NCBI GenBank assembly: GCA_025201805.1
Contig: MU619291.1
Span: 8,397 to 72,396, forward strand
DNA: 64,000 bases
Reading direction: 5' to 3'
From: Parasitella parasitica NRRL 2501
Taxonomy: Eukaryota > Fungi > Mucoromycota
In this document: one piece after another, positions 1 through 64,000 of the stretch
Numbering within the stretch: the stretch's first letter is position 1
How the letters are laid out: each line of letters begins with the position of its first letter
The notes under the pieces: generated by a model
Database searches by the model: none
Seen by the model: the letters and a program-made list of their open reading frames with translations, nothing else
Told to the model about the DNA's origin: nothing
Translations under genes and position numbers: made by a program

Positions 1-299
1 CGATTTTTTGTACTATAATGTATCAATGAAGATTTATGATAACATTTCTAAAGCTAATAGATAATGTGCAGAATTATCTAGTTTGTTAGCAGTGCTTTTA
101 CACTCTAACTGAATATTTGTTTAGTTCTTTTTGATTCAGTGAAGCGAAAACAAAAATATGTGTAACCGCACAAGAGGACTTATTTTAGGTCGCGTAAACT
201 ACTTCATACCAAACGCTTTCTATCACTATCGACACAATGCTTGATATCTCTAGTAGTTATATGAAAACTAAATCTTGATCAATCATTATGCATATAACT

Positions 300-855
300 T
301 GCTATAAATCTTGTTTTGGCGGCATCTCGAGAACTAAGTGACAGATATATTGCAATTTGGAAAGCATGGTGGTTCAGGTACAGTTTTTGTACCAGAGCTA
401 GGGTGTATGCTTTTCTTGGAACCCAAATCCATACCTCAAAATGATTCTGAAGATTACCCCAAATTTGAAACTGAAAATTGAATATGAGGTGTGGCGTCCA
501 AACTTATAGCAAAATCTGAATAATGGTTAGAAATATATATATATTCGAGAGTTGGATACGTTGTTATCGAAGAGTTGAAATGAAAAATATTTTGGCTGAA
601 AATTGTATCTTCATCGCTTAATAGTTTGTAAAGATAGCAGTAATTAAAAATTATGCGTTTAAGCTTGAGAAAAGGGTATGTCTTTGAATTGATGGTATGT
701 ATTTTATCCAAAAATGAAGGTTTTTTTACATAAGTGGTTTTGAAGTTCGTTTTATTATGCATTATCCCATTTATGGATATACATATTGAGACATACACAA
801 GGTACCCATTAGAATTATGCTTTGCTCTACAGTTGAAAATAGGTGTTGCACTCAT
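300..855. repeat. Diverged direct repeat, copy A (partner ~1810-2340); probable non-coding TE relic
   Basis: Colinear similarity, e.g. tgtatgcttttcttggaacccaaatccatacctcaaaatgattctgaagattaccccaaatttgaaactgaaaattgaat (~404-483) vs tgtatgcttggtttggaccccaaattcgtacctaaaaatgaccctgaggatcgacccaaagttgaaaactgaaaatcgaat (~1906-1986). Similarity continues to ttgaaaataggtgttgcact / ttgaaatagatacttcact. Boundaries are approximate. Confidence 0.75.
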
Positions 856-1809
856 TTTCAGCAAAAAAAAAAAGGGCTTTAGATTGAATCTCAGCACTGT
901 GTTTCCATTCGACCCAAACCAGATTTCAGCTTTTTTTCGCATACTTTATTCCTATATATCTCAAAAAAATAATAAGTATATTGGATATGCATACTAAGTG
1001 TTTTATGACAAGAAATGAATTCTGGATCTAACCATATACATTACAAGGATAGGGAAACACTTTTTCTTATCACCAATTTTCAAATATTCATAAAACGACT
1101 TTTTTGATTGTTTTTCAGTAAAATCAAGCATATTTTGAGCACATTCAGTTTTATAAAGTTGGCCAAACACACCATCATGTCAATAACTACACATCAATAT
1201 CTTGTTCACAATGGTGGCTTCATTTTCGGGGCCAAAAATCAAAATCTTGTTTCCACTATAATGAATTTACAATTTTCCGGTCCTATGTTTAGAGGGCCAA
1301 AATGAAGCCATTCAAAAGGGTAAAAATTGATTCCATTTTTTGAGATTTTCACACTCAAAAATTGATATTTTTTGACCAAACAAAAACCATTTCGTAGCCG
1401 CTTTATAGGTCTATTTTTGTATTACTATATCGTGTATCTGTATTTACCAGTTATTGCTCTGAAAGTTGTGACAATAAATCCGGCCTCTGCTAAAAACATA
1501 CGAAAAAATATTTTTTTCGATATATCTATCTAAATAATAATACATCTACTAGAGAATTAGGTTTCAAAAAGATTTCACTAATCGCTCCAGCTCAAGTGTC
1601 ATAGTGGTTTTTTGAGCAACAGGGGAACAAAGTTTCGTGTAAAAAGACAAAATTGGCCTAAGCTTGCCGAATTCGAGCTTGAATGCGACATGTTTATTAC
1701 CAGTAGGTGGACCAAATTTTGCTCTATTACTTTACTTAGGAACTTGAACTTAGTATAGTTGCAAAATATGGTACTTGTAATAGGAGCATATGCTGTAAAA
1801 TCTGCCAAA

Positions 1810-2340
1810 TCTGTAAAACCTAGTTATGTCAATATCTCGACAGTAAAGTTAGATATCAAGAATCGAAGGACGTAGTGACGTACAGTTATCATACTAGTAT
1901 TAGTTTGTATGCTTGGTTTGGACCCCAAATTCGTACCTAAAAATGACCCTGAGGATCGACCCAAAGTTGAAAACTGAAAATCGAATCGGAGGTTTGGTGT
2001 CCAAACACAGCAAAATTTTAAAAACGGTCAGAGATTCATAAGACTTGGACATGTTGTAAATTGCAGCGAAAAAAGAAGTTTTTGGCTGACGGTTGTGGTT
2101 CCATTGCTTGCTTGATAGTCTGTTAAAGTATCAGAAATTGTAGATTATGCTTTTAAGCGGGGAAAAAGGTGATGGCCATGATTAAGTGGCATTTATCTTA
2201 ACCAAAACATAAAGATACATAAAAATAGCTTTCAGATCATATTTTACAGCATCTTTACTATTGATTCATATCAAGACTTAATCAGGTTGTTTATGGAATA
2301 TATCCTTTGCTCCTCAATTGAAATAGATACTTCACTGCTA
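1810..2340. repeat. Diverged direct repeat, copy B (partner ~300-855)
   Basis: Same visual alignment as copy A; boundaries approximate. Confidence 0.75.
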
Positions 2341-4591
2341 AATGGCTGTATTCGCATTGGTAAATTCAAGCTCAGAAATATGATGCTGCCATTGATATCT
2401 CAAAAGATAAAAAGTATAATACTGTATATGTTTGCTGAATGTTTTTTGTCAGCCTTTAAATCCTGCATCAAACCACATTAATTATATTAGGCATCAAAAA
2501 CACCTTTCCAAATATTCCAAATAGCTTTTCTACTGCGATTTTTGACATCTTCACAGTAAAAACACCTTATTGAAGTTTCAATTCTAAAACCGGATGTCAA
2601 TATAATATAAACTCATACTGAAGAGTAAAACATCAGATCATAAAATAATATGACATGACATTTGGGATAGATACAATCTACCCTATCTCCCGGATCTCAT
2701 CACTAAAACTTTTATCCTCACATCGCTTCCCTCAGTTCATAGAAAGTATATAAACCCTCTATTTTTGAATGTAATGAACTGATCTTTACCTGATTAATTT
2801 CTACTTAAACTTTTCTGATAAATCAAAATCTATCTAAATCAATCTATAAAATACAATCAGGTCATGTTTGACTTTTAATTGTCAAACAAGATTATAACAT
2901 AGTAGTAGTCAGAGCAAGACCTATTTCTATATTTAATCAGCTAATCGTTATGAATGTGAATCATTCATCGATAAGTTGAGCGTCGCAATTTAGAATAAGT
3001 AGAACCCAAATAGATGGTTTCTTATACAAGACATTTTATTGAATACTTCTATTTATTAGATAGAATAATCGATGCCATTTAACCTTAGATCCGATCAGGG
3101 ACGGTTGCCATGACAACTGAGTTAAACCAGTGGTAACCATGGTATTCTATGGATACAACAAGCTTGATTTGGAATCTCTAAGGTAGCTCCATTTGAGATG
3201 AAATTCAATTACTTTTTCGTGGGAAGTTCTATTACTTCAGCAAAACATCATCATTACAAACAATTAGTATTTATACTTTTCAGATAGTTATTACAGCAAC
3301 TGGGATAATAATTGATAAAATTTTATGACTACATTGACATATACAGATTCATTACTATTGTTTAGTTTGATATGCTTTATTATTGTCATGATTAATCCAG
3401 GAGCATGGGCTGATGTGGCATATCGATTTGTTGTTCCATGCTTTATAAATTAAGCTCAACAAAAGATTTTGCATTAGATCCCAAAAACTCCAATGTTGAA
3501 AAGTTTAAGTGTATCGGATATATGTATTTACGGTTTCCTTTTAAGAGCTAAAATTCTGTATCAGACCATATAGATTACACTTCCTATTAGCAATTTTTAT
3601 CTTCTGTTCTAGAAAGAATTTTTTCGTAAAGCAAAATCATCTACAATTTGGATCGATGCAGACTTTAAAAAGTTAATCCTGCATAAACATATCTAAATGA
3701 AAAATAACATAACAGAGTACACATTACTATTATTAAATTTATGACACTATTTTATGGAATGGAATTATTACGAGTTTGCGAAAATTGGCAAACTACAAGC
3801 GCTTGTCTACCAGACGATAATAAATTTTTTTTTGAAAAAAAAAGCACGAAACGTGATATAAAAGTTTTATGTATAGTACAACATACAACAGGAAGAAATT
3901 AATAGTAACTAGCATACGTAGGAATATTGGGCTCGAATCATCAGTCTATTCAAACCATATGTAGGTTGAGGACTAATGTTTTTTCTCCGGGAACATTCTT
4001 ACTTTATGGAGTGCATTTAAACTGTCTGGATACGATAAACAGGAACTTATTGGCTTTGATGCATGTACATACTCTAGCTATTTACATTTTATATACATCG
4101 ATCTATACGAATATCAGAACTTTTTTTTAAAAAAAAGCAAAAACTCTTGTCTATATTTCTTTTATTTTAAACACTGCCTTTGATTCATAGGTATGTTTTG
4201 AGTGGTGATTGCCAGAATTTTAAATAAAAAAGAGCCAGGAATGTTGTTCTTATTAAGCTGTGCCAATTTTAAGCTTGAATCAAGATTCATTTAATGTTTT
4301 ATTTTGGGATTCGTTATAAAATCCGCCATACAGTATAGAAATTTGAATAAAACTACCCCCATGAAAACAATAGGTTTGATGCTCTTCTCGACACCATTTT
4401 CTATGATGTCAAATATCAACAATCTTCAAGTGTAAATAGATACCCAATCCAGGCATAATTTCAACTTGAATACCCAGAAATTATAAATGGTTCAGTGTGA
4501 AATATCTCCCTCTCCCAGTTAAAAATTATTACTCTTGCAAGCAAACATTAGCAGCCTTCTTCCACTCTCTTTACGTTTATCCTTTTATATT

Positions 4592-5980
4592 ATGTCATTC
4601 ATCCCTACCAGATCAACATGGATTGATCGGTCGACTACTGTAAATCAATATCATCCGCCACATGCCTTTAAATTGCCTTTTATTCATCCAATCGCTACCA
4701 TAACACAGACGGATTATGTCACATCCACCATCACCGCATCTAGCGTGCCTGAGCCAACAGTGGTTGTACCTGAATCAGAAACAGACCTTTACTCCGAAGA
4801 TGTTTGGGAGCACCGTATCCACAGATACTTGCCAGTGATTCTTGCCTTTGCCATTATTGGCATATTAGCTATTCTTGGAGGTCTTGCTTACCTGGCATAC
4901 CGTTTGTATCAGGCTTCAAAGCAACGCCGCCGCCAAAATACCGAAGGTAATGATAATAATAGCGACGAGGAAAAGAAACCAATTAGCCCAATTTCGGCTA
5001 CATTATCCAACATTATACCATGGCTAGCTGTAACATCACCAAAAGGAAACCCGGCTGACGTAGAAGAGCCTTATTTAGATTTCCAACCACAGCAGCGAGA
5101 GCCTATCCGATACGAAAAGTCCGATTTGAAGCGCATTATGGATGTTGACGATGATGTTGCTTCTGCTAACACCAGACGGCCCTCCTTGGCACCTTCATGG
5201 TTGGCCAAGATACTCCCAAACAAATTCACGACGACCATTAATTTCTCAGGCCCATCACGTAGACACATGTCACTACCTATTCTATTCTCTGGCAATGACG
5301 GACAGACCATAGAGAATCTGCACATCCCCATTTCATCAACTTTTGTTCCAATTGAAAAATCATCACTGACGCTAGTACCTCGTTCTGAAATCTGGCTCGA
5401 CCCTCAACGTAGACGTGGTGTGGATGAGTTGGATATGTGGGAGAGAAAAAACAGCGATACCGAAATCCAAACCATTGCAGTGCCTGAGCCGCAACCCGTG
5501 TGGCGCTTCCCATCACAGCAAAATGCCTATCCCGACTCGCCAGAATCGTTTGAGCGCAGATTCTCTTTGCCTGAAAGACGATCACTTCATATCGATAGCA
5601 GAAGGAACTCTATCAGCCATCGCTCATCAACAACGACTATGCAGGAAAACAAGCAGCCTAGCCGTAGTAGATCCGAAGTAAGTAGATAAATGCTCCCGTG
5701 CAAATGCGCTGCTATAAATAATCTCGCTAATGACCAACTTATTTAATAGTCTACGGCAAGGTATATGTTGGATGATGTAGCCCAGCCCTCTTCTTCATAT
5801 GCAGCGTATCCTAACCATGAAAACGATCAATTTTCAAAGATTGCTATCACTGTGAAGCTACCCAAATCAAAGCAAGACGAGATGAGCGACGTGAGACTTG
5901 CTAGACAGGCACTGCAAACGAGCCGGTTGAAAAACAGCAGTAGTCAATGGTTGCGTTCCTCTGGAAGCAAAAGCTTTTAA
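4592..5980 (+). CDS. Hypothetical single-pass membrane protein (2 exons: 4592-5677, 5750-5980)
   Basis: ATG at 4592 within the 384-aa ORF. Ser/Thr/Pro-rich N-terminus, one hydrophobic segment (LPVILAFAIIGILAILGGLAYLAY) followed by a basic stop-transfer (KQRRR). A phase-0 GTAAGT...CTAA...TAG intron at 5678-5749 joins it in frame to ORF 5765-5980. Confidence 0.7.
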
Positions 5981-6304
5981 TATCTAACAAATTTTATTAA
6001 TCTATTATTCTCTTCTGGTCAGAAAATTATTCTATATTCTGTAATTCTATTATTTCTTTTCTCAATAAAAATTCATCTTTGTACAGAAACTCTTTGCTGT
6101 TGTTACTTGACGGAATCTACTCTCTCAAGAGATGAGCAAAAAGCACAAATTAAATCTTGCCTGGTATTGCTGAATGCGGAAACGGAATAATGTTTGATGT
6201 GAAAGCATCGCAAATAAAAAAAAAACCTCAGATTTTGTGTTATATTATTTCACCTTTTTTAAACCTTCACACTCTGTAATTGCATCCAGCAGAGAAGCAA
6301 TTAA

Positions 6305-9300
6305 ATGCCACCTGCAAGCAAGCCGGCAATGCTAACACCAACACAAGCACCTACACCGAGCGGTATACCAGATGTTTTTGTCATAGATGAACAAAAGATT
6401 CAGGCTAGCGAGAATACCGAAAAGCAAGAGCTGTATGTGCTGCAATGGCTAGCACAGGTTGAACGCGAAAGCAAAACGGTCGACGTAGTAAGTGCCCAAC
6501 AGGCATCTCCTTGTGCAGCATTTGCTCAACACCTTTGCATAGGAACTGCTGAAAATGGCACAGCCCATTATAGAAAAGACATTGTTTCGCCTTATATCTC
6601 TTGTAACAGCGAAGCCTAGAAGACCGATTCGCTTTTTGATAGGGAGATGCTATGTTATTCTATACACTCGAGGCGATACCAGAACACTATTCGACTCGGT
6701 TACAGCGTTGCATAGTCTTATAAGCGCAAACAAAAATATCGACAAGGAAACTAGAATGTAATTTTAGCCGACATACAGGCCTTGACAGTGACACTGATAC
6801 ATGTTTTTATTGTCTGCATAGTGCTGCTATTGCCACAACCGGCGCTATTATGGGTGCATCTGGGGGGAAGGTAGGATCAAATAGTGTATGAAAACCAAAC
6901 ACCCCATTCTTATGCAACATAGGTTCTGTCTTTATTTGCAGACACAGCCACGATATTTCTCAAATTGATCAAGACCAGCAGCGTATGGCGATTTTCCACA
7001 GTCTATTGCAAGCAATTTGTATTAACCCACATCCCCATCGCCATTGTAGAACCCTTTGCTGATGAAATTGGAGACCATTACAGCATTCACATTGCTTTTA
7101 AAAGGTGCAGGAAAGGCGGCAACAGAGCAAATTTTGAAAGATTTGATGAAGCAGTTGCGACATGGACTCGTTGACAAAGCACTCGTCCTTAGGATCGCAT
7201 CTGCACAAGTGAGGGTTTCAGTGTACACAGCCATTTGGAATTGCCATGACTTACCCTTTTATCAATAGTGTATGCAAGCTGTCATCCAACATGCCATTCA
7301 GACACTGACACCGCACGACATAGAAGGATTATTGCAGCACTGTTTCAAAGCATTCGATAGCTCGACATTTCCCGTACGCAGAGCCGTATCGTCACTATGC
7401 GCAACCTTGCTAGTATTCACCCAGTCGCAAGCAACTGTAGATCCCAGTAAACCCAACGTCAAGCATGCGTTGACAGGAGAGGGGTCAAAAAAGACAGAGG
7501 AGGCTCTTGGCAAAGGGGTGACACTCATGTCGACAGAGGAAATGCTCGGCCAGCTGTCGTCCTGCTACAACCGACTGAATGCATCAAGAGAGCTCAAGAC
7601 TGGAATCATCGAGACGTACGCTACCTTGTTTGTGCTGTTAGGAACAGAATTCGTGGAAGCCAATTACGCCGTAATCACAAAGCATATTCTGTGCGAAATT
7701 CTGGACCCAAGCAGGATCAGCACTGCCTCAGAAGGCGCTTATTTGAGATCTCATGTCAACTTTTTACTTCACCATACGATTGGAAAGAGTCTACTGAGCG
7801 AACAAGGGCAAGCAAATGCGATTCGACTGTTGGTCAGTAACTGGATCAAGAAATGGCCTGCGCTCATGGCAACTCAAAGTGCCCCAAATAAAGACGTTTT
7901 GATTTGTGTGATAAATCTAGTGTCTGAACTGGTTTGCGAGCTTGAAGGCGCATCGAGCTCTGTGCAGGTAAGCACCATTGCAAAAAAAAAAAAAATGCAT
8001 CCATTGACTAATAATCTCGTAGGGCGTTCTGGTCGAGCCACTATTTGTATTACTGACACACACCAGCTTCTCGGTGCAAATTGCGGCGGTTTGGTGCATT
8101 CGCTGTGTCTGCAATGCTTTGCCCACCAACTTGTTATACTTGCTGCCCAAGTCCCTCAACCTGCTTGAAAAGAATCTCGGCAACCTGACAAATCAGACCA
8201 CCACGGCTGTAGTATTTCAGCGCACTATTGCATATGCGTACACTGTTGCATCTATCATGAGCGTATTTCCAGCACATCCCATCTACACATCATTTGAATT
8301 GAGTGCCAGAGCCATGGCACTTGCAAACCAGCTCATCAAACAGACCAACAAAGACCCCAAGATTGCTAGTGTTCAAGTGCAAGTTGCTTGGACACTGGTT
8401 GGCTCTGTCATGTGTCTAGGCCCCAATCTTGTCAAAATCCACCTGCCACAGCTGCTCTTGCTTTGGAAAAGTGATTTGCCCAAGCCCACGGGAAAAGAGG
8501 CCAACGCGATCCGATCTGAGCCAGAATGGTCGCTTCTGTTTCATAGGCGCGAATGCGTAACCAGCTCAATATACAGCTTCTTGGCTCACAACAGCCAATC
8601 GCTTGTGACGCTGGACATAGCAAAGAGAATCGCAGCATTGCTGAACAACACGCTTGCGTTTCTGGCTACAGCACCAACAACTTTTGCCGTAACAACAATG
8701 TCGCCTTGCACGCCTCACGAAACCAGACTGATCGACCAGTTCTACTCTCTACGACGACGCATCTTCCAATGCTTCATCACCATTAGACCTTTGTTGTCCA
8801 CCTATGAATCTTCGCTTAGTAGTCTGCTCAGAAATTCATTGTCAGTCTTTACCGAGCCTGATCGCATCTCACCGTCATCCGGGGCCCATCATCAAGTAAC
8901 GGCAACTGTTCCTGGCCAATTTGTCAGTGTCTGGAATACCGCTGACGGACATGGCTACGGCGTTACCAGTAAAATGCAGGGCTATCATGTCGATGTAGCG
9001 TCACAAAGCCAGGATGGCAGCGAAGAGTCGACACACTCGGGCAAAGAGTGGATGACCAAAGACAGATTTGAGCGTGTGGAGGAGCTTCTTGAGCGACCCA
9101 TCATCGGTTCGCTCGAACTTGATCCGTTTTATTCTTATACCAACATCGACAGCAATCCTCAGCAATCACAGCGACAGCTCGCCAGAAATAAATACGCTAT
9201 TTCTCAGCCTGTCTCGCCATCAACCTCCTACATCGATGCCAGCATTGAGCTATTCGCTACCCTGTTTGCCAACCAACCGGCTTCTATCCAAGAATCGACA

Positions 9301-12300
9301 TTTGAGCTTATGGTCAAGGTTGTCAAGGACCCCAAGTTGGAAAAGAACTCGCCCAAACGAGCTGCGATACTGGTGAACATTGTGGTCGCCTTACTGGGCG
9401 CATTCAAGAACATCATGGCCTTTGCGAAAAAGAAAAAGAGGGAGTCTGTCGAGTTCAGCCCGCGTGCGACCCAACTTGTGCAAGAAATCCTTATGGAAGT
9501 TGTCGTGCACCCCGACCCGTACTTGAGGAATGCCGCAAGCGAGACTATCGGCCGGCTTACCTCCATTGTCGGTGGCTCGTTTGTGGCAGCAGAGATGCAA
9601 CTCTTGGTGGATCTGGTCGTGTCGAACCGTGACCCAGACGTGCGTGCTGGCTGTGCGTTGGCTATAGGCTACATCTACACCCATGTGGGTGGAATGGCTG
9701 CGGCCGCTCATTTGAAGACCATTGTGGGGATCTTGCTATCACTGAGCAGCGATCCTCACCCTGTAGTTCATGCGTGGGCTTTGGAAGCCATGGCAATGAC
9801 GGTAAGTGCTGCTGGCCTCATGTTCTCTGGCTATGTCAATAGCACGCTGGGAATGGTCGCTAAGCTGTATCTAAGCGAGACACACGAGCCAGGAAGTGGT
9901 TCCATTGCAGTTACTAATGCTGGCATGTCCGTTGGCTTTACTGCGTATCAAGAGTTTGGCCGCATCATATACGAGTTGATCGGCACACTGGGTCCTGAGC
10001 TTCAAGCCTCCTCTAAAGTGCGAGAGCTGTGCCTCAACATGGTCGAAGAGCTCAAGCTGGAGCCGGACGAGAGAGTCAATGTGGAAGCTATTCGCTGCAT
10101 TCAACACTTTTTGATGTTTGCACCGAAATTCCTTGACACGCGTGAACTTGTTCCCTATCTTCAGAGCCAAATCACCAGCCTTCATCTGCCTCTCAAGAAA
10201 GCAGCTGTCACCTGTTTGTATCAATTAGTGCAGCGTGATTCAGAGCTTGTATTCAAAGCGGCGCAGCCTGGATTGGATACCGAGCTGTTTAAAATGCTGG
10301 ACACAGATCCCCAATTGTCGGACGTAAAGAATGTGATCAGAAGCTGGCTGCAAGAGACGGCTGTAGCAGAGCCTTCTATCTGGGTCAACATCACGAAGCG
10401 TATCGTCACTGGCTCTGGCGGTAACGCTGGCAACGTAGTAGATGGAGCTGTCAAATCAGCGACAGCAGCTCGCGAACACACATCGGAAGATGGCTACAAT
10501 GATGATTTTGGGGATGACGATGCTGACGGTTTCGTTGACGACGAAGACAATGCAGACATTGCTACCACCGTTGCCGATGCTTCTGGAATAACAGCCAAGC
10601 TATCCGTCAATGTTGAAATACCGCCCAGATGGAGGACACAGTTATTTGCACTGGAATGTCTCCAACAGACTATCGAGCTGGTGTATGCTAGTGGCATCCG
10701 CGAACATTTTAATCTCATCCTGGCTCGTAAGCGACGACAGCAAGCTGGGCTCGGCGACTTCTTGGTCTTTAGAGTCCCTGATTTGATCCGATTGTCCTTT
10801 ACTGCTGCAACTGCCCATGTCAACGAACTGAGGTTAGCAGGCATCAATCTGCTCAAGCTTGTCATTGAAAAGTTCTCCAACACGCTGGATGCTGATTTAG
10901 AAGACATGCTGCTTTTGGAGCAGTATTCGGCTCAAATCGGTGCCGCCCTTACGCCTGCATTCGGTGCTGACTCGTCGTCTGAAATCGTATCTGCTGCCGT
11001 GCGAGTATGTGCCATCTACGTTGGGAGCGGCATTGTAAAGGACCTGTATCAGCTGGGCCGTGTGCTGAAGCTTTTGATCTCGGCGTTAGACAGGTGTAAA
11101 GGCGAATCTAAACTGACTGGCGTAGGTGAGGTGAAAGACCTGAGTCCTCATGCCTCGGTCATGGTCAAATTGTCTGTTCTTAATGCTTGGGCTGAACTCC
11201 AGGTGGCAAGCCAAAAGCAAGCCTACCTGAAGCAAGTGCTACAACCCAATTTAGCCGTATTGAGTCCGATGTGGTTGCGAGCTCTGCAAGACTATGCGCG
11301 AATCCGCCTGGAATCTGACATCGTTGCCCTGTCAAGTCGTTCTACAGAACGTATCCAAGCTTCTTCCAACAGCGGCATTGACTCCATGTACTCTGCTGCT
11401 ACCAAAGATGTGGTGTTGCCATATTATCGCAGATCCTGGCTGAAAATCATGGAAGCAGTAGCTACACTGATTGAAACCAACGCACCATCAATGACAGAAG
11501 CCATTAGCAGCAACCCTGACTCTGAGCAATCTGCCGACCATCCTTCGAATCTATTTTACATTCTGTTTGGCCTATGCATAGAAAGCCTCTCTCGCATCTC
11601 AAGCTCTAGCAGCAACAGGTACGACAACTCAACAATCCCCATCTGTCTCCGGGCTCTTCGGACATTTGTACAGCCGTCTCTTGCTGGAAAGCGGTTCGTG
11701 CCTAAATCAGTATTCCTGGAGCTGATGAATGTGTTTGATCGGTTGATCCAGACGGAAGGTTATCGCATCCAACTTGTCATTATTGAGATCATACAAAGGT
11801 TGATTCAAAGCTACGGAACAGTGTATTTGTGCAACGATCTGGAGGCGGAAACTGACTATCACATTATGGACGTTACCCTGGATCAAGATGCTTTCCCCGC
11901 AACAGCCAAGCTCTACTATCTATTGCGACTTTTGATCAATGTCTTTGTGCAGAATGTCCCTAGGCTTTCAAACAAACCTGCCTCCTCTCGCCGCTCTGCT
12001 CACAGCTCCAAGGAAAATATCCCCTTACTGCTGGGCCCCTCGTTGGACACACTCGCGCTTCTCGTTGACATCACACCCAAGACCTATATAGTGGATTTAT
12101 TAGCCATATGCTTCTATATTTTCTCTGTGATCTTGACAGAGCCCAAATTTGAGACAATGCTTGCACCGCGAGTACTTGTTTCTCTAAAGGCGGTACTGCA
12201 TAATTTTGAGGCTGACCTGAGGGCTGAAGACATCAGTTCCCTATCTAAAATTACATGCGCGATAACACATTCTCTGTTAGACGACTTTAACGAGTAAGTT

Positions 12301-13295
12301 GGCATATGCCGTACGTCTTGACTTTGTAGCAGCTTACCCAAATATCGAAACAGGATCAAATCTGTTGCCTCTCAAAAGAATAGACTCCTTGCTGTAGTCT
12401 TGATCTTGACAGGTTGCCCGTCAGCAGCACTGAGAGATGGCGAGGGCATCAACGTGTTTTTTGCTACGCTTAAAAAGTCGCTAGTTTCAGACAATGTTGA
12501 GGTAANNNNNNNNNNNNNNNNNNNNNNNNNNNNNNNNNNNNNNNNNNNNNNNNNNAAAAAAAAAAAAAAAAAAAAAAAATACACCAAAGGATGATCTGTA
12601 GGCGTGTCATACTGATATATACATATATATATATTTGCATATATATTGTAAATCCAAGTAGCTTTCCATCACTGCGCACCAATGTCTGCGCAACTTTATT
12701 AGTCTTTTAGAAAAGAAGGGCAGTGTTCCTGCATTGGCTAGTCTGGCACAAGCTGTGGTGAAATCAACGCTGTCATTTATCATTGAGCATATCCTCAAGT
12801 CCAAAGCTAGCAAGGATAATGCGAGTGATGTGGCACTAGCTGCACTCGACCAAGACGTCAAGACAGTGCTGACTCTATTGAATGGTGTTCCAGAAGAACA
12901 GAGTAAGTCCATAGATAGATAGCCATCAAAGCAGCCTAGTGAAAGCTGATTATTCTGTAATGATAGAGCCGACTTTCCTCGGCGTCATCCTGCCAACACT
13001 CACACACCTGTTGGATGATCCGCCCTATAACGGCCATGAAACCAAGGTCCATGAAGCCACACTGGTCAACTTGTTAGCGATCGCCACCAGCACCCCAGCT
13101 GTTTTCCGCGATACCGTCTCGAAATTACCAGGCAATGTAAAAACCAAACTCGAATCTGCCATGCGCTTTAGCATTCTGGCTAGTCAGGAGCAGCAACAGA
13201 GACAGCAACAAAAGGAGCAGCAGCTAAGGGCTGCCTATGAAGATAGCAAACAGCCTACCATTGCGCTGAAGATGGACTTTAGCAATTTTGGATAG
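6305..13295 (+). CDS. LAA1: HEAT-repeat protein HEATR5/Laa1 family (AP-1 clathrin adaptor accessory protein), multi-exon
   Basis: About 2000 aa of HEAT-like helical sequence across ORFs 6305, 6555, 7056, 7272, 8074 (1407 aa), 12400, 12734 and 12939, separated by GT-AG introns. Family motifs: HLPQLLLLWK, RAGCALAIGYIYTHVGGM, DPHPVVHAWAL, PRWRTQLFA, LLEQYSAQIGAALTPAF and C-terminal PTIALKMDFSNF. An N gap (12506-12555) lies in an intron. Confidence 0.9.
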
Positions 13296-13896
13296 AATAT
13301 AATGAATAAAACGACATTGTACAAGCAAATCTGCGCGGCGCTGCTGCAAAGCAAAGTACACAACTAGTCTTTCTTTAGTGAATGAAACTTGCATGTTTGA
13401 AAATCCACTTTGATAAGATGACCCCATATGGTGGTACAGCAATTGGCATTGATAGCGATCAAACGGGGGGGGGTGTGTTTTAACAGAAAAATCTGGTTTC
13501 ATTTCTCATGTCGCGGACAAAGCTGTTGTATTCTACGACTTTGGTCCACCATCGTAAGTTGCAGCAGAAAAACTTTCAACTAGATCAAGCGTGAGCTGAT
13601 ATACAGACAGATAGATATACAGTTTATTATGCACAAGGACACAGAAAGAGCATTGTTTGATCCATAAAGCAAAAGGCACACAGGAAGCTACGGTCGATAA
13701 TGCCATTTGAAGCTTCTTGCGCGCCATCGCGGCAACAGGACATAAGGCGCGGAGAAGACGGAAGTAAATTCAGTGGATATGTGTGACTAAACGGAGTCTT
13801 GACAAATGGAGCAATATAATAGACAGATCATATAAATATAGCACAATGCAACCTTTTCCCTAGTTCTTTGTGTTCACAAAAAAGAAAAAAGAAAAA

Positions 13897-15538
13897 ATGT
13901 CTGAGAAATCCAACATGAGGGCATTGCTTAAATCAAAGCTCTATTTTAGGCCTCCAGTGACCCAAGATCCAAGGACATTTGGACAAAGGGCTAAAGCCAT
14001 CGTATTAATATGCATTGGATTATGTGCAAGTACGTCTGGATTCGCAAGCACAATTTATTTCCCAGGTAAACATAGCAGAGTCAGACAAGATATCAACATG
14101 GGAACTAATAGTATATATGTGTATATGCGCTGCTATTTTGCTAGGGCTGCCCGCTATTACTGACGATTTACATGCACCTCCAATCGCAACAACGTTGACA
14201 GCTGCGCTATTCGTCCTGCTCATGGGCATTGCCCCTGTATTTTGGGCATCTTTCTCGGATAACTTTCATGTTCGACGCATTGTCCTCTTTACATCAATGA
14301 TTATCTTTGCTGCTGCATCTCTTGGATCTGCATTTATCAACAATATTTGGGGCCTTGTTGTGCTTCGATGTGTACAGGCTGTCGGCTCGTCTTGCGGACA
14401 GTCTGTTGGTGCCGGTGTCATTGCTGTAAGCGCTCTATCTTACTTTCCGCATCTGTTATTTCTGACTTGCATTTAGGATTGCTATCCATTAGAACAACGT
14501 GGGGCGGCTTTTGGCAAGTTCTTTTTCGGTGTGTTCTTTGGCCCACTGCTAGGCCCTATCATTGGCGGTTTCTTGATTATGAGCGATCTCTCGTGGCGTG
14601 CGACGTTCTGGTTCTGTGTAGCATTTGCGTTGTTTATTGCATGCAACATCTTTTTCTTCTTTCCAGAGACATATCGTGACGATGCCAAGTGGGACATGCA
14701 ACTGCCCACTACGTCGGCTGGAGACGAAGCCTCATCTTCTGTCAGCAGCAGAACTCTCGAGGATGACCGGCAATCGGAGCAACAAGAGGCTGTTGCTGAG
14801 AAAGGACAGATCGAGTTAGTCCAAGACAACAATGCCGCCGCAACAGCTGCTGTGCAGCCGCATCGCCGTTCCAACCCGTTTGCAGCGTTTATTCTTCTTA
14901 GACACCCCTTTGTTCTCTGCGCTGCGCTCGTCTCTGGCGTCGCCTTTGGTTGCATGTTTGCCGTCGAAACCATCATTCCCGATTTGTACGAGTCTCATTA
15001 CGGATTCAATTCCTGGCAGACCGGTCTATCCTACCTCGGTGCTGGAGTTGGTAATTTGTTTGGCTCGTTGCTCGGTGGCATGACATCGGATAAGCTCTTG
15101 CTGCGCTCTCGTCGTCTTCGTGGAGGCCGTGCTGTGTGCGAGGACCGCTTGACAGCCAATCTTTGGTTTGCCTTTTTTTTCATTATTCTTGGCGTCTTGC
15201 TCTTTGGCTGGGGCATCGAAGGCAACCTTAGTTTTTGGTGTGGCATCATTGCCTTTGGCATTCAAACTTTCGGCATGAACCAAGTGATGACGGCAACCTC
15301 GGCTTATATTGTAGACGCAAATCCTGGAGCTGGCGCCTCTGCCACAGCGTCTGCCAATCTCGTTCGTATGGTGATGGCTTGCGTCTTGACCCTTATCGCT
15401 AATCCTCTGGTGGCAAGCATCGGCCCTGGCTACACGTGCGTCTTTTTGGCTGGCTTGTCTGTCCTGGGGCTCTGCCTCTTGATCATTCTTAAATTGTGGG
15501 GCGAAAACATGAGAATCAGAGCTGGATTCAGAGACTAA
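13897..15538 (+). CDS. MFS transporter, drug:H+ antiporter (DHA1/Qdr-like), 3 exons
   Basis: About 12 TM helices. Motifs STIYFPGLP, PVFWASFSDNFHVRR, LRCVQAVGSS, YPLEQRGAAFG, GPLLGPIIGG, WRATFW and PET. Confidence 0.9.
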
Positions 15539-15785
15539 CATTTTACCATACAGATGATAATTTTTATCTTTTTTCATCTAATAACCACCACCCCTTTTAG
15601 ACTATCACCCTATTTTTTGTAATAATAATCTTTCTTGTATTTCCCTAACTCTGGCTTGGCCACTATCTTTTTCCGTCTTTTATATTAAAAACTGGTATAT
15701 GTATAAACTCTCTCTCTATATATATATATGATACAGAATCGCACTATGACCACCGTTTCTTTTTCTAAATGCATGTATAACAAGT

Positions 15786-16287
15786 CTACTCTCTGATCTC
15801 TGCAGAGACCTTCTGGACGGTTTCCAAATAAACCCTCAATGCCTCAGGGTCAACAGTGGGCAAGATGCCATGGCCCAAATTAGCAATGTGCTTCGAGTCC
15901 TTGCCGAATGCATGCACCATCTTGGTGGCAATCTCACGAATAGCATCAAAACCGCCGTACAAAGCAGTAGGATCCATGTTGCCTTGAAGGGCGACCCTGT
16001 CATTGGTCATTTTGCGAGCAAAGGCGGGATCGATGGTCCAGTCAAGAGAAACAACTTCGTAGTCGGATTCAGACAGATCGGAAAGCGCGTACCAGGAGCC
16101 CTTTGCAAAAATGGTCATTGGTACCACTTGTAGGTTTTCCTTGCGCAGACGCTCCTTGACTTTGCTAGAGATTTGTCTGATGTACGGGAGAGAGTATGTC
16201 TTGAAATCTTGAGGCGAGAGCTCACCACCCCATGATTCAAACACTTGAAGCATCTAGTCATTTGAGGGGTTAATATCCCATTGGCCC

Positions 16288-16323
<36 letters not shown>

Positions 16324-17113
16324 CAATGTTCTACAAACTTACCTGAGCACCAGCTTTCACTTGACCAACCAAGAATTCGACCGCAATGTCTGTAATACGT
16401 TGCAGCAAAGCATGCGATTCTTTGGGGTATTTCCATAGCCAGCTCTTTGCCTTGGCCAGCGTTTTGCTTCCACCGCCTTCAATCATGTACGCCATCAATG
16501 TCCACGGCGCGCCAATGAACCCAAACAAAGGTACGCGGCCTTCAAGCTTGTGGCGAGTCAAGGTGATGGCTTTATAAACGTAGCCCAGTTTCTCTTCGAC
16601 ATCCACATCCTTTGTCAAGCGTGCAAAACACGCGGGAGTTTCAAGGGGTGCAGGGAACACGGGTCCCTTTCCAGACACCATGAGGACCTCAAGGCCCATA
16701 GCCTGAGGTATAACAAGGATGTCTGAAAAGATAATGGAGGCGTCCAAAAGCTTGCCGTATCGGTCAATGGGCTGCAAGGTCAATGCACAGGCAAGCTCAG
16801 GGGTGCGACAGATGTCAAAGAAGCTGTGGTTCTTTCTCAGCTCTTGGAACTCTAGTTTGATTTCCATGAGTGCGTATACGCTGCACACAGCATGCTTGTG
16901 AAATTGCAGATTCACCACTTACCTGGCAGATAGCGGCCTGCCTGTCTCATAATCCAGACAGGGGCGCGTTCAATCTTTTCGCCTAACGAATAACGTTTAA
17001 TGACAAGGGCTGACCTAGCCACATCCACCTAGTTTTTTATGCTTACCACGAGAGGCACGAATGATGAGATCGTTCTGGAGTTCAGGAAAGTTTTTTGCTT
17101 CAAAGCAATCCAT
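15786..17113 (-). CDS. HEM12: Uroporphyrinogen decarboxylase, 4 exons
   Basis: Spliced translation [43 protein letters not shown]..., [41 protein letters not shown] (URO-D signatures). Confidence 0.96.
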
Positions 17114-17623
17114 GATGCGCTACTGTGTAAGATGAAGAAGAAGGCTCCTGGCTGGAAAAAAAAATATAAAAATCAACGCCTCCAAGACCAATGACAAGTT
17201 TGAATTGCGGCTGTCAAAAAATAGAGTCCACCACCACCACCACTACGTGTGGGGCTCATAAAGAGCATATTGAAGCAGAGAGATGGCATCTTCTGGCAGA
17301 TAAACACACACACTCTACGCTGGGATGAGCCAAAGGGTAATTTTGATTTTCATGTTCTGCAGCATTGCTGGGCAAAAAAAAAAAAAAAAGTGTTTGCTTT
17401 GACCAGCTTTTTGTTTGTCATCTTTCCGTAAACATATATCTGATCCAACAAACAACTGCTGGGACAAAACAAGCAAACTTACCTCTGAATTTCCTGCTCG
17501 ACCATTGCAAATTAAACTAGACGAAAAAATCCTCCACTCAAGATGGAGGGTTTATAAGCATCCGCACCAGCTCTGTAGCCCTCTTACTTTTGATGCATAC
17601 ATACATTTAAAAAAAAATTCAAA

Positions 17624-20509
17624 ATGAGACCCACTTTGATAACGTCTGCTATCTTGGCGGCTTTTGTGTGTCATACAACAGCCAAGCCAACGTCATCCAT
17701 CTTGGACAACGACTTTTCATACACACATCAGCTGTTGTCCACAAGCAAACACATCAAGGAGCAGGAGCAGGAGCAGAATGTCTACCAGGCTGCACACATT
17801 CCAATACTCAGCTGGGACGATGCCTATGTCAAGGCAAGAGCACTAGTGCAAGCAATGTCCATTGAGCAAAAGGTCAACATTACAACCGGCTTGGGCTGGA
17901 CAGCAGGACCCTGTGTTGGCAACTCTGGCCGCACTACAAGCCCTGATTTCCCGGAATTGTGTCTCCAGGACTCTCCCTTGGGTGCTCGTTATGCTGATGG
18001 CGTGAGTTCAGGCGTGGCTGGCATTAACGCTGCTGCCTCATTTGATAAAGAGGCTATTCGCAGAAGAGGCGAATACATGGGCTCTGAATTTCGCGCCAAA
18101 GGCATCAACGCTCAGCTTGGCCCCTCCATGAATATGATGCGCGCTCCTCACGGCGGCAGAAATTGGGAAGCGTTTGGCGAAGATCCTTATTTAGTAGGCG
18201 TCGCTGCTGCAGAGACTATTCGAGGCATCCAAAGTCAAGGCGTGGTAAGGATACACGATTTTTTTTTTTATTGCAGCAGAATACCATTAAATTGATGCAT
18301 CTGCATGTAGATGGCAGTAGCAAAGCATTTGATCGGGAACGAGCAAGAGACAAATCGACAACTGGTAAAGACACTGACTAAATAGCTTGGATAGCCAACT
18401 AACCCTATTTTTTTTTTTTTTTTTAGCATTCTGTTCATATTGACGAAAAAACAATGCACGAAGTCTATCTATGGCCTTTTGCTCGATCTGTGGAAGCAGA
18501 CGTTGCATCCGTCATGTGCTCTTACAACAAAATCAACGGTGTTTATGCCTGTGAGAGCGATTATGCCATCAACCACTTGTTGAAAGGCAAGTTGGGCTTC
18601 AGAGGGTTCGTACAAAGCGACTGGTCTGCTACGCATTCGACCGAGGATAGCGCAAACGGCGGACTAGACATGACCATGCCAGGTAAATAAGCGCTCTTGA
18701 TGATATCTATCCAAGTGTACCTAACGCGCTGCAGGCGATATTACGTTTAATTCGGGTGATTCCTACTTTGGTAAAAACTTGACAAGGGCGGTCAAGGTTG
18801 GAGCTGTTCATGAAGATAGAGTATCGGACATGGCCACGAGAATTGTAGCCGCTTGGTATAAGGTATGCATCATGCTCCATGCTTTGATAGTATCTTGGAA
18901 TGACGCTAACGGTCATCTTTTGTAACGCGCACACGTAGCTGGGTCAGGACAAGGTAGAGATATAATCCATCCCGTATCGTAGCGTGTAAAATCATGAACA
19001 TTGACCTCTCTCTCTCTCTCTCTCGTAGGGCTTCCCTGAGCCAAACTTTGATAGTTTCAGGCCCGAAAGGGGTCTGCATCTTAATGTGCAAGGCGACCAC
19101 AGGATAGAAATCGAACAAATGGGCGCCGCATCGACTGTATTGTTGAAAAACCAGGACAATATCTTGCCTTTGAGCAACTTGCAGACCAAGAAGCTGGCCA
19201 TCATTGGCTCAGATGCAGGCCCAAACCCCAAGTAAAAGAGTTGAAAGAAGGACATGGTGGCCATGAATTAGACTGACACAGAATCCTTTTTTTTTTTGTT
19301 TTTTTTAGCGGCCTAAATTGTGAAGATCACGGATGTAACGAAGGGTCATTGGCACAAGGGTGGGGCTCAGGAACAGCAAACTATCCCTACTTGATTACTG
19401 TAAGCGCAATCATAGAATATTTTCACGGGGGGGGGGGGAAAAAAAGTGTTTAATGTGCATTCCTTGTAGCCTTTGGATGGAATCAAGCATAGAGCCGGCA
19501 ACAAGATGGCGATTACAGAGCTTCTTAGCGACACAGACATTCTGACTGCCAAAAAGCTTGCTTCTGAAGCCGATATCGCCATGGTATTCGTCAATGCTAA
19601 TTCCGGCGAAGAGTTCATTACTGTTGAAGGCCACAAGGGAGACCGCAACCACCTCAATATCTGGCATGAAGGCGACAAGCTGGTAGGAAATTTGAGCTGG
19701 ACACAATGAGCCTCAGGCAATTGACCAAAGCGCACCATCTTTTGTAGATCGAAGCAGTAGCTGAGGCCAACAACAACACTATTGTGGTGGTTCACTCTGT
19801 CGGCCCAGTGCTTATGCCATGGCTCAAACATCCCCACATCAAGGCAGTCGTTTGGCCTGGACTGCCCGGGCAAGAATCAGGCAATTCACTAGCTGATATC
19901 CTGTTTGGCGATGTGAATCCTTCGGCTAGACTTCCATACACTATTGCTCAGAAACTAGAAGATTATCCATCCAAGATATCAAACGAGATGAGCGTAAAGT
20001 GTCTAAACATAGACTAGTATTTGATCAATTGACCCTGACCATGCTCATAGTTCCACTATACCGAAGGAGTCAACGTTGGCTATCGTTGGTTTGACAAGCA
20101 CAGCATCGAGCCCTTGTTTGAATTCGGCTACGGCTTGTCATACACCAACTTTGAATATTTTGATCCTCACGTCGTCGTTGTTCACAGCGATTCGCAAGAC
20201 CCCAACGTACAAGTAACTGCAAACATCATGATAAGAAATGTTGGCCAATTTGACGGTGCTGAAATCCCCCAAGTCTACCTCTCGTTTCCGTCCATTGCAG
20301 AACAGCCTCCTCAGGTATTGCGAGGATTCGAAAAGGTTTTCATTGCAAAAGGAGGCCAGGCACCAGCGGTCTTTACGCTGAAAAAGACAGAGTTGAGCTA
20401 TTTCGACATTAACACTCACAGATGGGTAGTGCCCAAAGGCGAATTTGTCTTGCATATTGGATCCAGCAGTAGAAATATCAAGCACTCGGAGTCATTTACC
20501 CTGAATTAA
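17624..20509 (+). CDS. Secreted GH3 beta-glucosidase with C-terminal Fn3-like domain, multi-exon
   Basis: Signal peptide MRPTLITSAILAAFVC. Motifs LCLQDSPLG, GGRNWEAFGEDPYL, AKHLIGNEQE, SVMCSYNKING, FVQSDW (nucleophile D), ANSGEE, PGQESGNSLADILFGDVNPSARLPYT, FEFGYGLSYT, LRGFEK. Confidence 0.95.
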
Positions 20510-20685
20510 TGGAATAGTAATGTAACGATTGTAATTATAAAGCGTAATANNNNNNNNNNNNNNNNNNNNNNNNNNNNNNNNNNNNNNNNNNNNNNNNNNN
20601 NNNNNNNNNNNNNNNNNNNNNNNNNNNNNNNNNNNNNNNNNNNNAAAGAGTTCATTAGAGTGGGGTATGCGCATGAAAAGGGTAT

Positions 20686-22768
20686 CTACGATAATCTTTT
20701 TGAATATGTGGTGATGAAATTAGCCATGCCAGGCTGCAGTTTCTCGGCCTGGGTCAGAACAATAGTAAAGTCAGACATGTGATATAGAGCCAGAGCATTC
20801 ATAATTCTAGTTGTGAGGTCATTGTCAGTTGGCTGGCAAAGTATGACAGGTCTGTGGTTGCAAGCGTTACTCTCAAGGAGACGGGACGTGTGTAAAAGGT
20901 ACAAACTTACGTTTCATCTTGCACAAATTTTATCATGGCCAAGGCTCTTTTAATGAGCAATCTCCTCCATTGTCTGACATACGACTCGCGCATTTGGGTG
21001 GGGATTCGTCGAGTTTCATCCAATAGCGTTTGCACCATTGGGGCTATACAGTCTGTCTTTTCAAACACACTTTGGCGTCGACTCCAGTCGTTCATATTAT
21101 TTACAGCCGCATTGCTGTCGTTGATGAAAGCGACAAGGTTTTCCTCCAGCTTGGAAGAGGACGAAGCGTTGTATTGCGCTTTCAATGCATCGTAGCTGTC
21201 GAACAGCGGCGTCTTTCGCACAATCAGTCGAGTCATGTCTACGAGAGTCGTAGGCACGGTCGAGCCCAGCACTGCAATCTCGACTTTTGTGTCCATCTCT
21301 TCCACGTCCTGTATCAGCAGCCCCTGAAGGTATAAATCAGGCATGTAATGGTGGTGTTTTCTGGCATGGCTGGATCTGCTCCTCTCTTCTAGCGATAGGA
21401 ACAGTGCAAGCGTGTTTATAACCATGTTCATGCTGGTGAGAGTGTTGCCCACTAGTAGCGTCGACCCGAACGTCTGCAAATGGGATGTGATTACTCTGTG
21501 CGTGTGTCATGGTCAGTAAATATCTGCACAGCAGGCCTCTAGCATGTCTATTTTACAAACTTGGCAATAAACGGAGATTCCAGCATTTGTCTTGATTCAT
21601 GATCTAGGATCGTGTGGCTCGTCTAATTGCATTTTAGTCGTCGTCATTGCACAACCCGGTGCGGTTTACAAACTACCTTGACGCAGTCTATTGGTAAAGA
21701 CACCGATTCCAGATCCATCACTGATTTAACAAACGGCATCAAATGACGCACTTTAAAATACTGCAATGCAACCGACCAAGACTATCAAGAATGGGGATTA
21801 GCCTCACTCGACTATGATGATGTCAAAAAAAAAAAAAGGGCTATTTACGATGGCATGACGTTTGTAGACCTTGCGTAACTGTACCAGCGGCTCAACCAGC
21901 TGGTTTGGTATACGATCGCGCAACACTTGGAAATACTGAGAGAAATTCCGCAGATACCGCACGGGGACCACCAGCACTAGTGCACACAGCGACTCCAGCG
22001 TAGGGTCATTGAATAAAAACGCAGTGCAAATGATTGCTTGTCGATGCAGGACTATCCATTTAGGCTCCACTCCCTTCAATGTGCGTCCCATCTCCCCGTT
22101 CAATACCTGTCTTCCAATCATCGTCTGCAACTTTTCTTCCAACGGCTCAACTGACCATACCTTCTCTACTTTGGGCCCTACAAGGTTAGACCACTGAATC
22201 AACATGGCTGCTGAAAAGAACGACGATTCAAATAGCTTCAGCTCGGCCAACGAGGCAGTGCTTGGCCCTCTTTTCATCGATTTCTTTGAGGTTGTCAAAG
22301 TTGCTAAACAAGAAGGCTCGTCAGCCTACAAATGCACGAAATTAAAACAAAAAAAAAAAAAAAACCACCCATACTACCATTTGCTGCATCTTGTAGTGCC
22401 ACTATTGCCTCAGAGGGGCCTTTTACAATGGGAGGTGGCAGCATTAGCTCTGCCGAGACAGGCGTTATATTATCAGCGAATTGAGGAGATGGCAGCGGGG
22501 AAGCCATGCTGGAACTGGCTTCAAAGGCAGGCGATCTTATATGGTGGTGATGGTGATGATGGTGTGATTGCTTTCTGTGGACGTCTGCGGTGGGTTCTTC
22601 TTCTGCAGCTGTAGTAATGGATGGAGAAAGGTCCTGTTTATCGTTGCTGCTGGATGTCGAGCCGGTCACCACGGCAGTTGTCGTAATTTCCAATGTTTGA
22701 ATGGCCGTTGTTGAAGCTGTGGCCTTGGACTTTGAGAGACGAGTGCGTTGAGGTGCCTGGTCTGCCAT
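20686..22768 (-). CDS. C9orf72-like longin/DENN-family protein, multi-exon
   Basis: FSAAMLIQWSNLVGPKVEKVWS, YMPDLYLQGLL, VPTTLVDM and DFTIVLTQAEKLQPGM match in order the human C9orf72 segments I recall (AATFAYWDNILGPRVRHIW, YESGLFVQGLL, YPTTHIDV, DLNIIMALAEKIKPGL). GT-AG introns link ORFs 22304, 21804, 20907 and 20686. Confidence 0.8.
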
Positions 22769-23110
22769 CTCTTGCTTGAATTACAACTAAAAAAAAGGGA
22801 ACAAGGAGAAAAAAAGAATCAACGGAAAAACTCGAACCTTCAAAAAGTGCTATTTATTATTAGAGTCACGGTGGCAAACGTTAAAAGCATTGATCTGTGC
22901 CCCCCCCCCCCGTGCATCCACCACAAAAGACGTTACCTTGTGCAAGGTGCTGCTTCCAAGTAAAAAAAATACGCGCCCAAAGGAGACGCATTCTTTGGGA
23001 AAACACATATAGTAGTAACAGGATAAAACAAGGCAGCATTTGATGTATTAGGGCTGCCGTGCTCCCATTATCCTAGGGTCCCAGATAGAGATTCTATACA
23101 TTGCAAAGCT

Positions 23111-23113
<3 letters not shown>

Positions 23114-23199
<86 letters not shown>
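23114..23199. repeat. 86-nt T homopolymer (poly-A on the PFK-2 sense strand)
   Basis: Uninterrupted T run counted directly. Confidence 0.9.
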
Positions 23200-23201
<2 letters not shown>

Positions 23202-23221
23202 TATCAACAGATTCCCTTGTG

Positions 23222-25538
<2,317 letters not shown>

Positions 25539-26013
25539 TAGAGTTCAAATGAAGGAGAAAAGAAAAAGGGAAAGGGAAAGAGCAACTTTTCAAATAAATA
25601 ATTAATTGGGCCACGCTTGCTGATGGAAGCTATGATGCACTTGTCACAAGAAAAGCAGGTTGTCTGTCATTGCCCAAAGTTTGTCATGCAACATGCGCTA
25701 ATGGATTGCGTAAATGTGCACACAGCAGTCTAATCACGACATGTGTGGAAGCCAATGCTCACATTCGCAAGGCGAGCAAACCCAACTATATGACCTCAAA
25801 AAATGACCTCAAAAAAGCACCGCACAATTAGCAGCAAAAAGCGACAATTTAAAGGAAATAGTAGCCTATAGCGTCCTAAAACCACTTGACACTTCAACAA
25901 GACGAACGGTACATCCGTCCATCCATGCACTGAAAACGCAGTCTGCGGACCATTTTCTGCAGAAAAAAAAATAAAAACTGGTTGAGCCCCTTCCCGTTTC
26001 ATAGCGTTCCAAA

Positions 26014-27137
26014 ATGACCCAGTTGTACAAATGGTCGACGGATGAGCAAATCAACCAGCTCAAACAATACCTCGCACACAGAGGTCCAACGACCGCGTCT
26101 TTTCTCGGCTATTTACTGAGAACCCGTGCTTGGGAGTCTGGTTCTCCTGGTAAAAGCGTCATATGGACATCGCACCAGGAGCCATTGAATACGACGGATG
26201 TTGTGGTCTGGCTTATCGACAGCGACCATCGTACGCGATTCTTTGTCAGTTCTGAAGTCGAGCTGAATTCCAAGGAAATGACGCCAGAGGCCATTTCCTT
26301 CGACTACAACACTTTGGATCCCAACAAACTTCCCCCTTACTTTAAGGACAGTCAAGACGAGCAACTGTACAGGCAGAGTTTGCAAACTGCCGAGGAATTT
26401 CTGGTTAGGTACATGGATCAAAGATATGGGGCAGACACAGGTGGGCCTTTTTTTCTACAGTTCAAATGCGAATCTTTTTTTATTTATTTTATTTTTACTA
26501 ACATTGGCCCAACAAGGCGAATTTTATCATGATACATGTCTTTTATGGGCGCCTATCTTCCACAAGCTATTCAAGATCAGTCTAGACGTGCCTTGCTTTG
26601 TGTTTTCCAGACAAGCCTCCAAGCCGTTGGACCCAATTAAATTGCCATTGAACTATTCAATTGACTCGCTAGATCCAACAGACGTACACACTGTTATCAC
26701 CAAGAATAAGCTTGCTTATGACCCTAAATATGTCCTGGATTGCTCTCGTATTTCGAGCGCTATTCGAGCAAAAGGAGAGTTGGTTGCCTGGGGGATGACA
26801 CACAGGGATTGTAAAGTATACATGCTCACCCACTAAAAAGTATGCTGCTTTTTTTTTTTCTTTTAACATTCAAAATCTATATACGGTAGTATTCGTTGGT
26901 GCATTGCATGTTTTACCGGAATATCGTCGCCAGGGATTAGCAAAAATATTAGTAATCGACTTGTGCAGACAGCATGCTGAATTCTTCAAATCCGAATTGT
27001 CAAATGTGCCATTAGAGAAGCTTTACGCCGCCTCTTGTGTCGAAATAGGCAACGACAGCAGCGCCAGAGTATTTAAAAAAGCCGGTTTCGAAGCTCATGG
27101 TTTAGGCTCAGCATGGATTCACTGCTACAAAAAATAG
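26014..27137 (+). CDS. GNAT-family N-acetyltransferase (FR47/glycine N-acyltransferase-like), 3 exons
   Basis: GELVAWGMTHRD..VGALHVLPEYRRQGLAK (acetyl-CoA motif A) and GNDSSARVFKKAGF (motif B). Confidence 0.85.
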
Positions 27138-27240
27138 GGAAATCATGCAGCGCTGTATGTGTGTAAAATATACTATTGGGGGGGGGGGTTTTAAAAATTT
27201 ATTTTTGAATTTCTATGATATGATGTGCATGCTGTTTATA

Positions 27241-30200
27241 TTATCTTCTATTGCCACCCTTTTTGCGTTTACTAGCTTCAAGATTTGGAGCAGAGACCTT
27301 GACCTTACCCATCATGGTGTTGATTCCTTCCATTTCAGGAACACCTTTTATCAGCTCCTTTTCACGAGCAGTGGCTTCGTTAAGATTGAAAAAGACAGAC
27401 TGAGCCTGCTTGATAGCTTTACCACGTTTAAGTGATCCAGGGGTAAGTTTGACTTTGTACTTGTACTTTTGGATAGCTGTGTAAGGTGCGCAAACAGGTA
27501 TAGCGAAATGAATGATATCTTCGGGCAAAGGATTAGGGGTGAATGAGTCAAGCACCGACAGATTGGCAATTTCATCTGCTTCCAGCATGGTGATATTCTC
27601 TTCTTTGAGCATTTGACGGATTGTTTCCGTGTCCTTCTCATCGACACCCTCCGTTTCGATTGGGTGCTCTTTTTCTTGCAGCTCTTTCTGCTGTGCCTTT
27701 AATAACTTTGTCTTTTCATCCGCTTCCCTTTTGGCTGCTCTTTCCTTTTCCAAAGCTGCTTTTTCTTCTTTCGCCTTGGCATCACGCTTAGCCTTTTTAC
27801 CCTTGGGCTGAGGGCCCTTGTTTGACTACGATTGCATCATGTCAGAAAGGATATAATTGCGAGATTACCGTGTGATTTACTTACAGCCAAAAGTTCCATT
27901 CGAAGCTTTCTCTCTTCCTCATCTTGATCAGCATATTTATCCTTCATCTTTTTAGCCTTGCCCTTCTTTCCTCGAATAGAAACAGGAGGAGCCGCAGCCG
28001 AGGGTTTTGCTGGGGCCTGTTGCTTTGGCTTTGCCTGCTTTTCTTTCACTTGCTGCTGTTGTAACTCCTGCTGCCCTTTGATTTCATCTGTAAGTTCAGC
28101 AACATTATACTTTTTCATTAGTCTTCGCTCCTTGGCAGTGATAAATTTCTTTGCTGGGGTATTTGAACCGTTAGTTGAGGGGCTCTCAGTGTTGCCTTGC
28201 TCATCAGAGTCATGGCCATAATCGTCCAGATCATATTTGTCGACTTTGGCTTCTTTTTCTTGGAACTTCTCCACAGTGACAGGGAGTGATTCTAGTTGTG
28301 TATCAGGAAAAGCGTTCTCCCCTTCGCTGCTATCGTCAGAGTCAGAGTCAGAGTCAGAGTCAGAGTCAGAGCCGGAGTCTGAGTGCGAGTCAGAATCAGC
28401 TTTGTTAGTTGGTTCATCTGCTGTTGGCGTAGAGGTACCTACGACTCATTAAAATTAGCATACAACAGAGTAAAAGCGACTGACTATGATATACCTAATG
28501 TCGCAGCGGCAGTTGCTTCATGTGTCGGCTCTTTTTTTGGTTCAGATGAATCACTTTGGTTTACATCAGGCTTATTTTCCTCAATAGAGGCAAGGAAATC
28601 AGTCTTTCTTGATTGATCAGATTCACCAGGAGGGGCAGATTCGTCTTCCCCTTCTTCTTCGGCGTGAGCCTTCACATGATTGCCAATACAAGATTCGTCC
28701 AATTTGAAAACATAACCAAAGCCATAGACTAATTGAACAGGAGGCAGAAAGTTCTTTTTGCCACGGATCATAAAACTACCCGTTGTAAGGTATTCGCCAG
28801 ATGGAGCAGATTTAGACACTTGATCAGGGTAAACCCAATAAGCGCTAGTAACAATTTTTGAGTCCCAAGCTTTACTTTGACAAACAGACATGATGCCAGC
28901 TTGATGCAAGGTACTAGGAGGAATAGGCTGACCGTTGGCGTTAGGTTTATTCTTGACAATGACGGAAGCGGCACCATGAAGATCGGCATGAACGTAGGCA
29001 TCGTTTTTCAAAAGATAACGTTTGACCAACATTTCATTCTGCTGCATATCACGGCCAGCAATGACGAGATGGCCATCCGTAGAGACAAACCACAAGAATT
29101 TTTCAAACCAGAATGGCTTTCTAATCTTATTGATCGTAGCAGTAATCTTGGTTTCCTTCAAATCTTGTCTAATCTTACGTTCAGCAGACTTTAAAGCCTT
29201 GGACGTGGCTTCAATCGTCTTTTCATGCTTGCTTGCAGTTGTCTTCTTTTGATCGTAATATTTTCTGGCATTAGCAAAAGCTGATAACCCAATATCAACA
29301 TCAACCTTGTGCAATTTTTGCAAGGCTGGGCTTTCGCCATCACTTTCATCACTATCCTCATTATCTTCGTGATCACTAGATAATGTTTTAATATATATAT
29401 ATATATAATAAAGTGCATGACTTTTACGGTATACTCACGTTAGAACCAGTGTCAATTGATTTGTAGGCAATTTGAGACTATCAATGATCATGGCAATAGG
29501 ATTTTCTCTCCTCTTTTCTTCCTTGACTAAATCATTCAAATCCTGCCAATCCATCTGACTAGCAACAGCATTGCGAATGATTGTAATGGCGGCATCTACC
29601 ATCTGAAGATTCAGCTCAATCAATTGAGCCTTTTGAATATTTGTAATTTGCTGGTCCAAGAGGCTTTGGACTCTGTTTTCTTGCTCTCTGCGAACAGATT
29701 CCAATTTCTTCATTGCTGCTTCTTCTTGACGTCTTGATTTCAAATCAAGCTTTTGAGATTCAATGGCTGAAAAGAACTCGTCAACAGCTTTATCAAACGT
29801 AGGATATTCCTTGAATTGCCGGTTGGCAAATTGCTTATACAGGAAAGGGTGGAATTCATCATAGCTAAGTGAATGGTTAAGATACATTGGCTTACTCCTG
29901 CCGCCGCCACACACACACCCCCCCCCCCAAGACACTTACATTTCAACTTGCTCATCACTCTCAGTCTTGGGCTTATTCTTGTCATCCAACAAGATAATGA
30001 AGCCATTAGATACGACGTTTTTCGTGGACTCAATCAATTCGTCTCCTTTACTGAAACCTTGTAACAGAGCTTCCATCATCGGTGAATCTGTCAAGAGTAT
30101 TTTCAGCCATGTAAACCATACACCGTAAATGGAGTACTTACTGTCTGATGAATCAAAGTCAGTGGCGACCTTCATGTTAGGATCCAAACCAGCCTCCAAG

Positions 30201-31106
30201 ATGATATGCTCTATCATGGCAGGACCATATTCTATAAACCCATTCAATTGTCCTGCTCGATATGCTACCATAATAATAACTTACCAAACTTGATATTAAG
30301 CAACTTCTTTAACGTATCTTTAGGACCAGCAGATCGTAATCCCGTTCTTAATTCATCCACCTCAACTTTTTTGAAATCATTTAGTACTGTCTGTGCATTA
30401 TATGTTTCTCCAACAGCAATGTTTAGTGTCTCGGTAGCGGGGACGTTACGCAACAAGGCCAAAATACAATATTGATGATCTGTGAGTATAATGTTACCCT
30501 GATTGCAGCACAGTATCAGTTCTACTACCATATAACCAAATACAACAATTACTTACAGAAGCATAGAATTCACAGATAATGTGGTATCCAATGCCCATTT
30601 CCCCGCCGGCAAACTCGAAATCAACGATACGATCAACACCTAATTGACGAACGTTGGTGAGACGTCTAGTGCGAAGATGCTTACGAAGCTATTTCCATTA
30701 TATTAGTCTCCAATAATCCGTTTGATGATAATTCGCTCACCTTGGCACAGAATGGAGTTGGAGTTACTGACTTGTCTCGACTAAATTGGGTGGTATGGAT
30801 ACGGGTGCCAGATTCAACCAAGACGAGTTCCTTGTTATCAGGCTACCCGATTTGTGTTAGTTATATAAATTTACACAACTGCTGTTTTTGCTCCACTGTA
30901 AGGCCTCAGTAGCATACCTTGGCAAATTTGAAGAGAAATGTCTTGTTATTTACATCGTAAATATTCTGCAGACGAATGCCAATAAGTCTACATGACGTGT
31001 TTAGCATGTAAAATGTGCAAAGTCGATACAGAGTTTACTAGACATACCTTTCTCGAAGATTAATGACAGTAGCACGGATATCCAAGGCATTGAAACGTTG
31101 CTTCAT
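27241..31106 (-). CDS. RQC2: Ribosome quality-control subunit NEMF/Rqc2 (Tae2), multi-exon
   Basis: N-terminus [58 protein letters not shown]; [66 protein letters not shown]; C-terminal [16 protein letters not shown]. Confidence 0.96.
28335..28397 (-). repeat. Coding (GAGTCA)n hexamer microsatellite encoding a Ser-Asp tract in NEMF
   Basis: gtcagagtcagagtcagagtcagagtcagagtcagagccggagtctgagtgcgagtcagaatc seen directly. Confidence 0.8.
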
Positions 31107-31472
31107 TGTTTGATTTTGATATTGAAGTAACAAGAAGGGCAGCAAGAAACTGTTTTCGACCTATTTTTAATGCTTTTCTTCACCCAATCACTTGCCGCTG
31201 CCGTAGTTGCTAACCGCAGCAAATTTGATAGCCTTCATGTACCGTATACGACTCCGATGGTCCATCACCCATAGTTGCCTGGTACATGATCCATACCAAT
31301 GCCATGACTTGCTTTGAAGAAGAGACGTCGATGCACACAGCCACCAGCACGTGAATTGAAAATTTTTGTCCAATTTTTTTTTTTCTATTCCTATTGAATT
31401 GACGTGCTTCCCCCTTACAATAGAGGCCTTCTTTTTTTAACCTTCGCGAGCGAACCCTTATAGATATCAACC
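31107..31472. promoter_or_regulatory. Divergent RQC2 / eIF3c promoter with RRPE-like TGAAAATTTTT (31357-31367) and E-box CACGTG (31348-31353)
   Basis: 366-bp head-to-head spacer. Motifs read directly; RRPE is established upstream of ribosome-biogenesis/translation genes in ascomycete yeasts. Confidence 0.5.
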
Positions 31473-34113
31473 ATGTCTCGTTTCTTCCGTAGTTCAGACA
31501 CTGAATCTGACTCTGACACTTCTTCTGACAATGACTCTCAATACTCTCAATCCGATTCTGAATACGATTCCGATGCCGAGAGTTATCACTCTGAAGCTGA
31601 AGAAGAACAACCCAAGAACCGTTTCTTGAAGGGTGGAAGTGATTCTGACGACTCTGACGATGAATCCAGCAATAAACGTCAAGCCAAATCTCAAAAAGAT
31701 AAAAGAATCGAGGAAATGGAAACTGCCGTAAAGGCTATCGAGAATGGTCAAAAGAATAACGACTGGAATTTGATTTCTTCTGGTAATAGGGTTGTTTAAA
31801 CAGGTTACCATGGCAACTGATATTAATTTGCCTCTGGTTCATAGAATTCGATAAGCTTACTGTCGCCACCTCAAGAGCTACTACTGGCTTTAACGCCATT
31901 CCTATGCCCAAGTTTTATATCAAGACTATGGTTGATCTAGAAGATTATTTAACGGATAGTCTTCAAAAGGAAAAAGGCAGTAAGAAAAAGTCATCTGGTA
32001 ACAGCAAGGCCATGAACAACCTGAAGCAGAAACTTAAAAAGCTTGCCAAACAATTTGATGAACCCATCGCTTCTTACAGAAAGGTAAAATTAAATGATAA
32101 CAAGAAAAAAATTTTTTTTATCCGTTGTTAATACTCAATGCTACTTCTGTAGGATCCCGAGGAATTTATGAAGGAAGAGGTGGTTGAGGAAGAGCCTGTT
32201 GCTGCTCCTGCTGCAAATAGAGAAATTCCTAATCAAGTTGCTCTCGAAGATAAAGATGATGGTTTCTCCTCCGTTGGAAAGGGTGGTAAGACTGTCGTTT
32301 CTATCTCTTTCGAGAATGTTTTGGTTCGTTTGAAAGAAATTTTGGAAAGTCGTGGTAAAAAGGTAAAATGACACTTGATGCAGCATTAGATTCATGAAAT
32401 TAAGCAAAAAAAAAAAAAAAAAATACGCTGTAGAACACCAATCGCGAAGAGCAGATTGCTACTTTGGAGGCATTGTTGGAGAATTCCAAGTCGTCTTTCC
32501 AAAAGATTTCTGTTTTATTAGCTCTCATTGCCTCTCGCTTCGATATTACTGCTTCTAAAGCGCCTTATATGGATCTTTCTGTTTGGAAGGCTTCTGCCAC
32601 CGAATTCAATCAACTTCTTCAAATCCTCGAAACTAACAAATCTTTTGTTGTCACTGAAGACGCTGAAGATCTCGACAATGACGATAAAGACGTTGTTCCA
32701 AAGGATGGTGAAGTTATCAAGATTCGTGGTTCTATCCTTAGCTTTGTCGAACGTTTAGATGACGAATTCAACAAGTCTCTTCAAAACATTGATCCCCATG
32801 CTACTGATTACATTGATCGTCTTAGAGACGAGCCTGCTCTCTATGCTATGCTGGACCGCTCTCAACTTTATTTTGAAGTCAATCATATTGACTTTGCTCT
32901 TCCTAGAATCATCTCTCGTAAATTGGATCATGTTTACTACAAGCCTGAGCAGGTTATAGGCTCCCTTCAAGCTGCTAGCAAGCAACTTTTGCCCAGTTAT
33001 GTTGTTTCCAAAATTACGAACACTGAAGACCCTGCCGAGTTTGTTAATCAACTTTGTAACTACCTTTATAAGGACAACTCTTCTGTTTTCCGTACTCGTG
33101 CTATCCTCTGTCATATTTATCACTATGCTCTCCACAAAAAGTTCCACACTGCTCGCGATTTGTTGCTCATGTCTCATGTTCAGGATTCTATCCACCAAGC
33201 TGATATTGGTACTCAAATCTTGTATAACCGTGCTATGGTTCAAATTGGTATCTGTGCTTTCCGTGATGGCCTAATCAAGGAATCTCATGCTGCACTTTCT
33301 GAAATTCAAGGCTCTGGCCGTGTCAAAGAGCTTTTGGCCCAAGGTGTTCAAGCACAACGTTTCGGTCAACCCTCCAACCCTGAGGCAGAAGCCATTGAAC
33401 GTCAACGCCAATTGCCCTTCCACATGCACATCAACTTGGAGCTTCTTGAATGCATTTTCTTGACTTCTTCTATGCTCTTGGAAATCCCTGCTCAAGCACA
33501 GGCTGGACCTAACAACAAGAAATTCATTTCCAGACCATTCCGTAGATTGCTTGACTATAATGAACGTCAAGCCTTCTGTGGTCCTCCTGAAAACACCAGA
33601 GATCATATCATGAGTGCTGCCAAGGCATTGGCTTCTGGTGAATGGGAAAAAGCCAAAGACTTTATTTTAGCTATCAAGGTTTGGGATTTAATGACTGAAA
33701 CTCAAGAAATCAAGGACATGCTCATTCGCAAGATTCAAGAAGAAGGTCTTCGTACCTATTTGTTCACTTACTGTTCTTATTACACTACATTGGGATTGGC
33801 CCAATTGTCCAGCATGTTCGATTTATCTGTCAATAGTGTCTCTGCTATTGTTGCCAAAATGATTTTCAATGAAGAGTTGTCCGCATCACTAGATCAAGTT
33901 ACTCAATGCATTGCTCTCCATCAAGTTGAACTTTCTAGACTCCAAGTTTTGTCTTTGCAATATTCTGAAAAGGTTGCTAACCTTGTTGATCAAAATGAAC
34001 GTTTAACATCCACCGGTAGAGACAACGCAAACACTAACACCAACAATAACAGCAGCAACGTAAATAATATCAGTAACCACAACCACACTCACAACAGCTA
34101 CAGAAATCATTAA
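31473..34113 (+). CDS. NIP1: Translation initiation factor eIF3 subunit c, 4 exons
   Basis: MSRFF plus acidic Ser-rich N-terminus, KSQKDKR, ERLDDEFNKSLQNIDPH, QILYNRAMVQIGICAFR, PFHMHINLELLEC, GPPENTRDH, PCI-domain KIQEEGLRTYL. Confidence 0.97.
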
Positions 34114-34779
34114 TTAGAAGACCATACAATTGAAAACATCTAATTTCCTCTCTTCCTCCTTTCCTTTTTCTCTTTACACAACTCTTTTTATTTTTTTATT
34201 TTTTTTTTTTTGGTCTTTATTTTAAACATTTGGAAAAAATATATACAAAGGCTTTTTTTTTTTTTTTTGTCTTGAAGTTTGCTTGTAAATGTTAAAAGAC
34301 AAGAATTTTCTTATCTTCAAGTATCGATTATACTGTTGTATGAAATGTCTAGAAAATTGCAATTATAATGACGAGTCTAAGGCTTGATTAGCTACACGAT
34401 GAGATTTATAATATTATGACTGACCTCTTGCATTATCTTAACTTAAGATTTGTACTTCTACTAGACATTGTAGGAACCTTTGCAACACAATTTCGGAGAT
34501 TCAACATATGATTCTTTTTGGCATCTAACCACGTAAGGTTTTTAATTTTAAGTCTGCTTCATAATTGACCTCTTTAGTTTTCATTGTATTTATTGAGATT
34601 ATACTTATAAAGATCAATCCTTGAAATTCAATGTAACACCAACCTCCTGTCAAAATCTCAATAACCAAACGAATACAATAAAGTACATATGCCAAAGTAA
34701 GATGTTCTCTTAAATACGTTGGTAAATCGTAAATTCATAGTTCTTCAGAACAGTTATGTACACTGATACCATTTATTCA

Positions 34780-35601
34780 TTATACAGCACGCTTAACCTC
34801 AAAAAAGTGTTTAAGATAATGTACCTGCCAGAAGCAAACTACAATCAGCAATACAATTTGAGCGACAGACCACCATTTAACACGAGTGTTGGTACTTTCA
34901 GCAGCTGCACAATAAATGAATATTTTGTAACAAAAATAGAAATAAAACAAAGGTACTTACTATCTCTATGTCTACGCTCGCGAGCGACAATATACTCTTG
35001 CTCAGCCTTAACAGCAAGTATACTATCGGCTAATTCTTCAATTTCATTCTTGAGAGGGTCTTCTTTATCTATTTCGTATTTAAATTAATCCATCATCTAT
35101 AATTAAACAACTGGGCCTTACTATTTTCGTCAACAGCATTTTTCAGATTGATATTAGCATTGAAGTTAACTGACTTGGCGGAAACTGTCGAAATTTTGTT
35201 GGAGAAACAGTATGTATATCTGCCAGCTTTGTTGGCAGTTACACTTTTTGATGCTTTAGTCTTTTTAATGCTGCTAAGGATAACATTATTCTCAGGGTCA
35301 GAGATCTATTGATACATGACAATTAGAAATAAGGACACCTGTCATCTTGTTTTGTCTACTTACCCAAAAATCAATATCTAAATTTCCACCTTCCCCAACC
35401 TATTTGCATGTTTTAGTATTGAACTGAAGAATTTAGCTTTCTAGTAGTATTTACCTGGAAGGTCACTGCCAATTTATCTCCTTTACCGAGCTCTTCATAA
35501 AAACATTCGTTATCGTGTGGTTGAATGTCAATACTCATGGCCAACGTTGTCTTTAAAAGACAAGCGAACGCAACAAATAATACAACAAGTCTGATGTACA
35601 T
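34780..35601 (-). CDS. EMP24: p24/Emp24 (TMED2-like) GOLD-domain cargo receptor, multi-exon
   Basis: Signal peptide, ECFYEEL, FQVGEGGNLDIDFW, GRYTYCFSNKISTVSAKSVNF, AEQEYIVARERRHR, AESTNTRVKWWS..QVHYLKHFFEVKRAV* (stop at 34780). Confidence 0.92.
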
Positions 35602-36678
35602 TACTATTGTTCAGTATACAAATGAAAAAGCATCATTTTTTGTTGGAATTGACGCGTTTGTTTGTGGTTCCAAACTCCTGCGTTTTATGTAGAATTACGG
35701 TACACTGCTTTGTCAAATGCTATTGGCTTGAATTTACATATGCGTAGGCACAAAATTAGTGAAAGTATGCCTACTTGGATGAGTGTATAGCTATGTAAAA
35801 CAGCCTATACGTCAGCTTAATATGATTAGTATTTACTCACTGACCAATACTGTGCTATAATCTAATTTGATAATTAAATGCCAAAGTATGATCTGATTGT
35901 ATTATTCATAGAGTAATTCATGAGAATATATTTTATATACTAGTTTTTTAATAACCATTAATATTAGTAGTTTTGTATTTAATTAATAAATAGTCATTAT
36001 TACTAGTATCTTATTTCTGTTCGACATCAATATCGATATTTTCATGGATAGAAATACTTTTATTATTCCAAATCACTGAGTTGCCGCTATGTTTTCCATA
36101 TTCAATCTCGGGGGGGGGGGAGGGGGTTTCCAGCAGAGACTATGAGCAAACGTTTGAAATTATGAAAATCAAACCTGTTTTTTAATTGCAACGAAATGAT
36201 ACCTATTATTGTCATACCATCAATTATGATTCCCGCCCGATATATATATTGTGGAGATCTACACTGTTGTGCCCGGCCTTGGATATAAGCACAGAAGCAC
36301 TGTTTATGATCAAAGATATAAGAAAGTAATGAAGACTTAATTACCTCATACAACCGTTGATTTTATTGATGAATAATGTGAGTTGTCTATTTATATCAGA
36401 GCAGATTAACAAATTAATTGAAATAATATGAATATACAATTCAGATCCTGGAACGGCTACCTTCACAATTGAGTTAAATAGAGGGGTAGCTATGGTATTA
36501 TATAAGCATACAGCAATTTTATACTGAATTTCTATCTGGTTTCAAGATTGGTAATCTTCCGCAATGATCTCTCAAGCATTATAACTTTTTATTTTTACTA
36601 CCATTCTAGTAACATTTATTATATTATTGAAAGTAACCATTCATTTTACCAAAAATAGAGACGGTCGAGGCCAAATGT

Positions 36679-36771
36679 ATCCAATAAAATAGCTAGAAAT
36701 AGTGTAATGAGCCAATAAAAATGCTAGAAATAGTGTAATGATCCAATAAGAGTGCTCAAAATAGTGTAACT
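36679..36771. repeat. Three tandem 31-bp repeats upstream of the Zisupton-like gene (candidate subterminal repeats)
   Basis: atccaataaaatagctagaaatagtgtaatg / agccaataaaaatgctagaaatagtgtaatg / atccaataagagtgctcaaaatagtgtaact. Confidence 0.85.
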
Positions 36772-37051
36772 GATTATATATTAAAGTAAACACTGCAGAG
36801 TCTGAACATTCTGCCGGCTGTAAAGTAAACAATTCTGTTACCCCGTTAATTGATTGTACCTTTTTCGATTTGACATTTCTACATATAAGTAAATTTTTCA
36901 CTTGAAAGGCTAATTTTCTTTTCTCTTCTTTTCACAAACATATTATTATAAATTCAAGTATGTCTTAAAAAATTTAAGAAAGCATTTTTAAACAATCTTG
37001 GATGTTCGACGAAGCAGTTACTGACTCAATTAATGAAATAAACTAGAAACA

Positions 37052-40000
37052 ATGCCTTACAACACACCTGCAAAGAACGGCCGTCCGACTGGTTCAAAAA
37101 GCAAGCATGGATCCAAGACTCCAGGTCCCAAACCGGCTCATTTAGTGAACCAGCCCCGATTAAGCTTCCCAGTTGCTGTTCAAGCAACAAGAAACATTCT
37201 TGGGAGCGAAACACTATCTGCAGTGGACGCAGTGGCAGTAAACTTAAAACAGCCTTTGAGTAATGAAAAAGATGCAGCAGAAAACATTGATGAGGTGAGC
37301 CATATAGATTTTTTCAATGGTTATGATTTCCTAATGTACTTTATCATAATAGATTGTCGAAGAAGAGACAATCCACAATAAAAAATATCAAGTAATTAAA
37401 GACTTCGAAGGCCTCTCTGTTGACACTGAACACAACGCCATTTCCAATAATAGCGAAAATGAGGTACTACACCAACTTATAGTATGACTGAGTTAGCAAC
37501 CTGATACATTGTTAATTTTAGGCTGACAAGAGTGTTGTCGACAATCAAGCTGAATTAATAAATGAAGGTGATCGATTTGAGAATAACGAAGAAGCAATAG
37601 TCGATGAGCTTACTGAAGAGCAATTTCACTCGATTGAAAATCAAATCTCGGAGATTCCTGAAAATGGATGGCTTGACAAGTATCTTGGGTCAATTCAAGA
37701 GAAGCTCAAAGGTGGTGCCGAACCCGATGAATACAAGAAGGGCACACTATGGATTAATCCTTCTAACGCATCTCTCGTATTAAAGAGAAAATTGGATCCT
37801 GAATTGCTTTACCTGCCTAGAGTGTGCATATGGCTTCCACAATTTCTGGCCAAGACGCCCTTAAAATGCCCAACTTGTCAAAAGTCCCTTCTCGCTAAAG
37901 AATGGGTACAAAAGACAAAGGCCAGAAGAATCATCGATTTGGAAGAGTAAGTCAAACAAATATTTACAATTTTAATTTAAAACTTCTACTACTGGATGCA
38001 TTGACGAATGTCTTTTTTAGCTGCTTCTATCTTTTAAGTGTTAGATTCAAATGTACCAACAAGACAAACGTACATACTTTCATGGGATATCGATCTGAAA
38101 TCGTAAAACAGTTGCCTGCGCATGTTCGAGCTGATTTCCCCGCTGTGTTGACACATCGCTCCGGGTTCTCTACACAGCTCGTGAGATTGTTGCGCCCACA
38201 GTTCCAAAACGCAACTGGCCCCCATAGAATGCACCAAATTCTAAGGATAAACCATACAGAAAGATTTGATACAATTCAGTTCCAGTACTATGATGCTGTA
38301 AAAGACAAGCTAAGAGAACAATTCAAGGCCAAAGCATTAATCGGCAACTCATCACCTGCAACAGTATATCCGAAATTTTCATCATTTGGTGACAAGAATG
38401 GGTATAATGGATATGTACCTTCAGCAAATTATTTAAGTCATGTATACTGCTCTATTATAGCCGAACTAAGACCTTACATGGACCAGCATGCTTCATTGTT
38501 AGACGGTGTCGTCCTAAAAGGAGACCATTCTTTTAAGGTATGATATATACATCACACATAAAATTGTGGTACTCAATTTTTGAACTATAGATCATTGATC
38601 ATATGGCCAAAATAAATGGCGTATCTACGTTTTCCTGTCTCTACACTGTATTGAACGAGTATGAAGAAATTCGTCTTCAAGTGCTCGCGCCCACTAAATC
38701 GTTGGATCATCTGGCTTCTTCTTTTAACAATATGATGGAAAGCTACACCAGATATGGATTTCAGATGCCTGAGGTTTTTTACACAGACAATGTGATTGGA
38801 GATAGATTGTTCCTGGAGTCTGCTATCCCTTCATTGAAAAAGGATGTTGTCCATACCAAGCCCACTCTCGCGGAACAGATCAATACAAATTGCCCATTCA
38901 AGAATTTTCCTTTGGCTGAATTACCTGATAATATTACTGTTTCTGTGTTAGATACGAATGATGCTATAAACCATGCTTGTCAGAAGCTTCTCGATTGTTG
39001 TTTTCAACAGGGCAGTATTGCAATTGGATTTGACTGCGAGTGGGCAGTTCGAGGAGGAAGATCTGCTGTGCCTATAAGCGAACAAGCAAGACTAAAATTT
39101 GTGCCTGTTGCTTTAGTTCAAATTGCTTACCAAGATTTAATCTATTTAATGAGGATACATACGTTTGATCATGACAAACTACCAAAACAATTAAGTGAAC
39201 TGATTGTCAACCCCAAGGTTCTTAAAATTGGAAAGAATGTGAATGGAGATCTTTCAAGGTTCAAGTACTTTGGTATTAATCACTTCCCCGGTCAATTGGA
39301 GCTCGGTACCTTTTGCAAGGATAAGGATCTGATTGAAAGAAGAGGCTCTTCACTTGCTGACATTTGTGGGTTTGTTTTGAAAGTACAATTACCCAAAACA
39401 AACTTGATTCGCTGCGGTAACTGGGAGGCACAGGTTCTAAATGAAGAACAAATCAAGTATGCTGCTCTGGACGCCTGGGTCTCTTTAGAAATCTACAACA
39501 GGTTCAAATCAATGCCTACAGTCCACCAAAAGGTATCGGGAAAAACAAGAGCTAGCTCCTTTGTCGCAGTTCATCTTGAAAATACTGCTAAATCATCAGT
39601 TGCTGCCTTGGGATTTCTATGTGATGATGATTCATCAATTTCTGATGAACAATACGAAGCAGCTGATACGCACGGCGCTGTAAAGATGAAGGTAGTCAAG
39701 ACTATGATTCCTGGTTTTCCGTTGGATTGTTATGATGGTTTGACCTTGAGTGATTTTACTGGTAATCCATGCACCATGTACATCAAATACAAGTATTTAT
39801 TTACGGCGTCAGAAAGGGTTTATTACTCTGCAACCAAACCAGTCGAACCTACCCAACCTGCCATAACTATTCACAATTCAGATGAAGAAACGCCAATTCC
39901 TTCCCGTGTTTTGAAAGATGGCTTCCATTTAATGGACATGATCAAAATCTCCAAGTCCCATGGAATGCATAAAGATTTTATGAGACGCTTCCGTGATGCC

Positions 40001-41594
40001 TTATATGTTTGCGATCAAGGTGACAAAGCTCTCATCGAAACATTTTTATTGAGCACAGGGACCGACTGGAACACACGGATGCTGTCTAACCCTGCTTGGG
40101 TTTTTGAACGAGTCAGAAGATTTATACCAAAACCAGCCAAGCTCTACCCCACTCTGAAATTCTTATTTGATAGCTACGGCCCATTAAGATGTGAGCATTC
40201 TGGTCGCCAGCTTTTTGATGATGCAGCTAGGGAAATGTCTTTACATATTCTTAAATCTGTAAAAGAAGGGCATGTTTCTGATATCGTTGGTGGTCCTGCT
40301 CTCTACACGGAAAAAGGCCTGGATAAGGACGGTTTGATGACCTACAAGTGTTCGCGAGGAACTAGTTCTGTTGAAGGAGCCTGTCATATGAACATTGTTC
40401 GCAGATTCGCATCATATAATGCATCTACGCGATTAACAGATTCTATTTTGGCTGACTATAGACTATATCATAATATAAACGTAAGTGATTTATCTTTTAG
40501 TATGATTTATAATTTAAAAACTTTACTTTTTTTCTTAGGTCGGGTCTGTTAATCGGTATGGCTTAAAGCATCAAAGCCATTATAGCCCTTGGCTCGTACT
40601 TGCCATCAACATGTTAAGAACAGAGGTTGGTCACGGAACTGTAATGGATTACACTTGTGAGCGTTATGGAAATTTTATAAATTTCAAGCAAACGAATGAA
40701 ACCTTCGGTATTGTAGATATGCCTCGTGTGCTATGCAATGAAATAGGCATAAAGCCTGCAACATTGCAGCTAATACCAAAAGAAAGGCCGGACAAAAAAA
40801 GGATTATGGAACTTGCATCCTTGTCTACCATTCGACTGCCACCGATCGGATACTCTAAAAGCAAATTTATGTATCAATTTCTTTCCAGTTGTCAAGGTAC
40901 ACTTTACGCAGTTGCGGCAGTGCACACAAACGAAGAAAATTTTCTGTTTGAAACACTTTTGAAAACACAAAACCACGAAGATACGCAGATATATCAACCA
41001 TTCAATGCAAAAAAACCAGACTTCCATTTGTTTGCCTTCATATGGAACACCAAGTATTGTCTTGCAAACAGCAATATTTATTACAAAACCCCTGGTCATC
41101 TAAGAGCCTACTACAACATTGTAGAAGATCGTAAAAAATATGGGAACACTGTCTTGAAAAATATTGCAATATCTCAATCTGTCCGTGCGCTTGTCGAAGA
41201 TGCATCAAGGTTTGACACTTCGATTCCGACTTTGTCAGCACCTACTGCTCCACAACAACAACACTTTCCTGCTGGTATACTCTCACCTTTGACCTCTAAA
41301 TTACCAAAAATTTTACCTTTGTATCACTCCAGACAGATCTCAAGCTCACTTTCTTTACCTTTGCCGCGTAACATCACTTCTTCTTTGTCTGTTAATTTTG
41401 CAAGTAAAAAAAGAAAAAGACACTGCACGGTTTGCAAGATCGACGAATGTCCAGGAAGCTCCAAAAGATTTTTTGGTATCAACAAATGTGGAAAATGCAG
41501 ACAAGAAAGCTGCACTGGAAGACATGTTAAGCAGCTCAAAACAAATAGACAAAGCTCTTATCAGCCATTACCATGCTTAAACGCTAAATTTTAA
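37052..41594 (+). CDS. Zisupton/KDZ-like DDE transposase (~1413 aa, 6 exons) with an inserted DEDDy 3'-5' exonuclease
   Basis: Exons 37052-37294, 37353-37463, 37522-37946, 38021-38537, 38591-40480 and 40539-41594 splice at GT-AG into one open frame. Features: AT-hook-like KNGRPTGSK; DUF6729-like LW..P / LYLPRVCIWLP / LKCPTC / RRIIDLEDCFYL..RFKC; core GDHSFK, FYTDN, LKDGFH, YKCSRGTSSVEG; exonuclease GFDCEW, NGDL, YAALDA; C-terminal Cys/His cluster. Confidence 0.8.
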
Positions 41595-41744
41595 CTAACA
41601 ATGAGGGGTGAAGATTCCTGCATAAATCTTTAAATACATTTTCCACAATTCATAAGCAAATTAATTTCTTTTACCTCTATTCCTATTCTTTATTTATATA
41701 ATTATTCCAAATAAATTTTTCAAAAATGTCAAATACCCCTTAAA

Positions 41745-41770
41745 ATTTGGGTGCCCTTGGGCACCCAAAT
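41745..41770. other. Perfect 12-bp-stem hairpin ATTTGGGTGCCC-TT-GGGCACCCAAAT
   Basis: Exact reverse complement checked; GC-rich island in AT-rich DNA 150 bp after the transposase stop codon. Confidence 0.9.
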
Positions 41771-41864
41771 CACTGAATTAAATTCTCAAACCTGCTCAAT
41801 TAAATGCTTATTTTCACGAATGGCCCAACTATGGTTATACGGTCAAAATAGACCAAAAAAAACA

Positions 41865-43210
41865 CGTGATGAAATATTTCAATCTCCGCAACAAAAAACG
41901 CGAAAGGATTTTTGCGGATAACTTTTGATAAACAGGTCACCCAAGAAAAATAAAGTTATGCTCAAATAGCGATGATCAAGCGTGTTCTTATGGNNNNNNN
42001 NNNNNNNNNNNNNNNNNNNNNNNNNNNNNNNNNNNNNNNNNNNNNNNNNNNNNNNNNNNNNNNNNNNNNNNNNNNNNNNNNNNNNNNNNNNNNNNNNNNN
42101 NNNNNNNNNNNNNNNNNNNNNNNNNNNNNNNNNNNNNNNNNNNNNNNNNNNNNNNNNNNNNNNNNNNNNNNNNNNNNNNNNNNNNNNNNNNNNNNNNNNN
42201 NNNNNNNNNNNNNNNNNNNNNNNNNNNNNNNNNNNNNNNNNNNNNNNNNNNNNNNNNNNNNNNNNNNNNNNNNNNNNNNNNNNNNNNNNNNNNNNNNNNN
42301 NNNNNNNNNNNNNNNNNNNNNNNNNNNNNNNNNNNNNNNNNNNNNNNNNNNNNNNNNNNNNNNNNNNNNNNNNNNNNNNNNNNNNNNNNNNNNNNNNNNN
42401 NNNNNNNNNNNNNNNNNNNNNNNNNNNNNNNNNNNNNNNNNNNNNNNNNNNNNNNNNNNNNNNTATTCTGTTCTTTATCGAAGCCTATCGTCGATTATAT
42501 GCAATCCTGATATGTAAATTTGTGATATCATCTGATAACTTTATAGATATCGATAAAATCAAGGATACCAATGTTGTTTCCAGATAGCCCCAAGTCAATG
42601 CTAAGTTTTTCAAGTTAGATCATGGTTCTATGATCATTTTAGCACAAGTTATGAGTACAAATCTGATATTTATGATCTGTTTTAATGTAGGATAGGAGAT
42701 CATGATAATGTACTTCAATTAAAGATTGGAAATTGTCCAATGATGAATTGTATTGTGATACTTGTCAAGACAGGAGAATAATGTCTTTGTTTCAAATCAA
42801 GAAGGTTATCTTCTGTAACACAGATCTGTATGATTGACAAAGAATACGGTTCTGTCAGATCAAAGATCTATAGCCTTGTAGTATAATAATACATCCTACC
42901 CTGTTAAGGATATGATGTTGCTTGTAAATTATTCTCATTGATTAGTATCGACTAGTATTTTAAATAAGTCACCAAAAATTTATGTAGCTGTAAAAAGCAT
43001 AAATAGCAGATGCAAACTTGAATTTTTAATAAAGTAATATCAAGTTTTCGTATCTCGTTAATTCAACGTTTTATTTTATAATTTTCTTTTTTCGATCTTG
43101 CAGATCTCAACAATTTATGATGAATATTGAAAAATAAAACTGTTTTTGCAGATAACTTTTGATAGAGACATTGTCCAGTGGAAGGCAAGTTAAGCTCAGA
43201 TAGCGATGAT
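41865..43210. repeat. Diverged ~100-bp direct repeat pair on either side of the gap (~41865-41976 and ~43118-43210)
   Basis: tttttgcggataacttttgataaaca...aagttatgctcaaatagcgatgat vs tttttgcagataacttttgatagaga...aagttaagctcagatagcgatgat. Confidence 0.75.
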
Positions 43211-45066
43211 AATTTTAATCATTACTCGCTTTGAATATATTCTGGTAAACCTTCCTTGAGGAATGAGTAGATTATATATTATATAAGGATGAGGGAGTTT
43301 GGGATACACTACAGTTGACTATGTTAGCAATCTTTACTGCGTAAGGTAATATTTTTATTGCAAACCAGTATCAGTAAATTTGCTAACATTAGCACTGTTT
43401 ACTTTTCATTTATCAATTTTTATTACTTAATCCGATGAAAAACATATATTTATTTTTTATTTAAATAAAAAAAGCAAAAGTTTTTAAATTTGGAGTCGTG
43501 AATCTGTCAAACGAAACAACTATTCTATTGCATATGCAATGCTAGACCTTTTTGTATATTCATAATAATTCGAACCACATATGTGATTGAACTCTTAAAT
43601 GGCATTTATACCAAAATATGTATTGCAAATTGTGATGGAGTACAATTATCTAGTAGTAAGGGTAGAATGATGTACTATGTTAATGGACGGTTGGTGTATC
43701 TAATTGTTGACATTGCTATCAGGGTTATTACTTACTATATAATATATGTAGATATTATTGGACAAGAAGTAATTGACAGCAATGCGGCGATGTTTATATG
43801 AACTATAAACTTATATGTAAACAACGATTGGTAGTGACAGATCAGCTTTTCAGTGATAAGGATGATTTATAGATAATAGATTTGCTAGTATATGAGAAAT
43901 GTTTATGGTAATAAACTATAGTAGCTATTACAGATATTTTCACTAGCGTTCCAATATCTGGTAAAGGTTGAACCTATTTATAATAATTGGATGTTTCATG
44001 CAAAATGAGACATCATATAATGTGAATCATTACACAAATACAGTTCATACTGCATATGCGCCACTTTCTATTATAATACATATGTTTATTAACTCAACTC
44101 ACATCTGAGAGACTCATATCTTAAATCTTGCAAAAGAACTAGCTGATTAATAATTTGGATCAAAATCAAATCTCAGTGACAATGTATTGTACTTGATATA
44201 ATATATCATAAAGCGAGCATGAGTAGAAATGCGTAGTAAAATGGGATGACTTTACTTAAACATGGGAAAGAGACATGTGTGGTGCTATTGGATGGCTGAT
44301 CTTTACTCTAGTGCAGGGTGGTGATAGCCTATGACATTTTGTTCCTGAAAACGGTGTTAAATCCTGATGAATGTTCTTCCACCAAATCTACTATGAAGAA
44401 CATCCTATCCTTTATACGCATCCGAGCTCTTGTATTGCTGGTGATTGGTAAACTCTTATACATCAAGCTCCTATAGATTGGTTCAAGGTGTATCCAATTA
44501 TCCCTGATCCTATATCAAGGCCCTATTGCTGCGACACTGTCAAATAACCATTAGTACCTTTGAAACATGAATTATTTTAAATGTTCATTTAATCTTGGAG
44601 TAGCTAAATAAATACATGCAATTCTAATTGTATTTTTTCTGTCTATATTTCGCTATTGTAAACAACTATAAACAGCTATTAGTTTTTGATATTCCAGAGG
44701 ATGCCTCGTCAGTCATCTCATCAATTTTCTGATTCTTCTTGAAGTAAAGACAATCTCTTCCGCATTTAATCAGGTTTTTGTTTCTTCTGTGCATCTTCGT
44801 TATTATATAACACAGATCTCTGCGAGTTTGCATCATTGACTAGGTTTTTATTCATAAAGTTTTTATTCATAAGTTTTTTGTTCATACATAAATTCGTTAC
44901 TAAATAATGGGCATTATTAAACGAGGTTATAAAATATAAAAAAGATTGGTCGGGTGTCATAAAAATAAAGGAGGTGTTTGTGTCATATACATAAAACGAA
45001 AGTTATTTGGGCATATTCATAAGAAAAAGTATTTGGATCAATTAAAAAAGAATCGAGTAAATATAT

Positions 45067-46422
45067 TTACGTGCGATTTTCAAAACATTTGATTTCCACC
45101 AAATTGGGATTCAATACTTTGACAGCAATATCGGCAAAACTATTTTGCAATCTAATGATTTCGTCTTCCAAAATATTGTCGGCATCACTAGTATCAAAAG
45201 TTTTTGTGAGCACAGCTTCCCTCTGGAGAGAGCCGTACGTAACAATAATTCGTACCAAATCATCGTGATTTTGGCGGACGTCGTTCAAGGTAGTTACTAA
45301 TGAACCATTTTGATAAATCATGTTGACATAAATGACGTTATCATGCTGTTGTATATCACCGTCAGTTTGAAATTCTTCTTGAGTAACAGTAGCTTCCAAA
45401 GAAGTAACGCCAGTTCGAATCTGTGCTTGAGCAATAATAGCTTCAAGCGGATTATTTTGCTCGGTATGAATTACCAATGTGTATTCAGGAACCATTCGAA
45501 GGGCATCGGTTACACGCTCAACTATTGCGCTTTTAGGAATGGCGTGTGTTCCTTGGAGTACTATTTCATAATCTGCAATATTAATCAAAGCCTTCCTGAT
45601 TGAATACTTCAAAGCGAGATACTCAACAATACTCGGGTAAATGCAGTTCTCAATTGTCAAGTATTCTAAAGTAAATTCATTCGTGTTTCTGTCTTGAGGA
45701 AATTGATTAAGGACTTGCTCCGTTGTCATTTCAGCGGTAGTAAAAGCACTACAGCTTACATCCAATACTTGCAAAAAGGGACAGTTGTTTACAGCCAAAT
45801 TCAAAGCATTGACATCGGATCGGTTCATCGTAATTGATAGTTCCTTTAAGTTTGTAAAGAATTTGATTTCGTTGAGAAATTTCTTCTCACTATCAGACTC
45901 TTGATCAAAAATCATAAGACAAAGTTCTTCCAAAGTATCTTGGAGGTGTAATGCTACTTTTTGGTATCCCGACGATTCTAGTTCTACAGGCAATGGAATC
46001 CTTCTTAGTGCAAATTTTGCTCCAGGGTTCTCTTGGATGATTGTCAGCATTTGCTCATAGGATTCAGCATCGTCATAGTCTCCGGCAAGTCTTTCCAGTT
46101 TTTTGTTGAAAATCAATGGGAGTAACTTTTTACAAGCTGTTTCGTTGAGATCATTGAATCGATTGTCAATCGTCTCATCCATACAGCAATTGATGCTTAG
46201 ATTTCTGAGAGACCCTCTTAGCTCTTTGTATTTATTCAAATATTCGTAAAAGCTCCATGCTGTTCTCTTCTTCCCAATAAAAATAGAACAACCCAGCATC
46301 GTCTTGATTGCATGCGGTTTCCAAAGCTTGCAGACTAATTCCACTTGATTTAGTGTCTCTAGATCGTTTATAAAGTAAAAGATCCGGAGCAAAATTTCAG
46401 CTGGTAAATTTTGGATTGACAT
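45067..46422 (-). CDS. F-box protein with degenerate LRR/RNI-like repeats (paralogue 1, intronless, most divergent)
   Basis: MSIQNLPAEILLRIFYFI..LNQVELVCKLWK F-box; LxxLxL repeats (LEELCL, LKELSI, CPFLQVLDV, LEYLTI). Start chosen by alignment to the paralogues. Confidence 0.85.
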   Translation of the reverse strand: MSIQNLPAEILLRIFYFINDLETLNQVELVCKLWKPHAIKTMLGCSIFIGKKRTAWSFYEYLNKYKELRGSLRNLSINCCMDETIDNRFNDLNETACKKLLPLIFNKKLERLAGDYDDAESYEQMLTIIQENPGAKFALRRIPLPVELESSGYQKVALHLQDTLEELCLMIFDQESDSEKKFLNEIKFFTNLKELSITMNRSDVNALNLAVNNCPFLQVLDVSCSAFTTAEMTTEQVLNQFPQDRNTNEFTLEYLTIENCIYPSIVEYLALKYSIRKALINIADYEIVLQGTHAIPKSAIVERVTDALRMVPEYTLVIHTEQNNPLEAIIAQAQIRTGVTSLEATVTQEEFQTDGDIQQHDNVIYVNMIYQNGSLVTTLNDVRQNHDDLVRIIVTYGSLQREAVLTKTFDTSDADNILEDEIIRLQNSFADIAVKVLNPNLVEIKCFENRT

Positions 46423-46520
46423 TGGGACTAATGTGTGCCTGTATTTTTTCATGAAAAAAGAGACGAAGAAAACGAATCTTGGTGTCATTTTTTCTTGTAG
46501 TTTATAGTGACATTGGGATA

Positions 46521-46550
46521 TGTCATGAGTTCCCATCTCAAAATGAACAC
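46521..46550 (-). promoter_or_regulatory. Conserved F-box promoter motif TGTCATGAG-N~11-AATGA (copies at 46521, 48414, 52811; partial at 53472 and 55137)
   Basis: The same bipartite motif lies ~100-140 bp upstream of the ATGs of paralogues 1-3, just upstream of a TATA-like tataa on the minus strand. Confidence 0.6.
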
Positions 46551-47108
46551 ACAAAATCATCAATCGCTATTTCATCTTATAATTAACACACAGGGTCATA
46601 GGTATATAATCATGCCACAATGAACACTTCTGGCTATTGGTTACTTGTCAAAGCATGATGTTATGCACAATTTATACCACATTGCTCTGGTTATATGCAT
46701 GTACATCATTCTATCTTGGTTTGCTATTGTTGCGAAATTGTATATTATGCAGGTCAAGTACGGTTTTGCCAAAGATAATGGTCTTAATGCAAGTTAGTCG
46801 TCAAGGAATTTCTCCATTCTTTAAAATTGAATGAACAGTATATTAATGATCTAAAAATTGGTCTGCCAAGTATTCATCCAGGGATAGACGGCCAGTAAGT
46901 ACGTAACTACGTATTGCGATTGTGAGAAACAAAATTTAAGCGGAAGATCGTGTGGTTTACATAAAGTTTTAGTCGTAGTTTTTATTAAATCGTATCTTTA
47001 AGGAATGTGTTGGCTTTGCCTGTGATTCATAGAGTAGAGAAAAATAAAAATAATTGAACGAAACTAAAACAAAAATAAGGATATAGAAAGGAGTGATCTA
47101 TAAAAACG

Positions 47109-48305
47109 TTATTCTCGACAAGGTCGAACCTTGAGAATCATCAATTCTTGATCATCAGGCGATCTAGCAAGCTCAGCATGGTTTCCTCCAATTTTTGCAA
47201 GCGACGCCACATCGTCTAAAGGATTGTATTGGTGGTGAGGATAAAACTCCATTTCATACGATGACACTGTACTCGTATTAAGAGCTTCTATTACACGCAA
47301 ATGTAGGTTTTCAATGAAGCCCTCTTCATTGGCATCTTCTTCTGCTTCATTAAAATGTCTCTCAGCTTCTGCATGACTTGCGTAAGATGTCATATCAATC
47401 AATACCGTTTCAATTTTCATATACTTCAAAACTAGATATTCGATTGGGGCCGCAGAAAAACAGTCTGACACCAGCAAAGATTTCAACGAGCAAGTATTTT
47501 TAGTGTCATGTTCGTTAAACCATTCTTGAGCTTCTTGAGACCAATTGATATCTTCAATATATTCAATGTCTAACTCCTGTAGTGTGCAACAGTTATCCAC
47601 AATGATTTTTAATGCAAAGAAGTCATCTCCTTTGATATTAAGTTCCAGTGATGTTAAACATTTAAAGCTTTTGAGACTTTCAAAGAAGTTCATCTCACAA
47701 GGTTGCATGTAATGAGAAATCCAGAGCTTCAGATAATTTAAGCTTCCCTTAAACAAAAGAGCTGCGTCTTTGTAAGCTGCTGAATTTGACATACTAGGCT
47801 TTGGCAATTTTTTTAGCTTGAATGTTTCTTTGTCATTATCTTTTTTAGCATAATCTGCAACAAGGCTTGAAATTAATTGGTAACAACCATCATCCATAGT
47901 TCCATCGAGCACCTCTAGCTTTGAAGTAAAAACCAATGACAGAATTTTTTTGTAGTAATCTTTTTTTTTGTTGGCGCTCTCTTCGACCTCTCCAAGATTT
48001 TTAATCTGATTGTTTTGTTGATTAACTTCATTAGAATAATAGCCCTGAGATTCGTCAAGATTACTGAAATCGGTGACCCACAGGTTCCTCACTTGACTTT
48101 TGAAGCACTTGTTTTTGCTCAAATAGCTGCAAAACCCTTTAGCTTGTTCTTCGTTGTAAATGTATATAGGCTTGCTAAGTATTTTCCACAATGCGACTTT
48201 ATTCCAGGCCTTGCAAACCAATCTATATTGCACCAAGTGTTTGACATCATGAATTGAGTCAAACACGGTCATTAATACTTCTGTGGGTAATTTTAAGATA
48301 GACAT
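47109..48305 (-). CDS. F-box/LRR-like protein (paralogue 2, intronless)
   Basis: MSILKLPTEVLMTVFD..LVQYRLVCKAWN; shared blocks ILSLVFTSKLEVLDG, FKLKKLPKPSM, IVDNCCTLQELDI, IEYLVLKY, ENLHLRV. Confidence 0.88.
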   Translation of the reverse strand: MSILKLPTEVLMTVFDSIHDVKHLVQYRLVCKAWNKVALWKILSKPIYIYNEEQAKGFCSYLSKNKCFKSQVRNLWVTDFSNLDESQGYYSNEVNQQNNQIKNLGEVEESANKKKDYYKKILSLVFTSKLEVLDGTMDDGCYQLISSLVADYAKKDNDKETFKLKKLPKPSMSNSAAYKDAALLFKGSLNYLKLWISHYMQPCEMNFFESLKSFKCLTSLELNIKGDDFFALKIIVDNCCTLQELDIEYIEDINWSQEAQEWFNEHDTKNTCSLKSLLVSDCFSAAPIEYLVLKYMKIETVLIDMTSYASHAEAERHFNEAEEDANEEGFIENLHLRVIEALNTSTVSSYEMEFYPHHQYNPLDDVASLAKIGGNHAELARSPDDQELMILKVRPCRE

Positions 48306-49571
48306 TGACGTATACAAAGTAGATGCTGTAACTGGTATGTGCTTACAGAAAGATACTAATACCAAAAAGTTTGATACAATTTCATTATATAATGATATAT
48401 TAGTGTTTTGACTTGTCATGAGTTATTATTTTACAATGAACATGCAGAATCATGATGAAGACATATAATTTATTTACAATAACTCTATTATGAAATCGCA
48501 TGACTATTGGTTTGTTTGTAAGGCAGGATGATTTATGCGGTATGATACCATTCCGAGAATACCAGATCTTATTTATAAGTTGGCTTTGCTGTATGTCTGC
48601 ATTATGCAGCATTAAATGTAGATCACGAGCGACCAAGCTGGTGAAACGGCAAATAAAATTCTACGAGATTGACTCTCGTCTAAAAGGGCTATCAGCTCAA
48701 ATGCGAACAGATAAAGGAAGCGTTAAATGTTCTTTATCACAATTTATACAAAGAATCATGCAACGTGTATAGGAGTTCATAGTGGAGAAACAATCGCCAA
48801 AAATCTCCAAGACGTTTTAATGAAGTAACCATTTGAATGACTTTCTCATAAGATGCTCGATGAAAATTGGTTTTGTGCATCTAAAGCTTATGCAAAAAAT
48901 AAATACTACTAGTGGTAGGGTAATTCCTACGAAAACAATGGCTGTGGATGTGTACTCGGGATCATCAGCGACCTAGATTGGCCATACCCGTCCCCCCTTC
49001 CTCCATCTTAGTTCTCGTTTTCTGCCTGCTTGATGTGCATCTAATGTAGAAAGAGGCTATTGTCTCCAATAGTTTATAGTGCAAAAAGATGGCTGCAATA
49101 GATAATGGCATTAAGGAATATAACCACATAATGAATTGATGTCTAAAAAGAATCTAAACCCTCTGGAGACTCCTGCTCAAAACTAAGCTTTTAAGAAACT
49201 AAAATGCAGTTTCCTTGTACGCTAATAAATCACTCAGAAGAAGAGTAGGAGCTTTTTTCAGCTTGAATTTTATGTACGCATGTTCACTTGGGCTGTATTT
49301 GACATATGCCGGTAGGCATGATCATCGCTCCTGTTTCTGTCCATCAACCCCAAGTTTTTTTTACCTTGTCAAGGTTGCGTTCATCAGCATCACGATTATA
49401 AAGTTTCTCAAATACGCAACGCCATGTTCACAAAGGCCAGCGATGTAAAGAAAACCACATTTTTTCATCGTTATTCGTTGTAATCTGTAATGGTTTCCTA
49501 GTTTCAACATGATGATGATATAAGCAAGCAATTTTATGAGCCACCACACACAATTAACACACATGATCATA

Positions 49572-50894
49572 CCCGTGGGTAAAGATAAGTCACCGTCCTT
49601 TTTAATTTCCTTTATTTTTCAAATAAAAACAAGTAGAATACTCTTCAATCAAACGCTCTTTTATCACTACTCCATAAATACAACTGATTATGACTTTAAC
49701 AGATATTACCAACGACCATCGTACAATTCGTAAACAACTTGACGATTATACATGTGGGCTCATTATCGGCAGATATCAAGCCAAACAAAAGATCACTCAA
49801 ATTTCACGTGAAATGTGCTTGCCAAAGTCGACCGTTACTGATTGTGTCAATCGCTACAATAAAACAGGAAGTGGAGTAATCCAAAAACGTAGCGGAAGAC
49901 CTCTTAAGTTGTCTGAAAGAGATCAGCGTACTGTTGTGCGCAGCTTTAGAGAGAAACCATTTGATTCTTTTGTCACTCATAACGCAAGATTGAAAGCAGC
50001 TGGAATTGATATACATCCTCAAACGCTATCGATATATGCTGACAGACACGGCTTTGGGTCATATTCCCCAGCATCTGTACCAATGCTGAAACCCAAGCAA
50101 ATCGAAAAAAGACTTGCTTGGGCCAAAGAAAAGGTTAATTGGACAGCTGAACAATGGNNNNNNNNNNNNNNNNNNNNNNNNNNNNNNNNNNNNNNNNNNN
50201 NNNNNNNNNNNNNNNNNNNNNNNNNNNNNNNNNNNNNNNNNNNNNNNNNNNNNNNNNNNNNNNNNNNNNNNNNNNNNNNNNNNNNNNNNNNNNNNNNNNN
50301 NNNNNNNNNNNNNNNNNNNNNNNNNNNNNNNNNNNNNNNNNNNNNNNNNNNNNNNNNNNNNNNNNNNNNNNNNNNNNNNNNNNNNNNNNNNNNNNNNNNN
50401 NNNNNNNNNNNNNNNNNNNNNNNNNNNNNNNNNNNNNNNNNNNNNNNNNNNNNNNNNNNNNNNNNNNNNNNNNNNNNNNNNNNNNNNNNNNNNNNNNNNN
50501 NNNNNNNNNNNNNNNNNTGAACATGTCTGGGCTTACCTTGAAAAGCGGATAGAGAGTCGTAGATACCAACTGAAGAATGTGGATCAGTTGGAGACTTGTA
50601 TTCGCAACGAATGGTATGCAATACCTCCATCATTTTTAGAGACTTTAGTCGACAGTATGAGCTCTCGATGCAAGGCTGTTATTGAGGCTAATGGTGGCAA
50701 TACCAGATATTAATTTTAATTTTTTTTTGCTATATTACTAAAATAAACATGTTAAGCTTTGTATACTTCAAATCTTATACGATTATATTGATATTTCACT
50801 AATAAGTTTTTTCAATCAAAAAACATTTCAAAACTTGAATTTAATTTCTGACACCAAAAAGTAAAAAAGGACGGTGACTTATCTTTACCCACGG
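49572..50894 (+). mobile_element. Tc1/mariner DNA transposon, ~1.32 kb, 31-bp TIRs, TA flanks
   Basis: ccgtgggtaaagataagtcaccgtccttttt (49573-49603) is the exact reverse complement of 50864-50894. TA at 49570-71 and 50895-96; one extra C on the left end. Confidence 0.92.
49690..50713 (+). CDS. Tc1-family transposase (middle hidden by gap 50158-50517)
   Basis: HTH (ITQISREMCLPKSTV), RSGRPLKLSERD, KRLAWAK..NWTAEQW, then after the gap EHVWAYLEKRI...W..IP...LVDSMSSRCKAVIEANGGNTRY*. Confidence 0.92.
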
Positions 50895-51479
50895 TATATG
50901 CATATTGTTCTAATAAAAAAGATGCACGGCAATAGATTTTCTGTCAAAGACCAATACGTAGTGACACATTATTAAATAGTTACAAGCAAAAAAAAAATTA
51001 TATGTATGTATGTAAATTATGTATATGCTCTGCATTTATTGCAGTACGTTCGTAGCATACGAAGTAAGAATACGTGATTGTTGTCATAAATCAATAGCGA
51101 CAATGTTAAAGGGATAATAATATATGCTAAACTGCCCCTTGATATAGTCTTTTCCTTTAGCTTGCTTGGGTCATCTCAATGTACGGCGTCTGACAAACAA
51201 AATAACTATGTATTTTTATAGATAATTATTTAGGGGCAAGCTTTAGGACGACCATTACTGACGATTTCTTTCAAAACAAAATTGTGTATACAAGTCCAAA
51301 ATTTAACGAGTGTCCATAAGGCATAAATATTTTATTCATAAAATTTACTTGTATTATGGTTGGCATAAGAAACTGTTGTATAATTTACATAGAAATGTGT
51401 GTATTTGAATTAAAATAAATAAACGAGAGAGTTTGGAGCGTATCAACAATAAAAAGGAATTGCAATGCTTGTAAGAGTT

Positions 51480-52700
51480 TTAGTGATCATGAAGCCTAAC
51501 CTCGATGTGCGCCATATCGGGAGGGAAAATTTTGATTGTGGTGTTGCTATCAACAGTTTGTGCTGCAGCAAGCACATTTTCCAACGGGTTGGACTCATTA
51601 AACCTGAATTTAAGGCTGTATACAGATACTTTCTTAAGGGCTTCAACTACACGCAAATGAAGGTTTTCAAAGGTACCAAGTTCAATTTCTCTTCGAGCAT
51701 CTGCGTGATCAATGTAAGACCTCATATCCATTAAAACGCTCTCAATTTTCGCATACTTCAAAACGAGATAGTTTAAAGGGATACAAGAAAAACAATTTGA
51801 GATCTTCAAAAATTTCAAGGAACGGGTATTCTGAGTGTCATGCTCATCAAACCATTCTTGAATTTGCTGCGTTGTTGACCGATTACTGTCTTCAATCCAA
51901 TCAATGTCCAATACTTGCAATTGACAGCAACTGTCCACAATAAGCTTCAATACATAAAGACTGTTTCGCTCGATGGTCAGCTTAAGAGATTTTAATCGTT
52001 TAAAATCTTTGAGCTTTTCAAACAAGATAGTTTCTGCGGGAGGTTCCAGGCGAGAAATCAGAATATACAAGTGTTCTAAGCTACCCGTAAACCAAAGTAC
52101 AGCCTCTTTGTAAGCGTCAGACTCTTGTACACTAGGATTTGGGATCCATTTAAGCTTGAATTTCATTTTGCTTTGGTTTTTTTCTGCAATACTCGACATT
52201 ATCTGATACGAGTAATCATCGTTCATATCTCCATCAATTACGAGCAATTTTGAAGTGAAGACCAATTGCAGGATCTTCACACAGAGATATTCTTCACTAC
52301 TTGGATGTTCCCGAGTCTCTTCGATATCTTCATACCAGTCAATACGTTCTGGATTTTCGTTCTCTAGATCTTCGTTTTCTGGATCCTCATCCTCTGTATC
52401 TTCTTCTGAATCTCCTGTAACTTCCTCGATATCTTTGGCATAAGCTTTGTCGTAGGCTTTTCGGCCAGTAATGTTCAGGAATCTTACCAAATTGGCGGTT
52501 TCTTCATCTCTAGTCAAATCTTTGAAAAATTCCAAAGCTTTTTGCTCATTATCAATACGTATAGGTTTGCTAAACAATACCATCTTGGCATTTTTGTACC
52601 AATCCCTGCAAACCCATCTACACTGCCTCAAATCTTTGATCTCATTTACGAAATCAAACACATTTAATAAAATTTCAGCAGGTAGTTTTGTTATGGGCAT
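51480..52700 (-). CDS. F-box/LRR-like protein (paralogue 3, intronless)
   Basis: MPITKLPAEILLNVFDF..LRQCRWVCRDWY; long acidic insert; PNPSVQESDAYKEA, CCQLQVLDIDWIE, NCFS, LVLKYAKIE. Confidence 0.88.
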   Translation of the reverse strand: MPITKLPAEILLNVFDFVNEIKDLRQCRWVCRDWYKNAKMVLFSKPIRIDNEQKALEFFKDLTRDEETANLVRFLNITGRKAYDKAYAKDIEEVTGDSEEDTEDEDPENEDLENENPERIDWYEDIEETREHPSSEEYLCVKILQLVFTSKLLVIDGDMNDDYSYQIMSSIAEKNQSKMKFKLKWIPNPSVQESDAYKEAVLWFTGSLEHLYILISRLEPPAETILFEKLKDFKRLKSLKLTIERNSLYVLKLIVDSCCQLQVLDIDWIEDSNRSTTQQIQEWFDEHDTQNTRSLKFLKISNCFSCIPLNYLVLKYAKIESVLMDMRSYIDHADARREIELGTFENLHLRVVEALKKVSVYSLKFRFNESNPLENVLAAAQTVDSNTTIKIFPPDMAHIEVRLHDH

Positions 52701-53848
52701 TGAAAAGACTAATACTCAAATTGAAGGTGCCTCGATTATTATAAAAAGAGACAGAAAGAAAACATATCCTACTGCAATTTTCTCTCAGCATTTATACCAG
52801 TAAACTACTTTGTCATGAGCTTTCATTTTACAATGAGCGCACATCGATAATCAACTTTTGGTATCGTGATTAACGCGCAGAGTCGTTAGTTTACAATGAT
52901 TTCAAATTATCATATGGGCTTGACATTTAAAAGTACAATATAATGCTTTTTCCACAAGAATTGTAGCTTAATAAATGTGAAACGATAGCAGTAAAGATTG
53001 GTTGAAATAAATAGTTAAAACAGCAAATGATTACAATAGAGCAGAAATACTTGCTTATGCAACTATATAAGTATCTTTTACGGATCCCATTCATAAATTT
53101 ATGTATAATTAATTGGAAAAGTTAGATTTATAAAATCGAAAAATAAAAAATGAGCCCATATTTATATAATCGAATATAGAAGATGAGTAAGTTTTATGAA
53201 CCATACAGAAAAGAGCAGAGTTGAAGTTTACAAACTTATACTTGTCTGATGTCTCCTCTTTTTGATTGCCCTAAGTAGCCAGAGATCCAGAGATTCTAGT
53301 AAGAGGCAGTCGTACTTGAGGAATACAATAATTGTATCAAATCATATTAAAAAGATAATAAGAAAGGACAAGAAATCAGAAATAGGTGTAATATTAAAAA
53401 AAAAATTGCACTTCATTCTCCTTGTCTTACTGCCATTTTATCTTATGATATATCATATTTGACTCATTGATTGTCATGAGTTGTTATTCAATAATAATCT
53501 CACAGTACTATAAATTAGTGCCTAGCACATAAACACTCACGAGACTATATTTAATAGTCAATATAATGGAATAGAATAATTAGTATTTCATGAATCAATG
53601 TATGATAAACAAGCAAAATGACCATAATCTACCAAAAAGTAATTGTGAAATCAGATCAGGCCTAATAATTACCATACACATATCGTAAAATTTATTGGGC
53701 ATATTTGTAAGGAATGTGTGAAAAACTGTGATTCAAAAATTAACATAAGAAACGAATGTTCATACTTAAACGACGGTAGATAAATGAAAGTATCTGGATC
53801 ATACATTTAAAAAAGAGGGCATAATGTATATGGTAGTTCATAAAAGCT

Positions 53849-54961
53849 TTAGTCTCGGTGGCGAGGTGCAACCATGATAGTCTTCAAATTATTGCCGCTA
53901 GGCGAGTTGCTAACATTAACAGAGTTCCCAAGAGCAAGTACAGCGAAAATAATATTCTGCAAAGGATTGAATTGTTCGTCTGGAAGAAAAGTGATATCAT
54001 ACAAAGCAACCTTTTCGTTCAGAGCTTCAACTAAACGTAAAATCACGTCCTCAGCGATAATTCCATTAGCGACGGCGGCTTCTACATGATCTGTGTAGGA
54101 ACTCATGTCAATTGAAACCTTCTCGATCTTTGCATATTTCAAAGTGAGGTACTCGATGGGAGTAGAAGAAAAGCAATTTGCGACCTTCAAAACTTTCAAT
54201 GAGCAAGTGATGCTGGTATCATTTGTTCTAAACCACTGTTGAACCTCCTCTCTTGTCATGTCGCCTACACTTTCAATCCAACCAATGTCCAATTCTTGTA
54301 GATGAGGACAGCCATTTACAATCTTTTGAAGCTCAAAAAGATTGTTTTGCTCCATAGAAAGAGAGATCGATGTCAAGCACGTAAGACTTCCGAGCGAATC
54401 AAAGAGACGCACACTGGCTTCAGATCTTTCTTCAGTTATCAAAAGATAGAGATGCTCAAGACTTTCTTTAAAGCAAAGAGCTGCCTCTTTGTAAGCATCT
54501 GATTCTTGCATGCTAGGATCCGGCATTCTTTTCAATCTAAATCTGTTGTTACTTCGGGTGGCAACATCCAACACCAAATTGTAAGAGTAGTCATCGTCCA
54601 CATCTCCGTCAAGAACCTCCAGATTTTCATGAAAAACCAACGACAAAATTCTTTTGCAAGGATTTCCTTCATCATCATCAAGATTGTCTTCGCCATTCAT
54701 GTAGTCCCAGTCATAAATATCACGACCAGCAATCTTCAGATTTTTGACATGACGCTTCAACCTCTCATTTGTGGACAAAAAGTTGAAAAATCTCCACGCT
54801 TGTTCCTCGCTTCCAATGAGGATAGGCTTCCCAAGCGCCGCCTTCGTTGCGGGCGCACACCAATCCTTGCAAACCAAACTACATTGTATCAATTGTTTGG
54901 CATCATCAATGAAATCAAACATACATAACAATGTTTCAGTGGGCAATTGTAGTATAGACAT
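53849..54961 (-). CDS. F-box/LRR-like protein (paralogue 4, intronless)
   Basis: MSILQLPTETLLCMFDF..LIQCSLVCKDWC; PDPSMQESDAYKEA, CPHLQELDIGWIE, NCFS, LTLKYAKIE. Confidence 0.88.
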   Translation of the reverse strand: MSILQLPTETLLCMFDFIDDAKQLIQCSLVCKDWCAPATKAALGKPILIGSEEQAWRFFNFLSTNERLKRHVKNLKIAGRDIYDWDYMNGEDNLDDDEGNPCKRILSLVFHENLEVLDGDVDDDYSYNLVLDVATRSNNRFRLKRMPDPSMQESDAYKEAALCFKESLEHLYLLITEERSEASVRLFDSLGSLTCLTSISLSMEQNNLFELQKIVNGCPHLQELDIGWIESVGDMTREEVQQWFRTNDTSITCSLKVLKVANCFSSTPIEYLTLKYAKIEKVSIDMSSYTDHVEAAVANGIIAEDVILRLVEALNEKVALYDITFLPDEQFNPLQNIIFAVLALGNSVNVSNSPSGNNLKTIMVAPRHRD

Positions 54962-56842
54962 TGAAATATGTGTTTATTTGAGGGTGCCTCGATGATTAAA
55001 AAGTATTTAAAAAAAGAGACAAAGAAAAAACACATTCTGTTATCGCTTCTACCTGAAATTTATATCAGTGCTTTAGTTGGGCGTGGATTGTGCTGATACA
55101 TACTAGTAACAATCAACATTAGCATATACATAATGATTTTATAATGAACACGCGCACACACGCATACATATGGTCAGTGGCATCTTTGTTGCTTAAATTA
55201 TTGAAAAATCAAATATAGAGAATATTGCTACAAGAACGCAACTGACATTTCTTAATCTTAGTGCTTGATTGATAAACCATCAAAATTAAGCATGAATGAG
55301 GATTTGCAACACGTTGTATGAACGTTGATTGTAATTTTATGTACAAAGAGGTCTTTGTATAGATAAAGGTGTTATAATGGCCATTGCTAGCTATTTATAT
55401 CAAACCATGTTCCTCGTATTTCACAGGGCCCCGCACAGATCGCTCTCTTAACGTTGTATCCGTTTGCAATGTTAGCGAGTGGCATGCTTTTGAAAACTCT
55501 CCTATGTAGGCTATTTGAACTGAGATAGCAAGAACGCACAGTTCAACTTCTTTGGGTGTAAATCACTAAAGAATTATTATACATACATAACATCAATAGA
55601 TTAAAGCCCTACTCTTCATCATTGACTGGCGTCTTTGGCTTTTCAACGCAATTCTCTCCATCTACCTGTCAGCTTTTGTAATAGACAAGCCCTGCTCATT
55701 ATCAGGTTTGTAGATTGTAATTTTTTTTTTCAAATAATGAAGCCTTGCAGCTATTTAGAATGCGATGGCTATCGCCTGATACCGGTATATATTACAAGCT
55801 ATAAATTTTCAAACTTTTGATGTAAAAGCAGCTTTTTTCGTGTACACTTTCCTATTTATGATCACGAGTTCTTAAAGAATATCAATTAGTCCCTTTTTTA
55901 TTAGTACCCGGCAAGAATATATGGATACAAAAAATCAAACGTTCCAAACAAAAAGGCTCCAACAAAACTACATCTTGTCCTAAGAACGATGTGAATAAAA
56001 AGATTGATATTGCCATGCTACATATAGTGATGTGATGCTACTAATACAAGACTACGAATTATGTATCTATCACGAACGTCCTTAACAAACACTTCATAAG
56101 TAAAAGCATCGATCACTAGACAAGCTTTATTGATAGAATCTTTTGATACAATTGTCATGTACTCAAGGTAGATTAAGAGTAAGCACAAGCCTACGATGAA
56201 ACTGCAACTGTTCCTTTTAACATAAAAGGCATATGAAAACCAATACTCGGCACATGTTTCGAGCGTTTTCTAGACAATATCTTTCTCATGCATTAATAAG
56301 ATAGCCCTGTAACCAAAGATGCACCATTTCTTTCTCATCTTTCAGGTCGTCAAAAATCAAAGACTACTATGTATCCCATAACAGTGCTGCAAGATAGTAT
56401 AAAAACGTTTGAGATCGGATATCTATTACTGAGATCATTCTGTCTTCAGGTTTTATGCTCGATGTCAAAGATTTCAAGCTGATTATACTATTGAAATTAC
56501 TGCTGTTAATCTCACTCATCATCTCCTTCCTGTACAATCCAGCGTATCCGACTATACAGCACGTCTCGCGAATACAACATCCAATTTAATCAAATGCCAA
56601 GTTGTAAATATATTTTGTTTCGGCAGAAGATGAACTCGAAAATAGCACGGCTTGTGAGCACTTTATGGCATTTTATTTTCTACTACTAGCAGTGGCAGTG
56701 TGTTGTGCTTCCAAATAAGTGTTTGGGAAAAAGTTGACATGACTAAAATAGCCCAAGTTTGTACCACAACAAGAAAAAAAAAAGGAGGCTGCATCCTGCA
56801 GTTGACATTTACAGTGAACCTTTCTTTCCTTTTTTTTACAAA

Positions 56843-58239
56843 ATGCTTCCAAGCTCGCTTCTGCATTTTAGCAGCAAGCATAAAAGTGATGACAGTGTCA
56901 GCAATTATTCAGCTTACGTAGATACAATTGAAGATACAGTAAGAGCACTGTCACTTCTATTGCCTGGTAGGTACATAGAGAAAGCGAAATCAGCCATAAA
57001 CCTGCTAAAACCGAGAAATGTAGGCAGATTTGAGGATAGCGACCTTTGCTCGCAAGCAGGTATTGTCAGCGGGTGTTGCGGACTACATGGTGATTTTAAT
57101 CCTGGATGTATGCAGTTCTCACAGGGCTGAATTTAGTGTCACTCTACCACACAAAGTTTTTGGTACGGAAATCAAACTCTCTTAGATTAAAGCAAAACGA
57201 AGCAGAAACAGAGACATTCAACGATCGATTTTTGCAGTGTAATGATTCAAACTGGATCTGTAAATCGGCATCTTTGGTTTTAAGTGTGATCTCGTATTCG
57301 GAAGTCGTGATGGAGATGCTATTGAATAAAAAAGTGGCGAAAAATTTGAAATGGAAATATATTGCAACCTTGGAGGGATTCAAGTAAGTTTATGTGACAC
57401 ATCACAGCTGTCAAAGTGTGATTTTTAATGCGCGTTTGATATGCTCAGAGGAGTTTTACGGCTTTTACTGTTTTACGGTACAGAACAAAGGATGATATTA
57501 CATCCAACGCACTTGATTCGAAACGTCGACCCGATTTCACTGGATATTGCATATGGAGAAAAATACGAATTAACATCAATTGACCCTCGAACTGGCACAG
57601 CGCTATCATCGACGCACGATACCAGTCGGATAGGCACTAGTCAACCTAAAAATCGCAGAGGATGGGCTCATATGAGTGAGATATTATGGATTATCAGGCC
57701 ATTTGTATATGGTGAGTAATATCAAGTTAGCTCCAAGGATCGCTATCTGACTGATTCTAATTAGCTTTGATGATATTTTTGCAACAAAGGACAGCACGAA
57801 AGCATGAGCTGATTCGCAAAAAAGCCAACGGCGAAGGCAGCGACGAAGAGAAGAACACCAATGAGGAAGGTATGGAAAAGGACGATGAAGGATTCTGGAA
57901 ACCATGGCTAGTTTCTTTAGCTGTAGACATGGCATCTAGAATTTCTCGACACATGCAAACAATGTCACCTTTAGAAAAAGATGAGTCTAGAAGAAGAGAC
58001 TATCTATTAATCTACTACTTGCTTAAAGGTCCTTTGTATCTCAAGTTTACAAGGTAATGTGGAATGGCATGGAATTGATATTTTAAAGATGGTTTGCTTA
58101 TTTCTGTATATGTAGAAATATCCTTGATGCTTTCTGCAATGCAACAGAGCATAGACCACTCATATCTATTGTAACTGCTGCCATCAACGACTATCGTCCA
58201 TTCTGGGAAGATTCGTATTTTTATACATCTGGTTCTTGA
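56843..58239 (+). CDS. PEX16: Peroxisomal membrane biogenesis protein Pex16, 6 exons
   Basis: IEDTVRALSLLLPGRFEDSDL, LNLVSLYH, SYSEVVMEM, WKYIATLEGFK, SEILWIIRPFVY, WKPWLVSLAVD, LEKDESRRR..LIYYLLKGPLY, C-terminal DYRPFWEDSYFYTSGS*. Confidence 0.92.
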
Positions 58240-58310
58240 GTGCAGTGCAAGTCGCAAAATTTATCCACAAAAAAAAAATTGGTCAAATTTGAAACCCAAT
58301 TCATACACAC

Positions 58311-61300
58311 CTGATGCTGATGTGGAGCTTACAGCAGTGTTTGTTCCTTTATTCTTTATTCTTTATAGTTTTTCTTGTGACCATAACATATACAATGAGA
58401 ATGAAAATAAGGCTATAGATATATATAACAGTAGAGAGTGTGAGAGAGCATATTATGATATGAACTCTAATTCGGTATAAAAGCTAATACTAGATATAAA
58501 AGCTAATGATGTGAAACATTTTCTGCTTGAAAATATATGAATGACAGGGATGTTGTTATAATTTTTGGTTACTCGATGTTGACAATCCGGTGAAGTTCTG
58601 GTAGATCTAGAGGGGAGTTTCTTTTGCTTTAATTTATCGAACGAGCGAAGTACGAAAGTTGATTCCGTAACAGTCAGTCAGACCAAGTTCAAGTTTGTCT
58701 GTATTTGATTTTACATAATCAAGTACGGTATTCCAATATCGATGTTTCTGACACATTTGTAAATAACATGCATGGACCAGTCCCTACATTGGCCATTGCA
58801 TTCCAAATGTGGTTTTGTAGTTCGATTTTCTTTAGTTGGTTCGCAATCAACTATGGATGCTTCGCAGTTTCACGCTTATATCTGTTTCGAATGAATAAAG
58901 CTGCCCTTCGGGGCCGCCTGTGTACATTGGCGCAGGGTGTCTTATGATCTCAAGCTGCGAAATCGGAACACCACACTGCTCTTACCAACAATCGACTTGT
59001 TGTTTGCCTGTCACTCTTACCCTATCTAGGCAGACTGCAAACATTTGGAGTTAGATCAAGCAGGAATTTTGACAATGTTGGTGTGTCCGCGGCCTTGGAT
59101 GGTAGTAGGATATTCCGTATTCCCTTTGTGCTTTTTCCTTATCCGTTTATTTCTGGATTACACTTTGCTATTGTCGCGTTAAATAAGAGTTATAATATAT
59201 TGGATAGCACGTAAAAAAATGAATAAAGCTCGACCAGTAAATATAATCCATCGACAGAAACAAAGGTATAAAATGAAAGATAAAATTCTACATCATGATA
59301 AATGGTGCAGAGAGTTCCAAGAAAATTTAGAAATTACTTAAGCCTTCTCATCAGCCTGTAAACTCTTACCAACGACTTGAACTGCAATCATAGTTTTTTA
59401 CGTTGATTTTTCAATGCATCCTAATATATCTAATACTTGGTTATATAAATTGGTATCGAATTTCACGTTTGAATCCATGTATTAGGAATATCTCCATACA
59501 GAATTTTCTCATAACTCTTTATTCGATATATTTTTGACCAAGTGCTCATTGTCCCTACAGCGATAATGGTTTCTATCCGATTCAATGTTCGACTGACCAT
59601 TGAAGAGGATCGTTGCCATTCACTCTTGTAGTCAGTTGAACGCACTGTCGTGCTATCGTCTTTTAATTTTAACATTTTATTTTATCATATTTCTTTATTC
59701 TCTTATCCCAGCTTTCCACCTTCTACTCTTGTGGTACGCGGATCAAAAAAAAATCCATGTATTCCTCGACGATAGTACTTCGTAGTCTATCCAAGTTTGT
59801 AACCCCAAAATGACTGGTTTGCTCATCACCGTATTCACCTTAGTTCGGGGGGGGGGGGAACTCGTTTTCTTTTAAAAATAGAACATCCGATAGGCATCTA
59901 TGCAACTAAATGTTAATACCAGTCTTCTTTGTAACTAGGAGCATTTAAAATTACAGGATTTCGTGGAAATTGCCATCAACATAAGAACCTTGTCTTTTTT
60001 GCTTTAACTTCAACTGCCTTTTTATATTTATAGAATTGCTGTAATATACTAGAATCATCTTGCTCATCACAACTTTGTTCATTGAGAGTATCAACAATTT
60101 CTTCTTGGCTACTGCTGGCGCTTTCAGAATCAGTATCATTATGTTCATGACCCTCAGTTCTCTGTTAAACGTTATAAGTATGATATGTACGAATAGTTGC
60201 TATACAAGTTTGTATTAATTATAAATTGACAGATAGTATGTTTGCCGACTATAAAAACAAAGGGATACTATTCAATAATATAATAAATTCGTATAAAAAG
60301 GACTAGTTCTCTGTAATGCAAGTAAATATACACTAGAGAGAATGTATGTAAAATAATGTAAAGTTAAGTTTACAAGAGAAAAAGGTTGTTTATTATCAAT
60401 GTTGACATATGCAAAGCATATGCAATCTGCAGTAAGATCGATCAATTACTATAGAAAGATGTATAACCAAAAATGTACACAACAGCTACTTGCACATATC
60501 AAGTACGTGTAAGTTTGATTATATTTTTGCACATTTTATGAGCTGACCCGATTTGAAACATACTTTTCTTTCGCTTGTAGAACGGAAGCAGCCAAACTTT
60601 CCCAGCCAGCTATAGTAATGGCAGTTGCAGCTTTTGCTTTCCAGGCTGATCTCAATCCTGGGCTTATTTTCTTTTTCCCGCTCACATTGGTAAAAGCTAA
60701 TAATCTCATTTTGTTTTGTAAGTTTTTTTTTGCTCCTACTGCGCTTTCGAAATGGTTGATGTATGCCTTATAAGATTCATGTGAGCAGCACATAATTTTA
60801 TCAAGCTGGGGTGTCTTTCAGCCTCAACATAATCTTCCAAACTAAAAACATACTAGAGCTCCTATTGCAAAGTTCGACCCAAAAAAGGCGATATACTTAC
60901 CTGTTAGTACATCAGACATATTGGTGGTGGTATCAACAATAAACTTGGGCGTTTCCTGCGAAATGAGATAAAAAAGAATCATTATGTATTATCCAACGTA
61001 AAACTAGTTGGATTTTTTTTTAAAGGTTTTTATTATTTGCTCCACGTATATTACAGAGAGTTTGAGTGTAATCAAGCGGCGGGCGCAATCATCAATTATA
61101 TAAAAAAAGAAGGATAAGATATGAAGAATAAAGTATAATATAGACAAGAACACAGCAAAATAAACACAATCCAGCGAGGAATAGAGTGTACAAATGCTTT
61201 GTTTGGTTTTGTAATTCCCATTCAAGTTTCGAATTTTTGAGAAGTCGGCGTTAAATCAAGTATATCTCATTTTGAAAAACTAATTAAAAATATATAGAGA

Positions 61301-62185
61301 GCTTTAGAAAGATATAAAAAAATATGTGCGTATGCAACAAAGCGTGAAATAAATGGTCATGTATTTTGATTTGAAATAAGAGCTCTTTCAACAGAGTAAA
61401 TCATGTTGAAAGTCGGGCGAAATAGCTTGACATTTATTAAAATCAGCGCAAGGCACAAAATTTTTTTTTACCTTCCCACAGCTTCACAGTATTCTTCTTA
61501 TATACATGAGCAGAAGGAATCCAACATTGTGTAGTGTGCGACTCCTCTGTTGTTACCATGTAAGCGGCTATTTCTGGGCCTTTCTTCTAATCATTACCTT
61601 ATAACCCTTTTCTATTCACATTTTTATTTGTATAGACTCTGTTGAGAGAGCTTATATTTTAAACCGAAATCCATGAGCATTTATTTTATGTTTTGTTTCA
61701 TACGCACATATTTTACTTATAGTTTTCTGAAGTGTTTAGTTAACGCCATCTTCTCGAAAATTAGCAAAGTGGAATAGAATTGAAAAAAACAAATAAAGCA
61801 TCAGTTAACTCTATTCCTTCTTGGTTTATGCTTATTTTGCTTTATTTTCGTTATAATTTCTACTAATTATTACTTTTTTCTCCTAATACTCCAGACTCAA
61901 TTATGAAATCAAAGTCAAGCGGAAAAAGCTTGGTGATATCCAATGCTAGCGCTGAGGGCAGTATAAATCTCGTTATAGTAAGGCCTTATTAACTTAGTTA
62001 TTATGGAAGAGCATATTTTTTTGTTGTTTTGGGTTTGTGGCATTTATATCGGTGATAAAAGTGTTTCATTTTTTTAGGCTCTATCCATAGCCTTATTTTC
62101 ATTTTCATCGCATATATTATAGTTGCAAGAAAAACTATAAAGAATAAGGGAACAAACACTGCTGTAAGCTCCACATCAGCATCAG
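58311..62185. mobile_element. Decayed ~3.9-kb element bounded by ~110-bp terminal inverted repeats
   Basis: 58311-58420 (ctgatgctgatgtggagcttacagcagtgtttgttcc...gaaaataaggctatagat) matches the reverse complement of ~62082-62185. Weaker outer match 58292-58313 vs ~62262-62283. The ORF track shows the same peptide DADVELTAVFVPLFFI on opposite strands. Confidence 0.7.
58600..60960 (-). pseudogene. Disrupted, spliced gene relic inside the inverted-repeat element (product unknown)
   Basis: Minus-strand acceptor tttcgcag, exon ETPKFIVDTTTNMSDVLT, donor GTAAGT (~60900), then LEDYVEAERHPSL and ORF 60536-60793. Downstream fragments are broken by stops and frameshifts. Confidence 0.35.
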
Positions 62186-62596
62186 CATCGGATCTTTGAT
62201 TTGTATATTTGTTGCTCTGGAATCTCACCAATTTAATTTCATGATGTGCTTAATTTTTGTTCCAGGCGTATGTGAATTGGTTTTCGCAAATTTCACGAAA
62301 ACTCTCGGTACATGTACAGATTGAGAGTGGAATGACTGTAATAGGAACTGCATTGAATTAGAATAAATGGCTTACGATCACACCTCAATACCATTAGTCA
62401 TGCTCGAGTTGCTGATCTCTAAGCAGAATTGCCCTTTCGAGTCACGTTAAGCCAGCTTGGGAAAAACAAATTGCTGGCAGGCAATTCAATTTATGTAATG
62501 CCAAATATATAAAATATATGTATAAATACCACAACGGCAATAAACACTTGCACATTTCCTTTTGCCTTTAGTGACAATAACGATTTTAAAGAAAAA

Positions 62597-63953
62597 ATGT
62601 CCCCTTTGCCTTATCCCATCACTTTGCCTACTTTGGCTGATTCTCAACTCACCCGTGTCGGTGTGAAATCTCCTGAAGACGTAGTTGTCGTTTCTGCTGT
62701 CAGAACTGCTCTTGCCAAAGGTCGCAAGGGTGGCTTCAAAGACGTCTTGGCTGACGGTATGTACACGCTACGATCAGTGCTATGCATGCGCTTGATTTAC
62801 TGACCGCTTTGTAGAGCTTTTGGTCCATGTTTTTAAGGCTACCATTGCAAAGGCAGGTATTGATCCTGCCTTGGTCCAAGATATTACAGTAGGCAATGTC
62901 AGTGGGAAGGGCGGTCTCGCAACTCCATCCCGTATGGCTGCACTTGCTGCTGGTTTTCCTGAGACTACCTCTGTCAGCACCTTGAACCGCCAATGCTCCT
63001 CGGGCCTTCAAGCCTGTGTTCAGATAGCCTCTGCCATCCAATGTGGCCTCATTGATATTGGCATTGGCGCTGGTGTAGAGTCCATGAGTGCTGATTACTT
63101 TGGCCGTGTCATTCCTCTTTCTGAAAAGCTGTCAAAAGACCCCATTGTTAATGAATGTAAGATTCCTATGGGGTAAGTTATCTAGGAAATGTGATGAATA
63201 AGGGACAATATAGACTAATGCGCAATTGATAGTATTACCTCTGAAAACGTAGCTGCTGATTATGGCATCACTCGTGAAGAACAAGATAGTTTCTCTGCTG
63301 AATCACACAAAAAGGCCGCAGCAGCTCAGAAGGCCGGTCTATTCAGGGAGGAGATTGTTCCTTGTACTGTTACTACCCTCGGTAAGGACGGCAAGGAAAA
63401 GACGATTGTCGTTGATCAAGATGAGGGTATTCGTGCATCTTCCACCGTTGAAGGTCTTGGCAAGCTGAAGCCTGCTTTCACTCCTACCGGTAGCACTACT
63501 GCTGGCAATGCTTCTCAAATTTCTGATGGTGCCGCTGCTGTCTTGTTAATGAAGCGAAAGACTGCACAAAAGCTGAACTTGCCCATCCTGGGTAAATATA
63601 TCACTTCTGCTTCTGTTGGTGTACCACCTCGTGTAATGGGCGTTGGCCCTGCTTATGCTATCCCTGTTGCTGTTGAGCGTGCCGGCTTGAAACTTTCTGA
63701 AGTTGATATCTATGAGATCAATGAAGCTTTTGCCTCTCAAGCACTTTATACCATTAAGGTCCTTGGCCTTCCAATGGAAAAAGTTAATCCTAAGGGCGGT
63801 GCTATTGCTATCGGACATCCTTTGGGTTGTACTGGTGCTCGTCAAGTTGCCACCTTGTATCCTGAATTGAAGCGTCAAAACAAGCGTATTGGTGTTACTA
63901 GTATGTGTATTGGCTCTGGTATGGGGATGGCTGCTGTTTGGGAAAGAGAGTAA
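62597..63953 (+). CDS. POT1: 3-ketoacyl-CoA thiolase (peroxisomal-type family), 3 exons
   Basis: DVVVVSAVRT, NRQCSSGLQA (catalytic Cys), GIGAGVESMS, TAGNASQISDGAAAV, EINEAFASQ, NPKGGAIAIGHPLG, SMCIGSGMG. Confidence 0.93.
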
Positions 63954-64000
63954 AATTTACTCTATTCATACTCTATAATTTATAAAACTCTGTATCAACA

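Follow-up and report, generated by a model that had tools for sequence, protein, structure and literature searches.

The locus considered here raises the question of whether an open reading frame in which a 3'-5' exonuclease interrupts the catalytic core of a putative transposase is a host gene or part of a mobile element and, if mobile, to which superfamily it belongs and how it might move. The window analyzed is a stretch of 64,000 nt from Parasitella parasitica NRRL 2501 (contig MU619291.1, positions 8,397 to 72,396). An earlier sequence-only reading had delimited the span 37052-41594, which covers the ORF, but the element itself is larger (36660-41844). According to the splice model built on the window, six exons are joined by five GT..AG introns into 4242 nt (1413 aa plus stop), with compatible phases and no internal stops in all six exons, in agreement with the single stop-free protein of ~1413 aa that the reading had spliced at canonical sites. 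The gene is composed as follows:

37052-37294, forward strand: exon 1, with a GRP AT-hook-like motif
37295-37352: intron 1, GT..AG
37353-37463, forward strand: exon 2, acidic
37464-37521: intron 2, GT..AG
37522-37946, forward strand: exon 3, first part of DUF6729 with CPTC (Pfam E = 8e-6)
37947-38020: intron 3, GT..AG
38021-38537, forward strand: exon 4, remaining DUF6729 (Pfam E = 3e-10) and catalytic D1 at 38523
38538-38590: intron 4, GT..AG
38591-40480, forward strand: exon 5, D2 at 38786, exonuclease, DxxH at 39917-39928, and catalytic E at 40373
40481-40538: intron 5, GT..AG
40539-41594, forward strand: exon 6, C-terminal Cys/His cluster at 41424-41525

The recomputed motif coordinates (D1, 38523; D2, 38786; ExoI D, 39032; NGDL D, 39248; YAALDA, 39458; DxxH D, 39917; E, 40373) were identical to those given earlier for D1, D2, the exonuclease, DxxH, and E. 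The Pfam search, run exon by exon, identified the expected DUF6729 and DNA_pol_A_exo1 domains (the latter on residues 120-307 of exon 5, E = 6e-15), but not the expected KDZ/Mutator-like DDE domain, since no KDZ or MULE model matched any exon at E <= 1. As to the proposed check of junctions by RNA, a GT..AG joint at intron 5 was seen in a single run, presumed to be RNA, while all DNA runs lacked it; the joint may derive from another copy. In the sequencing runs examined, no spliced junctions of introns 1-4 were seen. Of the N-terminal CCCC zinc finger of Dada, the window copy has CPTC, followed in the second half by FKC without the last Cys; the homologue consensus retains YxCxxC. The spacing of the C-terminal Cys/His cluster is unlike that of the CCHC zinc finger of Dada-U6_DR.

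The locus is very probably a DNA transposon of autonomous type that belongs to the fungal exonuclease-bearing clade of the Dada superfamily and was recently mobile in a Mucorales genome. The assignment was made by eye against sequences as printed in the paper; Kojima and Jurka (2013) had presented Dada-1_LB and Dada-2_LB from Laccaria bicolor and Dada-1_ES from Ectocarpus (PMC3706591). The motifs of the window protein agreed one by one and in the same order with those of Dada-1_LB, and the D1-D2 spacing was 70 aa, compared with 68 in Dada-U6_DR. A DDE triad in which DxxH follows the second D was found in the comparison with both Dada-1_LB and Dada-U6_DR, as was the DEDDy exonuclease of the fungal and algal members between D2 and DxxH. 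D2 and DxxH were invariant in 41/41 aligned homologues, and among those reaching the corresponding positions E was invariant in 39/39 and D1 in 36/37. Two further Dada traits, insertion inside multicopy small-RNA genes and a 6-7-bp TSD without TIR, were not found, the element having an 8-bp TSD and TIRs; both traits are described for all animal and Perkinsus Dada with defined ends and are not established for fungal members.

The boundaries and flanks of the element contained the following features:

36652-36659, no strand: left 8-bp TSD copy AAAATAGA, identical to 41845-41852
36660-41844, forward strand: whole Dada element, 5185 bp, at whose limits homology among dispersed copies ends
36660-36672, forward strand: left TIR, damaged, 13 nt versus the 23-nt left end in four other copies
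36681-36773, forward strand: three 31-bp subterminal repeats, each beginning with CCAAT
41745-41770, no strand: perfect subterminal palindrome with 12-bp arms, identical in sequence in Mucor saturninus
41822-41844, reverse strand: right TIR of 23 bp, matching the intact left TIR at 15/23 positions
41845-41852, no strand: right 8-bp TSD copy
41855-41993, forward strand: start of an unrelated high-copy host repeat, which bears the target motif and continues into an N gap

About six near-identical dispersed copies (98-99% identical) were found in the genome, and in two DNA runs the element was covered ~6-7 times as deeply as the flank; several runs with the same species label contained almost none of the element. 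TSDs of 8 bp were identified at four insertions in the Parasitella parasitica genome, three of them paired across different contig ends. In Mycena pura, two copies identical at 99.9% each had a separate 8-bp TSD, and four further basidiomycete elements had an 8-bp TSD plus TIR (in the cross-pairing control for basidiomycete TIRs, 1/42 reached at least 16/24 and 0/42 at least 20/24). Altogether, 8-bp TSDs with imperfect 23-24-bp TIRs were observed at 10 insertions in six species. The earlier claim of a mobile, multi-copy DDE transposase was upheld, and the search it had proposed yielded dispersed copies, imperfect 23-bp TIRs, and 8-bp TSDs. The left TIR of the window copy has a net 10-bp deletion relative to four other copies, which is real and not an assembly error, since a unique contig spans 36150-36696 with no differences in two runs. 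As judged from its sequence, the window copy can probably supply transposase, and it may be immobilised by its own left-TIR deletion. The left ends of the relatives from Mucor hiemalis and of those with a dead exonuclease bear CCAAT repeats of a similar kind. No empty site was found among paralogous repeats or in a run from a non-holder, no non-autonomous MITEs sharing the ends were found by pattern search, no credible ends were found at the Ephemerocybe, Phascolomyces, and Backusella loci, and two metagenome scans were both blank. The left and right flanks of the 10.5-kb M. hiemalis locus shared no common TSD, and this locus is possibly composite.

In the proposed mechanism, the transposase would bind the two unequal ends and join both to the target, staggered by 8 bp, the flanking motif would set the site and orientation of insertion, the exonuclease would act as an accessory, and excision may proceed via an IS256-like end-joined circle in place of a simple double-strand cut. 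The full copy-out/paste-in pathway, in which one end attacks ~6 bp beside the other to form a circle and integration of the circle junction then yields an 8-bp TSD, is put forward tentatively, as a substantial possibility that falls short of the favored one. The D1..E fold was tested on the natural single-exon paralogue L005 and the database protein P0037; as had been anticipated, an RNase H fold was predicted, and the closest solved fold to the core was that of ISCth4 of the IS256 family (Z = 14.7, next 10.0), an element with imperfect TIRs, TSDs of 8 bp, and an optimal spacer of 6 bp (PMC7780238). Furthermore, in a sister subfamily (71% nucleotide identity to a paralogue in the genome), right-left junctions were present in four samples, each with a different spacer of 6 nt, one junction contig being circular. 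This evidence, however, consists of assembled contigs only, no right-left junction was seen in the window's own subfamily, and tandem dimers or end-joined excised linear DNA yield similar junctions; animal Dada, moreover, occur in tandem with a 6-bp TSD between the units. The fold and junctions leave room for a circle pathway beside the putative cut-and-paste transposition assumed in the sequence-only reading.

The exonuclease itself was located as follows:

38948-39511, forward strand: WRN/EXD2-type DEDDy 3'-5' exonuclease (Pfam PF01612), with all catalytic residues present

Both the Pfam match and the catalytic residues agree with the complete WRN-type domain between D2 and DxxH described earlier, and the fold and ExoI/II/III residues fit the WRN/EXD2 clade. 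DEDDy was complete in 38/41 aligned homologues, and the rates relative to the C128 copy (dN 0.026, dS 0.154) indicate that the domain is under purifying selection. Since exonuclease-dead and exonuclease-absent versions were found among relatives, the domain is apparently not required for mobility. We lean towards an accessory role in which it would trim the 3' ends of DNA, either in intermediates or in donor flanks; 3'-end processing by the Dada exonuclease has already been proposed (PMC3706591). Action on RNA instead of DNA ends, i.e., degradation of small RNAs or transcripts in counter-silencing, is rather unlikely: the structural neighbors do include Nibbler/mut-7, EXD2, and RNase D, dispensability for mobility fits a counter-defence accessory, and a diverged copy has spliced antisense transcripts, but the WRN DNA exonuclease was by far the best match to the paralogue's predicted model (Z = 27 versus 19), and the domain occupies the loop directly after D2, near the DNA path.

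Beyond the right end, one further feature was identified:

41863-41869, forward strand: target motif CACGTGA, +19..+25 past the right end, an offset shared with further insertions and with two more species

CACGTG, CATGTG, or AACGTG occurred exactly 19-24 bp past the right end at 4/4 TSD-confirmed sites. The element inserts in one orientation, its right end lying 18 bp from the motif. That the motif reflects chance, or nesting in one repeat, is very improbable. The sites are few, one repeat family accounts for two of the four sites in the genome, the motif was initially noticed post hoc (permutation P = 0.02 with three independent sites), and it was absent at +19..24 from the old C65 copy, as well as from six basidiomycete sites, among which no common target motif was seen. 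Against this, P was 2e-4 with four independent sites, the held-out M. hiemalis and M. saturninus sites had the motif at the identical offset (2/2) in unrelated flanks, albeit without a matching TSD partner, none of six left flanks contained it, the background frequency was 7-9e-4 per position, and the 32.8-Mb genome, counted over both strands, contains just 984 occurrences of CACGTGA. Insertion in small-RNA genes was rejected: no tRNA or Rfam match was found in the window, and the four insertion flanks, read by eye, were unrelated. Targeting of a pseudo-end (the left-TIR GTGA, at offset 6) was dropped as weak because it was not conserved in M. hiemalis. Direct reading of the motif by the transposase has about an even chance, and action via a host bHLH factor bound at the E-box-like site is a less probable possibility. 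The joint reading, in which fungal Dada would combine an IS256-like end-joined circle with fixed-orientation, fixed-distance integration at a bHLH E-box and an exonuclease as an optional processing module, and would parallel, in eukaryotes, the Mutator-like elements of bacteria that target promoters, is speculative and, taken as a whole, unlikely.

Membership in Zisupton/KDZ, as the sequence-only reading had proposed, was largely refuted by the Dada alignment and is now extremely improbable. The protein is a large Cys-rich fungal transposase, and Zisupton likewise has 8-bp TSDs and TIRs (PMC12730594), but these are not diagnostic, being common to several superfamilies. No KDZ-type Pfam match was obtained with the exons at E <= 1 or with full-length homologues at E <= 0.05, Dada-1_LB parallels the protein along its length, and the motifs given earlier for Zisupton/KDZ in fact occur almost letter for letter in Dada-U6_DR (YVDRDCC, LDVWHF, CARGSTSLESFH; PMC3706591 Dataset S1). 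A single-copy exonuclease gene, native to the host or domesticated, and likewise a pair of separate genes, can be dismissed for the family despite the damaged left end and the database label '3'-5' exonuclease' of relatives (correctly foreseen as the only automated annotation), given the dispersed TSD-flanked copies, the runs nearly devoid of the element, and the joint presence of D2, DxxH, E, and the exonuclease in a single exon, although later domestication of the window copy alone is possible.

The sequence-only reading was unsure whether this architecture had been described; it has been known since 2013, having been published for Dada of L. bicolor and Ectocarpus (PMC3706591). In the literature searched, no fungal Dada ends, 8-bp TSD, or fixed-offset motif were found (Repbase and subscription reviews, outside it, may list ends), nor an ISCth4-like Dada core, right-left junctions with 6-bp spacers, any mention of DUF6729, or a report of eukaryotic copy-out/paste-in, a chemistry that the circle pathway, if true, would bring to eukaryotes. 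Defined ends, TSD, and a target rule make fungal Dada, previously known mainly from protein sequence, a testable system, and the natural exonuclease-active, -dead, and -absent versions allow comparison for the nuclease role guessed in 2013. These features show that Dada target choice need not equal small-RNA genes, and they suggest how the strict gene targeting of animal Dada might have arisen from a form that bears TIRs and is guided by a motif. Proteins with DUF6729 and PF01612, widely annotated across fungi as host exonucleases, are identified as transposases.

Among known systems, KolobokD is also a C/DxxH transposon with a DnaQ-type exonuclease, but of DEDDh type, with TTAA targets, in a separate superfamily (PMC9587614), and Zisupton/KDZ shares TIRs and the 8-bp TSD but differs in motifs, and no KDZ-type domain match was obtained for the window protein. 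ISCth4/IS256 (PMC7780238) and TnGBS and ISLre2, promoter-targeting prokaryotic Mutator-like families whose target is the sigma-A promoter (PMC3942029), differ in being prokaryotic, ~400 aa long, and 12% identical, without exonuclease or introns. Animal and Perkinsus Dada-U6, -U1, -tRNA, and -5S have the same D..D..DxxH..E core and RGS/T-x-x-x-E motif and a one-sided, sequence-directed target choice in common, whereas they lie inside multicopy small-RNA genes, with 6-7-bp TSDs and without TIRs or exonuclease (PMC3706591, PMC8869645). The closest counterparts are the Dada of Laccaria and Ectocarpus, which share the domain order, motifs, introns, length of ~1400 aa, and complete DEDDy exonuclease between D2 and DxxH; termini were given there (PMC3706591) only for copies in small-RNA genes, whereas termini, an 8-bp TSD, TIRs, a target motif, and dead or absent exonuclease variants were found here.

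In the window sequence, five GT..AG introns of 53–74 nt split the transposase gene into six exons, and the splice into a stop-free protein of ~1413 aa proposed by the sequence-only reading holds, since the exons were phase-compatible, lacked internal stops and summed to 1413 codons plus a stop; the motif positions of that reading were likewise all as placed. Exon-by-exon comparison with Pfam assigned DUF6729 to exons 3–4 and the 3'-5' exonuclease to exon 5, both as expected, while the KDZ or MULE model also anticipated was found on no exon. RNA support for the predicted junctions extended to the joint of intron 5, which appeared in a single run, presumed to be of RNA, was absent from the DNA runs, and may derive from another copy. 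Four CT..AC joints at window positions 37939–38475 in sequencing run X7 represent spliced antisense transcripts, apparently from a diverged truncated Dada copy, and a possible source of double-stranded RNA.

The earlier assignment to Zisupton/KDZ could not be maintained, as the motifs given for it occur in Dada-U6_DR (by-eye comparison). Dada-1_LB shared with the window protein, again by eye, the motif order GRP, IIDLE..YYLISVRYRC, IDHSHK, IFTDN, an exonuclease ending in YAALDAW, LKDIFH and RGTNFTEG (Dataset S1 of PMC3706591). On the basis of protein identity with published fungal members, the element is assigned to Dada, already recorded in four fungal phyla (PMC5751038); the architecture of a transposase with an inserted exonuclease is therefore real, but already known, having been published for Dada of Laccaria bicolor and Ectocarpus (PMC3706591). 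At E ≤ 0.001 there were 3519 clusters of homologues, of which a large share probably matched via the exonuclease alone. Named homologues came from Mucorales, Agaricomycetes, Sporobolomyces and one chytrid, and were mostly annotated as hypothetical protein or, as had been predicted, simply as 3'-5' exonuclease. A chytrid protein, P0004 (3352 aa), carried three repeats of OTU protease, DUF6729 and exonuclease, which suggests tandem copies of Dada with an OTU domain.

Fold models were made for two relatives of the window protein, and in both an RNase H fold was predicted for the transposase core, in agreement with the proposed insertion of the exonuclease into it. In L005, a paralogue encoding D1 to E in one exon (mean pLDDT 87), the insert matched the WRN exonuclease (Z 27; TM by target 0.92), and the halves flanking it jointly matched the transposase of ISCth4 (Z 13.9 over model range 1–641). 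In P0037, an insert-free database homologue and possibly a deletion derivative, D2 and DxxH were 13 aa apart (pLDDT 90); its best match was again ISCth4 (Z 14.7 over 254 residues, next 10.0; Foldseek E 1.7e-4), ranking above integrases, the P element and Hermes.

The exonuclease is under purifying selection (dN 0.026, dS 0.154 relative to the C128 copy; synonymous sites were saturated relative to Mucor hiemalis), and all DEDDy residues were present in 38 of the 41 homologues aligned. One subfamily, 99.8% identical across samples, had lost all exonuclease catalytic residues and kept the DDE and DxxH residues and intact ends; insert-free forms occurred among the same fungal proteins, in a tree with weakly supported deep branches. 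Because dead and insert-free forms exist, the exonuclease activity is accessory. Our best guess is that it trims DNA 3' ends; action on RNA is less likely.

Dispersed copies and terminal features, both named as checks by the sequence-only reading, were found in this genome. The window features concerned are as follows.

36660–41844, plus strand: Dada element; homology between copies stops at these limits
41745–41770: perfect palindrome of 26 bp close to the element's right end, identical in Mucor saturninus
41855–41993 and 42464–43213: non-coding repeat of very high copy number (depth ~200 times that of the flank), beginning AAAAACACGTGA, without an Rfam match; takes Dada insertions at its edge
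32464–34113: ORF resembling eIF3 subunit c by eye, an ordinary gene of the host lying upstream of the element
45067–54961, minus strand: several intronless ORFs of 370–500 aa

At a comparable location, the dead-exonuclease subfamily had another palindrome, 30 bp long and of different sequence. Dispersed copies were 98–99% identical and older ones 80–92%, with several subfamilies near 38% protein identity; read depth on the element was 6–7 times that of the flanks, and several runs labelled as the same species contained next to none of the stretch. The window copy was flanked on both sides by AAAATAGA, an 8-bp TSD, and the exact 8-mers GAAAGTCA, TGATTTGA and CACAAAAT paired three more left with three right ends, which lay on contigs broken inside the element and were paired by this identity. 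The ends formed an imperfect TIR of 23 bp (15/23 identical). The left end of the window copy was 10 bp shorter than four others, a real lesion, since a unique contig covered it without differences in two runs.

Two Mycena pura copies, 99.9% identical over 6.1 kb, had separate 8-bp TSDs and a TIR of 20/24, and an 8-bp TSD with TIR was also found at Trametes, Mycena floridula, Agrocybe and Panaeolus loci. Among 42 control pairs made from flanks of different loci, one scored at least 16/24 and none as high as 20/24, so the two weakest TIR calls (16 and 17/24) are less secure. All of these ends began with G and had T at position 14, most with GGC or GAC and with YAT at 12–14. The Mucor hiemalis relative (locus L062, 2490–13006) had ~10.5 kb between recognisable ends, with flanks forming no TSD, and is possibly composite. 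Published Dada elements have TSDs of 6–7 bp, lack TIRs and lie inside small-RNA genes, whereas here an 8-bp TSD and TIR were present and the 64-kb window contained no tRNA or Rfam match; these features mark the fungal clade as a variant. Nothing on its ends, 8-bp TSD, target motif or junctions turned up in the literature searched, which excluded Repbase.

In public assemblies, the dead-exonuclease subfamily (contigs L070–L077, which carry P0262) occurred as a 5359-bp unit, with one circular contig and one head-to-tail pair, and right-end/left-end junctions in four samples had four different 6-nt spacers. One cluster member was filed under a Sporosarcina bin, probably through fungal contamination. 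ISCth4 has junction spacers of 6–8 bp, of which 6 bp gives the best integration, and produces 8-bp TSDs (PMC7780238). The coincidence of these sizes with the 6-nt junctions and the 8-bp Dada TSDs is suggestive of a similar circle pathway, which we nevertheless consider somewhat improbable for fungal Dada, since tandem dimers or repair-joined circles would also explain the junctions and the window copy's own subfamily showed none.

CACGTG, CATGTG or AACGTG lay at +19..24 past the right end in all four TSD-confirmed sites and was absent from the mirror position on the left in all four; two of these share one host repeat, leaving three independent sites (permutation test, P 0.02). In two species examined afterwards, CATGTGA (Mucor hiemalis) and CACGTGA (Mucor saturninus) occurred at the same offset in unrelated flanks, compared with a background frequency of 7–9e-4 per position; the right ends were assigned from their resemblance to that of the window copy, and neither had a matching TSD partner. 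The motif was missing at +19..24 in the old C65 copy and in all six basidiomycete sites, and lay 5 bp further out at the decayed C2 end. Each of the three hexamers is a variant of the bHLH E-box, and tethering by a host factor, as known for Ty3 and TFIIIB, thus comes into consideration as a targeting route; direct reading of the motif by the transposase would be at least as likely, because fish Dada is thought to read primary sequence. A close functional analogy to this oriented insertion is provided by the bacterial Mutator-like TnGBS and ISLre2, which insert in fixed orientation at a distance of ~16 bp from a promoter, toward which their right end points (PMC3942029).
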